A DNA stretch of 33,821 nucleotides from the NCBI GenBank assembly GCA_030066715.1, contig JASJBC010000045.1, positions 1 through 33,821 on the forward strand, read 5' to 3'. Positions 1 to 33,821 of this stretch are shown here, one piece after another. The DNA comes from Acidimicrobiia bacterium. Its GTDB lineage: Bacteria > Actinomycetota > Acidimicrobiia > Spongiisociales > UBA5794. Positions within the stretch are counted from its first letter, which is position 1. Each line of letters begins with the position of its first letter. Below the pieces are notes generated by a model. The model was given only the letters and a program-made list of their open reading frames with translations, did no database searches and was not told the origin of the DNA. Both the position numbers and the translations under genes were made by a program.

Positions 1-1
1 C

Positions 2-163
2 CGCGGTGCCACGTACCTCGCAACCACCATTGTGGGAACCACTCTCGGTGAGTACCTCGGAATGGAAGCTCTCTACGGAGAGCGTGCGGTCATGCTCCGC
101 AACGAGCAGGGCACGACATCGATAAGCCGTGGTGACATCCTGTCCATCGTGCTTGCCGCCTAG
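2..163 (+). CDS. 3' end of a CDS that begins upstream of the window (C-terminal 53 aa, product unknown)
   Basis: Open frame from the window edge to TAG at 161-163 (…ATTIVGTTLGEYLGMEALYGERAVMLRNEQGTTSISRGDILSIVLAA*). No recognisable motif. Codon usage matches the surrounding high-GC genes. Confidence 0.3.
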   Translation, partial: RGATYLATTIVGTTLGEYLGMEALYGERAVMLRNEQGTTSISRGDILSIVLAA

Positions 164-317
164 TGAGCAAAGACACAGACGGACCTCCCCCTGTCGGCCG
201 AACAGGTCACCGCTTAACCAGTTCTGTGTAACTAATCGCCAAGACCTCGAAGTGACTACTTATACGTAGCCCACGTCGGCCGACAGCGCATCAGTACGCC
301 AAGGAAGGCAAACTGAT

Positions 318-1082
318 ATGCAGTCATGGAAGGCGCTGCTCATTGCAGGGATGCTCATGGGGCCCGTTGTCGGGTCATCATCCGCGTTTGCCTCCTCGCC
401 TTCCGTTCCCGCTTCCGTGGAGTCGACCGTCGATGCCGCCTATGCGGAGTGGTACGACTCCCTCGGTGTACGCAAGGGATGCTCAGCCGGTGTGACCATT
501 GTGTACGAGCCCCTGTCCGGCCGCCGCGGCGAGTACCGCACCCGCACCGCCGAGGTGGTCATCGACCCGAATGACTCGCAGGACGGTCTCGGCGCTATCG
601 CCGTCCACGAACTGTCGCATCACACCTTCCTCGCCTGCGGGGCATTTGCCGACAATGACTTCAAGGACGCCTTCTACGCAGCACAAGGATTGCCGGAGGA
701 CCGTGACTGGTTCGACTACGCAGCTGGCTGGTCAGCCACGCCTGCGGAGCACTTCGCCGAAGCCATGGCCATCACCATCTATGGCTCAGGCGAGGGTGGT
801 ATCTCCGTTGGTGAGGAGACATCCACATTGATCTCCAGGTGGTTGGCCGGCGCACCCAGCGCACCTCCGGCAGGTTCTGTCGATCCCATCCCATACTCAC
901 CCGTGACTGGCCTCCTGGGTGAGGATGGGGTAGAGGTGGGCGACGGGGTGACTCCCGTCGACCCAGCGCCAACTCCAACGTCGGAGCCACCCGCGCTGTA
1001 CCGCAGCGCAGTTGAGTTGGCGACCCGAGCATCGGTGAGTGTGTTCTCTCTCACCCACGGGAGGGTCTTCGGACCCCTATAG
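318..1082 (+). CDS. Secreted putative zinc metallopeptidase (HExxH motif), proline-rich C-terminus
   Basis: 254-aa ORF with N-terminal signal peptide (MQSWKALLIAGMLMGPVVGSSSAFA). HELSHH (HExxH) zinc-binding motif with a downstream E (AEHFAEAMAI). Pro/Thr-rich C-terminal tail. Followed by a hairpin. Confidence 0.6.
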   Translation: MQSWKALLIAGMLMGPVVGSSSAFASSPSVPASVESTVDAAYAEWYDSLGVRKGCSAGVTIVYEPLSGRRGEYRTRTAEVVIDPNDSQDGLGAIAVHELSHHTFLACGAFADNDFKDAFYAAQGLPEDRDWFDYAAGWSATPAEHFAEAMAITIYGSGEGGISVGEETSTLISRWLAGAPSAPPAGSVDPIPYSPVTGLLGEDGVEVGDGVTPVDPAPTPTSEPPALYRSAVELATRASVSVFSLTHGRVFGPL

Positions 1083-1104
1083 ACCGGTGTGACGGTACGG
1101 AAAC

Positions 1105-1130
1105 GGCCGGTGACCTATGCGTCACCGGCC
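1105..1130 (+). terminator. Stem-loop downstream of the metallopeptidase gene (putative intrinsic terminator)
   Basis: Perfect 10-bp inverted repeat GGCCGGTGAC-ctatgc-GTCACCGGCC, 23 nt after the stop. Followed by a CT-rich tract (gtacttctctgctc), but no clean U-run. Confidence 0.4.
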
Positions 1131-1457
1131 GTACTTCTCTGCTCGATCGGGCTGCGGGAGGGAAGTCCCGACCGAGCCGAGTTCTGAGCCTCGCCCGGCG
1201 GGATCCGACCGCCGACCGAGGCTGTGGGCCCCCGATCCGCTGCCAACGGAGCCGTGCGGTGCTCCGCCGAGACACAAATCGAATCGTCGACCCGTCTCCT
1301 GGAGCCCCTCGGCGTTGTGGCACCGAGGCGCTCGTGGGCGTCGGGACGGCCTTGCGGCCGGTCCCTGGCCCATCCCCCCAGACAGTGAACAAGGTACAGG
1401 TGCCAGGTGATCGGGAGGTGTTGCCTGCATGAACCCCACGTGAATATCTGCGGTTCG

Positions 1458-1949
1458 TCAGGCCCGCGGCTCGAACTCCTTGGCGAGATCTGCGACCACC
1501 TCGACGTTGGGCAACGCGGTGAGTATCTGGGGTGGGGCGTAGATCTTGCGGTCGCGGGAGCCGCCGCCGAGGATGATGCGCTCCCGCTGCGTTACACGCT
1601 CGTCGACCCAGATGGGGAGGTCGTCGGGCAAGCCGAAGGGGGTAACGCCGCCGATGGTCTGCCCGGTGACGGCGGCGGTCTCCTCGCCGGAGGCGAAGGA
1701 GGTGCGGCGGATCCCGAGTTTCTTCTTCACCCGACCGTTGACGTCGAGCCGTGTGCTTGCCAGCACCACACACGCCACGTAGACCCGCGGGTCGCTCTTG
1801 CCGACCACGAGGATCGTGTTGGCGGACTCATCGGGCGAGTATCCGTACGCTTCGCAGAACTGGGCCGTGTCGGCAAGGTCGGGATCACAAGGGATGACGT
1901 CGTAGTCGACTTCGAGTGCTGAGATCGCATCCAGAAGCGGGTCACTCAT
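1458..1949 (-). CDS. ybaK: YbaK/ProX-type aminoacyl-tRNA deacylase (Cys-tRNA(Pro) editing domain protein)
   Basis: 163 aa. YbaK/EbsC-like sequence with GQTIGGVTPFG (GxxxP(F)G) motif, a conserved K near the N-terminus, and a size typical of the family. Its ATG overlaps the stop of the downstream gene by 4 nt (ATGA). Confidence 0.7.
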   Translation of the reverse strand: MSDPLLDAISALEVDYDVIPCDPDLADTAQFCEAYGYSPDESANTILVVGKSDPRVYVACVVLASTRLDVNGRVKKKLGIRRTSFASGEETAAVTGQTIGGVTPFGLPDDLPIWVDERVTQRERIILGGGSRDRKIYAPPQILTALPNVEVVADLAKEFEPRA

Positions 1950-3121
1950 ATGCGATCCAGCGCTTGACCGAGGTCGGCGATGAGGTCCTCGACATCCTCC
2001 ATCCCAACCGAGATGCGCACCAATCCGTCGGTGATGCCGACCTTCAGCCGCTCAGCAGGCTCGATGGCCGCATGGGTCATCGTCACCGGGTGGGTGATCA
2101 GCGACTCGACCGACCCCAGGTTCTCGGCGAGGGTCCACAGGTCGACGAGACCCATCAGCTTCTTGCCCGCCTCGACTCCGCCCTCGACCTCGAACCAGGC
2201 CATCGCTCCGAACCCGGATGCCTGTTTCTTGGCCAACTCGTGTTGTGGGAAGGACTCGAGGCCCGGGTATGCGACCCTGATCACCTTCGGGTGCGATTCC
2301 AAGAACCTTGCCACCTTCATGGCGTTGTCGGACTGCCGGTCCAGGCGCTCCGAGAGAGTCTTGGTGCCCTGGAGGGTCAGCCATGCCACCTGAGGCGACA
2401 TGGTCGTGCCGGTGGAATTCTGGATGAACTGGATCCGCTCGTACAGCTCGGGTGTTCGCACCGAAACCGCGCCGCCGACCGTTGCGTTGTGCCCGTCGAA
2501 GTACTTCGTCGTCGAGTGCACGATCAAGTCCGCACCGAGTTCGAATGGTCGCTGGTAGTACGGCGTCAGAAAGGTGTTGTCGACGCAGTGTGGGATCTCG
2601 TGCGCCTGTGCAATCGCGGACACCGCGGCGATGTCCGTCAGTTTCAGAGTCGGGTTCGCAGGCGTTTCCGTGAAGATGAGGCGCGTGTTCGCCTTGATTG
2701 CGGCTTCCACGTTCCGTGGGTACGAAGTGTCCACGAAGTCGTACTCGACTCCGAACCGGCTGTACACCTGTGTGGCGAGCCGATACGTGCCGCCATAGAC
2801 GACGTCCGAGAAGACCACATGGTCTCCGGCATTGAGCATCGCCAGCATGACGGCGTTGGTCGCCGCCATCCCGGTGCCGAAGGCAGCCGCGTCTGCGCCA
2901 CCCTCCAGCGCCGCCACCTTCATTTCCAACGCCCGCACCGTCGGGTTGCCGGAACGGGAGTAGGAATAGCCCGTGGCCATGTACTCATCAACCGAAGGTT
3001 GGACAAAGGTGGTCGACTGATGGATGGGCGTCAGGATCGCCCCGGTGGTGGGATCGGGCGTGACCCCGGCATGGATCTGTTTCGTGCGGAATCGCATATC
3101 AACCTCGCTGTTCAGGATCAC
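1946..3121 (-). CDS. PLP-dependent Cys/Met metabolism enzyme (cystathionine gamma-synthase / gamma-lyase / O-acetylhomoserine sulfhydrylase family)
   Basis: 391-aa ORF. N-terminal KQIHAG…TGAI.TPI..STTF… and SRSGNPT motifs. PLP-lysine motif STTKYFDGHNATVGG. C-terminal GxESLI.HPxxMTHA. All are classic for the trans-sulfuration (Cys_Met_Meta_PP) family. The start could be the internal M (MRFRTKQ…, 3097) rather than 3121. Confidence 0.85.
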   Translation of the reverse strand: MILNSEVDMRFRTKQIHAGVTPDPTTGAILTPIHQSTTFVQPSVDEYMATGYSYSRSGNPTVRALEMKVAALEGGADAAAFGTGMAATNAVMLAMLNAGDHVVFSDVVYGGTYRLATQVYSRFGVEYDFVDTSYPRNVEAAIKANTRLIFTETPANPTLKLTDIAAVSAIAQAHEIPHCVDNTFLTPYYQRPFELGADLIVHSTTKYFDGHNATVGGAVSVRTPELYERIQFIQNSTGTTMSPQVAWLTLQGTKTLSERLDRQSDNAMKVARFLESHPKVIRVAYPGLESFPQHELAKKQASGFGAMAWFEVEGGVEAGKKLMGLVDLWTLAENLGSVESLITHPVTMTHAAIEPAERLKVGITDGLVRISVGMEDVEDLIADLGQALDRI

Positions 3122-3160
3122 GATACCGAGTGCCCGGCCGGTCGGGCACGGCCCGGCGGC

Positions 3161-3808
3161 TCACACCGTCACGAACTCGACGTCGTACTCCCGGGTAATG
3201 ATGACATCCGCACGAGGGCGGTGCTGAGAGATGATCTCGTGCTCCTTCTCGAGCACCCTCTCGATGAAGGGGTCGTACTCCTCGCGGGCTCGCTTCTGTC
3301 GGTGCGCCATTGTCTCCAGCCGATTCCTGGCGATGAAGACACGACGATCGACGTTCTCGCACAGAGAGGTGTACACGCCCTCGGCAATGACGACGTCGGC
3401 GCCTTCGAGGGAGATGGTCTCCGTGACGATCTGATTGTCGTCATAGATCACGAGTGGTTTCTCCACGCTGGCGGCCCCGGAGCGGGCATCGTGGAGATGC
3501 TGATCGAGCAAGTCGAGCCGAACCTCCGTCGTTCCCACCCAGGAGAAGTTGGCGCGCCTGGCGGCATCGTTGAAGCGAGGTGGTAGGACGTAGTAGTCGT
3601 CCTGCTGCAGGACGACGGCCTTCACGTTGTGTTCGCCGAGCGCATCGGCGAGGGCCTGTCCGGTCTCCGACTTCCCGCTGCCTGATTCGCCGGCGACCGT
3701 GATGGTGTAGCGGCGCTCCGTGGCTGCGATCTCCGCAAACAGCCGGTCGATGATCTGAGTGGCGGCGTTGCGGTGCTCGTCGCCTACGAGAATGATGTCG
3801 CCTTTCAT
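3161..3808 (-). CDS. Uridine kinase / phosphoribulokinase-family P-loop kinase
   Basis: Walker A AGESGSGKS, followed by the QQDDYYV motif typical of the Udk/PRK family. About 215 aa from the ATG at 3806-3808 (MKGDIILVGDE…). The longer six-frame ORF reaching 4081 has an N-terminal extension that is Arg-rich and non-homologous, and is rejected. Confidence 0.65.
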   Translation of the reverse strand: MKGDIILVGDEHRNAATQIIDRLFAEIAATERRYTITVAGESGSGKSETGQALADALGEHNVKAVVLQQDDYYVLPPRFNDAARRANFSWVGTTEVRLDLLDQHLHDARSGAASVEKPLVIYDDNQIVTETISLEGADVVIAEGVYTSLCENVDRRVFIARNRLETMAHRQKRAREEYDPFIERVLEKEHEIISQHRPRADVIITREYDVEFVTV

Positions 3809-4091
3809 GCGGCCATCGTACCGGTACGGCCACGAGCTCGGTTCACACGTGTTTGTCCTGCGGCCCGGGCTCGGGTGTACCCGAACTGGAACTCGTCGTC
3901 GGGGTCGCGCCTGGCGAGCCTGCCCTCGAGGAGCAGCAATGCCTGGTTGCCGGTGTCGGCAACCGAGTGAATGGCTTCGGCAAGCATCGACGACGAGCGA
4001 GTGAATGCGAACCCACGAACTTGGCGATCGCAATGCCCGGATTCGCAAGGAATGCGGCAATGACGACCCTCGTTGAACCACCTGCAGCCAT
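3809..4091 (-). pseudogene. Frameshifted, truncated remnant of a cation diffusion facilitator (CDF) metal-efflux gene
   Basis: Two adjacent minus-strand frames together reconstruct a CDF N-terminus. Frame A gives …RVVIAAFLANPGIAIAKFVGSHS (TM1). After a 1-nt frame change near 4000-4010, frame B gives SMLAEAIHSVADTGNQALLLLEGRLARRDPDDEFQFGYTRA. Compare canonical CDF …GSLALLADAxHSLSD…LLLG.R.SRRPAD.EHPFGHGRAE. The His/Asp of the first metal site (HSVAD) is retained, but the catalytic continuation is absent, because the uridine-kinase-like gene follows immediately. Confidence 0.35.
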
Positions 4092-4100
4092 GCGCAGAAC

Positions 4101-4379
4101 CTAGGCGGTCGCCCCTGCGCCGGTCTGTGGATCCTCGATTCGCACCGAGAGCAGATCGGCCTGCTTGACCCAGTAGGGACGGGGGCGCCGCGGATCGACG
4201 ACTAGGTACAGAGTGCCCGTCGGCTCGTGATCGGGGATGCCCGCCGTCTCCGGCTGAACCCACCAGCCGAGTGCGATCACCCGACCGGCGATAGGTCCGA
4301 TGCCGTCTTCCGGCCCCACGTCGGTTGTGACACGGAGGTCCTGCTGGACCGGGATGGCAAAGTCGGCGTGGTGCTCCAT
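4101..4379 (-). CDS. Hypothetical small protein (about 92 aa)
   Basis: ORF starting MEHHADFAIPVQQDLRVTT…, 17 nt downstream of the DMT transporter stop on the same strand. No recognisable motif, no clear RBS. Could be spurious in a high-GC context. Confidence 0.35.
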   Translation of the reverse strand: MEHHADFAIPVQQDLRVTTDVGPEDGIGPIAGRVIALGWWVQPETAGIPDHEPTGTLYLVVDPRRPRPYWVKQADLLSVRIEDPQTGAGATA

Positions 4380-4395
4380 GGTGCGAGCGTACCGG

Positions 4396-5289
4396 TTATG
4401 CCAGAACCATGGCGGTCCCGGCAACGGCCAAGGCCGCACCGAACCAGGCGCCGCGGGGCGGCAGTTCCCGGGTCACCGCCCAGATGATCGGGAGCTGGAT
4501 GACCGGAGCGACCGACACCAGGATCGAAACGAGTCCCGGCGGGCCGCCGGCGAGAGCGATCAGCACCATTGTCTTGCCGATCACCATGCCGAGCGTGCCG
4601 GAGAGGATCACCAGCAGCCAGATACGGGCGGTGAGCTCGACCGGCATCCGGTTGCCGTTGCGGCGTTCGAACCATGGCATCAGGGCAAAGAGGCCGACGG
4701 TGCCTGCCACTGCCCGGACCGCCGCACCCGCCCACGGGTCGAGGGTCCCGTCGAAGACGGGGTCGGCAACGAGGACTGCGACGGCTTGCCCCAGCGCCCC
4801 GGCCAGGCCGAAGCCGACCCCGACCAGCAGGGAGCCGCGCACATCCTCCCATGTGTGCGACTGGCCCGGTCTGGTCCCGTAGGCGATGGCGAGGCTCACG
4901 CCGGCGAGCACGAGGACGGTCCCGAGCGCTCCGAGAACGCCGAAGCGTTCGTCGTATATGACCGCACTGATGATCGCAGTCAGCGGGGCGTTGACGGCGA
5001 ACAGCATCCCGGTGCGGCGGGGGCCGAGGCGCGCAAAGGCTTCGAACAGGGCGGCATCGCCAAGGGCAAGACCTACGAAGCCCGAGATGGCGAGGGGCAG
5101 CCAGTCGGTGGAGGCAACGGTGGGCCATCCCCCGACCGCCAGGCCGATGAGTGTCAGAGCCAGCGTTACGTAGACCATGCGGATGCGAACGAACCGCGGC
5201 CCTCCCAGCAGCCGCGATGGCTCGGCGGCCACCAGGCCGCCGACGGCCCAGGAGGAGGCGGCGAGCAATGCCGCCACCTGGAACGGCAC
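4396..5289 (-). CDS. EamA/DMT-superfamily transporter (10 TM)
   Basis: 297-aa protein that is hydrophobic throughout. Two repeated halves each carry about 5 TM helices and Gly-rich helix ends, the typical drug/metabolite transporter (EamA) architecture. Confidence 0.75.
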   Translation of the reverse strand: MPFQVAALLAASSWAVGGLVAAEPSRLLGGPRFVRIRMVYVTLALTLIGLAVGGWPTVASTDWLPLAISGFVGLALGDAALFEAFARLGPRRTGMLFAVNAPLTAIISAVIYDERFGVLGALGTVLVLAGVSLAIAYGTRPGQSHTWEDVRGSLLVGVGFGLAGALGQAVAVLVADPVFDGTLDPWAGAAVRAVAGTVGLFALMPWFERRNGNRMPVELTARIWLLVILSGTLGMVIGKTMVLIALAGGPPGLVSILVSVAPVIQLPIIWAVTRELPPRGAWFGAALAVAGTAMVLA

Positions 5290-5292
5290 GCT

Positions 5293-6036
5293 CTAGTTCC
5301 TGTCCCGGATGGCAAACCCGTACGGCAGTTCGAGCCGATGCTGCCGCAGCAGCTCGCCATCCGACAGGATCTCTTCTGTCGGGCCGGAGGCAACGATCGA
5401 GCCTCCGTCCATAACCACCGCGCGAGCGCACATCTCGTAGGCAAAGGGCAGGTCGTGAGTGACGATGAGCTGAGTCGTGTCGAGGCTGGACAGAGCCTCG
5501 CCGAGCTCGCGACGGCTCGCCGGATCCAGGTTGGACGTTGGTTCGTCGAGAACGAGGATCGACGGCTGCATCGCCAACACCCCGGCGATCGCCACCCGGC
5601 GCTTCTGGCCGAAGGACAGGTGGTTTGGTGGCCGGTTGGCGAGATCGGCCACCTCCATCACCTCGAGGGCCGACTGCACCCGCATTTCGAGATCAGGCCC
5701 GGTGAGCCCGAGGTTGCGCGGGCCGAACTCGACATCGTCGCGAACCGTCGGCATGAAGAGTTGGTCATCGGGATCCTGGAACACGATGCCGACGCGGCGG
5801 CGGATCTCCATGACGTTGTCGTCCGACAGTTGCAGACCCGACACCGCAACCGTCCCCCGTTGCGGCATGTGGATGCCGTTCATATGCAGAATCAGCGTTG
5901 TCTTCCCTGCGCCGTTGGGGCCGAGCAGCGCGACGTGCTCCCCGGGGTGGATGTGCAACTCGACGTCGTTCAATGCGGATGTGCCATCCGGATAGCTGAA
6001 TCCGAGACCGACGACTGAGATGGTTGGGACGCTCAC
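5293..6036 (-). CDS. cbiO: ECF transporter ATPase component (CbiO/NikO-type ABC ATP-binding protein)
   Basis: Walker A GPNGAGKTT. Q-loop. ABC signature LSFGQKRRV. Walker B ILVLDEPTS. H-loop VTHD. Probable GTG start at 6034-6036, overlapping the cbiQ stop (GTGA). Last gene of the cbiM-N-Q-O operon. Confidence 0.85.
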   Translation of the reverse strand: MSVPTISVVGLGFSYPDGTSALNDVELHIHPGEHVALLGPNGAGKTTLILHMNGIHMPQRGTVAVSGLQLSDDNVMEIRRRVGIVFQDPDDQLFMPTVRDDVEFGPRNLGLTGPDLEMRVQSALEVMEVADLANRPPNHLSFGQKRRVAIAGVLAMQPSILVLDEPTSNLDPASRRELGEALSSLDTTQLIVTHDLPFAYEMCARAVVMDGGSIVASGPTEEILSDGELLRQHRLELPYGFAIRDRN

Positions 6037-6800
6037 ATTGACCACCACGCAGCTGCGGCCACAACCCACGCGGTTACCGGGGCGAGCATCGCCACCGCCC
6101 ACTGCTGGATGGTCGCCGTGTCGCCGGGCCGCGTCGGCATCTGCCCGGTGTAGCCCCGGGAGGCCATCGCGAGATAGACCCTCTCTCCGCGCTCGTACGA
6201 GCGAACGAAGATCAGCCCCGCCGAGGTGGCATAGGGCTTGGCATGGCCGAGCCAGCGCGGATTGTGACCACGCGACTGCATGGCCACCCGCATGCGACGG
6301 AACTCACCGAGCACCACGTCCAGGTAGCGGATCATGAATCCCATGATGGCGGTGAGCACGCGGGGAACGCGGAGTGCCTCGAAGCCGCGCAACATCGAAG
6401 GTATGTCGGTCGTGCCGGCGAGCACTATCGACGTGAGCAGCCCCAGTGTTGCCTTGGCGAGAATGTTCCACATATCCCACAGCCCGGAGCGGGAGAGGTC
6501 GACACCAAGCACGGTGACGGTCTCGCCGGCAGCGAAGAAAGGGATCAACAGTGCGGCAATGATGAAGGGGGTCTCGATGAGCATGCGGGTGCCCACGAAG
6601 CGGGCGCCAAGGCGAGCCCAGGTCGCCAGGGTGAGCAGGATGGCCGCATAGATCAGGAACGCCCAGACTGCTTCTCGGGGAGTCGCCACGACCGCAAACA
6701 CGAATAGGAAGGCTGCGGCGATCTTCACCTGGGGGCGCAGCCGGTGCACCGGGGAATCGCCGTGTCGATAAAGGGCGTGGACGTGGCCACCACCCGCCAT
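6033..6800 (-). CDS. cbiQ: ECF transporter transmembrane T component (CbiQ/NikQ)
   Basis: 255-aa polytopic membrane protein with CbiQ-like conserved Arg-rich cytoplasmic loops (…RGFEALRVPRVL…). Its ATG overlaps the cbiN stop (ATGA), and its stop overlaps the cbiO start. Confidence 0.8.
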   Translation of the reverse strand: MAGGGHVHALYRHGDSPVHRLRPQVKIAAAFLFVFAVVATPREAVWAFLIYAAILLTLATWARLGARFVGTRMLIETPFIIAALLIPFFAAGETVTVLGVDLSRSGLWDMWNILAKATLGLLTSIVLAGTTDIPSMLRGFEALRVPRVLTAIMGFMIRYLDVVLGEFRRMRVAMQSRGHNPRWLGHAKPYATSAGLIFVRSYERGERVYLAMASRGYTGQMPTRPGDTATIQQWAVAMLAPVTAWVVAAAAWWSM

Positions 6801-7111
6801 CAGGGAACCTCAGACGAGGTCCGATTCGTGCGCCGGGCCAGCCAGAAGATGCCGTAGCCGATGGCAAGGGTCAGCAGCGTGCCGACCAGACCGGCAACCG
6901 CAGTGTTGACTCCGTCGTTGTCGGACAGGTTCTCGCCGTAGTCGGCGAGCGGCGAATCGGCCAGGCCGTGATCGGTGGCGCTCTCGGCAAAGCCCTCCTG
7001 CTCGGCTACAAACTCGAGGCCGTCAGGGTTCGATGAGGCAAACTGGGCGACCACCATCGCCACGAGAATGGCAACGACGAGACCAACGAGGAAGAGGCGC
7101 CGGTCCTTCAC
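6800..7111 (-). CDS. cbiN: Small 2-TM ECF transporter subunit (CbiN/NikN-type)
   Basis: 103 aa with N- and C-terminal TM helices flanking an acidic extracytoplasmic loop bearing NPDGLEF (compare CbiN GSDGEAE). GTG start overlapping the cbiM stop (GTGA). Position between M and Q is canonical for cbiMNQO/nikMNQO. Confidence 0.65.
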   Translation of the reverse strand: MKDRRLFLVGLVVAILVAMVVAQFASSNPDGLEFVAEQEGFAESATDHGLADSPLADYGENLSDNDGVNTAVAGLVGTLLTLAIGYGIFWLARRTNRTSSEVP

Positions 7112-7782
7112 GTGAGCACCTCTGTGCGCTGTCCGGCATAGTCGGGTGCGCCGTAGACGAGGTCGGGGCGGCTACGCACAACCGCACCGACTACCAGCGC
7201 GGTGATGACTCCTTCTCCTATGCCAATGAGCAAGTGGGTTCCGAGGAGGGCGGTGAACACCGTGCCGGTAGCCACGGTCGTGGTCCCCCCGATGATGTAC
7301 TGCAGCAGGAAGCCCATTGCGGAAAGCGGGACGGCGATTCCTGCGGCGATACCGGCAGCGAGAGTGACCCCGCGCCCGTCCTTGGGCATAACCCGCAGCA
7401 ACATGCGGTAGATGGCATAGCCACCAACGGCGCCGATGAAGCCCATGTTGAAGATGTTCAGACCGAGGGCACTCAGACCGCCGTCGGCAAAGACCATCCC
7501 CTGCACGATGAGCACGACCGAGAGCACGACAAAGGCTGCCCACGGGCCAATCAAGACTGCCGCCAGGACGCCACCGAGAAGGTGGCCACTAACGCCGATA
7601 GAGACAGGGAAGTTGACCATCTGCGCCGCAAAGACGAATGCGGCTACCAGACCGGCAAGCGGCACCTGCCGTTCGCTCAGGTACCTGCCGGTCTGTTTGA
7701 TGGCGGCACCGAGCCCGCCTGCGGCAGCTACGCCGAAGCCGGCGGAGGTCGCTCCGTTGATGAATCCGTCCGGTATGTGCAC
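7108..7782 (-). CDS. cbiM: ECF transporter substrate-specific component CbiM/NikM (Co2+/Ni2+ uptake)
   Basis: N-terminus (M)HIPDGF is the hallmark metal-binding terminus of CbiM/NikM. 7 TM helices. GTG start at 7780-7782, preceded by GGAGAGGGA RBS. First gene of a four-gene operon with overlapping junctions. Confidence 0.85.
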   Translation of the reverse strand: MHIPDGFINGATSAGFGVAAAGGLGAAIKQTGRYLSERQVPLAGLVAAFVFAAQMVNFPVSIGVSGHLLGGVLAAVLIGPWAAFVVLSVVLIVQGMVFADGGLSALGLNIFNMGFIGAVGGYAIYRMLLRVMPKDGRGVTLAAGIAAGIAVPLSAMGFLLQYIIGGTTTVATGTVFTALLGTHLLIGIGEGVITALVVGAVVRSRPDLVYGAPDYAGQRTEVLT

Positions 7783-7794
7783 CCGTCCCTCTCC

Positions 7795-7817
7795 TTATTG
7801 CGAACGCTTCGCAATAA
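7795..7817. promoter_or_regulatory. AT-rich palindromic operator (Nur/Fur-family-box-like) immediately upstream of cbiM
   Basis: TTATTGCGAA-cgc-TTCGCAATAA, perfect 10-bp inverted arms, 12 nt upstream of the cbiM RBS. Core TTGCGA-N5-TCGCAA matches the 6-5-6 architecture of the Streptomyces Nur box (tTGCaa-N5-ttGCAA). It is the most AT-rich spot in a 70-bp intergenic region. A Fur-family regulator gene lies 1.8 kb upstream on the same strand. Confidence 0.5.
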
Positions 7818-7853
7818 CATAGCGAGTCGAACGGGCCGCCTGCGACGCTTTGG

Positions 7854-9572
7854 CTATCGAGTGACCGGAATTGAGGGGAGGACGAGCCGGAAGACCGACT
7901 CTCCCTGCTCATACTCGTAGGTCAAATCCCCGTGCATGATCACGGCCAGCGACTTGGCGACGGTGAGGCCGAGACCGACGGATTCCGGCTGGCTCTGCAC
8001 GTCCTTCCGCGTTCGCGCATACGGCTGGAACATCGTGTCGCGTTGTCGAGACGGGATCGGAGGACCGTCGTCGCGGACTTCGACGACGGCACAGTCGCCG
8101 CTGCTGAAGGCAACGACACGCCGGCTGCCTCCGCCGTAGCGAACCGCATTGGTCGCAAGGTTGCGGATGACCTGCCGCACACGGCTCGGATCTGCGTAGG
8201 CCATCAGATCATCCTCGAGGTCCCAGCTGAACCCGTCATCCACCGTGGCGAGAGTTGTCGCCACCGTTTCCGCCAAATCGAAGGTGTGTGGCAGCACGGA
8301 GAGATTCCCGCCGGCGGCGCGGGCGGCGACCAGGAGGTCCTCCACGATGTCCGCCACGTCGTGGCTCTGTTCGGCCACGATGCCGAGCAACTCGTCACGC
8401 TCGGTCGCCGGGATGGAGGCGTCGGGCCGGGTGATCTCGTCGACGAGGCCGACGACGGCAGTCAACGGAGTGCGCAACTCGTGGCTCACGGTCGCGATGA
8501 ACTCGTCCTTGTAGCGAATCTGGTCGGCGAGGGCCAGCTCCGCCGTCTTCTGCGCCGTGATATCGGTGGAGATCAGGACGACCTTCCGTCGGTCTTCGCT
8601 CCCAGTGTTCCAGTTCATGACCTGGTGGTATGTGGCACCGTCGGCTTCGAAGGAGAGCTCAACCGAGCCCTGGCCACCCTCGAAGACGATGCGAGCCAGC
8701 ACGTCGGTGATGATCTGAGCATCGGCCCGTCGCATGGCCGTGACGTCCTCGCCGCCGCGGGCGAGAAAGAGGTCGCTGCCCGCCGTCTCGTTGAAGCCGA
8801 CCACGCGGATATGGGGGAGAAGGGTGATCGGGTCGATCTGCCCGCCTGCGATTCCTCTCTCGTAGTCGCGGAGAGTGCGGCAACCCTCGTCGAGGAGGAA
8901 GCTGCGCAACTCACGCAGGTCGAGCTCGACCACACCGACGGGGGCGGTTTCCATCAACCGCTCGTACTCAGCACGGCTTTGCTGGCCCGCGGTGCGGATC
9001 GCGATCGCAGCTGCAAAGGCCAACGTGGCAATGATCAGCGTTGTTGCTGTGTCGGTGAAGACCTGGGCCACCGAGTGGGTGACGGTCCAGCGCACGATGC
9101 TCACCGCGGCGACGAGCAGCATGACCCAGAATGCGGCCACCCTGGGCACCCATTTGCCTCCCAGGCTCAGGCCGAGCACGCCGGTCAGCGCAATGATCAC
9201 GGTGGGTGACGCATCGGTGAGCCGAACGAAGTCCTCGTCGATTGCACCGCCCACGATGGACACGAGGCCGGCGAGTGCGGCGATCACCAGGATGGTTCGC
9301 GGGTAGGCGCGGCGAGTCCGATCCATCCACAGCGCAAGCAGGGCCAGCAGCGTTGCCGCAACGAACTGCAGTCCCGACTCGGGAGTGCGGAGGCGGACCA
9401 GATCCATCAAGCCGATGAACGCAAGACATGCCGCGGCCAGCAGCAGCACGCGCACCATCCCGAGTTCGGCGCGGTCGGCAGTGCCCTGGAAGCCGCTGCC
9501 GACCCAGGTCTTGATCCGTGTCATCCATTCGGGCATATCGTTATCTATCGGCAATCTCGCCGTTAGGTACAC
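7854..9572 (-). CDS. Membrane-bound sensor histidine kinase (no cognate response regulator in window)
   Basis: 572 aa. N-terminal block of about 6 TM helices, then a central PAS-like region. HisKA H-box FIATVSHELRTPLTAVVGL. HATPase_c N/G1/G2 boxes (IRNLATNAVRYGG…DDGPPIP…GLGLTVAK). Confidence 0.8.
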   Translation of the reverse strand: MYLTARLPIDNDMPEWMTRIKTWVGSGFQGTADRAELGMVRVLLLAAACLAFIGLMDLVRLRTPESGLQFVAATLLALLALWMDRTRRAYPRTILVIAALAGLVSIVGGAIDEDFVRLTDASPTVIIALTGVLGLSLGGKWVPRVAAFWVMLLVAAVSIVRWTVTHSVAQVFTDTATTLIIATLAFAAAIAIRTAGQQSRAEYERLMETAPVGVVELDLRELRSFLLDEGCRTLRDYERGIAGGQIDPITLLPHIRVVGFNETAGSDLFLARGGEDVTAMRRADAQIITDVLARIVFEGGQGSVELSFEADGATYHQVMNWNTGSEDRRKVVLISTDITAQKTAELALADQIRYKDEFIATVSHELRTPLTAVVGLVDEITRPDASIPATERDELLGIVAEQSHDVADIVEDLLVAARAAGGNLSVLPHTFDLAETVATTLATVDDGFSWDLEDDLMAYADPSRVRQVIRNLATNAVRYGGGSRRVVAFSSGDCAVVEVRDDGPPIPSRQRDTMFQPYARTRKDVQSQPESVGLGLTVAKSLAVIMHGDLTYEYEQGESVFRLVLPSIPVTR

Positions 9573-9587
9573 CGATAAGTGCGGCGG

Positions 9588-10028
9588 TCAGGTGTCGGTT
9601 GTGGCGCAGTCGGGGCAGGTGCCGGTTATCGCAAAGTGCGTGGGGTCCACCTCGAATCCGGTGGTCTCCTGGAGCTGCGTGAGCCACTCGGAGAGGCCTG
9701 CCGCCGGCACTGCAGCGGTCGTTCCGCAGCGGTTGCAGACGACGTGCTGATGCGTTGCTTCAGACGCCAAGTGATAGACAGCCGCGCCATGCCCCAGATG
9801 ACTGTGGACGAGGAGGCCCGCCTCTTCGAGCGCGTCGAGGGTGCGGTAGACGGTCGATTGATCGGCACGTGCTGCCGGATCGGCTTGCACTTCTTCGAGT
9901 ATGGAAGCGGCGGTGAGGTGTTCGCTGTGCCGGCGCGCCACGATCGAGCAGACGGCACGGCGCGCCTCCGTGATCCGGAGACCCTGGTTGCGTAGGGCAT
10001 TGATGAGCGTCTCGGAGTCGATGTGCAT
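9588..10028 (-). CDS. Fur-family metalloregulator (Fur/Zur/Nur-like)
   Basis: 146 aa. N-terminal winged-helix DNA-binding region with LRITEARRAV. His-rich metal site HSHLGHG…HQHVVCNRCG, and a second CxxC (TGTCPDC) forming the structural Cys4 site. Classic Fur-family layout. Confidence 0.8.
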   Translation of the reverse strand: MHIDSETLINALRNQGLRITEARRAVCSIVARRHSEHLTAASILEEVQADPAARADQSTVYRTLDALEEAGLLVHSHLGHGAAVYHLASEATHQHVVCNRCGTTAAVPAAGLSEWLTQLQETTGFEVDPTHFAITGTCPDCATTDT

Positions 10029-10035
10029 CCGACGC

Positions 10036-11988
10036 CTACCGTAGGCGAGCCCGGCCCGGCATGAAGACCATGGTCAACGTCCGCCTCATGATTCTCGTGT
10101 CGAGCGCCATCGAGCGCTTTGCGACGTACTCCTCGTCGTAGCGGGTCCGCTCCGTCGCTGATATCTCATCCCGTCCCGATACTTGAGCCAGACCCGTCAC
10201 CCCTGGTTTCACGGTGAAGCGGATGCTGTCCCGGCCGATGATGTCGGCCTCGGCCGGCACCAGGGGACGGGGACCAACGAGGGACATGCGGCCGAGCAGA
10301 ACATCCCATAGGTTGGGAAGCTCATCGAGCGACAATCGGCGCAGCACCTTGCCCACCTTGGTGATCCTGGGGTCGTCGGCAATGCGAATGGTGGCGGTCT
10401 CGTTGTTCATCATCGCCTCTTCGAGCTGGGCCAGGTGCTGGGCAAAGAGCTCCTCGCCCCCGTCGGCGCGCATGGTACGGATCTTCAGCATGGCGAAGTT
10501 GCCTCCGTCCTTGCCCACTCGCTCCTGGCGGAAGAAGGCCGGTCCCGGCGAATCCAGCTTCACGGCGACGACGCAGACGACCAGGACGGGAAGAGAGAGC
10601 ACGAGCACGACGGCCGACACGGCGATGTCCACAGTGCGCTTGGCCAGCAGATATGCGGCGCCCGGAGCGCGGTCCGCCGCAGTTGGTCTGCTGATGGCTC
10701 CGATCGCGAGAGCTGCCAGCGCCACCGCCTCGCCGGCGATGAAGGACGTGGCCACACGCTGGAACGGATCACCGTTGGACAAGGCCAAGGCGATGACGGC
10801 AGCCGCAAGGCCGATCAGCCAGGAGATGCCGAGCACCCTGGGCTTGCCCTGGGCCACGAGAACCTGAGCAACGAACAGCCCCGACCCGGCGAGGACTACC
10901 CCGGCGGCGACGAGGGCGGCGGGCATCGCCTCGGGCCGGAACTCCGCTCCAAAGGCGACGTCCACAACCCAGGGCCCGACGAAGTAGCCGGCAAGGGAGC
11001 CGAGTACGGCCAGGCCGAGGCCGGCGAAGCCGATGCCGCGCGCCCATGCAGCAAGTTCCCTGCGCTCTTGGCGGGCGGCCATCTCGGTGAACGGCGGGAG
11101 GACGCGGGCAATGAGGTTGTAGCCGAAGGTGAGCGGGGCACGAAAGAGAGTGAACGTGGCGAAGACGACGCTGATCAGGGCCTGAGTGGCCCCGAGCATT
11201 GCCGCAACCACCGGACCGGCCAGCAGCAGTGCCTGCGACGCCGCCGAGGAGAGGACGAGGCCGCCGAGGAGCCCTTGGTCACCGACTGTCGCTGCGTCCT
11301 TCGCCGTTATGGCCTGCCGATCGACCGCAACTCTGCGGAACGGCCGCCACACCAAGGTGATGATCGGCCCGACAATGAGTGCGATCGCCAGCCCGGACGC
11401 CGAGGGACGCAGGGTGAGAACGAGGATCGCCACCAGCAGCCGCAGCAGGTTGGCGCCGCCGCTCGCATATCCGTACTCCCGGAAGCGTCTCCAGCCTGCC
11501 AGGTGACCACGTGCCGCCGCATAGCCGGCGTGCATCGCAACAGTCAACGCCGTGAAGGCGATGAACCGGCGGTCACCGTTGAGGAATCGATCGACACCGA
11601 GCCAGGCGAAGAGGGTTGCCGCAGCAACGGTGCCGCCGGCGAGCCACCAAGCCGTGCGAGGCAACCCGGAGCGCTCGGGATCGAGGGTGAGGCGCCGCAC
11701 CACGAGTTGCTCAACGGGCAAGAGGAACACAATGAAGGTGAGGAAGTGGATCGTCAGCAAGACGGACACGGGCGCAAACGCAGTTGCTCCCAAGGTCCGA
11801 CCGCCGATGATCTGGTAGGCATAGGCGGCAAGCCCGGCCAGGAGGCTGCCGGCCAGGATGTGTCCTGTGCCGTCCTCCGACAACCGCGCAAAACGGGTCC
11901 GGGTCGATCCGGCTTCCTGTTGGGGTATGGGATCCGAAGGGTCTTCCAGCATATCCAGTGTGACGGGCGCGTCGCCTGTCCACACCAT
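10036..11988 (-). CDS. Fusion protein: N-terminal polytopic flippase-like (MOP/Wzx-like) membrane domain plus C-terminal bacterial sugar transferase (Bac_transf, undecaprenyl-phosphate phosphoglycosyl transferase) domain
   Basis: 650 aa. Residues about 40-440 form roughly 10-12 TM helices, Gly/Ala-rich. Residues about 450-650 carry a single TM followed by the Bac_transf signature (…DELPNLWDVLLGRMSLVGPRP…KPGVTGLAQVSGR…). The PGT domain call is high confidence. The identity of the N-terminal domain (flippase-like) is inferred from topology only. Confidence 0.75.
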   Translation of the reverse strand: MVWTGDAPVTLDMLEDPSDPIPQQEAGSTRTRFARLSEDGTGHILAGSLLAGLAAYAYQIIGGRTLGATAFAPVSVLLTIHFLTFIVFLLPVEQLVVRRLTLDPERSGLPRTAWWLAGGTVAAATLFAWLGVDRFLNGDRRFIAFTALTVAMHAGYAAARGHLAGWRRFREYGYASGGANLLRLLVAILVLTLRPSASGLAIALIVGPIITLVWRPFRRVAVDRQAITAKDAATVGDQGLLGGLVLSSAASQALLLAGPVVAAMLGATQALISVVFATFTLFRAPLTFGYNLIARVLPPFTEMAARQERRELAAWARGIGFAGLGLAVLGSLAGYFVGPWVVDVAFGAEFRPEAMPAALVAAGVVLAGSGLFVAQVLVAQGKPRVLGISWLIGLAAAVIALALSNGDPFQRVATSFIAGEAVALAALAIGAISRPTAADRAPGAAYLLAKRTVDIAVSAVVLVLSLPVLVVCVVAVKLDSPGPAFFRQERVGKDGGNFAMLKIRTMRADGGEELFAQHLAQLEEAMMNNETATIRIADDPRITKVGKVLRRLSLDELPNLWDVLLGRMSLVGPRPLVPAEADIIGRDSIRFTVKPGVTGLAQVSGRDEISATERTRYDEEYVAKRSMALDTRIMRRTLTMVFMPGRARLR

Positions 11989-12013
11989 AACTACGTTGTC
12001 CTAGCATTAGCCG

Positions 12014-13453
12014 ATGCAGACAACCGGTAAGTTGGGGTCGCAGAAGCGTCCAGTCGGCGCTGCCCTTCTGTCCGCGGTTCTCCCCGGAGCCGGGCAGTGG
12101 TACGCAGGCCACCGTCGTCGCGCCTTGGTTCTTCTCGGCGTCGACCTCTTGCTCATCGTTCTGGCTGGGCTCGCCTACTTCAACCAGCTCGAGGTGGTCA
12201 AGGCTGCGTTCCGGCCGGATGTTCTCGTCGGGGCCATGCTGGGCAACATCGCACTTCTTGCCTTCCGGCTCTGGGCTGCGGACGACGCCTACCGGCTTGC
12301 CGCACAGTCGGGGCGCGGCCGGTTCACGCCTCTCGCCGGTGTCGTCCTCGGGCTACTCATCCTCGGCCCCCATCTGGTCGCCGGCTACTACGACATCGTG
12401 CATTACGACTTCATCACCACGACATTTGCCCAGGACGAGGTCACAACTACAACCACCACGACCACCACCACCTCTGCACCTGCCGGCGTTGCTTCCGGGA
12501 CCAGCGCCTCCAGCGGGTCGACGACGACTACAACCGAGGCCGTCGCAGTCGAGCCCGGGCCCGTCCTGTGGGACGGTCTGGAGCGCCTCAACATCGCTCT
12601 GCTCGGTGCCGACGCCGGGGTGGGCAGAAGATCCATCAGAACGGACACGATGATCGTCGTCAGCATCGATCCGGAAAGCGGCAATGTCGCTTTATTCAGC
12701 CTGCCGCGCAACATGGTGGAGGCGCCGCTGCCGGTGGAGATGGGCATCTGGGGCTGCGACTGCTTCCCCCGCATGCTCAACGACCTATATGTAGCGGGGA
12801 TCGAATCTCCTGAGGCCTTCCCGGGTCCGCAGGATCCGAGTGTCAACGCCATAAAGGGCGGGTTCGGCGAGATTCTCGGCATTCCGATCCACTATTACGC
12901 CATGGTGACGCTGGAGGGGTTCGTTGGCGTCATCGATGCCATCGGCGGGGTCACGATCGATGTTCCGTTCCGAATCGTCGACGAAACATACCCGCATGAG
13001 GATGGCGTCACGATCGAGTATGTCGAGATCGAGCCTGGCGTCCAGCAGCTCGACGGTCATCTCGCCTTGGCGTACTCGCGGGCCCGCCGCCACGCCGACG
13101 ACTACGCACGGATGGGGCGGCAGCGTTGTGTTCTGAACGCCATCCTCGAGGAAGCGGACCCAGTGGCTCTCGCCCTCGGCTACCCCGAGCTTGCCGGCGT
13201 TCTCGGCGACACCATGGAGACGGACATCCCGCTGAGCCGCATCCCCGATTTCATCGATCTCCTTCCCAAGATCGACCAGGAGAACATGATCTCGATCCGG
13301 TTCATTCCGCCGGATTACATCACGGCTTCAACATCGTCAGGGAACATCCCCGACGTTGATCTCATCCGGGAACACGTGCAGATCGTCATCAACTCGACTC
13401 CCGACGAGGCGCGCACCATCCTCGGGATCGATTCGCTCGACGACAACTGCTAG
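12014..13453 (+). CDS. LytR-CpsA-Psr (LCP) family cell-wall glycopolymer ligase, with N-terminal TM region and poly-Thr linker
   Basis: 479 aa. N-terminal 4 TM helices. A T10/Ser/Thr-rich linker. LCP core motifs LNIALLGADAG…RTDTMIVVSID (conserved Arg/Asp) and downstream GF.G.IDA.GGV. Divergent from the flippase-PGT gene, with only about 25 bp between the annotated starts. Confidence 0.8.
   Translation: MQTTGKLGSQKRPVGAALLSAVLPGAGQWYAGHRRRALVLLGVDLLLIVLAGLAYFNQLEVVKAAFRPDVLVGAMLGNIALLAFRLWAADDAYRLAAQSGRGRFTPLAGVVLGLLILGPHLVAGYYDIVHYDFITTTFAQDEVTTTTTTTTTTSAPAGVASGTSASSGSTTTTTEAVAVEPGPVLWDGLERLNIALLGADAGVGRRSIRTDTMIVVSIDPESGNVALFSLPRNMVEAPLPVEMGIWGCDCFPRMLNDLYVAGIESPEAFPGPQDPSVNAIKGGFGEILGIPIHYYAMVTLEGFVGVIDAIGGVTIDVPFRIVDETYPHEDGVTIEYVEIEPGVQQLDGHLALAYSRARRHADDYARMGRQRCVLNAILEEADPVALALGYPELAGVLGDTMETDIPLSRIPDFIDLLPKIDQENMISIRFIPPDYITASTSSGNIPDVDLIREHVQIVINSTPDEARTILGIDSLDDNC
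12443..12472 (+). repeat. Simple-sequence tract encoding poly-threonine (T10) inside the LCP gene
   Basis: aca act aca acc acc acg acc acc acc acc. It codes TTTTTTTTTT, followed by a Ser/Thr/Gly/Ala-rich linker that includes a second TTTTT run. Confidence 0.7.
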
Positions 13454-14724
13454 TCAGTCTCGGCGGGCTGCTCCGCAGGTCGGTGGGCGAGACCGGAGAG
13501 GATGTTCACGCCGGTGGCGTTCTCGATTTGCTCGGTGAGCTTGATGACGGAACCCGGAAGCTGGCTGAGCAGCCCGGGGATCTGCTGACTCCCGTTGCCC
13601 CCATCGATGACCGAGACCTTGTCGATGCTGACGGATTTGACCGTGCTGACGATCTTGTCGATCAGCTCCGGAAGCATGTTGAGGACGAAGATCTGCTCGG
13701 CCTCCGTGCCTGCGGCGTGGTACTGCTCGACCAGACGCCGGAACACCTCGATCTGCGCCTGGCCGTCCTCGATGATCGAGGCTGCCTCACCCTTGGCCTC
13801 GAGTTCCATTGCCTCGCGCCTGGCCCGGGCCGGGGCGATGACGTCGGCCTCGAGCCTGCGGTTCTGCAGCTCGATTCGGGCCGCTTCGAGCTCCTGTTCG
13901 GCCACGACCCTGGCTCGGTCGGCCTCGACCTTGGCCTCCTCTTCCTTGGCGGCGGCGATCTTCTCCAGCTCGGCGGTCCGTACCCGCAGCTCGTTTTGGC
14001 GTTCGACCACTGCGAGATCGGCTTGAACGCGGGCGATCTCGGCCCGTTTCCGGGCTTCGGCTTCCTCTTCTTCGGCTTCGGTATGCCGTTGCGCCTCAGC
14101 GATGCGCGCTTCCTTGAGCACGGCCGCCGTCTGGCGGCGCCCCACTGAGTCGAGATAACCGACCTCATCGGTCACGTTCTGGATCTTGAGCACGTCCAGT
14201 TCGAGCCCCAACGTCTTGATGTCGTCGTCGGCCTCTTCGATGAGAGTCTGCGCAAACTTGAGACGGTCCTCGTTGACCTCCTCCGGTGTCAGCGTTGCGA
14301 GCACACCACGCAGGTTCGCCTCGAGGGTCTCCTTGGCGAGCTGGGGGATGTACTCAGGAGGACGACCGAGGAAGCGCTCCACTGAGTTCTCGAGCAGCCC
14401 CTCACGGCTGGACAGCTTCACGTTGGCAATTCCCTGGACGTTGAGCGGGATCGCCCCTTTCGAGTAAGCGTTCGTGACCGCAACCTCGATTGCGATCGTG
14501 TTGAGATCCATGAACTGGACCTTTTCGATGATGGGCCAGCGCAGGGTCCGCCCCCCGCGCAGCACGCGGTAGCCGATGACGGTTCCGGCGGTGAGCTCTC
14601 TGGTGCGCCCGGTGATCACGGCGATCTGGTTTGGCGGGCAGATCACGATGAACGCTTTGACCGCGAGAGTTACGACGATGATCGCCAGGATTACTAGGCC
14701 GGCAATAGTGACGAGGATTTCCAT
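13450..14724 (-). CDS. Flotillin-like SPFH/Band-7 family protein (FloT/YqiK-like)
   Basis: Start chosen at ATG 14722-14724 (MEILVTIAGLVILAIIVV…), preceded by AAAGGAG RBS. The upstream extension in the six-frame ORF is rejected. N-terminal TM. SPFH domain. Long EA-rich coiled-coil (flotillin repeats: AEAQRHTEAEEEEAEARKRAE…). C-terminal flotillin tail. Confidence 0.8.
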   Translation of the reverse strand: MEILVTIAGLVILAIIVVTLAVKAFIVICPPNQIAVITGRTRELTAGTVIGYRVLRGGRTLRWPIIEKVQFMDLNTIAIEVAVTNAYSKGAIPLNVQGIANVKLSSREGLLENSVERFLGRPPEYIPQLAKETLEANLRGVLATLTPEEVNEDRLKFAQTLIEEADDDIKTLGLELDVLKIQNVTDEVGYLDSVGRRQTAAVLKEARIAEAQRHTEAEEEEAEARKRAEIARVQADLAVVERQNELRVRTAELEKIAAAKEEEAKVEADRARVVAEQELEAARIELQNRRLEADVIAPARARREAMELEAKGEAASIIEDGQAQIEVFRRLVEQYHAAGTEAEQIFVLNMLPELIDKIVSTVKSVSIDKVSVIDGGNGSQQIPGLLSQLPGSVIKLTEQIENATGVNILSGLAHRPAEQPAETD

Positions 14725-14758
14725 CCCGACTCCTTTTCCGGGCGGGTGCCCGGGTACT

Positions 14759-15334
14759 TCAGTCCAATTGATCCATGGGGGTGACGAGGGCGGAGCCGTT
14801 CTTGACTTCGACGATGACGACCGTGTCACCTACCGAATAGTCGTGCTCATGCCTCTCGTTGTACGGTGCGGCGACGAGGTAGAGGCGTTGACCGTCCACG
14901 TCGACCGAAACCTTGCCGCGTTTCCCGGCGACGATGGGGACGACGACCTGCGCCGCATTGCCTTCGATGTTGCTGTCCCTCAGCTGGCTGCTCACGCTCG
15001 TGGTCTTGAGATACTGCATCAAGCGAACGTTGATGAAGGCCGCGAAGACGCCGACAGCGATGGCGAAGCCGAGGGCGGCAGCGGTGCCGGCGTTGAGCCA
15101 GGTCAACAGGACTCCGGTGAGACCGAAGAATGCGGCGAGGAATACCAGCGACCGCAGCGAAAAGATCGCACCGAGCATCTGCAGTCCAGAGCTCGAGACG
15201 TCGAGACCGCCGTCGGCGTCGAGGTCGATATCGGCGTCCACACCGAAGTCCACGTCGAGGTCGGCCGCGGAGAAGAGGAAGACGGCCACGAGAATCCACC
15301 CAATGACCGCCGCGAAGACGAAGACGGTGAACAT
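14759..15334 (-). CDS. NfeD-like membrane protein (YqiJ/YuaF-type partner of flotillin)
   Basis: 191 aa. N-terminal TM helices. Acidic DLDVDFGVDADIDLDADGG segment. C-terminal OB-fold-like beta region (GDTVVIVEVKNGSALV). Located directly upstream of the flotillin gene, the conserved nfeD-floT operon arrangement. Confidence 0.7.
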   Translation of the reverse strand: MFTVFVFAAVIGWILVAVFLFSAADLDVDFGVDADIDLDADGGLDVSSSGLQMLGAIFSLRSLVFLAAFFGLTGVLLTWLNAGTAAALGFAIAVGVFAAFINVRLMQYLKTTSVSSQLRDSNIEGNAAQVVVPIVAGKRGKVSVDVDGQRLYLVAAPYNERHEHDYSVGDTVVIVEVKNGSALVTPMDQLD

Positions 15335-15451
15335 TGCGGCAGCTCCGTTTCAGATCGGCCCTTTTCCGTATTCTACAAAGCAGAAGGTTTACGTTTTAGG
15401 GTCGATCGGCAGATTCGCGGCGGGTGCCCGAGGGACCTGGAGGAGTAGATC

Positions 15452-16228
15452 GTGGAGACTGGACTGGCCGGAAAAGGGGTTCTAGTCACCGGAGGTGCCG
15501 GTGGTATCGGCTCCGCAGTTGTGCGCGCTTTTGCGGCTGAGGGGGCAAGAGTCGCAGTTCACTACAACACGTCGGAGAAGGCAGCAGAGGCGCTTGCTGC
15601 GGAGGTCGCCGGTGTCGCCATCGGGGCCGATCTGCGCAACGAAGCCGATGCCGACGTGCTGGTACCGAAGGCCGTCGCTGCGTTGGGACGTCTCGACGTC
15701 TGTGTTGCCAACGCCGGGCGGTGGCCGCAGCAGGACGAGCCGATCTGGAGGCTATCTCTCGAGAGGTGGAACGAGACTCTGGCCGCCAACCTCACGTCCA
15801 CGTTTCTCACCGCCCGGGGGTTCCTGGAGCATGTGGCGATGACCGGTTCGGGATCGCTCGTCATGATCGCCTCCACTGCCGGCACCTTTGGTGAAGCCGG
15901 CCATGCCGACTACGCCGCAGCCAAGGGCGCGATATCGAGCGGCCTGCTGATGAGCGCAAAGAACGAAGCCGCTCGAATCGGGCCGGGAGTCCGGGTCAAC
16001 GTCGTCGCTCCCGGCTGGACCGTCACCCCGGCCGTGATGGCCCGTGGCCTCAGCGAGGATCACTTCGATCGGGCAACGGCAACGATGTCGCTCAAGAAGC
16101 TGGGCCGGCCCGAGGATGTCGCCGCTCAGGTCGTCGTGCTTGCCTCGGACGAACTCTCCGGCCACATCTCGGGTGAGGTAATCACCGTCGCAGGAGGGAT
16201 GGAAGGACGCCTGATCGACGGCGCTTAA
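15452..16228 (+). CDS. Short-chain dehydrogenase/reductase (SDR) family oxidoreductase
   Basis: Rossmann motif VLVTGGAGGIGSAV. NAG motif VANAG. Catalytic S…YAAAKGA (YxxxK). 258 aa. Confidence 0.85.
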   Translation: METGLAGKGVLVTGGAGGIGSAVVRAFAAEGARVAVHYNTSEKAAEALAAEVAGVAIGADLRNEADADVLVPKAVAALGRLDVCVANAGRWPQQDEPIWRLSLERWNETLAANLTSTFLTARGFLEHVAMTGSGSLVMIASTAGTFGEAGHADYAAAKGAISSGLLMSAKNEAARIGPGVRVNVVAPGWTVTPAVMARGLSEDHFDRATATMSLKKLGRPEDVAAQVVVLASDELSGHISGEVITVAGGMEGRLIDGA

Positions 16229-17223
16229 CCCTCCGGGAACGGTGTTCCTGCGATGAAGGCGTCGATGACGCCGGCGGCGTCGGGCTCGATGGGAATGACG
16301 TACTCCCGGCCATCCTCACGGTGGTTCGTGACCGGCAGTGTCATGGTGTGGATCTGGCCGGAATCAAGCGAAAGTGCCGCCCGACCCAGCTCGACCATCA
16401 CATTGACCGAGAAGCCGGCGTCGGCGGTGATCTGCTCGGCAAAGGTCGAGGCAAAACCGGGGAGATTGAAGGCCGCCGACTTGGACGTCGCCTTGTCGAA
16501 CATCAGCAGCAGTACCTCCTGCTGGCGGTGGGTGCGCCCGATGTCGCTGCCGTCGACGGTCTTCCAGGAGCCGTCGATCAGCTCCTGATAGTTGCGGGAA
16601 CGGGCGTACTGGAGTGCGGTCATGCCGTCCATCTCCATCGTCCCTGCATCGACGTCGAGCCCTGACTTGGTGTCGCGAGCCGGGTTGTCGAAGGTCTTGG
16701 TGATGCCGCCGAGCGAGTCGACCACGTTGGCGAATCCGACGAAGTCGATCTCGACGTAGTGGTGGATGGGTATGCCGAGGTTGTTCTGGATGGTCTGGAC
16801 CAGCAGGTCGGGGCCACCGAAGACGAATGCGGCGTTGATGCGGTTGGTGTCGTGACCCGGGATCTCCATCCGCAGGTCGCGAGGAAGGCTGAGCAGCTGT
16901 GCCCCTTCGCCCGGCACGATGTGGGCCACCATGATCACGTCGGTGCGCGACCCGCCGAAGTTGCCGAAGTCCTCGAGATCGTTGAGACCCTCGCGGCTGT
17001 CGGATCCGACGATCAGGATGTTGCGCACCCCGTTGTCCTGGATCTCGGCCTCTAGCGATGGCAACTCCTCGTCCGGGATCTTCTCGATCTTGGAGTCGAT
17101 GAAGTAGATGAAGCCGATGGCGCCGAACACGGCCACAACGGCGGTGATCAGCACACCGAGCAGCAGCTTCTTGGGAGTGCTCATTCGCGGGCGAGCCGGC
17201 ACGGATGGAGGTTGGGTGGTCAA
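16225..17223 (-). CDS. LytR-CpsA-Psr (LCP) family protein (second copy)
   Basis: 332 aa. N-terminal TM (LLLGVLITAVVAVFGAIGFIYFI). LCP core NILIVGSDSREG…RTDVIMVAHI…LSLPRDL…GGPDLLVQTIQNNLGIPIHHYVEIDFVGF. The start may be the internal MSTPKK. Confidence 0.8.
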   Translation of the reverse strand: MTTQPPSVPARPRMSTPKKLLLGVLITAVVAVFGAIGFIYFIDSKIEKIPDEELPSLEAEIQDNGVRNILIVGSDSREGLNDLEDFGNFGGSRTDVIMVAHIVPGEGAQLLSLPRDLRMEIPGHDTNRINAAFVFGGPDLLVQTIQNNLGIPIHHYVEIDFVGFANVVDSLGGITKTFDNPARDTKSGLDVDAGTMEMDGMTALQYARSRNYQELIDGSWKTVDGSDIGRTHRQQEVLLLMFDKATSKSAAFNLPGFASTFAEQITADAGFSVNVMVELGRAALSLDSGQIHTMTLPVTNHREDGREYVIPIEPDAAGVIDAFIAGTPFPEG

Positions 17224-17343
17224 GAGAGCCTCGCAGCGAAGTCGGGGTAGGGCTGCAGCGGGCAGTGTAACGAACCTGGGGAATAGCGGATCGGCCTGCT
17301 CAGCGGTGGGGGGTGTGTTCCGGGAGGTCGGCCCATGCGCCCG

Positions 17344-17895
17344 TCACGTGAGGTCGGCGGTCATAACGACATCGGCGAACTCGCCGTGGAGGTTGGCAGC
17401 GGTCATTCTGGCTACTTCGTCGGCAGGAATGGTCTCGCCGTTGATGTCGACCTGATCGAAAGCTCGTGTTGCGTCCAAGACGAAGATGGTTTCATAGCCG
17501 AGGTTGCCGGCCATCCGGGCTGTCGTCTCGCAGCAATGGTTGGTGGTTATGCCTGCAATGGCGACTCCGGTGATTCCACGATGCCGCAACCAGGCATCGA
17601 GGTCCGGTTCTCCGTAGAAGGCCGAGTTGACGTTCTTGGTAACCAACAGGTCCGGTTCTCCCGCGAGCTCAGGCTTGAGCGCGTTGCCCGGTTGGTTGGG
17701 GCGCAGTGGAGACTCCGGCAGCACGGAATCGTGGCGGACAAAGACAACCGGACGCTTCGCACGCCTCCATGCCGCAATCAGCTTTGCGATATTGGCCTCA
17801 GCGTCGGGATTGTTGCCCGGGCCCCAATAAGAGTCGTCGAATCCCGTCTGCACGTCGACGACGAGGAGAGCGGTGGCGTTGAGATCGTGGACCAT
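17344..17895 (-). CDS. Isochorismatase-family cysteine hydrolase
   Basis: 183 aa. LLVVDVQ.GF N-terminal motif (catalytic Asp). Conserved K (VTKN) and catalytic Cys in GITTNHCCETTAR. Typical isochorismatase/CSHase fold signature. Confidence 0.8.
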   Translation of the reverse strand: MVHDLNATALLVVDVQTGFDDSYWGPGNNPDAEANIAKLIAAWRRAKRPVVFVRHDSVLPESPLRPNQPGNALKPELAGEPDLLVTKNVNSAFYGEPDLDAWLRHRGITGVAIAGITTNHCCETTARMAGNLGYETIFVLDATRAFDQVDINGETIPADEVARMTAANLHGEFADVVMTADLT

Positions 17896-17960
17896 GGCGG
17901 TGATGCTACCGGCGGCGAGTGTGGGGAGCCCCGTGCGGCGCCCAGCTCGAGTTCCTCGTG

Positions 17961-19013
17961 TCAGCTGGGGACTGGTCTTGCGTCGAGCCAGCGGATCCCC
18001 GCAAGCACCCGACCGCTGTAGTCGTTCCGCAGTGCGAGTTTCCGGCCCGCGTCCGGTGGAGTCCTGACGGCACCCGCCCAGCCGATCATCCCCCGGATCT
18101 GTATGCGGAGTGCCAGCGCCGCGGTCCGGGTTATCTCGTCGAGGCCCGCATCTACGCCGTAGCGCTGTAGCGATGACGCGTATCTTGCGAGAAGTTGGTC
18201 GGGATCGATCGGAGCGTCGTTGCGGAAGGCAAGGCTGACCAAGAGCACTGCGACGTCAACCGCAGGCGGCCCGATCGCTGCGCCCGACCAGTCGAGCAGT
18301 ACCGGACTGCCGTCGGCTCGCCACAGTATGTTGTCGAGGTGCGGGTCTCGATGCACCCACGACGCCGGCCCGAGCGCCAACACCTGAATCGCGGCGGTTG
18401 CCTCGTCGCTGCAGGCGGCCAGTCGTTCGACGATTTGCGCTGTGTAGTGATCCGGATATCGCTCGCGGGCCTTCTCGAGACGGTTGCTCCACCGTTCCGG
18501 TGCCCAGGCGGCAGCGGACCATCGGTCGAGTTCGATAGGGGCATCGGAAGCGGCGTCAAACCAGGTGGTGGCGTGGAGGCGGGCGACGATGTCGATCAGG
18601 TCTAGGGCTTGGGCAAGTGTGCAGCCGGCCAGGTCGTCGCCTTGCGTGGCTTGCGGGATGTCCTCCAAGAGGATCACTCCCTGGCCCTGGGAGTCGAGGT
18701 ACGACCCGTATGAGGCCGGAATCACGCCGGCGAGCAGTCGCTCGTTGTGAGCCCGGAAGGTGACGGCGCGCCGTATCTCGTCCTCAGCTTCGATCTTGGC
18801 TACGAGCGTCGGGGTGGCCCCGGCAATGGTCGGGGCGAAGAGCCGGTAGACGCGACCGCTGAGACCGAACTCGCCGCCGATCCGCTCGCCCCGCACCGAC
18901 GCCACTGTCCCGTCGGTCCAGACACGTGAGCGTTCGAGCTGGGTGTTCAGCCAATCGACGTCGAACTCGTTGCCGTCGCTGGGAAATCGCATGGGTGGAG
19001 TCTGGTCGCGCAC
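17961..19013 (-). CDS. Phosphotransferase (APH/choline-kinase-like) family protein
   Basis: 350 aa. Brenner motif VHRDPHLDNILW (HxDxxxxN) and downstream DW (LLDWSGAAIGPPAVD), characteristic of PF01636 aminoglycoside/small-molecule kinases. Substrate unknown. Confidence 0.7.
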   Translation of the reverse strand: MRDQTPPMRFPSDGNEFDVDWLNTQLERSRVWTDGTVASVRGERIGGEFGLSGRVYRLFAPTIAGATPTLVAKIEAEDEIRRAVTFRAHNERLLAGVIPASYGSYLDSQGQGVILLEDIPQATQGDDLAGCTLAQALDLIDIVARLHATTWFDAASDAPIELDRWSAAAWAPERWSNRLEKARERYPDHYTAQIVERLAACSDEATAAIQVLALGPASWVHRDPHLDNILWRADGSPVLLDWSGAAIGPPAVDVAVLLVSLAFRNDAPIDPDQLLARYASSLQRYGVDAGLDEITRTAALALRIQIRGMIGWAGAVRTPPDAGRKLALRNDYSGRVLAGIRWLDARPVPS

Positions 19014-19060
19014 CGGTCACCATGCGAGCGGGGACGCGGAGGTGCTGCTCAAGGCCCATG

Positions 19061-19090
19061 CGGCCATCTTCCCGACGTATCCTTCCAGAT
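19061..19090. repeat. Copy 1 of a 30-35-bp dispersed direct repeat (GCGGCCATCTTCCCGACGTATCCTTCCAGAT)
   Basis: Identical at all but 2 positions to copy 2 (20209-20240), and closely similar to copy 3 (20897-20925). Lies in the 98-bp gap between the HEPN stop and the phosphotransferase start, at the boundary where GC content drops. Confidence 0.55.
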
Positions 19091-19111
19091 CTAGGTGGTT
19101 CATTGAGGGAG

Positions 19112-19516
19112 TCAGGCCTGGGCTGCCAGTTCAAGGAGACGCTGCATGGCGCGGATTGCTCGTTTCGCTTCTGTCACCGTTGGGTCGGTTTGCTCGTACT
19201 GCGCCTTGTTCTTTGCGGACAGCAGAGTCGCTAGCTCCCTTCTCGCAGACGTCCCAAGGTCGCCCGCCTGGCCGAGCAGGTCCAAGGCCTGTTGATGGTC
19301 ACTTCCGGCAGCGCGCTGTCCAAGGCGTCGACAGCAGATCGCGTCGGCAGCGGCGATGCCGGCCAGCACGGCATTGCTAACCGCTGCCGACCTCGCTGGC
19401 CCGTCTGATGCGAAGGGATCCAATTCGGCTAGTTCGGCGAACGCTTTGGCCTGTTGATGCCTCTGCGCACCGTCTTGCCGATCGCAACGCCTGGTACGGG
19501 ACGTCTTCTTGGCCAT
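19112..19516 (-). CDS. Putative HEPN-domain protein (toxin partner of the upstream nucleotidyltransferase)
   Basis: 134 aa, all-helical, with conserved-looking R/H positions. Its start overlaps the stop of the upstream wHTH-NTase gene by 1 nt, the classic MNT-HEPN operon order. No canonical Rx4-6H motif is obvious, so the family call is tentative. Confidence 0.5.
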   Translation of the reverse strand: MAKKTSRTRRCDRQDGAQRHQQAKAFAELAELDPFASDGPARSAAVSNAVLAGIAAADAICCRRLGQRAAGSDHQQALDLLGQAGDLGTSARRELATLLSAKNKAQYEQTDPTVTEAKRAIRAMQRLLELAAQA

Positions 19517-20106
19517 CAGGTGTTGTCCGTCGCCACGAGGTCGATACGTTCCGCTTCGATGCTGGCAAAGAGGCTCGGAGATGTTTCTGCTAATCGCTCG
19601 AACTCACTCGTCGTGTAGTGAAGCAGGTTGCATTCGTTGCCTGTCAGCCGGTTGATCCGCGGCGCAATGTCCTGCTCTCGCTCCCTCGAGGATGCGTCGT
19701 CACTCCAGACGAGCACGATGTCGATGTCGCTCTCCTCGTTGGCCGAGTTGGTTGCGAGGGATCCAAAGAGGATTGCCTGCCGAACTGTTGGAGCTTCCTC
19801 GACAATGATTGCTCCCATAGCGTCCAGAAGCTGTCTCCTCAGATCCACGATCTGTAGCACGAACGGCGCGAGTATGTGTTCTCTGTTCAAGGTGTTGAGC
19901 ACAGCGTTACCTGCTGTGACCTGGGTAACCAAGCCGTGTGCCGCAAGTTCGTCCAGAGCGTTCTGCACGCCCTGCTGGCTCACTCTTCGGTGGGCGAGTC
20001 GCATGACTTCACGCCCAGACAAGGGCTTGGTTGTACCCGCGAGGACCTCAAGTACTCGACCGGCGAGACTCGGGATGAGCGAGGTAAGGGGATGGCGGAG
20101 GTTCAT
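19516..20106 (-). CDS. wHTH-fused minimal nucleotidyltransferase (MNT/MntA-like antitoxin)
   Basis: 196 aa. N-terminal winged-helix (…LSGREVMRLAHRRVSQQGVQNALDELAAHGLV…). Polymerase-beta-type NTase motif ILFGSLATNSANEESDIDIVLV (GS-x9-13-DxD). GC about 55%, versus about 68% in flanking genes. Confidence 0.7.
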   Translation of the reverse strand: MNLRHPLTSLIPSLAGRVLEVLAGTTKPLSGREVMRLAHRRVSQQGVQNALDELAAHGLVTQVTAGNAVLNTLNREHILAPFVLQIVDLRRQLLDAMGAIIVEEAPTVRQAILFGSLATNSANEESDIDIVLVWSDDASSREREQDIAPRINRLTGNECNLLHYTTSEFERLAETSPSLFASIEAERIDLVATDNT

Positions 20107-20153
20107 ATGCCAAGCATAGTTGGCATATGACCATTTGAATAGGCATTTGCCAA
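20104..20153. promoter_or_regulatory. Cluster of TTGGCA/TGCCAA inverted half-sites overlapping the MNT start codon (candidate autoregulatory TA operator)
   Basis: CATATGCCAA-gcatag-TTGGCATATG is a perfect 10-bp inverted repeat that includes the ATG. A third site …GGCATTTGCCAA follows 20 nt further upstream, preceded by TTGACT-like -35 sequence on the minus strand. Confidence 0.35.
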
Positions 20154-20208
20154 CTCAGCTAGTCAATCTACTGCCAGGAACGTCGGCTACCACACCTCGG
20201 CGCCCGTG

Positions 20209-20240
20209 CCGCCATCTTCCCGACATATCCTTCCGGATTG
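20209..20240. repeat. Copy 2 of the dispersed direct repeat (GCCGCCATCTTCCCGACATATCCTTCCGGATT)
   Basis: See copy 1. Located between the TA module and the zinc-ribbon membrane protein gene. Confidence 0.55.
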
Positions 20241-20386
20241 CGGTGGTGGGATGAGGGCAGACGGGACGGGCAACTGACGCGTGGACCATTGCAGAGGGAG
20301 CCTTGTTCCTGGTGCGTCATTCTGATATGTCTGCAGTGGCAACTGTCGGGCTGCCACGCGGCTGGCAGACCCGGGGAAAGGACTTC

Positions 20387-20800
20387 ATGACTGATCCCGT
20401 TGTCGTGTGCTGGAGCTGCCACACCAATGTGGACGCGGGTCTTTCTGAGTGTCCTCGCTGCAGGGCAGGGCTAGGGCCTGAAGATCGTGGATTGAGCGTC
20501 GGGGACCACCAGAGTGAGCAAGAGCTCTTGAAGGCTAGGTCGGGGGTCGGCGATTCATCCGTAGCGAACCATGTAGGAACCGAGCGACCATTCGAGAAGA
20601 TAGTGATTGGTTGCATCATCGTCTTGCTGATGGTTGGTGGGGGCACGTTTCTCGGCATGTTGTTCGCGGGCTGGATAAGTGGTTGTGAATCCTTCGGTTG
20701 TCTTGCTCCCGCCGCGATTGGTGTGTTCCTCGGAGGTGCTGTTGGTCTTGTGTGGAGCATCACCATCCTGGTCCGCAGGAACTCCCGCCGAGCCAAGTAG
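20387..20800 (+). CDS. Small zinc-ribbon membrane protein (CxxC-x14-CxxC + 2 TM), function unknown
   Basis: Start chosen at ATG 20387 (MTDPVVVCWSCHTNVDAGLSECPRCRAGL…), preceded by GGAAAGGA RBS. C-terminal two hydrophobic helices (IVIGCIIVLLMVGGGTFLGMLFAGWI…AAIGVFLGGAVGLVWSITILV). Basic tail RRNSRRAK. GC about 57%. Confidence 0.5.
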   Translation: MTDPVVVCWSCHTNVDAGLSECPRCRAGLGPEDRGLSVGDHQSEQELLKARSGVGDSSVANHVGTERPFEKIVIGCIIVLLMVGGGTFLGMLFAGWISGCESFGCLAPAAIGVFLGGAVGLVWSITILVRRNSRRAK

Positions 20801-20896
20801 TGCCGGCGCCTGAGTTAGGCAGATGGTGGAAGCGGCGGTCTGTGCAACCGACGGCGGGTTTCCTGGATGAGAGTCTCCGGGTTCTCAAGCACCAGT

Positions 20897-20925
20897 GACC
20901 TTCCCGGCATATCCTTCCAGATTGG
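20897..20925. repeat. Copy 3 (more diverged) of the dispersed direct repeat (GACCTTCCCGGCATATCCTTCCAGATTGG)
   Basis: Shares the CTTCCCGRCRTATCCTTCCRGAT core with copies 1 and 2. Marks the right edge of the lower-GC segment. Confidence 0.45.
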
Positions 20926-21084
20926 GGTCGCGGTCTAGCGAGGTGTCCGCTCGCTGAAGCCGGATAATGAGCGCCGGTGGGTGCGCGATATCGCTCCCGG
21001 CCGTGAGTGCTTGGGTACCGGATCAAGCGCTAAGGACTGCGAGGTGGCCACGGCTCCGTTCCCGTGCGAGCCTGCGTAGCGCCG

Positions 21085-22005
21085 CTACTGGTCCTCATCC
21101 AGCTTGCTGAAGGCGGTTGCGACCCGCTCGAGAAACCACCGCACCCCTGGCTCGTCCCCTTCCGCCGCGCTGCGGAACAGCGAAAGCCCCATGGGGGGAA
21201 GGTCGAAGGGTATCTCGCGATGGTCGAGGTGAAAGGCGATCGCTGTGTTGCCTATGGCCACCGACGGCACGGTGAGCAACAGGTCCGTCTGGGCGAGTAT
21301 CGGCGCGGCCATAGAGAAGGTAGGAACCATGGCCCCTACTACACGGCGAATGCCGAGCTGAGAGGCCCGCCGGTCGATTGGGCTTCGCCCGCGAACGCCT
21401 GACGTGTGAACCCGCAGGTGGGGGTAGTCCGACCACGCCTCCGCGGACCAGTCGGCGAAGGCCGGGTGGCCTTCGCGGCCGTACACGGCCCAGGGCCAAG
21501 TCCCCAGCGGCTGACCACGTAGGTCCTCATCCCGGATGCCATCGGGCGCGATGAGGGCGTCGTAGCGGCCCTCGGCTAGCTCCCGAACCGCTGTTGCGGA
21601 GTAGGGCGCCAGCTCGACGCGGATCCCGGGTGCTGCATTCCTCACGTCCTGCAGCAGTGCCGGCACGAGTGAGGCGATGAAGTCGGGTGCAGCCAGACGG
21701 AACGTGCGGGTCGATGTGGTGGGTTCGAAGGGCTCCGGAGTCGCGATCGTGCGCGCCACTTGCTGGAGCACCCGGGGCAGTGTTTCCGCTAATCCCTCGG
21801 CGCGAACGGTTGGGCGCATGCGCCGCCCGTCCCGGAGTAACAGTTCGTCGTCGAACAGTTCGCGGAGGCGCTTGAGGGCGTGGCTGACGGCGGATGGGGT
21901 GAGGTCGAGCCTTTCCGCGGCACCGGTGACGCTTCGCTCCTCCAGCAACACATCGAGGACGACGAGCAGGTTGAGGTCAACCTCTCGTAATTGAATATCA
22001 TTCAT
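21085..22005 (-). CDS. LysR-family transcriptional regulator
   Basis: 306 aa. N-terminal HTH (…LNLLVVLDVLLEERSVTGAAERLDLTPSAVSHALKRLRE…). C-terminal periplasmic-binding-protein-like effector domain. Divergently arranged with a small membrane protein gene. Confidence 0.85.
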   Translation of the reverse strand: MNDIQLREVDLNLLVVLDVLLEERSVTGAAERLDLTPSAVSHALKRLRELFDDELLLRDGRRMRPTVRAEGLAETLPRVLQQVARTIATPEPFEPTTSTRTFRLAAPDFIASLVPALLQDVRNAAPGIRVELAPYSATAVRELAEGRYDALIAPDGIRDEDLRGQPLGTWPWAVYGREGHPAFADWSAEAWSDYPHLRVHTSGVRGRSPIDRRASQLGIRRVVGAMVPTFSMAAPILAQTDLLLTVPSVAIGNTAIAFHLDHREIPFDLPPMGLSLFRSAAEGDEPGVRWFLERVATAFSKLDEDQ

Positions 22006-22011
22006 ACTTTA

Positions 22012-22033
22012 TGAATCCATGTTATTTGATTCA
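22012..22033. promoter_or_regulatory. Candidate LysR-type binding site (inverted repeat TGAATC-N10-GATTCA) in the divergent promoter region
   Basis: Lies in the AT-rich 87-bp interval between the LysR start (22005) and the divergent ORF (22093). The inverted repeat has the T-N11-A-like geometry of LTTR boxes. Confidence 0.35.
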
Positions 22034-22092
22034 CAGTATAGGCCTGAGTATCTTCTGCGCCCTAACTCGATACTGAGCAAGGAGACAACAGC

Positions 22093-22542
22093 ATGTTCGA
22101 GAGGTTCAAGAACTCACCGATACCAATCTGGGTGAACGTATTCCTGATCGTGACCGTGCTGCTCATGGCCGTGCAGGTGTTTTGGAATTACTTCGATCAC
22201 CAATACCTCTTGGATGCAGGCATAACGATCGGGGGCGACCCTGACAAGAATGTCCTGTACACAACGGCAGGACGACTGGTGGCGATGATCGGTGCGTCGA
22301 TCTTCGTTCTGATTACTCAGAATCCAGCTCAACATGCCGTCGTGTGGTTCATGAGCATCCTTCGTGAAGGCCAGGAGATGTTCATTGACCCGCTATTCCC
22401 ATATGCGAATAGCCCAGCCGCGCCGATAGCCGATTTCGGGATTCATGTCGTGATCGTTGCGCTCGAGATAGCGGCGTTCGTAACTGTGTACAGAATCTGG
22501 AGGCAGGAGCGGAGTAGCGCACCTGCGAGTGCTCTGACATAG
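22093..22542 (+). CDS. Hypothetical small membrane protein (about 4 TM), compositionally atypical (about 50% GC)
   Basis: 149 aa with 4 predicted hydrophobic helices. AGGAGA RBS (caaGGAGAcaacagcATG). GC content about 15-18 points below its neighbours. Divergent from the LysR gene. Confidence 0.5.
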
Positions 22543-22682
22543 CCCTTCAGATCTGGGCGATCTCGCCTGACCTCTTCCGTTCCTGCGTTGCTGCTGCCGA
22601 AATGTCGGCCTCATCAACGCCAGAACGCCGGCGCCCCCGGCCTTCCTGCGGACGGGATCGCCGGCACAGGTACGATGTCCGG

Positions 22683-24365
22683 ATGAGTAAAGAACTGAAT
22701 CGCATCAGCCGGCGTATCACCCAAGAGGCCTCGCAGGGAGGCTCCCAGGCGATGCTCTACGCCACCGGCCTGACCGAAGCGGATATGGACAAGGCCCAGG
22801 TCGGCATCGCCAGCATGTGGTACGAGGGGAACCCCTGCAACATGCACTTGAACGATCTCGCCGCGAAGGTCCGGGAAGGTGTGCTCGCCGCAGACTTGGT
22901 GGCCATGCGGTTCAACACCATTGGTGTCTCGGACGGCATGTCGATGGGTACCGACGGCATGAGCTTCTCGCTCCAGTCACGGGACCTCATCGCCGACTCG
23001 ATCGAGACCGTCATGCGGGCGCAGTGGTACGACGCCAACATCTCTCTACCCGGCTGTGACAAGAACATGCCGGGGTCGGTGATGGCGATGGCTCGCCTCA
23101 ACGTCCCTTCGCTCATGATCTACGGCGGCACCATCCGGGCCGGCCATCTCGACGACGGCACACCGCTCGACATCGTCTCCGCCTTCCAGTCGTACGGGGA
23201 ATGGATGGCCGGCCGTGCGACAGAGGAGCAGCGCCTCGATGTTGTTCGTCACGCTTGTCCGGGCGAGGGCGCGTGCGGCGGGATGTACACGGCCAACACG
23301 ATGGCGTCGGCCATCGAAGCTCTGGGGATGAGCCTTCCGTACTCGTCTTCGACTCCCGCGACCGATCCGGGCAAGCTTCAGGAGTGTTTCGACGCCGGTG
23401 CGGCGATCAGGAACCTCCTCGAGCAGAACATCACGCCGCTGGACATCATGACCCGCCCCGCGTTCGAGAACGCAATGGCGGTCGTGATGGCAACCGGCGG
23501 TTCGACCAACTCCGTGTTGCACCTCATCGCCATGTCCCGAGCCGCCGGCGTCGATCTGACCATCGATGACTTCCAGGCCGTCAGCGACCGCACTCCCTAT
23601 CTCGCCGACCTCAAGCCGAGCGGGCGGTACGTGATGGAGGACCTGCACGCTGTCGGCGGCACCCCTGCCGTCCTCAAGCTGCTCCTCGAACACGACGCCA
23701 TCGACGGCAACTGCATGACGGTCACCGGGAAGACCCTCGCCGAGAACCTCGAGGAACTGCCCGCTCTTGCCGACGGTCAGCAGATCGTGCAGAGCTGGGA
23801 CGCACCGATCAAGGACAGCGGCCACCTGCAGATCCTCCGCGGCAACCTCGCGCCCGACGGCGCCGTCGCCAAGATCACCGGTAAGGAAGGCCTCCGCTTC
23901 AGCGGCACCGCACGCGTCTTCGAATATGAGGAGGACATGCCACCGGCGCTCGAACGCGGGGAGATTGGTCCCGGCGACGTTGTCGTCATCCGCTACGAAG
24001 GGCCGAAGGGCGGGCCCGGCATGCCGGAGATGCTGACTCCGACCTCACTCATTGTCGGCGCCGGCCTGGGCAACGATGTCGCGCTCATCACCGACGGGCG
24101 TTTCTCCGGTGGCTCGCACGGCTTCATCATCGGGCACATCACCCCGGAGGCTCAGGAAGGCGGCCCGATCGCTCTCATCGAGGACGGCGACACGATCACC
24201 ATCGACGCCGCCACCCGGTCGCTCACACTCGAGGTCGATGCCGAGGAGCTCGCCAGGCGTAAACAGGTATGGAGCGCTCCTCCGCTCAAAGCCACCCGCG
24301 GCACCCTCCACCGCTACATCAAGACGGTGAAGTCCGCCTCGGAAGGCTGCGTGACCGACGAATAA
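22683..24365 (+). CDS. ilvD: Dihydroxy-acid dehydratase
   Basis: 560 aa from ATG 22683 ([14 protein letters not shown]…). IlvD/EDD family motifs: [16 protein letters not shown] (Fe-S ligand Cys), and C-terminal GxxGHIxPEA. The upstream in-frame extension is rejected. Confidence 0.9.
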
Positions 24366-24371
24366 GCCGAA

Positions 24372-24413
24372 CTTGCGTAGCGAGCGGCACATATGTGCCG
24401 CCAGTTACGCAAG
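24372..24413. terminator. Nested palindromic stem-loop between convergent ilvD and Fe-S protein genes (putative bidirectional terminator)
   Basis: CTTGCGTA-…GGCACATATGTGCC…-TACGCAAG. Outer 8-bp arms with an inner perfect 14-bp palindrome, sitting in the 67-bp gap between two convergent stops. Confidence 0.45.
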
Positions 24414-24432
24414 AACGGGGGGAGGGGACCAC

Positions 24433-25710
24433 CTAGCTGCGTGCCAGTACCCGGTTGACGTAGAGGGACTGGAGCTGCTTGCTGGCTAGGGCCTTCTTGG
24501 CGGGTGGGGCCTTGAGGATGGCGCCGAGGATGGCCGCCATCATCCGGTGGCTGGCCAGAGCGTTGTTGTCGAAGATGAGGTTCTGCAGCTTGCCCCGCTC
24601 GATCGCCATGAGCACCGCACGCTGCGCCGAGTCCACCGGGGTGATCACCCGCTCGCCGCGAGCTTCCAGCCGGAGCCCGTCTCGATCACAAGTGCGCACA
24701 CAGACACCGCAGCCCAGGCAGAGGTCCTTGTCGACCTTCGCCTTCTTTCTCCGCAGTCGGTGCGGATCGTTGGCCGAGGTCAGGCTCATCGCCTCAACGG
24801 GGCAGGCGGTTACGCATTTGCCGCACCCGTTGCAGTCCTCCTCGGCGACGACCGGGAGGAAGTTCGAGGTGTGGATCGGGTCCATGACCCCGAACTTGCG
24901 GGCGGCGATCATCGCCTCGCAGCAGCAGCCACAGCAATTGCAGATGAAGTTGACCCGCTGCTGGATGTTCTCGCCGAACTGGACGAGGTTGTTGTCCTGG
25001 GCCTCGTCGAGCAGGTCGAGACCCTCGGCGACGTCGACCTCCCGAGCAAAGCCGTGCCTGATGAGGGACGAAGCAGTGTTGTTGAACGTCATGCAGATGT
25101 TCTGCGGGGCCTCGCATGCCATGCCGACGTGCTCCATCTTGTGACGGCAGTAGCAGACCCCAACCGCCATGCTCGATGCGCTGCGGATGACCTCGCTGGC
25201 CCGCTCGTAGTCGAGCACCTGAATGCCGTTGTCCAGCGGAAGGACCGCCTCCTGAACGAAGACCCGGCCCAGTTGTGTCTCACCGTCCGCGAACAGCGCC
25301 TTGATGAACTCGTCCTCGACGTTCATGTACTCGTAGAACAGCTCGCCGAGCACCTTCTGGTCGATGTCGTCGCGCAGCCGCATCATCGAGAACTCGAAGA
25401 ACCCGGCCATCGGCGGGGGGAGTACGTACACGCGCTCGCCGTTGCCATTCTCCATGTCGAGCAGAATGGCGCGACCGGCCAACTCCTCGAGGATGCCGGT
25501 GGTCTCGACCAGCGGCAGCTTCCAGGCGCGTGCGGCCCGTTCCGCGGTGAACGGCCGGATCGGGAGGCGGGCGACGAGACCGGCCTCCTTCTCGCTGAAT
25601 AGCATCTCGAGGATTGCATAGAGGACCGCAGACGGAGGGGCGCCCTGGGGGTATCGGTTCAGCCTGTCTGTGAGCTGCTCGTATCCGCTGCGGACTGTCT
25701 GATGAGCCAT
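24433..25710 (-). CDS. Fe-S cluster protein with two 4Fe-4S ferredoxin motifs and a CCG-like Cys-rich motif (function unknown)
   Basis: 425 aa. CNGCGKCVTACP and CLGCGVCVRTCD (CxxCxxCxxxCP ferredoxin motifs). Additional NFICNCCGCCCE cysteine cluster and CYCRHKMEH…C. No further family assignment is possible by eye. Confidence 0.6.
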   Translation of the reverse strand: MAHQTVRSGYEQLTDRLNRYPQGAPPSAVLYAILEMLFSEKEAGLVARLPIRPFTAERAARAWKLPLVETTGILEELAGRAILLDMENGNGERVYVLPPPMAGFFEFSMMRLRDDIDQKVLGELFYEYMNVEDEFIKALFADGETQLGRVFVQEAVLPLDNGIQVLDYERASEVIRSASSMAVGVCYCRHKMEHVGMACEAPQNICMTFNNTASSLIRHGFAREVDVAEGLDLLDEAQDNNLVQFGENIQQRVNFICNCCGCCCEAMIAARKFGVMDPIHTSNFLPVVAEEDCNGCGKCVTACPVEAMSLTSANDPHRLRRKKAKVDKDLCLGCGVCVRTCDRDGLRLEARGERVITPVDSAQRAVLMAIERGKLQNLIFDNNALASHRMMAAILGAILKAPPAKKALASKQLQSLYVNRVLARS

Positions 25711-25839
25711 CCAGGAACCTCGCGTCGGTCACGACAAGTTTCGACGATTGTGCAGCCGCGGTCCATTCGACGTCGATTCATTTGCCGGGCCAATCGGCCT
25801 TACGCTGCGGACGGCCAGCGAGTGCCTTAGGAGGACGCC

Positions 25840-26328
25840 GTGGAGTACGTGGAGATGGTCTGCAGGCTGGCTGCGGTCGATCCCGCAGTCGAGGTTCCGG
25901 CGGGAGTGGACGTCGTGCCACTGCGCGATGTGGCCGTTGCCGACCTACGCGCTCTGTACATGGCGGCGTTTGCCGCCGGCGACGCTGAGTTCTTCTTCAA
26001 TCAGGGCGAGGAGGAGCGGTGCCGCTACTTCGCCACACTCGGTCGGGAGCAGGCGATCGAGGACGGGGCGTCACACGCCCTTCACCACTCCGGCCGGCTG
26101 GCCGGGTTCACCTATGTCCTCCCCTATGGCAGCGACAATCGTCACGTCTCCTGCATGGTCGTCCGGCCTGATATGCAGAGTCGGGGGCTGGGCAAGCTGA
26201 TGCTGGGGATTGCCCAGCAGCGTGCCGCTGCCGAGGGGGCGCAAACGATGACGCTCGGTACCGAGACCGCAATGCGCGCCTACCACCTCTACCGCAATCA
26301 CGGCTTCGCCGTGGTGGCCGCGGGTTAG
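25840..26328 (+). CDS. GNAT-family N-acetyltransferase
   Basis: 162 aa. Acetyl-CoA binding motif A (VVRPDMQSRGLGKLML, Q/RxxGxG/A). C-terminal motif B (YHLYRNHGF). Confidence 0.75.
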   Translation: MEYVEMVCRLAAVDPAVEVPAGVDVVPLRDVAVADLRALYMAAFAAGDAEFFFNQGEEERCRYFATLGREQAIEDGASHALHHSGRLAGFTYVLPYGSDNRHVSCMVVRPDMQSRGLGKLMLGIAQQRAAAEGAQTMTLGTETAMRAYHLYRNHGFAVVAAG

Positions 26329-27209
26329 CCGGCTTCCTCGTGAGCCCGCATTGCCAGCGCAATCGCCCCGTAGAGTCCGGCGTCCTGGCCCAGCTGCGGA
26401 TACACCACGTAGTCGTCGAGGCTTCCTTGGCGGATGTGCGACGTTGCGTAGCCGGCAAGCTGCTCTCCGAGCTTGTCGCGGACGCGCTCGATCAACCCGG
26501 GAACCTGCATCACCCCACCCCCGATGATCACCCGCTGCGGTGCGACGACGTACGAGTACGACCGCAGCGCCTGTGCCACGTAGGTCGCCTCCAAGTCCCA
26601 GACCTCGTCCCTGGCAGCGAGCTCAGTGCCGCTTGCTCCCCAACGATCTTCGATCGCCGGACCCGCCGCCATGCCCTCGAAGCAGGCGCCGTGGAACGGG
26701 CAGTGGCCCGCGTAGTCGTCACCGGCGACCCGCTCCAGAGTGATGTGACCCATCTCGGGATGGCCCATCCCGTGGTGAACCTTCCCGTCGATGAACACGC
26801 CACCGCCGATGCCGGTCCCGATCGTCAGGTAGACGAAATGGGACAGGCCGCGGGCGGCGCCCCATTGCCACTCGCCGAGTGCGGCCCCGCCGACGTCCAC
26901 ATCGATGGCCGCCGGTACTCCCAGGGCGCTCCTTACCCGGTCCAGGACCGGCGTACCCGCCCAGTGCGGTTTGGGGGTTGCGGTGATGGCCCCATAGTTT
27001 GCCGAGCCCGGCAGGAGGTCCAGCGGCCCGAAACAGGCGATGCCGGCCGCAACGACCGGCCCGTGCGACAAGACGAAGTCGACTGTGGCACCGAGTGTCT
27101 CGTCGGGGGTGGTCGTCGCAATGGTCGTGTCGGCGACGACCTCGCGCTCTTGGGAGATGGCAACCCGGAACTTCGTGCCGCCGGCTTCGATAGCGGCGTA
27201 GCGACTCAT
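26325..27209 (-). CDS. ROK-family sugar kinase (glucokinase/fructokinase-like)
   Basis: Start chosen at ATG 27207-27209 (MSRYAAIEAGGTKF, the ATP-binding DxGGT motif). ROK signature with zinc-binding H…HCPFHGACFEG. CFGPLD motif. The upstream extension is rejected. Confidence 0.8.
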   Translation of the reverse strand: MSRYAAIEAGGTKFRVAISQEREVVADTTIATTTPDETLGATVDFVLSHGPVVAAGIACFGPLDLLPGSANYGAITATPKPHWAGTPVLDRVRSALGVPAAIDVDVGGAALGEWQWGAARGLSHFVYLTIGTGIGGGVFIDGKVHHGMGHPEMGHITLERVAGDDYAGHCPFHGACFEGMAAGPAIEDRWGASGTELAARDEVWDLEATYVAQALRSYSYVVAPQRVIIGGGVMQVPGLIERVRDKLGEQLAGYATSHIRQGSLDDYVVYPQLGQDAGLYGAIALAMRAHEEAG

Positions 27210-27225
27210 CCGACGACGATACCTC

Positions 27226-27615
27226 TCAGCCGGTGATGCGGTCGATTTCCATCGCAACGTCGACTCTCGTCTCGCCCGGCTGTGACCACAGGTATCGATC
27301 AGCCTCGGTGTACTTGCGGGCCATGTGATCGATCAGGTCCATGCCTCTGGGCTCGATCTCAACCGCCCGGCCGTGCAGCACGATGTTGCGGTACGGGTCA
27401 TCGGGCGGCGAGAACGAGACGGCGATGCGTGGATCGCGGCGCAGGTTCCGCGGCTTGGCCCGGCCTTCGGCCGTGCTGAACCGCAGCAAGTCACCATCGA
27501 GATCGGCCCAGATGACAGAGATCTGCGGTGAGCCGTCGGGATTGATGGTTGCCGCATGGAAGAAGATCGGTTCGCTGAGGAGCGCCCGTACATCGTCGGG
27601 GATTGAGGCTGGCAA
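27226..27615 (-). CDS. Pyridoxamine 5'-phosphate oxidase-family protein (PPOX class, probable F420/FMN-binding split-barrel)
   Basis: 129 aa. Characteristic PPOX-class small protein layout (…IFFHAATINPDGSPQISVIWADLDGDLLRFSTAEGRAKPRNLRRDPRIAVSF…). Confidence 0.75.
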   Translation of the reverse strand: MPASIPDDVRALLSEPIFFHAATINPDGSPQISVIWADLDGDLLRFSTAEGRAKPRNLRRDPRIAVSFSPPDDPYRNIVLHGRAVEIEPRGMDLIDHMARKYTEADRYLWSQPGETRVDVAMEIDRITG

Positions 27616-27723
27616 GTTCGGCTCCTTGTTCGTTCGAGCTGCGACGCTAGCTCGCCTCGCGAAGGCTGGAAGTCGCTGTGCAAGTGCGCGATGCTGTCGG
27701 CGGCGTCCATCCGGAGATTGATT

Positions 27724-28002
27724 GTGGAGCAGGTAGAGGAATTTCAGGTAAAGGGTGACGATCTGCTGGGACGGGTCAGGGAGCTGATTGCCGAAGGCAA
27801 CGTACGCAACCTGACGATCAAGAACGCTGATGGCCGCACCATGTTGGAGATCCCCCTGACGATCGGCGTAGTCGGCGCTCTGATAGCGCCAGTGGCAGCC
27901 GCCATCGGTGCCGTCGCTGCGTTGGTCACCGAGTGCACCATCACCGTCACCCGTGAAGGCGAGAGCGAACCAGTGGACTCAACCGAGTCCGAGGCGGAGT
28001 AG
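27724..28002 (+). CDS. DUF4342-family small protein
   Basis: Matches the DUF4342 pattern (EEFQVKGDDLLGRVRELIAEGNVRNLTIKNADGRTMLEIPLTIGVVGALIAPVAAAIGAVAALVTECTITV). The start is proposed at the in-frame GTG at 27724, preceded by GGAGA. The ORF-track ATG at 27691 would add 11 non-conserved residues. The 3' end overlaps the convergent regulator gene by 24 nt. Confidence 0.55.
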   Translation: MEQVEEFQVKGDDLLGRVRELIAEGNVRNLTIKNADGRTMLEIPLTIGVVGALIAPVAAAIGAVAALVTECTITVTREGESEPVDSTESEAE

Positions 28003-28776
28003 GCGCTCGGTCTCCGGGTCGGCTGCAAGGAAGCTCTCGAGTCGCAGCTCCTCGAGCGTGATGTCGTGCGCCTCGCCGATGGTGGCGATGGTCGAGAAGA
28101 GCCGCAGATCCACCTCGCCCACCCGGTAGTGGACCGGAACCAGCAGATCGTCCGGCCCGGGGCGTGCCGGAGCCCTCTGCAGTTCGGCGACGCCGGGGTA
28201 GCTGAGGATCTCGGCACGGAGCGCGAGGAGAACAGAGTCGGTGGGACGTCCGGTCAGCTCATGCTCGATGCGGTGCAGTGCCGACGTGGCTACTTGCTCC
28301 CAGTTCACGATGTGGCGGCGCACCCCGTCCGGATGGAGCACGAGCTTGATTGCGTTCACCCCATCGGCAACCGCCGGGCTGGACGGATCGATCAGCGTCG
28401 TCGTGAAACGTATAGCCGCCTCGTTGCTCAGCACGACGTCCCAACCGCGATCGACGACGATCGCCGGGAACGGCTCATGGGAGTGGAGAATCGTGGTCAG
28501 AACCCCGCGCACCTGGTCCAGGGCGGGCTCGGTGAGGTGGGTCTCCGAATACTCCGGGGCATAACCGGCGGCGGTGAGCATCGCGTTGCGGTCGCGCAGA
28601 GGCACGTCGAGGGCGATGGCCAGATGGATCACCATCTCCCGGCTCGGTTTGGCCCGTCCGGTCTCCAGAAAGCTGACGTGTCGTTGCGAGACGTCGGCGA
28701 CCGTGGCCAGTTCGAGCTGACTGAGCCGGCGCGCCGAACGCCAGCTCTTGAGTGCGGACGCGTAAGTCGTCGTCAT
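27979..28776 (-). CDS. XRE-family HTH transcriptional regulator with MmyB-like C-terminal ligand-binding domain
   Basis: Start chosen at ATG 28774-28776 (MTTTYASALKSWRSARRLSQLELATVADVSQRHVSFLETGRAKPS, a Cro/C1-type HTH). The C-terminal about 170 aa resembles the MmyB-family regulator domain. The long N-terminal extension of the six-frame ORF is rejected. Confidence 0.7.
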   Translation of the reverse strand: MTTTYASALKSWRSARRLSQLELATVADVSQRHVSFLETGRAKPSREMVIHLAIALDVPLRDRNAMLTAAGYAPEYSETHLTEPALDQVRGVLTTILHSHEPFPAIVVDRGWDVVLSNEAAIRFTTTLIDPSSPAVADGVNAIKLVLHPDGVRRHIVNWEQVATSALHRIEHELTGRPTDSVLLALRAEILSYPGVAELQRAPARPGPDDLLVPVHYRVGEVDLRLFSTIATIGEAHDITLEELRLESFLAADPETERLLRLGLG

Positions 28777-28831
28777 TGATCCAGCCTCGCACTGTTGGGT
28801 ATGTACGGAAACTACCTGCCAGGTAGTTGAG

Positions 28832-29263
28832 ATGATGACGTCTGTTGCCCACGATGCCGCCATAGCGACAGAAGGACCACTGATGAAACTCGATACCGTC
28901 ATGGTGCGGGATGCCTGGGCGACGGGCACCTCGACCGTTCTCACCATTGCTGCAGCCCCCTTGTTGGGGGGATGGCTCGGCGTCTCAGGCTGGATCGTCG
29001 CTGCAGTCGGGCTGGCACTCGTCCCCTGGACGGTTTTCCTCGCAATGACGGCCCGCCAGGATCCGCTGATCAAGTGGCGGACGGCGGTCATCGCCGCCGG
29101 GAACCTGGCCTGGGTGGTCGCCGCGGCGGTCCTCGTCATCGGCTACCCGGGCGCCATGTCGACCACGGGGCGCTGGCTGCTGGGCCTATTCAGCCTCGTT
29201 GTTCTCGGCTTCGGCTTGCTGCAGACGATCGGGCTGCTGCGTTGGGGAGATCCCGGCGCCTAA
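28832..29263 (+). CDS. Hypothetical membrane protein (about 4 TM), divergent from the MmyB-like regulator
   Basis: 143-aa ORF whose C-terminal 110 aa are hydrophobic helices. The start may be the internal MKLDTVMV (28883). No motif recognised. Confidence 0.4.
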   Translation: MMTSVAHDAAIATEGPLMKLDTVMVRDAWATGTSTVLTIAAAPLLGGWLGVSGWIVAAVGLALVPWTVFLAMTARQDPLIKWRTAVIAAGNLAWVVAAAVLVIGYPGAMSTTGRWLLGLFSLVVLGFGLLQTIGLLRWGDPGA

Positions 29264-29357
29264 AGGATCATTTGCGGGGTAGTCATGTTCACGTGGGCGC
29301 CCGAGTCACAATGACCGCAGCGGCGTCCACAACTGGGACGACTTCTAGGATGTGCAG

Positions 29358-29594
29358 ATGAAGCTGAGCATTGAATACTGCGCTGTTTGAGGGTATCGCG
29401 ACCGTGCCGTGAGCATGGCAGGCAAAATCCTCGAAGAGTTCGAGCACAAGATCGAAGACTTCACGCTCATCCCGGGACGTGGTGGCGTGTTTGAGATAGT
29501 CGTTGGTGACGAGTTGGTCTACTCGAAGAAGGAGACCGGCGAGCATACGGACTACGAGGCTGTGGCCCCGGCGATCCGTGCCATTTTCGGCTAG
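29358..29594 (+). CDS. SelW/Rdx-family thioredoxin-like protein with in-frame TGA at the CxxU position (candidate selenoprotein)
   Basis: Reading from ATG 29358 gives MKLSIEYCAV-TGA-GYRDRAVSMAGKILEEFEHKIEDFTLIPGRGGVFEIVVGDELVYSKKETGEHTDYEAVAPAIRAIFG. The Rdx/SelW hallmark IEYCxx(C/U)GY is reconstituted exactly, with TGA at 29388-29390 in the Sec position. The C-terminal …PGxGGxFEVxVdGELVfSKKE… matches the family. The ORF track only reports the part after the TGA (29409-29594). Confidence 0.6.
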
Positions 29595-29625
29595 TTCCTC
29601 TACCGCAGCTAATCTCCTCCGTCTC

Positions 29626-29823
29626 ATGAAGAACGGGACCAGCAGGGCCGTCCTAGTCGGTGATCTTTTTCGCAGCGACGGCCCGTTTCTGTCGACTGCC
29701 GACGACTTCGTCGCATGGCGGTGTGGCTTCTGCGGCCACCCGGTGGATGACGACGCCCACTTCACGGCAGACGGTTTCTGGTGTGCGGCGTGTGCGACGG
29801 CGCTGGCCGCTTCCGCCAGGTAG
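29626..29823 (+). CDS. Hypothetical small CxxC…CxxC (zinc-ribbon-like) protein
   Basis: 65 aa from ATG 29626 (MKNGTSRAVLVGDLF…WRCGFCGHP…FWCAACATALA). Two Cys pairs. No convincing RBS. Could be non-coding. Confidence 0.3.
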   Translation: MKNGTSRAVLVGDLFRSDGPFLSTADDFVAWRCGFCGHPVDDDAHFTADGFWCAACATALAASAR

Positions 29824-29824
29824 C

Positions 29825-31393
29825 TCAGTCGAGCCAGAGCGGCTTGGCCGGATCGACTTCCGCCTTCATCCCGTCGACGTAGGTGGCGATGACCTGAGTT
29901 GCGCGTAGTTCGTCCGGAGTTGCAGCGACGGGATCGCGATCGGCGACGACCAAGTCGGCGGGGCTACCGATCGCCAGCGGCACCGGCTCGCCGAGGGCGA
30001 GTGCGGCGCCCGTCGTGTACATCGCAAGAGCGCGGTGCGCCTCGAGCGACTCGGCCGGCACCATTCCAGATCGATCGCGCGCCAGGGCCATGCCCGCCCA
30101 GGGGTCGGGAGGTTCGACCGGGGAATCGGAACTGCCGGCGAGTGTGACTCCCGCCGCATCGAGGGTGGCGAAGGCATATGTCCGCTGGAGCCTCTCGCGG
30201 CCGAGCCGGTTTCCGAGCCATTCCGCCTCGGAGCCCAGAAACGGGGGCTGAACGACAGCGATGGCGCGGGTGGCCGCCAGCCGATCCATGTCCGCCCTGG
30301 TGAGGACAGAGGCATGCTCGATCCGTAGCTTGCCCGGATCGGCGCCGTCGGCGATCAGGTCCTCGAACATGTCGATGACGGCGCCACATGCGGAGTCACC
30401 GATGGCGTGGATTGCCGCTCCACCGCCCAGAGCAAGGCTGGCCTCGGTGATGACCCTGTCGATATCGGCCAGACGCATCGTCCCGGAAGTTGCCACGTCG
30501 ACGTAGTCGTGATGCATCGCCGCGGTGTGGCCGCCAAAGCTGCCGTCGCCGAATCGCTTGATGCCAAGCCAGCGCAGCCTGGCGGGGGCAGCATCGACGA
30601 GCGCCTTGGTGGCCGCCACCGTGTCGGGCGCGTCCTCGATCACGTAGGCCCCTACCTTGAGGGGCATCCGGTCGGCTGCTGCGACCGCAATCTCGACCTC
30701 GTTGCCAAGGCTTGCCCATGCCCCGGAACCGGTGCGCAGGATCGCTCCGATGGAGGTGATGCCGATTGCGGCCAGCCGCTCCAATGCATCGAGAAGGTCC
30801 TGCGGGCTGATTTGGTTGCCGCCACCAAGCCGCTCCGCGACCAGTTCGATCCCGGTTTCCCGCAGTACCCCGGTGGGGACCCCGTCACTGTCGCGGTCGA
30901 TGACGCCCCCCGTGGGATCGGGCGTGCCCGCATCGATGCCGGCCAAGCGCAGCGCAGCCGAGTTGGCTATCGCAACGTGGCCGCAGTAGCGGTGGACGAG
31001 CGCGGGCCGATCCGGGAAGCCACGGTCGAGCACTTCGCGGGTGGGGAGCCGCCGCTCATCCAGGGTCTCCTCGTTCAGCCTCATCCCGGTCACGGCGGTG
31101 CCACTCGGCAACGTGCCCGCATCCTTCTCGAGCCGAGCAACGATCTCGGCGAAATTGGAGGCGGTCGCCAGAGTCGTGCCGCGCAAGGCAGCGGCGTAAG
31201 CGACCGGGTGGATATGAGCGTCACGCAGCCCGGGCACGATGATGCCGTCCTGGTAGACGATCTCGGGAGCCGCCCCCATCAACTCGCTGCGGTCGCCCAC
31301 CGCGGCAACCTTGCCGGCGACGACCAGGACTGAGTTGCCGATTACCCCTGCCGCAGTGCGGACGGCCCTTGCGGTGAGCAGACGATCCATCAC
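29825..31393 (-). CDS. Amidohydrolase-family (Amidohydro_3) metal-dependent hydrolase
   Basis: 522 aa. N-terminal …GIIVPGLRDAHIHPV… (HxH metal-binding motif). Size and architecture are typical of the amidohydrolase 3 family. Substrate unknown. Confidence 0.8.
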   Translation of the reverse strand: MMDRLLTARAVRTAAGVIGNSVLVVAGKVAAVGDRSELMGAAPEIVYQDGIIVPGLRDAHIHPVAYAAALRGTTLATASNFAEIVARLEKDAGTLPSGTAVTGMRLNEETLDERRLPTREVLDRGFPDRPALVHRYCGHVAIANSAALRLAGIDAGTPDPTGGVIDRDSDGVPTGVLRETGIELVAERLGGGNQISPQDLLDALERLAAIGITSIGAILRTGSGAWASLGNEVEIAVAAADRMPLKVGAYVIEDAPDTVAATKALVDAAPARLRWLGIKRFGDGSFGGHTAAMHHDYVDVATSGTMRLADIDRVITEASLALGGGAAIHAIGDSACGAVIDMFEDLIADGADPGKLRIEHASVLTRADMDRLAATRAIAVVQPPFLGSEAEWLGNRLGRERLQRTYAFATLDAAGVTLAGSSDSPVEPPDPWAGMALARDRSGMVPAESLEAHRALAMYTTGAALALGEPVPLAIGSPADLVVADRDPVAATPDELRATQVIATYVDGMKAEVDPAKPLWLD

Positions 31394-31405
31394 TGCTCCC
31401 CGGAG

Positions 31406-32191
31406 CTACAAGACATGGTCGGGTAGCGCAGACTCGACTATCCCCTGGAGACCTTCGTGCAAATGGGGGTTGGCAAGGACGAAGTGGTTGGCGCCAAGGC
31501 GATAGTCGTTGCCCATCCCATCGGTCAGCTCAGCCCCAGCTTCGGTGGCGATCAGTACGCCGGCGGCAACGTCCCACAGTCCGAGCGAGTACTCCCAGTA
31601 GGCATCGAACCTGCCGCAGGCGACCCAGCAGAAGTCGAGCGCCGCACTGCCGAGGCGCCGAATCCCGTTGACGTGTGCGAGCACTGCGGCGACGGTCTTG
31701 CCGTAGGCCTCGGCATGACGATCGTGGTCGTACGGGAAGCCGGTGACGACCACAGCGCGATGGAGTGCCTCGGTGGCGGATACCGTGATCGGTTCACCGT
31801 TGCGGGTGGCGCCTGCGCCCGCCGCGGCCGCAAAGACCTCTTGGCGAAGCACGTCGACGACAACTCCGACAAGCGGCGTGTCTCGGTCATAGAGCGCCAC
31901 GGAGACTCCGACGTGCGGGATCCCATGTATGAAGTTGACCGTGCCGTCGAGCGGATCGATGATCCAGCGGCGTCCTGCCGAGGGACGTGAGCTCCCTTCC
32001 TCCCCGAGCAGCCCGTCGTCGGGGCGATGCTCGGTGAGCATGGACACAATTGCGCTCTCTGCGGCCCGGTCCACCTCGGTGACGGGGTCGAGCCGACCCT
32101 TCTGTTCCGTGACCGAGTGGGTGCCAAAGCCGCCGCGCACGATTGCTGCGCCGGTCTGGGCGGCGGCGATCGCCAGTTCGAGATCGTTCAT
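31406..32191 (-). CDS. Inositol monophosphatase-family phosphatase (SuhB/ImpA/HisN-like)
   Basis: Start at ATG 32189-32191 (MNDLELAIAAAQTGAAIV…). Motifs WIIDPLDGTVNFIHG (DPxDGT) and the metal-binding E/D residues of the IMPase fold. Co-directional with, and 12 nt downstream of, the amidohydrolase gene. Confidence 0.8.
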   Translation of the reverse strand: MNDLELAIAAAQTGAAIVRGGFGTHSVTEQKGRLDPVTEVDRAAESAIVSMLTEHRPDDGLLGEEGSSRPSAGRRWIIDPLDGTVNFIHGIPHVGVSVALYDRDTPLVGVVVDVLRQEVFAAAAGAGATRNGEPITVSATEALHRAVVVTGFPYDHDRHAEAYGKTVAAVLAHVNGIRRLGSAALDFCWVACGRFDAYWEYSLGLWDVAAGVLIATEAGAELTDGMGNDYRLGANHFVLANPHLHEGLQGIVESALPDHVL

Positions 32192-32277
32192 GTGATGCAG
32201 CCTACGGCAACACCACCCTCGGCTATCCGCGGGCGCCGATCGCACAACGCATCGGCCTGGCTACCCTCCATGGTTCG

Positions 32278-33771
32278 ATGATCCCGTACACCGCCGCACT
32301 TGCCGGAGCCCTGCTGATGTGGCTCGCCTTTCCTCCGTTCGACGTGGGAATCCTGGCATTTGTCGCCCCCGCCCCCTTCTTGTGGGGTCTGCGCCGCGTG
32401 GAGACGGGCGCGGGTGCGCTCGCCGTGGGTTTTGTCTACGGGGCGGTCTTCTTCGGCTTGTTGCTGTCGTGGATCGCAGTGCTCGGCATGGTGGCGTGGA
32501 TCCCGTTGACTCTCTGGCTCGGGACTCTCTCGGCCGCATACGGCCTGTTGGTGTGGTCGTTCCGTGCCTGGCCCCCGGCCCGCTGGTGGCTCATCGTTGT
32601 CGGCGGCTGGGCCCTATGGGAGCTGATCAAGGCCTACGTACCCTTTGGCGGCTTTCCCTGGGGCTCACTCGGCTACGCCGCGGCCGGCAACCCGGGTTTC
32701 ATCGGCTCGGTCCAGTGGATCGGGCCCAGCGGCTGGACGGTCCTGGCGGTCGGAGTGGCCGCCGGCATAGTCCTTGTCGTGGAGGACACCGAGCAGTGGC
32801 GGCTCCTGGTCGATCCGTCGGTCGTGGTTCTGATGCTCGTGCTCGCCGGGCTGCTCTTCCCGGCGCGGGCCGATGGCGACACGGTCATGGCCGCCATTGT
32901 GCAGGGGAGCTCACCCTGCCCGCAGGTTCATTGTCAGAACGAGAATCGGAGGATTCTCGAGCAACACCTCGAGTTGTCGCAGAGCATTCCCCGCGACACT
33001 GTCGACCTCGTTGTATGGCCGGAGAACTCCTTTGGGTCTCCATACGATCCGATCGGAAACGAGGAGGTCGACCAGGATTTCAAGGTGGAGGCCCAGCGCC
33101 TTGGCGCCTACATGTTGGTCAGCGGCACACATGTCGTCGACAGCGAGTCCTTCGTCAATGTGAATATCGTGTATTCGCCCATCGGCACCGAGGTCGGCCG
33201 CTACGACAAGACCCATCCGGTGCCTTTTGGCGAGTACGTGCCGCTGCGCAATCTCTTCAGCTTCATCCCACAGCTCGACCAGGTGCCGCGTGACATGATC
33301 CCGGGCGATGAAGCGGTTGTCTTCCCGATCCGAGACGGGGTCCTCGGCTCGGTCATCTCCTTCGAAGGTGCGTTCATTCGCCACATCCGTGACCAAGCCA
33401 AAGCCGGCTCGGAGCTCATGGTGATTGCAACCAATGAGAGCAGCTACGGGCCGGACGCCCCGGCATCCGACCAGCTCATCGAGATGGCGCGCGTCAATGC
33501 CGCCGCCATCGGTCAGGATCTGATCCTGGCCGCCATCACCGGCAAGTCCACATTCATCACCGCCGAGGGCAACGTCGGAGAGAAGACAGAGCTGCTGGAG
33601 CAGACGTACATCGTCGACCAGGTCCAGTTCCGCAGCGCCGGGCCGACGGTCTACACCCGCATCGGCGACTGGGCGACCCTCGTTGCCCTGGCGGGAGCGG
33701 CCGCCGGCATCTTCACCCCGGGTCCCGGCCGTCCCGAAGGCGGTCTCCGGCAACGGCGGACTGGGCCGTAG
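32278..33771 (+). CDS. lnt: Apolipoprotein N-acyltransferase
   Basis: N-terminal 6-8 TM helices (…WLAFPPF…, WELIKAYVPFGGFPWGSLGY). C-terminal CN-hydrolase (nitrilase) domain with VVWPE catalytic Glu and a Cys region. Start chosen at ATG 32278 (MIPYTAALAG…), to avoid overlapping the divergent IMPase gene. An earlier start is possible. Confidence 0.8.
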   Translation: MIPYTAALAGALLMWLAFPPFDVGILAFVAPAPFLWGLRRVETGAGALAVGFVYGAVFFGLLLSWIAVLGMVAWIPLTLWLGTLSAAYGLLVWSFRAWPPARWWLIVVGGWALWELIKAYVPFGGFPWGSLGYAAAGNPGFIGSVQWIGPSGWTVLAVGVAAGIVLVVEDTEQWRLLVDPSVVVLMLVLAGLLFPARADGDTVMAAIVQGSSPCPQVHCQNENRRILEQHLELSQSIPRDTVDLVVWPENSFGSPYDPIGNEEVDQDFKVEAQRLGAYMLVSGTHVVDSESFVNVNIVYSPIGTEVGRYDKTHPVPFGEYVPLRNLFSFIPQLDQVPRDMIPGDEAVVFPIRDGVLGSVISFEGAFIRHIRDQAKAGSELMVIATNESSYGPDAPASDQLIEMARVNAAAIGQDLILAAITGKSTFITAEGNVGEKTELLEQTYIVDQVQFRSAGPTVYTRIGDWATLVALAGAAAGIFTPGPGRPEGGLRQRRTGP

Positions 33772-33784
33772 GCCCAGGCCGCTT

Positions 33785-33807
33785 GGAGTTCCGCGGTGCG
33801 GAACTCC
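33785..33807 (+). terminator. Stem-loop downstream of lnt (possible terminator)
   Basis: GGAGTTCCGC-ggt-GCGGAACTCC, a perfect 10-bp stem 14 nt after the lnt stop. No U-tract. Confidence 0.35.
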
Positions 33808-33821
33808 GGGCTAGGTGGTCG

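Follow-up and report, generated by a model that had tools for sequence, protein, structure and literature searches.

The nickel regulator Nur of Streptomyces coelicolor, with its targets nikMNOQ, nikABCDE and sodF, was reportedly described by Ahn et al. in 2006. Nur belongs to the Fur family, whose characteristic domain combines a winged-helix DNA-binding domain with a dimerisation domain. To our knowledge, and within the limits of our literature search, the Nur/Nur-box switch has been characterised experimentally only in Streptomyces.

The same three targets appear in the study of An et al. 2009 (PMC2691836), where Nur is strictly nickel-selective and binds the nikM promoter of S. coelicolor in a nickel-dependent manner. 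Footprinting gave the consensus for its operator, the Nur box tTGCaa-N5-ttGCAA, and the nickel site His70/His72/His126 was found to be exclusive to Nur orthologues and essential for DNA binding (PMC2691836). A second kind of nickel switch depends on NikR, a nickel-loaded repressor that is encoded beside its target and shuts off the nickel importer (PMC2667541).

How does the present locus compare? It comes from an uncultured actinobacterium (Acidimicrobiia), and the whole stretch of DNA that was analysed, a contig of 33,821 bp, is called the window below. The G+C content of the window is 64%, lower than the 70% context given in the initial annotation. All genes of the locus lie on the minus strand, in the order Fur-family gene, histidine kinase and ECF transporter operon (M, N, Q, O). 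We estimate at about 0.8 the probability that this is a Nur-type nickel switch, composed of a Nur homologue, its operator and a nikMNQO importer, with the kinase standing outside. The metal switch of the locus is of an ordinary, already understood kind.

The regulator and the transporter

The features of the locus are the following.

9588-10028, minus strand: nur-like gene for a Fur-family, nickel-type metalloregulator of 146 aa (PF01475, similarity to 3EYY)
9546-9553, minus strand: TGCCGATA motif (conserved in the alignment), 9 nt upstream of the ATG of the kinase
7854-9536, minus strand: orphan membrane histidine kinase (HisKA and HATPase_c)
7816-7821, minus strand: TATGTT, a -10-like hexamer (TAnnnT) in what is presumed from conservation to be the nikM promoter, overlapping the left end of the palindrome
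7795-7817, unstranded: predicted Nur-box operator TTATTGCGAA-GCG-TTCGCAATAA (perfect inverted repeat, position weight matrix, conservation)
7787-7794, minus strand: Shine-Dalgarno sequence of nikM, GGAGAGGG (read from the sequence), abutting the right arm of the operator
7108-7782, minus strand: nikM, substrate-capture (S) component, GTG start (PF01891 at 1e-56)
6800-7111, minus strand: nikN-type small membrane subunit with a PDGLE domain (PF13190 at 3e-22)
6033-6800, minus strand: nikQ, ECF T component (PF02361; TIGR02454 above cut-off)
5293-6036, minus strand: nikO, ECF ATPase (ABC_tran), in an open reading frame that reaches 6102
4396-5289, minus strand: EamA-family permease gene (PF00892), beginning 3 nt past the nikO stop

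A Fur-family gene had been placed on the same strand, two genes upstream of the transporter, and the gene calls and the PF01475 match agree with this. The domain match (E 4e-23) covers residues 15-128 of the product, and the NCBIfam models for Fur, Zur, PerR and Irr gave no match at cut-off. Among solved structures the top match is 3EYY, the Nur of S. coelicolor (E 9.5e-27, 97 bits), with about 40-45% identity over 130 residues; the next-best Fur-family structure reaches E 1e-13, and all others score 55 bits or less. In the alignment the nickel-site residues H70/H72/H126 of S. coelicolor correspond to H75/H77/H131, and these three are invariant across 32 homologues and all 80 genome loci. The M-site residues His33/His88/His90 are kept as H37, H93 and H95. 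The position of the remaining one, H86, is occupied by Ala91 and varies across the family; in S. coelicolor Nur the H86A substitution has no effect on DNA binding (PMC2691836). Because S. coelicolor Nur is by far the closest solved relative and the nickel-site histidines are invariant, the protein is predicted to be a Nur-type nickel sensor. The proteins of the Acidimicrobiia Nur clade also share a conserved Met-His at their start.

The transporter genes M, N, Q and O overlap or abut, and Q and O are in the same operon. The 247-aa product assigned to nikO overlaps the nikQ stop by 4 nt, and orthologues of 247 aa are called in two related loci, L090 and L091; ECF_ATPase families are its top hits, below their cut-offs. 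The EamA-family gene that follows, possibly co-transcribed with nikO, has the same position in L090 and L091 and occurs also in L092 and L093, which are without nik genes.

Which metal does this transporter carry? The M component begins (f)Met-His-Ile-Pro-Asp-Gly, in the form (V/M)HIPDG, and has both the ligands Met1, His2 and His67 by which such components are defined (PMC3945884) and the extra N-terminal transmembrane segment. In the alignment M1, H2 and H67 fall on the nickel ligands, H67 without gaps against H67 of TtNikM2. The initial annotation had suggested specificity residues as a test of NikM against CbiM; the ligands are common to both types and do not settle the metal. By overall similarity TtNikM2 (4M58) is the closest structure at 5e-28, with Rhodobacter CbiM (5X3X) at 3.5e-10. 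For the small subunit, a search for CbiN (PF02553) was negative at thresholds as loose as E ≤ 10. CbiN, a marker of cobalt systems, has no sequence relationship to NikN (PMC2667541). We infer that the PDGLE subunit is NikN from the PDGLE domains that are fused to CbiM-family proteins; a literature search for a link between PDGLE and NikN returned nothing relevant.

The surroundings of the operon were also searched for signs of cobalamin control. No Rfam family reached its gathering score in any part of the window. In 7600-10200, scanned permissively for a riboswitch or RNA leader, the only hit was ASdes, a small-RNA family, at 21.7 bits against a cut-off of 40; it falls on the other strand, within the kinase gene, and was dismissed as chance. 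The initial annotation had considered the intergenic space too short for a B12 riboswitch, and neither scan found one. Among the window ORFs scanned against Pfam, a set from which several ORFs, mostly beyond 29 kb, are absent, there is neither a cobalamin-synthesis gene nor a nickel enzyme (urease, hydrogenase, SodN). The hallmarks of CbiMNQO, namely CbiN and the context of a cobalamin riboswitch or B12 genes, were not found in these searches.

Because the N subunit is of the PDGLE type, NikM2 is the closest structure and there is no B12 riboswitch, the transporter is probably Nik-type, with nickel as its probable substrate; metal specificity is not readable from sequence. We regard it as quite unlikely that cobalt is the main substrate, as in a CbiMNQO importer, and that the regulator responds to cobalt or to both metals. 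Cobalt does figure in the Pfam and NCBIfam names, although the NCBIfam hits named cobalt transporter are all below their cut-offs, and the identical ligands of NikM and CbiM fit either metal, TtNikM2 itself binding Ni and Co (PMC3945884). Against these points stand the small subunit, the M component that is much nearer NikM2 than Rhodobacter CbiM, and the absence of B12 control and of cobalamin genes in the searches above. Moreover, the regulator has the nickel site of a protein that is strictly nickel-selective in S. coelicolor, and the same box precedes NicO-family transporters. With nickel as the preferred reading, the "cobalt transporter" annotations in Acidimicrobiia genomes could be corrected to probable nickel importers.

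The orphan kinase

The kinase has about 5-6 transmembrane segments, a PAS-like region and DHp and CA domains. Its core is intact: across 17 homologues there is no variation in the H-box SHELRTPL or in the N, G1, F and G2 boxes. That it has no response regulator partner nearby had been noticed at the outset, and searches agree: tblastn of the 33.8 kb with four receiver domains, the same queries that find response regulators in other loci, gave nothing better than E 0.8, and no response regulator lies beside any of the kinase homologues.

The kinase had therefore been proposed as an unusual extra layer of regulation, a proposal that the comparative data do not support. In most of the related loci nur stands directly before nikM, and the kinase is found between them only in a sub-clade, its orthologues being confined to the closest clade. 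It also has an upstream motif of its own. TGCCGATA is aligned in the window, L001, L085, L090 and L091, and also in L092, where nur is missing; the kinase ATG lacks a Shine-Dalgarno sequence, and the motif is possibly a -10-like promoter element belonging to the kinase. Two contigs, L092 and L093, retain the kinase with this motif, while nur, the box and nikMNQO are missing together. All in all, the kinase appears to be a clade-specific insertion, an unrelated passenger outside the nickel switch.

Two further readings give the kinase, or the regulator, a richer role. The first, which we consider unlikely, is that the kinase sits in a conserved metal-homeostasis island with signal input (nur, kinase, nikMNQO, EamA permease and CDF efflux pump), or that the N-terminal Met-His is an extra nickel site of the Nur clade. 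If true, the kinase would act through an unlinked regulator to couple metal import or efflux to a signal from the membrane or envelope, and Met-His would resemble the nickel sites of NikM and HypA and alter the tuning of the sensor. The second, that the kinase is part of nickel control and provides a second input to nikMNQO or nur via an unlinked response regulator, seems very unlikely to us. The order nur-kinase-nikMNQO is kept in at least six contigs even as the kinases diverge from 91% to about 52-59% identity, and the kinase motifs are preserved; both facts would suit such a role. However, the kinase-less loci just described, the unrelated genes that occupy the same place in other lineages, and the persistence of kinase and motif in L092/L093 all argue against it, as do the homologues at 37-45% identity, which are orphans in unrelated neighbourhoods. 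Nor does the sensor region show a nickel-binding signature, in the form of a conserved His- or Cys-rich loop or motif.

The predicted operator

The initial annotation had pointed to a palindrome before the M gene, there called cbiM. It lies at 7795-7817, with perfect, fully matched arms of 10 nt around a spacer of 3 nt (TTATTGCGAA-N3-TTCGCAATAA); its position needs a small correction, from 12 nt upstream of the ribosome-binding site to 12 nt before the GTG start, directly abutting the GGAGAGGG site. Its core at 7798-7814, TTGCGA-N5-TCGCAA, has the 6-5-6 geometry originally ascribed to it and fits the published tTGCaa-N5-ttGCAA (PMC2691836). This core is the sole zero-mismatch match in the window, and the palindrome is the only hit there of a position weight matrix (PWM), at 29.3 bits; no further copy of the box was found in the window at one mismatch or fewer, or at 12 PWM bits or more. 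By itself the palindrome is not statistically remarkable, as the window contains five inverted repeats that are perfect over arms of 10 nt or more (about 0.9 expected). What makes it significant is that related loci conserve it.

A Nur-type box, counted as such when at least 9 of the 12 core positions matched, lies upstream of nikM in 26/26 of the related loci where nikM and the regulator gene are neighbours, and an equivalent box is found upstream of nikM in L090 and L091. The half-sites are conserved and the 5-nt spacer is variable. The box keeps to nikM irrespective of which gene has been inserted behind nur, be it the kinase, an ORF of 144 aa or of roughly 98 aa, or a glyoxalase. In the tandem loci it is separated from the start codon by 9-19 nt and has a -10-like TAnnnT on one side and the ribosome-binding site on the other.

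Beyond these loci, a PWM scan of 970 kb gave 37 hits (0-6 in shuffles), 25 of which are the nikM sites used to build the PWM; among the other 12, two precede NicO-family nickel transporter genes and two lie beside ZnuA-type ABC genes adjoining the regulator gene. The 20-base extended box has 81 exact metagenomic matches: 16 lie before NikM, 14 before NicO and 11 next to a Fur-family gene. Copies before other metal genes had been offered earlier as a check; besides nikM in the related loci, the box precedes NicO genes. The extended box is not exclusive to Nur-type proteins, exact copies also flanking Fur-family genes without the nickel-site triad. What is gained is a comparative definition of the operator, CTTrTTGCrA-N5-TyGCAAyAAG.

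The flanks of the box are conserved as well. A gCTAtnCT/TAnnnT element is found directly 5' of it in related loci, and a purine-rich AAGGAG/AAGAGG tract follows it in the relatives. TATGTT is presumed, from this conservation, to be the -10 element of nikM; a scan of 7600-10300 for the sigma-70 promoter consensus gave no match. It is very unlikely that the palindrome is instead an RNA hairpin that terminates the kinase transcript or sequesters the nikM ribosome-binding site. Ten perfect base pairs and a 3-nt loop would make a stable stem, 36 nt past the kinase stop and with its 3' arm abutting the Shine-Dalgarno sequence. But no T-run follows, and an intrinsic terminator scan of 7600-10300 was empty; the element is conserved in kinase-less loci and follows a different gene in L090. 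Distant genomes share the half-site TTGCrA and differ in the spacer, a pattern typical of a site for a dimeric protein and not of a stem maintained by pairing alone. The conserved TAnnnT would put the transcription start inside the left arm, and Rfam has no matching family.

Read as a protein operator, the palindrome suggests a simple mechanism. With Ni(II) at the Nur-specific His3 site, the regulator dimer would bind TTGCGA-N5-TCGCAA. Because this operator fills the gap between TATGTT and the nikM ribosome-binding site, RNA polymerase would be excluded, and the nikMNQO importer would be shut off under nickel, as perhaps would the EamA gene that follows it. Under nickel scarcity, apo-Nur would leave the operator and the importer would be made. 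The kinase, as a lineage-specific insert with an upstream element of its own, would have no part in these events. Nickel-loaded Nur thus probably represses nikMNQO, as experiments have shown for the Streptomyces system, and the initial proposal of a NikMNQO importer that a Nur-like protein represses directly at a 6-5-6 operator finds good support in the regulator, the box, the N subunit and the absence of a riboswitch.

Comparison with known switches

The Nur/Nur-box nickel switch would hereby extend to uncultured Acidimicrobiia, and the understanding of nickel homeostasis is unchanged by this result. The locus shares its ECF architecture and homologous M, Q and O subunits with cbiMNQO operons under B12-riboswitch control. 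Those operons combine CbiN with a cobalamin riboswitch leader, whereas here the N subunit is of the PDGLE type and the 71-nt intergenic region holds a predicted protein operator, with no riboswitch in Rfam. Like the NikR-controlled nikMNQO and nikABCDE systems of E. coli and many other bacteria and archaea, the locus has its repressor encoded next to the importer; NikR, however, belongs to the ribbon-helix-helix proteins and its operator differs, whereas the regulator here is of the Fur family and no NikR gene was seen.

Within that family, the predicted arrangement recalls Fur, Zur and PerR, dimeric repressors that act on a palindrome overlapping the promoter. Their classical operators are of the 7-1-7 kind, with half-sites 1 nt apart, and the spacing here is 5 nt, a distance that An et al. 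(PMC2691836) attribute to the nickel-site-dependent conformation of Nur.

The closest relative of all remains the Nur system of S. coelicolor, and a few differences set the two apart. Here the regulator gene is linked to nikMNQO, and across Acidimicrobiia it is usually joined with its target in one locus and directly upstream of it. The operator extends to arms of 10 nt (CTTrTTGCrA), Ala replaces H86 of the M-site, the protein has the conserved Met-His start, and no sodF or sodN target was seen in these 33.8 kb of genome. The likeness lies in the switch itself: a Fur-family regulator with the His3 nickel site, the promoter of an ECF-type nikM as its likely target, and an operator with the same 6-5-6 geometry as the palindrome TTGCAA-N5-TTGCAA.

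Layout of the locus and its regulator

All relevant genes of the window, whose G+C content is 64%, lie on the minus strand and follow one another in this order:

10036-11988 (-), Bac_transf sugar transferase gene, the first in order
9588-10028 (-), Fur-family gene (nur), 146 aa, 7 nt past the sugar transferase gene
7854-9536 (-), membrane histidine kinase gene, 51 nt past the Fur-family gene
71 nt (-), kinase-nikM intergenic region, coding strand ...gcTATGTTATTGCGAAGCGTTCGCAATAAGGAGAGGGACGGGTG
7108-7782 (-), CbiM-family gene (nikM)
6800-7111 (-), PDGLE-domain gene (nikN)
6033-6800 (-), CbiQ gene (nikQ)
5293-6036/6102 (-), ECF-type ATPase gene (nikO)
4396-5289 (-), EamA permease gene, 3 nt past the nikO stop

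The EamA gene holds the same position after nikO in loci L090 and L091, and it is also found in L092 and L093, two metagenome contigs without nik genes. Next comes a CDF (metal-efflux) remnant at 3808-4091 (-), inside the ORF 3161-4081, of which only the first ~95 codons are left (tblastn fragments 4091-4041 and 4002-3808); it is joined to the PRK-family gene that follows in a single 306-aa ORF. An intact CDF gene of 315 aa occupies the equivalent place in L090-L093, and there is none in L001, the closest genome locus. The gene appears to have decayed in the lineage of the window.

As for the regulator, a comparison with all PDB sequences matches it to Streptomyces coelicolor Nur (3EYY) at E 9.5e-27, versus 1e-13 or worse for any other Fur, Zur or PerR structure, and none of the NCBIfam Fur, Zur, PerR and Irr models scores above its cut-off. 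The nickel site of Nur, His70/His72/His126, is confined to Nur orthologues, and each of its three histidines is needed for DNA binding (An et al. 2009, PMC2691836). In the alignment these residues correspond to H75/H77/H131, which do not vary among 32 homologues or among the full set of 80 genomic ones retrieved. The sole M-site position not kept is H86, replaced by Ala, and an H86A change in S. coelicolor Nur was without effect (An et al. 2009, PMC2691836).

The N-terminus of the regulator (10020-10028) reads Met-His-Ile, and a (M/V)-His start recurs in 95 of 120 close homologues (P0001-P0120), with an internal MH close to the called start in 10 more. The adjacent NikM also begins Met-His-Ile, its Met1 and His2 being nickel ligands, and HypA has its nickel site at an N-terminal Met-His-Glu. 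This start, absent from S. coelicolor Nur, may be an extra nickel site of the regulator, or a coincidence.

The probable operator before nikM and its wider occurrence

A perfect inverted repeat, TTATTGCGAA-GCG-TTCGCAATAA, spans 7795-7817. Its 3' arm abuts the Shine-Dalgarno sequence, and the GTG start of nikM follows after 12 nt. Since perfect repeats with arms of 10 nt are no rarity in the window (5 observed vs ~0.9 expected), its significance was tested by comparing related loci. The four others, with arms of at least 10 nt, lie at 1103-1132, 3596-3616, 20103-20130 and 33785-33807; that at 20103-20130 is A+T-richer and overlaps the start of the ORF 19516-20106 (-), where a codon-bias filter finds no confident gene.

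The comparison covered 80 loci with regulator homologues, from species-representative genomes. A nikM homologue adjoins the regulator gene in 26 of them (23 tandem, 3 divergent), and all 26 carry a 6-5-6 element upstream of nikM, matching at least 9 of the 12 positions of TTGCAA-N5-TTGCAA; the tandem loci place it 9-19 nt from the start codon. The extended consensus across the nikM loci is gCTAtnCTTrTTGCrA-N5-TyGCAAyAAGgag. Its half-sites are conserved and vary symmetrically (TTGCAA/TTGCAA or TTGCGA/TCGCAA), and the spacer is unconserved. The footprint-derived Nur box is tTGCaa-N5-ttGCAA, and binding of Nur to the S. coelicolor nikM promoter depends on nickel (An et al. 2009, PMC2691836). The box is flanked directly by a TAnnnT on its 5' side and by the ribosome-binding site on its 3' side, a layout that is that of a repressor site over a predicted -10 element and transcription start.

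Different genes have repeatedly entered the space that separates nur from the nikM box in different lineages, and the box is always directly before nikM:

L012 8506-8988, glyoxalase/VOC gene
L030 8213-8512 and L036 3573-3869, ORFs of ~98 aa
L090 7753-8187, 144-aa ORF with no Pfam match

How would the switch work? Ni(II)-Nur dimers would sit on 7798-7814 and block the nikM promoter; when nickel is scarce, Nur would be released and the importer made. What the data show is which proteins these are, how well the box is conserved and beside which genes it lies; that Nur binds and represses, where the promoter lies and which metal is carried are inferred. No box lies upstream of nur in the tandem loci, so that the gene is probably not autoregulated there; in the window it may be co-transcribed with the sugar transferase gene.

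The initial annotation had proposed looking for further copies near metal genes, and related loci do hold them. A symmetrised PWM built from nikM sites (threshold 12 bits) finds 37 sites in 970 kb of loci. Shuffled sequences give 0-6; the window has a single site, at 29.3 bits. Of the 37, 25 are nikM sites from which the PWM was made; the other 12 include two before NicO-family nickel transporter genes and two beside ZnuA-type ABC genes, all four adjoining the regulator gene. Metagenome contigs contain at least 81 sites of the 20-base extended box; among the 81 matches listed, 16 precede NikM, 14 a NicO-like gene and one ZnuA, 11 flank a Fur-family gene, and some of the remaining 39 adjoin TonB-dependent receptor, FecCD permease, ZIP transporter or nicotianamine-synthase-like genes. 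These associations link the box with the regulator and with genes for metal uptake, mainly of nickel.

Exact 20-base copies also stand beside Fur-family genes of 24-32% identity that lack Nur His70/His72 (L131, L132, L133, L124, L100, L104, L139, L162, L169), some with a nicotianamine-synthase-like or ZIP transporter gene across the box. Fur subfamilies besides Nur may thus use the 6-5-6 TTGCAA operator.

The metal and the kinase

Is the substrate nickel, or are both nickel and cobalt carried? NikM begins (f)Met-His-Ile-Pro-Asp-Gly and keeps His67, and its best structural relative is TtNikM2 (5e-28, vs 3.5e-10 for Rhodobacter CbiM). The Met-His start and His67 are ligands seen in TtNikM2 but common to CbiM too, and TtNikM2 also binds cobalt, so these ligands fit either answer. 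Several other points favour nickel: (i) the small subunit is of the PDGLE type and gives no match even at E<=10 to CbiN, a subunit that is specific to cobalt and has no relation to NikN (PMC2667541); (ii) the window has no cobalamin riboswitch and no B12-synthesis genes among its ORFs scanned against Pfam; (iii) the regulator is Nur-type; and (iv) NicO transporters stand under the same box. The transporter is probably a nickel importer, which may carry cobalt as well, and the earlier proposal of a nickel importer under Nur-like repression is supported.

The kinase is intact, its H, N, G1, F and G2 boxes being invariant in 17 homologues, with ~5-6 N-terminal transmembrane segments and a PAS-like region before the catalytic core; no conserved metal-binding motif is visible in it. 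Its orphan status was borne out: the whole window shows no detectable receiver domain, and with the same queries regulators do turn up in other loci. Of the 80 genome loci only L001 has the kinase; in the others, nur directly precedes nikM or another gene is inserted. Orthologues (52-91% identity) are limited to contigs of the closest Nur clade, and homologues of 37-45% identity are also orphans, in unrelated neighbourhoods. Every locus that has the kinase, with or without nur, carries a TGCCGATA motif (9546-9553 (-) in the window) 8-12 nt before the ATG of that gene and lacks a Shine-Dalgarno sequence there; this suggests that the kinase has its own, possibly leaderless, promoter.

In L092 (1-9596) and L093 (1-9405), which belong to the same clade, the genes run sugar transferase, kinase, 144-aa ORF, 146-aa ORF, EamA, CDF, PRK: nur, the Nur box and nikMNQO are jointly absent, and the kinase and its motif are retained. 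Their co-absence supports reading nur, box and nikMNQO as one functional module. The near absence from the 80 loci, the clade restriction, the orphan homologues in unrelated neighbourhoods, the kinase's own motif and its persistence without nur and nik argue against a part for it in the nickel switch, and the earlier idea of an unusual extra regulatory layer is not supported.

Comparison with Streptomyces coelicolor

The arrangement is that of S. coelicolor Nur and nikM, here in a different class of actinobacteria. It departs from that model in four ways: regulator and target are linked in one locus, the palindrome is longer, the M-site H86 is Ala, and the regulator has a different N-terminus.

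Follow-up and report, generated by a model that had tools for sequence, protein, structure and literature searches.

Little is understood of how lipid-linked sugars are handed from their biosynthetic enzymes to the flippase, because the partners are separate, low-abundance membrane proteins. A locus in an Acidimicrobiia bacterium raises the question of whether builder and flippase can be one protein, and if so what such a protein would do. The Acidimicrobiia are abundant and mostly uncultured, and their envelopes are essentially uncharacterised. The analysis covered a stretch of 33,821 nucleotides (the window) together with orthologous loci from 43 species-level (species-representative) genomes, all of them Acidimicrobiia-type uncultured MAGs. 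The fusion locus lies in a high-GC region.

Two membrane domains in one reading frame

The original prediction was that a single polypeptide joins a flippase-like domain of 10-12 transmembrane (TM) helices to a Bac_transf phosphoglycosyl transferase (PGT). This description holds: the 650-residue protein is encoded by one open reading frame (Table 1), has 12 N-terminal helices, and matches PF02397. The GC content at the three codon positions (0.69/0.50/0.80) is like that of real genes in the same window, and the two motifs quoted for the catalytic domain, DELPNLWDVLLGRMSLVGPRP and KPGVTGLAQVSGR, are both found in the protein. The full-length AF2 model has a pLDDT of 83.7 and a pTM of 0.83; the latter, for the whole chain, suggests a defined arrangement of the two domains.

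Table 1. Positions of the fusion gene, its predicted parts and nearby genes in the window.
Feature	Position	Strand	Basis
Fusion gene: N-terminal MOP/Wzx-like 12-TM domain (predicted fold) and C-terminal small monotopic PGT, 650 aa	10036..11988	-
Predicted MOP-fold (Wzx-like) domain, aa 41-432; 12 TM helices as 6+6, basic cytoplasmic loop aa 215-239	10693..11868	-
Cytoplasmic linker, aa 433-449 (SRPTAADRAPGAAYLLA), between TM12 and re-entrant helix	10642..10692	-
Bac_transf (PF02397) catalytic domain, aa 450-642; PglC-like small monoPGT type	10063..10641	-	Pfam and Foldseek
Re-entrant membrane helix of transferase, aa 450-479	10552..10641	-	Invariant columns; Foldseek alignment to PglC
Asp555-Glu556 catalytic dyad codons	10321..10326	-	Translate to DE
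LCP1, membrane-anchored LytR-CpsA-Psr phosphotransferase	12014..13453	+	PF03816 E 7.6e-26, 91.5 bits vs cut-off 24.6
LCP2, shorter second LCP paralogue	16225..17223	-	PF03816 E 2.7e-36, 125.4 bits vs cut-off 24.6
Fur-family regulator gene	9588..10028	-	PF01475 E 4e-23
Histidine kinase gene	7854..9572	-	HisKA and HATPase_c

The C-terminal domain belongs to the small, PglC-type monotopic PGTs and has a presumptive transferase activity. It covers positions 1-178 of 179 of the Pfam Bac_transf profile (E 9e-58; 195.2 bits, cut-off 27), and the top structural match of its predicted model is PglC (8g1n/8e37; Foldseek E 1.4e-8, TMt 0.77-0.81, 33% identity); WbaP (8t53) is also matched. Among 34 fused proteins the re-entrant helix has an invariant K450-R451-x-x-D454 and P467 kink, and D555 and E556 of the catalytic dyad, P558, N559 and G572-P573-R574-P575 are likewise invariant. 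An ordinary WbaP/CpsE membrane N-terminus, which the original prediction had left to be checked, is ruled out: the NCBIfam WbaP/WcaJ/EPS profiles match from position ~254 onward only, that is, over the catalytic domain (C-terminal ~190 positions), with 212, 196, and 241 bits against cut-offs of 403, 411, and 296. The first ~250 positions of these large monoPGT profiles find no counterpart in the N-terminal domain, which has 12 TM helices and the predicted fold described below.

Hydropathy gives ~12 hydrophobic segments in aa 41-435, and each of two AlphaFold models has exactly 12 long helices in the N-terminal domain. Foldseek matches the predicted domain to MATE, MurJ, and WzxE with a probability of 1.00; the best TMt, to WzxE, is 0.64, and global TM-scores are moderate (0.4-0.64) for a structure that is itself a prediction. 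Twelve TM helices in two six-helix lobes, with a modelled fold like that of solved members, place the domain in the MOP superfamily, as had been proposed. The fold matches include no Wzy/O-antigen-ligase-like or GT-C structure, and matches to MFS proteins are low in probability and TM-score, so these identities were rejected. Members of the MurJ/MVF group have 14 TM helices, of which TM13-14 form a lipid groove, and match PF03023; the domain shows neither feature, and it also lacks the PF01554 (MatE) match and the drug or cation antiport context of MATE proteins.

TM2, TM5, TM7, and TM8 contain polar and charged residues that are invariant or near-invariant. Six near-invariant arginines lie in TM2, TM4, TM5, and TM8: R64, R98, R160, R283, and R295 in the wider family, and R183 across the fused forms. 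In WzxE, TM1-2 and TM7-8 build a cationic lumen that is lined by conserved arginine pairs, R44/R239 and R143/R282 (PMC11706664).

Membership in the Wzx family could not be proven directly from sequence. Models for Wzx, MurJ, and MATE in Pfam and NCBIfam gave no significant match, even at E<=10, to the whole fusion protein or to the N-terminal domain alone, and the gathering thresholds of the Wzx/PST models (PF01943, PF13440, PF14667) were not reached; the only match of the family profiles to PDB sequences, FieF, is a spurious one to a TM segment. The profile search for PF01943, PF13440, and PF03023 that had been proposed is thus negative for the fusion protein, but marginal for its relatives: 4 of 42 weakly match PST models, three of them PF01943 (best E 1.1e-3) and one PF13440 (E 2.5e-4), and none matches MatE. 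The family profile also aligns to P0311 (hhalign 99.8%, E 5.5e-28), which in turn covers positions 17-270 of 274 of PF01943 (E 1.2e-5), scoring 25.3 bits where the cut-off is 28.2. Genomic location points the same way. Stand-alone relatives of the N-terminal domain, some of which are named 'O-antigen/teichoic acid export membrane protein' in JGI/NCBI, sit in glycopolymer clusters among GT2/GT4, Epimerase_2, Glycos_transf_4, LCP, Wzy_C, and SLH genes, and the fused and split forms lie beside PGT and LCP genes, as is expected of Wzx/PST proteins in loci for lipid-linked glycans. The N-terminal domain is therefore best described as a predicted MOP-transporter fold of a divergent, Wzx-like family.

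The even number of TM helices and the distribution of Lys and Arg (25 inside, 7 outside) place the transferase in the cytoplasm. Because TM12 ends in the cytoplasm and a 17-residue linker leads into the re-entrant helix, the site of lipid-PP-sugar synthesis would lie next to the transporter's opening to the cytoplasm. The pLDDT of the full-length model drops to ~68 in the linker, and it is at this position that split orthologues have a stop and a restart.

Conservation and gene neighbourhood

The fusion is uninterrupted in 37 of the 43 genomes and in frame up to the contig end in two more. A joining of adjacent flippase and small PGT genes by a frameshift or a lost stop codon in the contig is conceivable, given that the reading frame is broken in two genomes (L018, L026) and that split versions with adjacent or overlapping genes are known (L006, L008); the 37 open frames come from independent species-level assemblies, however, and proteins of equal length and architecture, down to 55% identity, form >120 clusters from NCBI, JGI, ENA, and Logan. 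This recurrence rules out an assembly or frameshift artefact, whose probability, given also the conserved linker length and the confident full-length model, is negligible. The search for a frameshift, and the profiling of fused against split orthologues that had been suggested alongside it, thus came out in favour of a genuine fusion.

Split orthologues occur as adjacent genes in both orders: the MOP gene precedes the PGT gene in L006 and L008, and the order is LCP, PGT, MOP in L007. The three genes are syntenic in fused as well as split forms. Adjacent split genes in both orders, an intact fusion, and the adjacency of LCP1 constitute Rosetta-stone evidence for functional coupling.

LCP1 is the conserved partner of the module and, apart from the fusion or the PGT-MOP pair, its only widely conserved neighbour. 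In the window it is directly adjacent to the fusion gene and divergent from it across a 25-bp gap; among 35 scorable loci, 29 have an orthologue in this adjacent, divergent position and three more have one adjacent on the downstream side, and LCP1 is also present in L001, L002, L052, L053, L054, and the split locus L007. The association is firmer than was apparent from the window, for which two LCP genes had been described as flanking the locus. Both are near it and both exceed the PF03816 gathering threshold, but they lie on the same side of the fusion gene. LCP2, the more loosely associated of the two, is 4.2 kb away, and only the closest relatives (L001, L010, L045) have its orthologue immediately next to LCP1.

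On the other side, the next gene on the same strand, 7 nt beyond the fusion gene, encodes a Fur-family regulator and is probably co-transcribed with the fusion; this arrangement is conserved only in the same three close relatives. A histidine kinase gene follows 15 nt downstream of the Fur gene, also on the same strand, with an orthologue only in L009 and L010, and an unrelated kinase occupies the LCP position in L024, L025, L033, and L046. Neither the histidine kinase nor Fur qualifies as a conserved partner, since both are lineage-restricted. Six annotated contexts (the window, L001, L002, L052, L053, and L054) are free of glycosyltransferase (GT), sugar-nucleotide, Wzy, and Wzz genes out to 10 kb from the fusion.

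Possible roles of the fused protein

The best explanation, in which moderate confidence is placed, is a bifunctional inner-membrane protein that makes polyprenyl-PP-sugar and flips it, either as such or after a glycan has been built on it, for attachment by an LCP protein. The transferase domain would make polyprenyl-PP-sugar on the cytoplasmic side, and the Wzx-like N-terminal domain would translocate, in the presumed outward direction, the polyprenyl-PP-linked product begun by its own transferase domain. The translocated product might be just the monosaccharide, or a longer glycan that enzymes encoded elsewhere have grown on it. At the outer face, LCP1 would move the phospho-glycan from the lipid carrier to peptidoglycan or another putative wall acceptor, releasing polyprenyl phosphate. 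A point against this explanation is the preference for completed repeat units that canonical Wzx proteins are thought to have: with GTs acting between initiation and flipping, being tethered to the first enzyme brings no evident kinetic gain.

The pairing with LCP and the lack of nearby GTs point to a very short pathway of wall decoration in Acidimicrobiia. In its most reduced form this would be a self-contained pathway of three activities without a GT, in which polyprenyl-PP-monosaccharide is made, flipped directly from the active site, and used by the LCP protein, which links just one sugar-phosphate to either peptidoglycan or a wall protein. Such a minimal pathway, part of the original prediction, gains support from the lack of GT genes within 10 kb in the six contexts above and falls short of proof; it is put forward only tentatively. 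If it is true, the locus encodes a minimal phospho-sugar wall decoration and a natural covalent PGT-flippase hand-off complex, with a Wzx-type transporter working on a one-sugar substrate.

The bifunctional protein could also serve an ordinary Wzx-type pathway with a tethered initiator. GTs encoded elsewhere would then build a full repeat or linkage unit on the carrier primed by the transferase, the N-terminal domain would flip only the finished glycan, and the benefit of fusion would be co-localisation or stoichiometry, with no minimal pathway defined by it. As a sub-case, this reading departs from the best explanation only in product length, and it is possible but doubtful. Large clusters with several GTs are where the stand-alone relatives of the N-terminal domain are found, Wzx generally handles complete units (PMC11706664), and GT genes may lie outside the visible 34 kb of the genome; the six contexts nevertheless contain no glycan-building genes near the fusion, and LCP alone is widely conserved beside it. 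It is improbable that the N-terminal domain is no lipid-linked-sugar flippase at all but an anchor, an oligomerisation or regulatory scaffold (like the 4-TM bundle of large PGTs), or a MATE-like exporter of small molecules that became fused for some unrelated reason. For a mere anchor, 12 helices would be superfluous, as would intramembrane Arg, Gln, Asn, and Glu residues that stay invariant from 100% to ~28% identity; the contexts of stand-alone relatives are glycan clusters rather than drug-resistance loci; the weak Pfam matches among the 42 relatives are to PF01943 and PF13440, not MatE; and synteny of PGT, MOP, and LCP persists whether the genes are fused or split.

The known polyprenyl-P recyclers belong to the DedA and DUF368 families, and MOP proteins are not known as importers of polyprenyl-P. 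This bears on a further alternative, in which the MOP-like domain returns polyprenyl monophosphate inward, alone or in exchange for PP-sugar, and so feeds the tethered transferase. The LCP reaction leaves polyprenyl-P outside, where a return flip is needed, and a closed carrier cycle would suit the tight genetic link of PGT, MOP, and LCP; nothing in the sequence separates import from export, and this alternative is considered very improbable. Dedicated UndP transporters are known in other families (10.1101/2022.02.03.479048).

Comparison with known systems

Recognition of the N-terminal domain has consequences beyond this locus. It defines a large family without Pfam cover (~1,265 clusters at 50% identity), whose members have so far been annotated only as 'sugar transferase' or hypothetical, and should improve the annotation of actinobacterial cell-wall loci. 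A single-chain PGT-flippase would supply a natural 1:1 complex for structural and biochemical work on the hand-off; the fusion is conserved across a class of Actinomycetota, and split orthologues are at hand for comparison.

The fusion is a variant that combines a monoPGT fusion with a Wzx-like flippase, each of a kind already known. No description of a PGT-flippase fusion was found in the searchable literature, of which the 2021 census of monoPGT fusions was not part, and a brief prior mention is possible. With PglC of Campylobacter concisus (8g1n, 8e37), the C-terminal 200 residues share the fold, the KRxxD re-entrant helix with its Pro kink, the Asp-Glu dyad, and the PRP motif, but PglC consists of the catalytic core only (~200 aa), whereas the fusion has a 12-TM transporter-like domain ahead of it. 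The catalytic domain is homologous to that of large monoPGTs (WbaP, WcaJ, CpsE), whose N-terminus is a 4-helix TM bundle and a nucleotide-binding-like domain (PMC11626204), neither of which is present here. As in bifunctional monoPGTs (Bi-PGT), a monoPGT core is joined to a second pathway function in one chain; unlike in Bi-PGT, the partner here is polytopic, has a transporter fold, and goes unrecognised by Pfam.

Relative to Wzx (PST; E. coli WzxE, 9g95, 9g9p), sequence similarity is below Pfam thresholds. Wzx proteins stand alone and WzxE has a free C-terminal tail rich in Arg, whereas the C-terminus of the transporter-like domain runs on into the initiating transferase. In design logic the closest parallel drawn is with MprF, the aminoacyl-phosphatidylglycerol synthase-flippase, one polypeptide that makes and translocates a lipid product (PMC8131360): both have an N-terminal polytopic flippase (predicted, in the fusion) and a C-terminal cytoplasmic synthase in one chain. 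The analogy is functional only: in fold, substrate (phospholipid versus polyprenyl-PP-sugar), and chemistry the two have no relation to each other.

The fusion gene and its split relatives

The original prediction, a single polypeptide joining a flippase-like TM domain to a Bac_transf phosphoglycosyl transferase (PGT), is borne out by one uninterrupted ORF of 650 residues (Table), the codon-position GC of which is typical of genuine genes (window GC 63-68%). Searching with the N-domain only returned 327 proteins; the best 120 of these, at 55-100% identity, come where the source is named from Acidimicrobiia or Actinomycetota MAGs, and essentially all are 600-672 residues long and carry PF02397, two truncated entries being the only exceptions. 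In a survey of one genome per GTDB species the N-domain is encoded at 43 loci, 37 of which have an uninterrupted fusion ORF; at two others the frame is kept until the ORF runs off the contig, two are interrupted, one contig ends ahead of the junction, and one locus (L051) has a stand-alone N-domain gene. Recurrence in 37 species loci excludes an assembly artefact, the frameshift that the original prediction had raised against itself. The two interrupted versions (L018, L026) may be pseudogenes, genuine fissions or sequencing errors.

Split orthologues occur in both gene orders. In L006 the MOP-like gene stops and 9 nt on a new ORF opens with the PGT helix motif VYRAAKRVLDVV; in L008 the MOP-like and PGT ORFs overlap; and L007 has the opposite order, with a divergent LytR-CpsA-Psr (LCP) gene (41% identical over its full length to LCP1 of the window) followed by a 202-residue PGT and then a 422-residue MOP-like gene. 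A rough neighbour-joining tree without support values places all fused and split-adjacent forms (L006, L007, L008) in one crown clade, nests the L006/P0124/L008 split group among fused forms, and leaves relatives from big glycan clusters outside.

Table. Features of the window and of related loci
Feature	Location	Strand	Remark
Fusion gene	10036-11988	-	MOP-like domain + PGT
Fur-family regulator	9588-10028	-	7-nt gap to fusion gene
Histidine kinase	7854-9572	-	15-nt gap to Fur gene
LCP1	12014-13453	+	divergent from fusion gene
Ten-threonine run	12443-12472		within LCP1
SPFH/flotillin gene	13450-14829	-	5' end overlapped ~250 nt by next ORF
ORF	14576-15448	+	gene-like codon composition, no Pfam match
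ORF	7033-7920	+	gene-like codon composition, no Pfam match
ORF	17335-18021	+	gene-like codon composition, no Pfam match
Low-GC region	19000-23000		GC 0.57-0.60 vs ~0.65
MarR-like winged-helix + nucleotidyltransferase ORF	19516-20106		in low-GC region
ORF	20303-20800		in low-GC region, no Pfam match
Interrupted fusion	L018:3974-5851		in-frame stop within MOP domain
Interrupted fusion	L026:606-2568		frameshift at junction
MOP-like/Polysacc_deac_1	L003:7018-9437
CoA_binding_2 gene	L025:7868-8308
CoA_binding_2 gene	L007:3763-4215
CoA_binding_2 gene	L054:12041-12442

Domain architecture and topology

The sole Pfam domain of the fusion protein is Bac_transf (PF02397; residues 450-642, E 9e-58, whole model covered). 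NCBIfam WbaP, WcaJ and EPS-type models align only through their C-terminal ~190 positions, all under cut-offs; thus the catalytic core is present and the N-terminal module of large transferases, the ordinary WbaP/CpsE-type alternative, is absent. In 34 fused proteins the re-entrant helix keeps K450-R451-x-x-D454 at its head and P467 at its kink without variation; the D555-E556 dyad, P558, N559 and G572-P573-R574-P575 are likewise invariant. The C-terminal region of the full-length AlphaFold model (pLDDT 83.7, pTM 0.83) best matches PglC (E 1.4e-8, TMt 0.77-0.81, 33% identity), with the catalytic domain of WbaP also among the best matches. By sequence and model, this domain is an intact small (PglC-type) monotopic PGT with predicted activity.

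No match of the N-domain to the Wzx/MurJ Pfam families was recovered: scanned alone, the first 445 residues match no Pfam family even at E<=10, and a profile search of PDB chain sequences gave no match. Their hydropathy gives ~12 hydrophobic segments, and the expected MOP fold appears in the models. Both the domain alone (pLDDT 77, pTM 0.76) and the full-length model have 12 long helices, 6+6 about a basic loop (residues 215-239), and Foldseek matches both to MATE, MurJ and WzxE structures at probability 1.00; the top target-normalised TM-scores, 0.59-0.64 with the better full-length model, are to the Wzx flippase WzxE.

The fold by itself cannot tell Wzx from MATE, and Wzx is favoured by four further kinds of evidence; a MATE-like exporter is the less likely reading. 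At E<=1e-3 the family profile retrieves 1,265 cluster representatives; most are stand-alone proteins 400-450 residues long, and some are named at source 'O-antigen/teichoic acid export membrane protein' or 'lipopolysaccharide biosynthesis protein'. Four of 42 relatives match PF01943 or PF13440 weakly and none matches MatE or MurJ; the relative P0311, aligned to the family profile with 99.8% probability, spans nearly the whole PF01943 model just under threshold. Three stand-alone relatives lie in ordinary wall-glycopolymer clusters (GT2/GT4, UDP-GlcNAc 2-epimerase, WecA/TagO-type Glycos_transf_4, LCP, Wzy_C, SLH). In WzxE the lumen is cationic; TM1-2 and TM7-8 form most of it, and pairs of conserved arginines line it (PMC11706664). 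Set beside WzxE by helix number, the N-domain has invariant or near-invariant intrahelical E93 and R98 (TM2), R160 (TM4), R183 (TM5), Q252 (TM7), and R283, N291 and R295 (TM8). In L003 and P0262 a polysaccharide deacetylase (Polysacc_deac_1) is fused to a member of this family or shares a 4-nt overlap with it, so the PGT is not the only pathway enzyme to which the family has been joined.

A monotopic PGT must act at the cytoplasmic face. The TM helices are even in number, and K+R residues count 25 inside against 7 outside; together these give an N-in/C-in orientation, in which the 17-residue linker after TM12 brings both the re-entrant helix and the catalytic domain to that face. The high full-length pTM suggests that the two domains pack in a defined way. 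WzxE has at its cytoplasmic entrance an Arg-rich C-terminal tail, the proposed first recruiter of pyrophosphate (PMC11706664), whereas the fusion runs from the same position straight into the transferase.

The LCP partner, gene neighbourhood and proposed function

Of 35 genomes with sufficient sequence upstream, 29 have an LCP1-type gene divergently adjacent to the fusion, and in three more it is immediately downstream; in four LCP-less exceptions (L024, L025, L033, L046) a histidine kinase, different from that of the window, takes its position as divergent neighbour. Six annotated contexts (the window, L001, L002, L052, L053 and L054, the fused relatives in the last five sharing about 46-77% identity with the window protein) have no glycosyltransferase, sugar-nucleotide, Wzy or Wzz gene within 10 kb of the fusion, and neighbours other than LCP vary among them.

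On sequence, models and context, the most economical reading is that the fusion protein would make a polyprenyl-PP-sugar and translocate it, or a glycan built on it, after which the partner LCP enzyme would join the phospho-glycan to the wall. That the flipped species is a monosaccharide, the minimal version of the pathway, is less likely than not; it may instead be an extended glycan made by glycosyltransferases encoded elsewhere. Beside this make, flip and ligate reading, a role for the N-domain as an anchor or scaffold, or in polyprenyl-P recycling, is less likely.

In the window the fusion, Fur and kinase genes probably form one transcript, given their shared strand and short gaps. The 25-bp divergent gap to LCP1 leaves no room for two separate promoters, and either annotated start, or both, may therefore have been placed too far upstream. 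The ORF at 14576-15448 overlaps the SPFH/flotillin gene, which means that one of these two genes probably has a wrongly placed start. Ahead of its LCP domain, LCP1 carries an N-terminal membrane region, the threonine run and a further Ser/Thr-rich linker; this Ser/Thr-rich part could be O-glycosylated or form an extended stalk. The Fur gene is retained in L001, L010 and L045, and the window-type kinase is limited to L009 and L010. Eight of the 43 species loci (L012, L023, L024, L025, L026, L033, L040, L046) and two further contigs (L007, L054) have a small CoA_binding_2 (PF13380) gene directly after the fusion or split module; the window lacks it. Among L002, L052 and L053, a DUF2179/DUF5698 membrane-protein gene recurs beside LCP genes, and in one sub-lineage two M20 peptidases together with an Opp-type peptide ABC transporter repeatedly lie downstream of the fusion; this may relate to cell-wall peptide turnover. 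The low-GC region of the window is a candidate for a small acquired island or a toxin-antitoxin-like element.

Comparison with known systems

No description of a PGT-flippase fusion was found in the searchable literature, a scope that the 2021 monoPGT fusion census falls outside; domain-based censuses would have missed it because the transporter-fold domain is invisible to Pfam. It would serve as a natural PGT-flippase complex and could mark a compact wall pathway, linked to LCP, in Acidimicrobiia. The monoPGTs are sorted into three groups, among them small members, which are the core only, and large members with a 4-TM bundle and nucleotide-binding domain (PMC11626204; PMC10186338); the fusion shares the small core but adds a transporter-fold domain. 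Its functional analogue is MprF, which unites synthase and flippase in one chain of unrelated fold.

Follow-up and report, generated by a model that had tools for sequence, protein, structure and literature searches.

A Repeated 58-nt Block in Acidimicrobiia Chromosomes Probably Serves as the Recombination Site for Arrays of Mobile Gene Cassettes

Introduction

What are the short direct repeats that bound and subdivide a 1.9-kb segment of lowered GC content in an Acidimicrobiia chromosome, and do the genes between them represent discrete mobile units? The question was raised by a sequence-only reading of the 33.8-kb stretch of DNA analyzed here (hereafter, the window), in which the layout was likened to gene cassettes punctuated by a recombination or regulatory element. 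The textbook system for assembling arrays of single-gene cassettes is the integron, and it is, to our knowledge, practically the only one that is well understood. According to our analysis, the repeats are probably recombination sites at the borders of mobile gene cassettes, which form arrays in the chromosomes of Acidimicrobiia; these arrays are integron-like without the integron site type or integrase.

Results

Repeat Copies and Gene Units of the Window

The repeat core, CTTCCCGRCRTATCCTTCCRGAT, was found at positions 19068, 20216, and 20900, on the plus strand in all three cases, and 100 dinucleotide-preserving shuffles gave no match with up to three mismatches, compared with three in the window itself. 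The three direct copies reported by the sequence-only reading are thus genuine. The positions assigned to them cover only the inner part of the actual elements, which comprise two 58-nt blocks and a third of 54 nt (Table 1). The description of copies 1 and 2 as near-identical was overstated, with an identity of 76% across the 58-nt block and 80% across 56 nt, and copy 3, described as more diverged, is a short form. The spacing is irregular, as had been noted, with core start-to-start distances of 1148 and 684 bp (the latter previously given as 686 bp). A CRISPR array, already dismissed by the earlier reading, would have a regular period and spacers of 25–50 bp, whereas the copies of the family are 298–2919 bp apart and the units between them contain genes.

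Table 1. Position and characteristics of the features in the repeat-bounded segment of the window and in its flanks.
Feature	Position	Strand	Characteristics
APH-family kinase gene	17961..18992	-	Left chromosomal flank, outside the element; Pfam; places the contig in an Acidimicrobiia MAG
Unit 1	19049..20196	+	Block 1, two-gene NTase/HEPN-like pair, degenerate 3′ half-site
Block copy 1	19049..19106	+	58 nt; nhmmer 43.8 bits; 76% identity to family consensus
HEPN-like partner, 134 aa	19112..19516	-	R-x5-H motif RAAGSDH in translation
Winged-helix + nucleotidyltransferase (MNT-type), 196 aa	19516..20106	-	Pfam Polbeta/NTP_transf_2/MarR_2
Unit 2	20197..20884	+	Block 2, zinc-ribbon membrane protein gene
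Block copy 2	20197..20254	+	58 nt; nhmmer 60.6 bits; 84% identity to family consensus
Zinc-ribbon membrane protein, 137 aa	20387..20800	+	CxxC...CxxC and two hydrophobic helices, read from sequence
Block copy 3	20885..20938	+	Short form; nhmmer 42.5 bits; ends in TAG
LysR-family regulator gene	21085..22005	-	Right chromosomal flank, outside the element; Pfam

Copy 1 has the layout TCAAGGCC...core...ATC TAG..TGA, and its crossover heptamer is degenerate (CAAGGCC vs. CAGCGCC in the consensus). Copy 2, with the heptamer CGGCGCC, is the best preserved of the three. In copy 3, which forms the end of the two-unit array of the window, the left arm is 4–5 nt shorter (...CAGTGAC-CTTCCCG); the same short form is located upstream of DUF222 genes elsewhere. 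The limits of both units were set by a unit model derived from relatives (shared units and insertion polymorphism), and the degenerate 3′ half-site of unit 1 is represented by an AGGAACG box at about 20176–20182.

The GC content of units 1 and 2 (0.590 and 0.600) is lower than that of the flanks (0.645 and 0.673) and of the whole contig (0.643); the reported dip (about 55–60% vs. about 68% in the flanks) is therefore real but smaller than claimed. The codon usage of these particular proteins had been named as a possible sole cause of the dip. The dip is also observed at third codon positions (GC3 of 0.63–0.68 in the cargo genes vs. 0.72–0.84 in adjacent genes) and so is not explained by amino-acid composition alone. 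The array-bearing relatives described below have a GC content of 0.59–0.63, which the units of the window match. No close relative of the window contig was present in the searched collections; the nearest homologues of the kinase are 57% identical, and their gene neighbourhoods differ.

In unit 1, the 196-aa protein, the stop codon of which overlaps the start of the gene for its 134-aa partner, is an MNT-type nucleotidyltransferase according to Pfam (Polbeta, 1e-9; NTP_transf_2, 1e-7; both above cutoffs). It also matched PADLOC PDC-M05A (9e-17), as well as NCBIfam MntA at 6e-9 and 35.8 bits, which is under the 60-bit cutoff. These matches to Pfam and PADLOC confirm the winged-helix nucleotidyltransferase predicted by the sequence-only reading. 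The HEPN identity predicted for the partner is plausible, considering its R-x5-H motif and a weak match to PADLOC PDC-M05B (E = 7e-3); Pfam and NCBIfam searches with this protein gave no match. The gene pair appears similar to toxin–antitoxin (TA) or defence-type modules; in HEPN-MNT (type VII) TA pairs, with which it was compared, the HEPN partner has an R-x4-6-H motif. For the 137-aa protein of unit 2, the open reading frame of which has a possible alternative start at 20303, no family match was obtained in Pfam, NCBIfam, or PADLOC.

The Repeat Family and Its Arrays in Relatives

The repeats of the window belong to a family with at least 87 further copies in 37 related loci, found in Acidimicrobiia-type MAGs and metagenomes. 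In every locus, all copies lie on one strand. The units between blocks (n = 46, median 708 bp) mostly consist of a single gene, and their cargo is of accessory type. The sequence-only reading had named, as an outcome that would refute it, a common promoter or operator element upstream of core genes; in the related genomes the motif instead delimits accessory-gene units. Relative to the block, 27 cargo genes are co-oriented and 21 opposite. As this orientation is unbiased, the units must carry their own promoters. The arrays occupy chromosomally unrelated positions, namely beside arg genes, dcw genes, clpC, and the kinase and LysR genes.

Several matches were not accepted as members. Exact 23-mer matches in MAGs of Hungatella, Acidaminococcaceae, and Thermodesulfobacteriota (L002, L005, and L011) were attributed to chance, their flanks being unrelated, and the single match on a viral contig lies inside a phage gene; the main form of the site was found on no viral contig. 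Profile, pattern, and de novo repeat searches revealed no internal blocks in loci L052 and L053.

Anatomy of the Block

The conserved block of the repeat, 58 nt long, is sharply bounded on both sides and follows a semi-conserved half-site. Conservation begins abruptly at -19, where entropy falls from about 1.6 to 0.25 bits, and stops abruptly 58 nt further on. A fixed exchange point predicts such edges, which would not be expected of homologous recombination at arbitrary positions within the block. The 3′ half-site of the units consists of GGGAAGAyCC and about 12 variable nt, and, the units being arranged head-to-tail, each junction comprises the 3′ half of one unit followed by the block of the next. 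The crossover heptamer is located close to the dyad axis that relates GGGAAGAT, part of the left half, to the complementary ATCTTCCC of the block. Length variants of the block differ by 5 nt.

What is conserved in the site is sequence and not structure. RNA folding of the repeat, proposed earlier as a check, gave a negative outcome: RNAalifold found no consensus structure on either strand, and fold stability barely differed from that of shuffles (z = -0.45 and -0.15). A covarying stem between the variable flanks, convincing by eye, was rejected by the same program and by a test of own-arm against other-arm duplexes (p = 0.2–0.86). An opposite-strand micro-ORF (MSGRWRQRR followed by a stop) was also rejected, as its ATG is not conserved in the copies of the window and residue changes on that strand are radical.

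Evidence That Units Move

The block moves with the cargo on its right-hand side, and the left context differs between shared copies. Thus, L003:1196 is identical to L012:2633 starting exactly at TCAGC, and L020:2213 equals L022:1417, a unit common to two contexts. Recurrent units in different arrays and genomes include those for an AlaDH-like protein, MarR with DJ-1, and a 173-aa protein. For some shared units, the end does not coincide with a junction: the similarity of L003 and L036 stops about 31 nt short of it, and L003 carries a truncated gene fragment. Other rearrangements therefore also act.

The most direct evidence is an insertion polymorphism between two metagenomic contigs (L009 and L036) of a diverged block subfamily, which are 96–98% identical except that L036 carries an additional 3.5-kb unit, containing two MscS genes, inserted exactly at the left edge of a block. 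The empty site of L009 reads GGCACCC TCAGCGCC ACTGACC...; in L036, the left junction is ...GGCACCC TCAGCGCC CCTGTTCG..., and the right junction is ...GGAGGGCCC CAGCGCC ACTGACC.... The exchange was mapped to (T)CAGCGCC. Both properties expected of a discrete mobile cassette, namely the reuse of units in different contexts and insertion at the site, are therefore present in the family, and the presence/absence evidence comes from the relatives and not from the two units of the window itself. In this respect, the cassette layout proposed by the sequence-only reading is supported, and so is the variable presence of units that it had named as a check.

Candidate Enzymes

No recombinase domain was detected among the genes of the window, Pfam searches included. 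A search for a recombinase near other copies had been proposed; the 386 kb of the 37 array-bearing loci yielded no recurrent recombinase family, whether IntI, another tyrosine recombinase, or other, except a resolvase-like protein at one locus type, and no array was found to adjoin an integrase. The resolvase-like protein (144–179 aa) exceeds the Pfam Resolvase cutoff (35–43 bits). In all three loci of this type, it occupies the left end of the variable region beside the dcw genes. It has no DNA-binding domain. Because it matches no solved recombinase and is absent from all other array loci, it was rejected as the general enzyme. One conserved array locus is flanked by this small protein and by a small HNH protein.

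A single protein family recurs at the arrays, namely DUF222, which here carries an HNH motif at its C-terminus. In six loci, the array terminates at a DUF222-HNH gene carrying the short-form site, and the same site is present with DUF222-HNH homologues on four further contigs. In one DUF222 clade, the short site is located 70–90 nt upstream of the start codon in 9 of 10 genes; a DUF222 gene from another lineage (L045) is without the site. As a possible second element end, the crossover motif in inverted form, GGCGCTGA, was considered on the downstream side of DUF222 and discarded, since its frequency (5 of 11) did not differ significantly from the background of 21%.

DUF222-HNH proteins, the REP13E12 family, occur in abundance in Actinobacteria, with Mycobacterium tuberculosis among them; since 1999, no function is known to have been established for this family. 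The mycobacterial DUF222/13E12 family has been described as a multi-copy repeated element with an unknown mechanism and as a source of variability (PMC10589994). In the literature, we encountered no report connecting DUF222 with cassette arrays or with a defined site. As a tentative scenario, which we consider doubtful as a whole, the DUF222-HNH gene at the array terminus behind a short “attI-like” site could define the platform of a cassette-capture system in Acidimicrobiia, analogous to the integron and built from different parts, perhaps together with the small resolvase-like and small HNH proteins; the block of such a system may carry a translated or termination-sensing tail.

Discussion

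Proposed Mechanism and Its Significance

A unit comprises the 58-nt block at its 5′ end (in the orientation of the repeat), one or a few accessory genes in either orientation, and the 3′ half-site, and we propose that DNA exchange occurs in the 7–8 bp of (T)CAGCGCC at the left edge of the block. A unit, presumably in the form of an excised circle, would recombine with a resident site and so join the array, most simply by conservative site-specific recombination, with the enzyme acting in trans. Neither a circular intermediate nor an excision product was observed among our data. In the window, two such units were probably inserted between the kinase and LysR genes of an Acidimicrobiia chromosome, and their sites have since decayed in the crossover heptamer. 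Due to this decay, the array is probably a fixed remnant, and its repeat copies are probably fossils.

The defined exchange region of 7–8 bp provides a tractable site for finding the enzyme, and a concrete, testable role is offered for DUF222-HNH proteins. In addition, the block may be used as a sequence tag to pull accessory-gene cassettes from sediment and marine metagenomes.

Alternative Explanations

A model in which the block is purely a DNA site leaves one feature unexplained, as the block terminates in a conserved in-frame stop codon. The first stop is at a common codon in 40 of 58 unique tails; the two bases after its fixed T are AG in 29 copies, GA in a further 13, and AA or GG in none. 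Second codon positions are nearly invariant T or Y, so that the encoded peptide would read Q-[IVLF]-x-V-[AV]-x-stop, and entropy leaps to about 1.9 bits immediately past the stop. The diverged subfamily retains the tail through synonymous changes (ATC GGG GTA GCT GCC TAG). The final six codons thus behave as coding sequence, and a plus-strand hairpin, TGCCGCCATCTT/GAGGTGGTGGCG, with G.U pairs folds in many copies. This may suggest that the repeat is a cis-acting expression element (a small ORF or leader peptide, a structured RNA, or an operator) carried by each accessory module, with the arrays representing a flexible genomic island where modules accumulate by other means. However, a start codon is absent, the frame is continuous neither upstream of the block nor across the 5-nt length variants, and the tail peptide was found in no protein among 5.8 billion clusters. 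The hairpin barely exceeds shuffles in stability (z = -0.45) and shows no covariation, and the choice of TAG or TGA is unrelated to the sequence of the left arm (Fisher p = 1.0). No Rfam family was matched at E <= 1, and promoter and terminator signals were not found. Furthermore, an expression element would be expected neither to have cargo in either orientation nor to account for the sharp left edge and the insertion junctions. We therefore regard this explanation as unlikely, although an expression role and a recombination-site role are compatible and could coexist.

The tail also resembles the conserved 3′ end of a gene with its stop codon, as would be expected if the repeats had arisen by duplication of part of an integration target, such as the 3′ end of a gene or of an RNA gene, with islands integrating one after another at a single att site and each incoming element restoring the target; direct repeats separating cargo modules that have no integrases of their own would fit this origin as well. 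Nevertheless, no tRNA or tmRNA is present in the window, no predicted protein in the above clusters contains or ends in the tail peptide, and neither a real ORF in the frame of the tail nor anything long or coding-like precedes any of the copies. Considering also that the arrays occur at several unrelated chromosomal positions with no adjoining integrase, such an origin seems very unlikely.

Even less probable, in our opinion, is that a small non-autonomous mobile element of the MITE/REP type, an analogy drawn by the sequence-only reading, landed in intergenic spaces of a variable region. The repeat is indeed short, non-coding, multi-copy, and intergenic, with the internal inverted repeat described above. 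Against this, all copies of a locus share a single strand, and the block edges, formed by the crossover heptamer and the stop codon, have no terminal inverted repeats or target-site duplications. Moreover, the block stays with its right-hand cargo, and the mapped insertion consists of 3.5 kb of cargo with one block and not of the block alone.

The least probable explanation, namely canonical attC sites in a CALIN (an attC cluster that has no integrase of its own) produced by an IntI from another part of the genome, would agree with same-strand sites between single-gene units, their reuse in different arrays, and the TA-type and small membrane-protein cargo typical of such arrays, but the RYYYAAC...GTTRRRY pair (40–150 nt, either strand) occurs in 1 of 84 elements, exactly as in 1 of 84 random segments (in line with the earlier remark that canonical attC core sites are missing), the centre of the site is highly conserved and non-palindromic with no variable hairpin, attC cassettes are mostly co-oriented and promoterless, and neither the array loci nor the window revealed the enzyme.

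Comparison With Known Systems

Our preferred reading, that of recombination sites delimiting mobile cassettes, brings the arrays close to several known systems. Sites of the dif type are 28 bp long (11-6-11) and flank modules in inverted orientation. The Xer pdif modules of Acinetobacter plasmids are similar to the present units in their small cargo, short sites, and an enzyme encoded elsewhere, whereas the sites described here comprise about 58 nt plus a half-site and are all direct. Additive flexible genomic islands with direct att repeats have been described in marine Actinomarinales (PMC7771536). These islands and tycheposons also have direct att-type repeats between cargo modules, many of which are without an integrase of their own; their repeat, however, is a tRNA gene fragment and their enzyme a tyrosine integrase, in contrast to the repeat of Acidimicrobiia, which matches no tRNA, RNA family, or protein and occurs at several loci.

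In behaviour, the arrays are like integrons and CALINs, one of the two analogies offered by the sequence-only reading. Shared features are short units (median about 0.7 kb), mostly with one gene, joined head-to-tail in chromosomal arrays; a same-strand recombination site at each boundary, with the crossover at one site edge producing hybrid junctions; units reused across arrays, with accessory, TA, or defence-type cargo; and arrays that may have no adjacent enzyme gene. The differences concern the parts. The site is a conserved non-palindromic 58-nt sequence without R″/R′ boxes or a covarying stem, and most of it lies at the 5′ end of the unit, whereas attC is mostly located at the 3′ end of its cassette. 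Instead of beginning with intI/attI, the arrays terminate at a DUF222-HNH gene. In other phyla, CALINs commonly occur with no IntI close by, which would favor an attC origin; complete integrons, on the other hand, were absent from all Actinobacteria surveyed, which speaks against it (PMC4889954). Membership of the integron family is thus not supported. The family shows integron-like genomic behaviour with a different site and no IntI, and, if this is confirmed, cassette capture evolved more than once.

The repeats of the window

The core CTTCCCGRCRTATCCTTCCRGAT occurs in three copies on the + strand of the window, all of them intergenic and, according to the repeat finder, 1148 and 684 bp apart from start to start; dinucleotide-preserving shuffles of the window gave no match to it with up to three mismatches permitted. 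The same-strand direct repeats described in the sequence-only reading are therefore real, and the lower-GC island that it drew around them was borne out: the repeat-bounded segment has a GC content of 59–60%, against 64.5–67% in the flanks, and the third codon positions of its genes are likewise below those of the flanks. Searches of the window for tRNAs, for Rfam families (with the threshold relaxed to E <= 1) and for signals resembling promoters or terminators found none.

Table. Features of the window and of related loci (L handles: related loci or contigs from MAGs and metagenomes)
Feature	Sequence	Coordinates	Strand	Remarks
APH-family kinase gene	window	17961-18992	-	
Core copy 1	window	19068 (start)	+	between kinase gene and 134-aa ORF
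134-aa ORF	window	19112-19516	-	
Winged-helix nucleotidyltransferase (NTase) gene	window	19516-20106	-	
NTase stop/partner start overlap	window	19513-19516	-	19516 shared
Core copy 2	window	20216 (start)	+	between NTase and zinc-ribbon genes
Zinc-ribbon membrane protein gene	window	20387-20800	+	
Core copy 3	window	20900 (start)	+	between zinc-ribbon and LysR genes
Array-closing block (copy 3)	window	20885-20938	+	short form
LysR gene	window	21085-22005	-	
Unit 1	window	19049-20196		NTase/HEPN-like pair
Unit 2	window	20197-20884		zinc-ribbon membrane protein
Second GC dip	window	21800-22600		
149-aa membrane protein gene	window	22093-22542	+	
Truncated GNAT-like fragment	L003	1286-1529		
Stretch shared with L009	L003	1530-2619		
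Stretch shared with L003	L009	6912-8000		
Palindrome at DUF222 start	L008	1699-1714		
Mosaic block	L019	2987-3073	-	
Lone block	L026	3483-3555		
113-aa ORF	L026	3758-4099	-	
Resolvase-domain/HNH pair	L049	872-3281		divergent genes
Resolvase-domain/HNH pair	L052	5937-7076		divergent genes
Resolvase-domain/HNH pair	L053	1341-2331		divergent genes

A second, deeper GC dip (0.49–0.56; 0.551 across the interval) spans the LysR upstream region and the gene for a multi-pass membrane protein with no match in Pfam or NCBIfam; no block copies flank it.

The repeat family

When one genome per species was scanned, the exact core with conserved flanks was found in eight stretches, from MAGs labelled Gemmatimonadales, Acidimicrobiia or "bacterium"; three more exact matches had unrelated flanks and were dismissed as chance. 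Metagenomes added 29 loci, and a profile made from the aligned copies to detect family members recovers 87 copies across 37 loci plus the window. Within every locus all copies share a single strand, and the GC content of all loci is 59–64%. The window is itself an entire contig (33,821 bp) from an Acidimicrobiia MAG. Little weight should be put on the phylum labels, since the stretch shared by L003 and L009 is 95.7% identical in nucleotides between MAGs labelled Gemmatimonadales and Acidimicrobiia, respectively, both of ~60% GC: this reflects either an error in the binning or labelling of a contig or a recent transfer of the cassette.

The conserved block (consensus TCAGCGCCGCTGCCGCCAT-CTTCCCGACATATCCTTCC-AGATTGAGGTGGTGGCGTAG) has two sharp edges. 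Per-position entropy falls from ~1.6 to 0.25 bits at position -19 from the core, the T of TCAGCGCC, and 58 nt later rises to ~1.9 bits directly past a conserved stop codon. Upstream of ~12 variable nt that adjoin the block, slightly more than half of the copies carry GGGAAGA(y)CC, the reverse complement of ATCTTCCC within the block, and the dyad axis, as read from the sequence, sits in TCAGCGCC. A shorter form (...CAGCGCCGCTGA-CCTTCCCG...) includes copy 3 of the window.

In the frame ...TTC CAG ATx, the first stop falls at the same codon in 40 of 58 unique tails and one or two codons later in 10 more; a fixed T is followed by AG (29 copies) or GA (13 copies), never by AA or GG. In the codons before it, which spell Q-[IVLF]-x-V-[AV]-x, most of the variation is at third positions, and a diverged subfamily retains the tail via synonymous changes. 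The frame lacks a start codon and is not maintained between the length variants, the block is preceded by no real ORF, and no protein among 5.8 billion clusters contains the tail peptide. A + strand hairpin, with neither thermodynamic nor covariation support, accounts for part of the purine/pyrimidine tolerance but not for the stop. The tail and its stop appear to form a module whose conservation does not depend on the remainder of the block. One mosaic block (in L019) joins a short-form left arm, a GATGGTGGTTC segment of the kind typical of DUF222-proximal sites and a main-form tail, CAG GTC GAG GTG GTG GGC TAG, the frame of which differs from that of the left part.

The 46 units between consecutive copies measure 298–2919 bp (median 708) and are mostly single-gene, with 27 cargo genes co-oriented with the block and 21 opposite. 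The cargo is of accessory type: LysE exporter, XRE and MarR regulators, DJ-1, GNAT, luciferase-like monooxygenase, beta-lactamase fold, AlaDH-like protein, MscS channels, SnoaL and GH25. Beside a lone block in L026, a 113-aa ORF looks, by eye, like a PemK/MazF-type toxin, which would add TA-type cargo.

Movement of the units

Two contigs from one MAG (L003 and L012) have 327 bp in common at 97.9% identity, starting exactly at TCAGC, with unrelated sequences to the left; L020 and L022 show the same pattern. The block thus belongs with the cargo to its right. Units with the AlaDH-like protein, with MarR+DJ-1 and with a 173-aa protein were each found in different arrays or genomes. Furthermore, L009 and L036 are 96–98% identical across >5.8 kb, and L036 has 3.5 kb extra, with two MscS genes. 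The empty site in L009 reads GGCACCC-TCAGCGCC-ACTGACCTTCCCGCG; the occupied left and right junctions in L036 read GGCACCC-TCAGCGCC-CCTGTTCGAACCTTCCCGC and GGAGGGCCC-CAGCGCC-ACTGACCTTCCCGCG. The insert therefore carries its own block and terminates in its own 3' half, and the exchange lies within the shared (T)CAGCGCC, the precise start of family-wide conservation.

Homologous recombination within the 58-nt repeat would not give the sharp left edge. A fixed exchange point does explain it, which leads us to read the system as one in which cassettes move by conservative site-specific recombination; we infer this step, as no circular intermediate was seen. Of the recombination or regulatory element that was suggested to punctuate gene cassettes, the recombination reading is thus supported by the loci of relatives. 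A GNAT-like gene, intact in L012, is truncated between block and AlaDH-like cargo in L003, so deletions too remodel arrays and some boundaries are not clean junctions.

The most likely reading of the island in the window is a remnant of this cassette system, two units long, set between the kinase and LysR genes. Across the full block its copies are 76–84% identical to the family consensus. With degenerate crossover heptamers (CAAGGCC, CGGCGCC and CAAGCAC versus the consensus CAGCGCC) and no enzyme gene for the system on the contig, the units have probably lost their mobility. As for the HEPN/wHTH-NTase pair proposed from sequence, the NTase was confirmed (PADLOC PDC-M05A, 9e-17) and the HEPN-like partner matched PDC-M05B at no better than 7e-3. 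The NTase stop overlaps the start of the partner gene; translational coupling of this kind is typical of TA operons with two genes. The only other contig encoding an identical NTase (L001, Logan SRR23318455, 2097 bp) corresponds to window about 18128-20224 and ends within block copy 2, an assembly break of the sort expected where a junction is multi-copy or variable.

Genes associated with the arrays

All-against-all clustering of ORFs from array loci, performed as a candidate enzyme search, revealed one family recurring across otherwise unrelated loci: DUF222 proteins of ~420 aa with an intact HNH motif. In six loci the gene shares the strand of the blocks and terminates the array on its 3' side, with housekeeping genes beyond it, and a short-form site including the left half and heptamer precedes its likely ATG by ~70–90 nt. 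Among five further homologues, selected solely by identity (67–52%) and contig size, the short site precedes the gene in four (weakly in one of these), a multi-block array including the MarR+DJ-1 unit occurs in one, and all five lie upstream of a mraZ-rsmH-ftsL-PBP-mur cluster. Internal blocks were not detectable in L052 and L053, and the site is missing from a DUF222 gene of a different lineage. In 10/10 DUF222 genes of this clade (L008, L019, L020, L031, L032, L049–L053), including that of L053, which is without the site, the ATG lies within a perfect 16-nt palindrome, TCGAAC(A/G)T-ATGTTCGA; this palindrome looks like an operator covering the start codon and might serve autoregulation.

In the three of these five homologues' loci that have a complete left flank, the variable region that precedes the dcw cluster starts, after MoxR/DUF58/TgpA genes, with a Resolvase-domain protein (144–179 aa) and a small HNH_5 protein (139–162 aa, 68–88% conserved), the latter also found at the left edge of one further locus. 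The former exceeds the Pfam cutoff and consists of the catalytic domain only, without a DNA-binding domain; it has no match among solved recombinases and is encoded at no other array locus. At its N-terminus, GYIREAS stands in place of the Y-x-R-V-S-T of serine recombinases.

Comparison with known systems

The system is not a canonical integron. The repeat had been described as unlike canonical attC, and indeed RYYYAAC...GTTRRRY boxes occur at blocks as often as in random segments (1/84 each); neither strand of the site showed a consensus or covarying structure. Unlike in canonical integrons, the block forms the 5' end of its unit and cargo orientation is unbiased. No integrase was found in the window, and none recurs across loci. 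Complete integrons were found in no Actinobacteria genome by Cury et al. (PMC4889954). The tRNA-targeted additive islands known from Actinomarinales (PMC7771536) are a different system from the present arrays.

Follow-up and report, generated by a model that had tools for sequence, protein, structure and literature searches.

The question raised by this locus is whether an in-frame TGA triplet, lying within what otherwise reads as a single small gene, ends translation or specifies selenocysteine (Sec). In the 33,821-nucleotide stretch of DNA analyzed here (the window), the mechanical list of open reading frames holds a sole entry for the locus, a GTG-started ORF of 61 residues at 29409-29594. 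The original prediction had extended this frame upstream across the TGA to an ATG at 29358 and had read the whole as an Rdx/SelW-family selenoprotein, with Sec at the second position of a CxxU motif, that ORF calling had missed. The sequence reads as described: the ATG stands at 29358, the TGC codon of Cys8 at 29379-29381, the TGA (codon 11) at 29388-29390 and a TAG at 29592-29594. Translation from the ATG gives MKLSIEYCAV*GYRDRAVSMAGK...IFG*, and after the TGA the frame continues as GYRDRAVSMAGKILEEFEHKIEDFTLIPGRGGVFEIVVGDELVYSKKETGEHTDYEAVAPAIRAIFG up to the TAG. The elements of the coding region are the following.

29358..29594, plus strand: predicted full-length SelW-like/Rdx-family selenoprotein gene, 78 codons and a TAG stop, with Sec at codon 11
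29379..29390, plus strand: redox motif Cys8-Ala-Val-Sec11 (TGC GCT GTT TGA), read directly and aligned with the CTQC of 3DEX and 2FA8
29388..29390, plus strand: in-frame UGA taken as selenocysteine, based on the conservation of TGA across loci and the use of UGA as a normal stop elsewhere in the window
29409..29594, plus strand: shortened ORF of 61 residues (59 residues if started at ATG 29415) reported by ORF finders and gene callers, from the ORF list

Judging from the comparative sequence evidence, it is highly probable that positions 29358-29594 encode a 78-residue SelW-like (Rdx) oxidoreductase of the thioredoxin fold, with an active site Cys8-x-x-Sec11 in which Sec derives from the UGA at 29388-29390. 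The original prediction is borne out in this respect by an end-to-end profile match and by conservation of the TGA across phyla, as well as by a hairpin at the canonical distance for a SECIS element, with covariation and frozen synonymous sites. The 61-residue ORF is an annotation artefact; gene callers cut the 78-codon gene down to a fragment of 59-61 residues because the in-frame UGA would encode selenocysteine. Orthologues are collinear from the ATG onwards and, within a few codons ahead of it, run into stops or unrelated sequence, which fixes the start at 29358.

Membership of the Rdx family, as had been proposed, is well defined. With Sec replaced by Cys, the 78-residue protein matches PF10262 (Rdx) with an E-value of 3.3e-20 and 72.5 bits (cutoff 22.6) over profile positions 2-73 of 74, a near full-length alignment, and the 61-residue fragment covers positions 19-73 only. 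Since the full Rdx match needs the part that precedes the TGA, the segment upstream of this codon is homologous to the CxxC/CxxU segment of the family, and the N-terminal CxxU redox motif of Rdx/SelT-SelW-SelH proteins is present as C8-A-V-U11. The protein also passes the TIGR02174 (CXXU_selWTH) model, with 59.7 bits against a cutoff of 34.2. The top-scoring NCBIfam model is NF041051 (SelTWH_Campy), matched with 68.8 bits over profile positions 1-68 of 70; this score misses the equivalog cutoff of 88, which leaves the window protein outside that equivalog and places it at the subfamily level only. A sequence search of the PDB retrieved Cys-type Rdx proteins (3DEX, 4e-10; 2FA8, 1e-8) and mouse SelW (2NPB, 1e-3), and in the alignments the CxxC of these structures sits on the CxxU, so that the TGA falls on the second redox residue. 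Overall, residues 2-74 are homologous to the Cys-type Rdx structures (3DEX SAV_2001, 2FA8 Atu0228, 2P0G and 2OBK) and to mouse SelW, with E-values from 4e-10 to 1.7e-3, although the bacterial structures are all Cys forms of about 105 residues and the mammalian SelW gene carries its SECIS element in the 3'-UTR. A thioredoxin-like fold is expected for the window protein from this homology, and its role is presumed to be that of a thiol/selenol oxidoreductase. The window gene hence belongs to the bacterial SelW-like (Rdx) selenoproteins, a long-known family.

The behavior of codon 11 in related genes is the main evidence on the identity of the TGA. A protein search returned 67 relatives, all of them 45-67 residues long and covering 54-79% of the query; all 67 are fragments that start after the TGA. 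At the nucleotide level, a scan of species-representative genomes, in which tblastn alignments run through the stop, yielded 64 related loci, and direct reading of codon 11 in these gave TGA in 62, TGC in one and TGT in one. The TGC belongs to a Nitrospiraceae locus (L058), the single Cys form, and the TGT to a copy with a decaying frame (L064). The loci originate from Acidimicrobiia/Actinomycetota, Poribacteria, Marinimicrobia, Gemmatimonadota, Planctomycetota and Deltaproteobacteria, the closest being those from Acidimicrobiia/Actinomycetota, with 57-87% identity. Most of them were retrieved with the peptide MKLSIEYC as bait, so that the set is biased towards a conserved N-terminus, and for this reason eight further loci were fetched through C-terminal truncated proteins alone. 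The TGA is present in all eight, the sequence ahead of the called start being M[KR][LV]SIEYCAx-TGA-GY, spelled with differing synonymous codons. Within the window's own clade (28 members), both the TGC of Cys8 and the TGA are invariant, and the peptide is conserved on both sides of the TGA in the presence of abundant synonymous change. The original prediction had deemed a chance stop at the redox residue unlikely and had suggested that orthologues be examined for TGC or TGA at this codon; the counts obtained (62 of 64 related loci and eight of eight unbiased loci with TGA) agree with that judgment. Elsewhere in the window UGA serves as the stop codon of seven of the 21 other genes tallied (14 identified by Pfam and seven by synteny with locus L065), from which it follows that the code is not reassigned and that recoding is site-specific.

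For a bacterial SECIS element (bSECIS), the original prediction had pointed to two hairpins downstream of the UGA while considering that neither was a textbook case. Three RNA elements have to be considered here.

29402..29418, plus strand: putative bSECIS upper stem-loop CCGUGC-CGUGA-GCAUGG, based on minimum-free-energy folds, the geometry of the published model and conservation
29387..29434, plus strand: possible, weakly supported extended stem-loop, in which a lower helix UUGAGGGU (29387-29394) pairs with AUCCUCGA (29427-29434)
29430..29444, plus strand: palindrome CUCGAA-GAG-UUCGAG (codons LEEFE), the second hairpin of the original prediction

The upper stem-loop spans 17 nt, begins 11 nt after the UGA and comprises a 6-bp stem with one G-U pair and a 5-nt loop that contains G29409 and U29410. 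In the published bSECIS model (PMC13188914) the loop measures 3-9 nt and lies 16-37 nt from the UGA, the upper stem has 4-16 bp, a G occurs within the first two nucleotides of the loop, as a rule with G or U after it, and the free energy does not exceed -7.5 kcal/mol; the same review notes that some bSECIS elements depart from this model. The window hairpin agrees with the geometry on every count, with a loop of 5 nt in which G and U occupy positions 2 and 3, a stem of 6 bp and a spacing of 17 nt; its upper stem alone (-6.9 kcal/mol) is just short of the -7.5 kcal/mol of the model, a threshold that is reached only with flanking pairs that are not conserved. Seen against the published consensus, with which the element agrees, the assessment of the region as not a textbook SECIS was too pessimistic. 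The first of the two hairpins originally put forward (UGCC/GGCA) was correctly located in the SECIS region but set in the wrong register, and its distance from the last base of the UGA is 15 nt instead of the 24 nt given. This register pairs in 76% of cells, with its outer pair broken in 13 of 20 sequences, and was rejected against the CCGUGC/GCAUGG core, which pairs in 100%. The resemblance to the minimal SECIS of E. coli fdhF (PMC8659212), in which a 17-nt upper stem-loop follows the UGA at 11 nt, bears G23 and U24 in the loop and has U17 bulged out, is close: size, distance and the adjacent G and U of the loop are shared, the latter lying at positions 22 and 23 in the window (counting from the U of UGA) and at 23 and 24 in fdhF. 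Unlike fdhF, the window hairpin lacks a bulged U, its 6 bp, one of them G-U, following one another without interruption, and its loop is CGUGA rather than of the GGUC type; SelB would be the presumed binding partner. A scan of the window at Rfam gathering thresholds gave no match. Bacterial SECIS elements are poorly represented in Rfam.

The full predicted stem-loop folds with -20.3 to -24.9 kcal/mol (z=-1.9), and its lower helix encloses both the UGA and the upper stem-loop. This helix is not conserved, alignment column 45 being C, A or G against an invariant G8, and was discarded as a part of the element. The palindrome over the LEEFE codons does exist, as originally stated, but starts 40 nt after the UGA and not about 50. 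Its arms pair in 89% of cells, without any mismatch in 15 of the 28 clade members, and it was not found in the other phyla sampled. Because bases of the 5' arm also belong to the 3' strand of the lower helix (29427-29434), the two structures are mutually exclusive. Given its absence from other phyla, this overlap and its location beyond the position of the upper stem-loop, the palindrome was rejected as a SECIS element; it is probably a by-product of coding. A terminator-like match on the minus strand corresponds to this same palindrome, inside the coding sequence, and was likewise set aside.

The conservation of the upper stem-loop was analyzed in the 28 clade members and in 39 sequences from other phyla. 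In the latter the equivalent hairpin is shifted 4 nt downstream relative to the window's clade. Its partners pair in 82.6% of cells, compared with 18-48% when they are slid, and five of its eight pairs present compensatory changes on both sides (45 cells), a covariation score that was reached in none of 500 shuffles. In the window's clade, by contrast with these phyla, the six core stem pairs are invariant and, as a consequence, no covariation can arise among them; the exception is an A-U/G-C switch in a pair that extends the stem. The clade is informative instead at synonymous positions. All 28 members use CGT for Arg16, against six different codons for Arg74; codon 19 is likewise xGC throughout and remains so through replacements among Ser, Gly and Arg; and codon 15 ends in C in 27 members, the single T preserving a G-U pair. 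The third positions of codons 17 and 18, in the loop, vary within the clade. Altogether, the three stem third positions all fall within the six of lowest variability out of about 71 degenerate codons (hypergeometric probability ~3.5e-4), and on codon usage the clade does show constraint at the RNA level in synonymous stem sites. The internal ATG at codon 20 (Met20) is also invariant in the clade, a consequence of its place in the 3' arm of the stem.

On this basis, a mechanism can be postulated. With the UGA in the ribosomal A site, the 17-nt stem-loop at 29402-29418 (loop CGUGA) would be bound by SelB-GTP-Sec-tRNA(Sec), and selenocysteine would be delivered at the UGA in place of termination. 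The product would then cycle between selenol/thiol and selenenylsulfide states, reducing a substrate.

Genes for the Sec machinery were sought in the window and in the collected loci. None of selA, selB, selC and selD is present in the 33.8-kb window; ARAGORN detected no tRNA-Sec in the window or in 70 loci, the window being devoid of any tRNA, and tblastn with approximate E. coli SelD and SelA queries gave nothing in the window or in loci L001-L064. The E. coli SelD query matched in L067 only. This selD gene, carried on a 2.84-Mb contig of a clade member (L067/L070), lies 9.4 kb from the SelW-like gene of the same genome and, although its sequence is partial, scores 292.9 bits on TIGR00476 (cutoff 125). 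It reads SHGAG-TGA-ACK, with the TGA at the position of the catalytic Cys17 of E. coli SelD, so that a genome of this clade holds a selenoprotein gene besides the SelW-like one. No selA, selB or selC was found within 10 kb of it. In Actinomarina, which belongs to the order Actinomarinales of the same class Acidimicrobiia, selA, selB, selC and selD have been reported in all 84 complete genomes, with about five selenoproteins in each (bioRxiv 10.64898/2026.04.03.716425). The presence of the SelW-like gene marks the source organism of the window, which its nearest relatives indicate to be most probably an Acidimicrobiia (Actinomycetota) bacterium, as a likely selenium user.

A screen of the window for further selenoproteins, combining an in-frame TGA, redox context and a hairpin, gave only the SelW-like gene and six off-frame artefacts. 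Pfam matches to 20 further ORFs of the window identify only ordinary metabolic, regulatory and envelope genes, including a Cys/Met PLP enzyme, ABC/CbiQ transport, a histidine kinase, a sugar transferase, LytR_cpsA_psr proteins, a Band 7 protein, an SDR, an APH-family kinase and a LysR regulator. Nearer the SelW-like gene, synteny with L065 locates ILVD_EDD, a Fer4 protein, ROK, PNPOx, DUF4342, an HTH_31 regulator, Amidohydro_3, an inositol phosphatase and LNT.

The region upstream of the start codon presents a further element.

29346..29351, plus strand: TAGGAT, a -10-like TANNNT hexamer and putative promoter, 6 nt upstream of the ATG

All 28 clade members carry a TANNNT hexamer separated from the ATG by 6-8 nt; no other offset between 0 and 39 shows it. 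A Shine-Dalgarno core is present in nine of these 28, versus an AGGAG-type core in 25 of 38 sequences from other phyla, and a promoter scan found no E. coli-type promoter with two hexamers. In Mycobacterium tuberculosis, where leaderless mRNAs are common, the -10 box is a TANNNT centred 7-12 bp upstream of the transcription start site and a -35 consensus is absent (PMC3898074). If it acted in the same manner, the TAGGAT at 29346-29351 would place the transcription start at or beside A29358. The TANNNT box, together with the lack of a Shine-Dalgarno core in most members, makes it conceivable, if somewhat doubtful, that the SelW-like mRNA of this clade is leaderless, and we extend the same tentative reading to the notion that the family may also be the 'most abundant, uncharacterised 78-aa selenoprotein' reported in Actinomarina (bioRxiv 10.64898/2026.04.03.716425). 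Were the message leaderless, the 5' end of the transcript would precede the Sec UGA by only 30 nt and the SECIS element by 44-61 nt, and the gene would be a naturally occurring instance of SelB-dependent recoding on an mRNA without a leader that is initiated by 70S ribosomes. Were the family the same as that of Actinomarina, the latter would gain a name and a fold.

Several other explanations may be put forward for the locus. The original prediction had named a recent TGC-to-TGA pseudogenization as an alternative, for which one transition-type change at the third position of a Cys codon in a Cys-type Rdx gene would suffice; Cys forms do exist, both in L058 (TGC) and among the PDB homologues, and one locus (L064) looks decayed. 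A recent nonsense mutation would nonetheless not leave TGA at the same codon in 62 of 64 loci and eight of eight unbiased ones across several phyla, nor a protein conserved on both sides of it amid synonymous change, nor a conserved hairpin at SECIS distance, and we reject it as having an almost negligible probability. It is very improbable, too, that the region holds two units, a 10-codon peptide (MKLSIEYCAV) ending at the UGA and an independent protein of 59-61 residues initiated at ATG 29415 or GTG 29409. The annotation style of all 67 database entries and the invariance of Met20 speak for such an arrangement, but the pairing of ATG 29415 in the stem accounts for the latter, no Shine-Dalgarno core is apparent in the 20 nt before this ATG, and the -10 box is placed for the upstream one. 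Moreover, the fragment would lack the first beta-strand and the CxxC/U motif, being restricted to profile positions 19-73, in a region through which the homologues of solved structure run continuously.

The two remaining explanations accept a single gene and differ in how the UGA or the hairpin is interpreted. Read-through without Sec, by a near-cognate Trp or Cys tRNA or by reassignment of UGA, with the hairpin merely stimulating it, would accord with the fact that Sec machinery was not seen in the window and with the known ability of post-stop hairpins to promote read-through. Only a very slight probability can be granted to it, since UGA is a normal stop for seven of 21 genes tallied in the window, the codon occupies the exact Sec/Cys redox site of a family with many Sec members, the hairpin shows SECIS-specific geometry with G and U in its loop, and a clade relative carries a Sec-type selD. 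Alternatively, the gene could be a true selenoprotein gene in which the hairpin at 29402-29418 is but a consequence of the conserved peptide RAVSM, with which it partly coincides, and the SECIS element lies elsewhere or belongs to a non-consensus class. The want of covariation inside the window's clade, the 4 bp of the hairpin still kept by the Cys-form L058 and the existence of bSECIS elements outside the model (PMC13188914) are all compatible with this idea. A peptide constraint would not, however, hold Arg16 at CGT in 28 of 28 members or preserve -GC in codon 19 through Ser, Gly and Arg while loop third positions vary, nor would it place all three stem third positions among the six least variable of about 71 (~3.5e-4), and it is also at odds with the covariation in other phyla and the exact 11-nt/17-nt geometry; it seems to us improbable. 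The reading as a SelW-like selenoprotein gene with its SECIS element at 29402-29418 is accordingly the one retained in what follows.

CXXU SelW-like proteins ranked first in abundance among the selenoprotein families of the Sargasso Sea dataset, where they were represented by 48 genes with SECIS elements of the bacterial type (PMC1088965, Zhang, Fomenko and Gladyshev 2005), and were later described as a bacterial selenoprotein family with few Cys homologues in Sec-using organisms (PMC1794560, Zhang et al. 2006). The window gene shares with this family its domain, the N-terminal CXXU, a length of about 75-80 residues and a SECIS element located directly after the UGA; the rarity of Cys homologues among close relatives and the abundance in environmental metagenomes are common to both as well. 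Nothing fundamental distinguishes it from the family, other than its belonging to an Acidimicrobiia-type clade whose members are all shortened in the protein database searched; with respect to the other phyla sampled, the SECIS element of this clade is 4 nt closer to the UGA. The locus adds no biology beyond that of bacterial SelW-like selenoproteins as described since 2005, with the leaderless architecture as a possible, modest extra. Its chief value is the correction of annotation, given that all 67 database entries are fragments of 45-67 residues without the catalytic CxxU. In a similar vein, many SelD entries in the databases are cut at their own Sec codon.

Every member of the Acidimicrobiia-type clade of SelW-like sequences (28/28) presents a TANNNT hexamer 6-8 nt ahead of the start codon and at no other place within 40 nt, as established by comparing the 25-nt stretches that precede the ATG in the window and in the loci of relatives L001-L023, L065-L067 and L069. 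A Shine-Dalgarno core is present in only nine of these 28 sequences, whereas SelW-like genes of other phyla carry AGGAG-type Shine-Dalgarno sites in place of the TANNNT box. Such spacing between TANNNT and start codon is what leaderless transcripts of actinobacteria typically show. The features referred to here and below are the following:

Window 29346-29351, + strand: TANNNT hexamer, 6-8 nt 5' of the ATG in the clade
L065 7656-9934 and L071 6815-9934: ABC transporter and FUR-family regulator block, upstream of the SelW-like gene
L058 10001-10219: Cys-form SelW-like locus of a Nitrospiraceae MAG, with TGC at the Sec position
L064 1553-1685: Marinimicrobia SelW-like copy whose Sec codon position reads TGT
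L067 1-628, - strand (L070 about 9940-10969, + strand; same gene): selD, with an in-frame TGA (SHGAG-U-ACK)

In close relatives, the SelW-like gene is directly preceded by genes for a Zn/Mn-type ABC transporter (ABC-3, ZnuA, ABC_tran) and for a regulator of the FUR family. This block was not found in the window when positions 29264-29357 were compared with L065 and L071, and the gene adjoining the SelW-like gene on its 5' side there encodes a small membrane protein (28832-29263). Elsewhere in the window, a region of about 2 kb (19013-21085) differs from the remainder in harboring no ORF of at least 200 aa on either strand.

The Tyr13 codon (window 29394-29396), two codons past the UGA, is TAT in 28/28 clade sequences, and the remaining Tyr codons in this GC-rich clade are mostly TAC. 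The invariant TAT may reflect a constraint on the nucleotides directly 3' of the UGA, acting either as stop-codon context or as part of the SECIS base. The SECIS itself was found in two registers (alignments A1 and A2): a proximal one, with a CGUGA or AGUUG loop beginning 17 nt past the UGA, in most Acidimicrobiia-type sequences, and a distal one, with a GUU, GUA or GGUCU loop beginning 21-22 nt past the UGA, in other phyla. In three loci that encode Actinomycetota-like proteins (L024, L068 and L073), the register is the distal one and the loop is GGUCU, which resembles the loop of the E. coli fdhF SECIS. The proximal register and an Acidimicrobiia-type SelW-like gene (81% identical) also occur in a contig labelled as uncultured Gemmatimonadales (L004, CAXMRC010000187.1), which may be mis-binned.

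The sole intact Cys form found, that of L058, retains 4 bp of the hairpin (GCC-AGUUU-GGC), due either to a recent Sec-to-Cys conversion or to the AASLA peptide dictating part of the hairpin. The Marinimicrobia sequence (L064) loses both similarity and frame beyond codon 12, and is probably a decayed copy.

In the selD gene of the clade relative (L067/L070), the in-frame TGA falls at the catalytic-Cys position of SelD, and is followed by a hairpin-rich fold. The gene call is cut down to 322 aa, and many SelD database matches are 322-329 aa long (87-90% coverage), which suggests that the same truncation is widespread. Truncated entries may likewise hide the SelW-like family from databases: the 'most abundant selenoprotein family' of Actinomarina (class Acidimicrobiia), described as uncharacterised and lacking UniRef90 hits (bioRxiv 10.64898/2026.04.03.716425), is equal in length (78 aa) to the SelW-like protein of the window and may be the same family.
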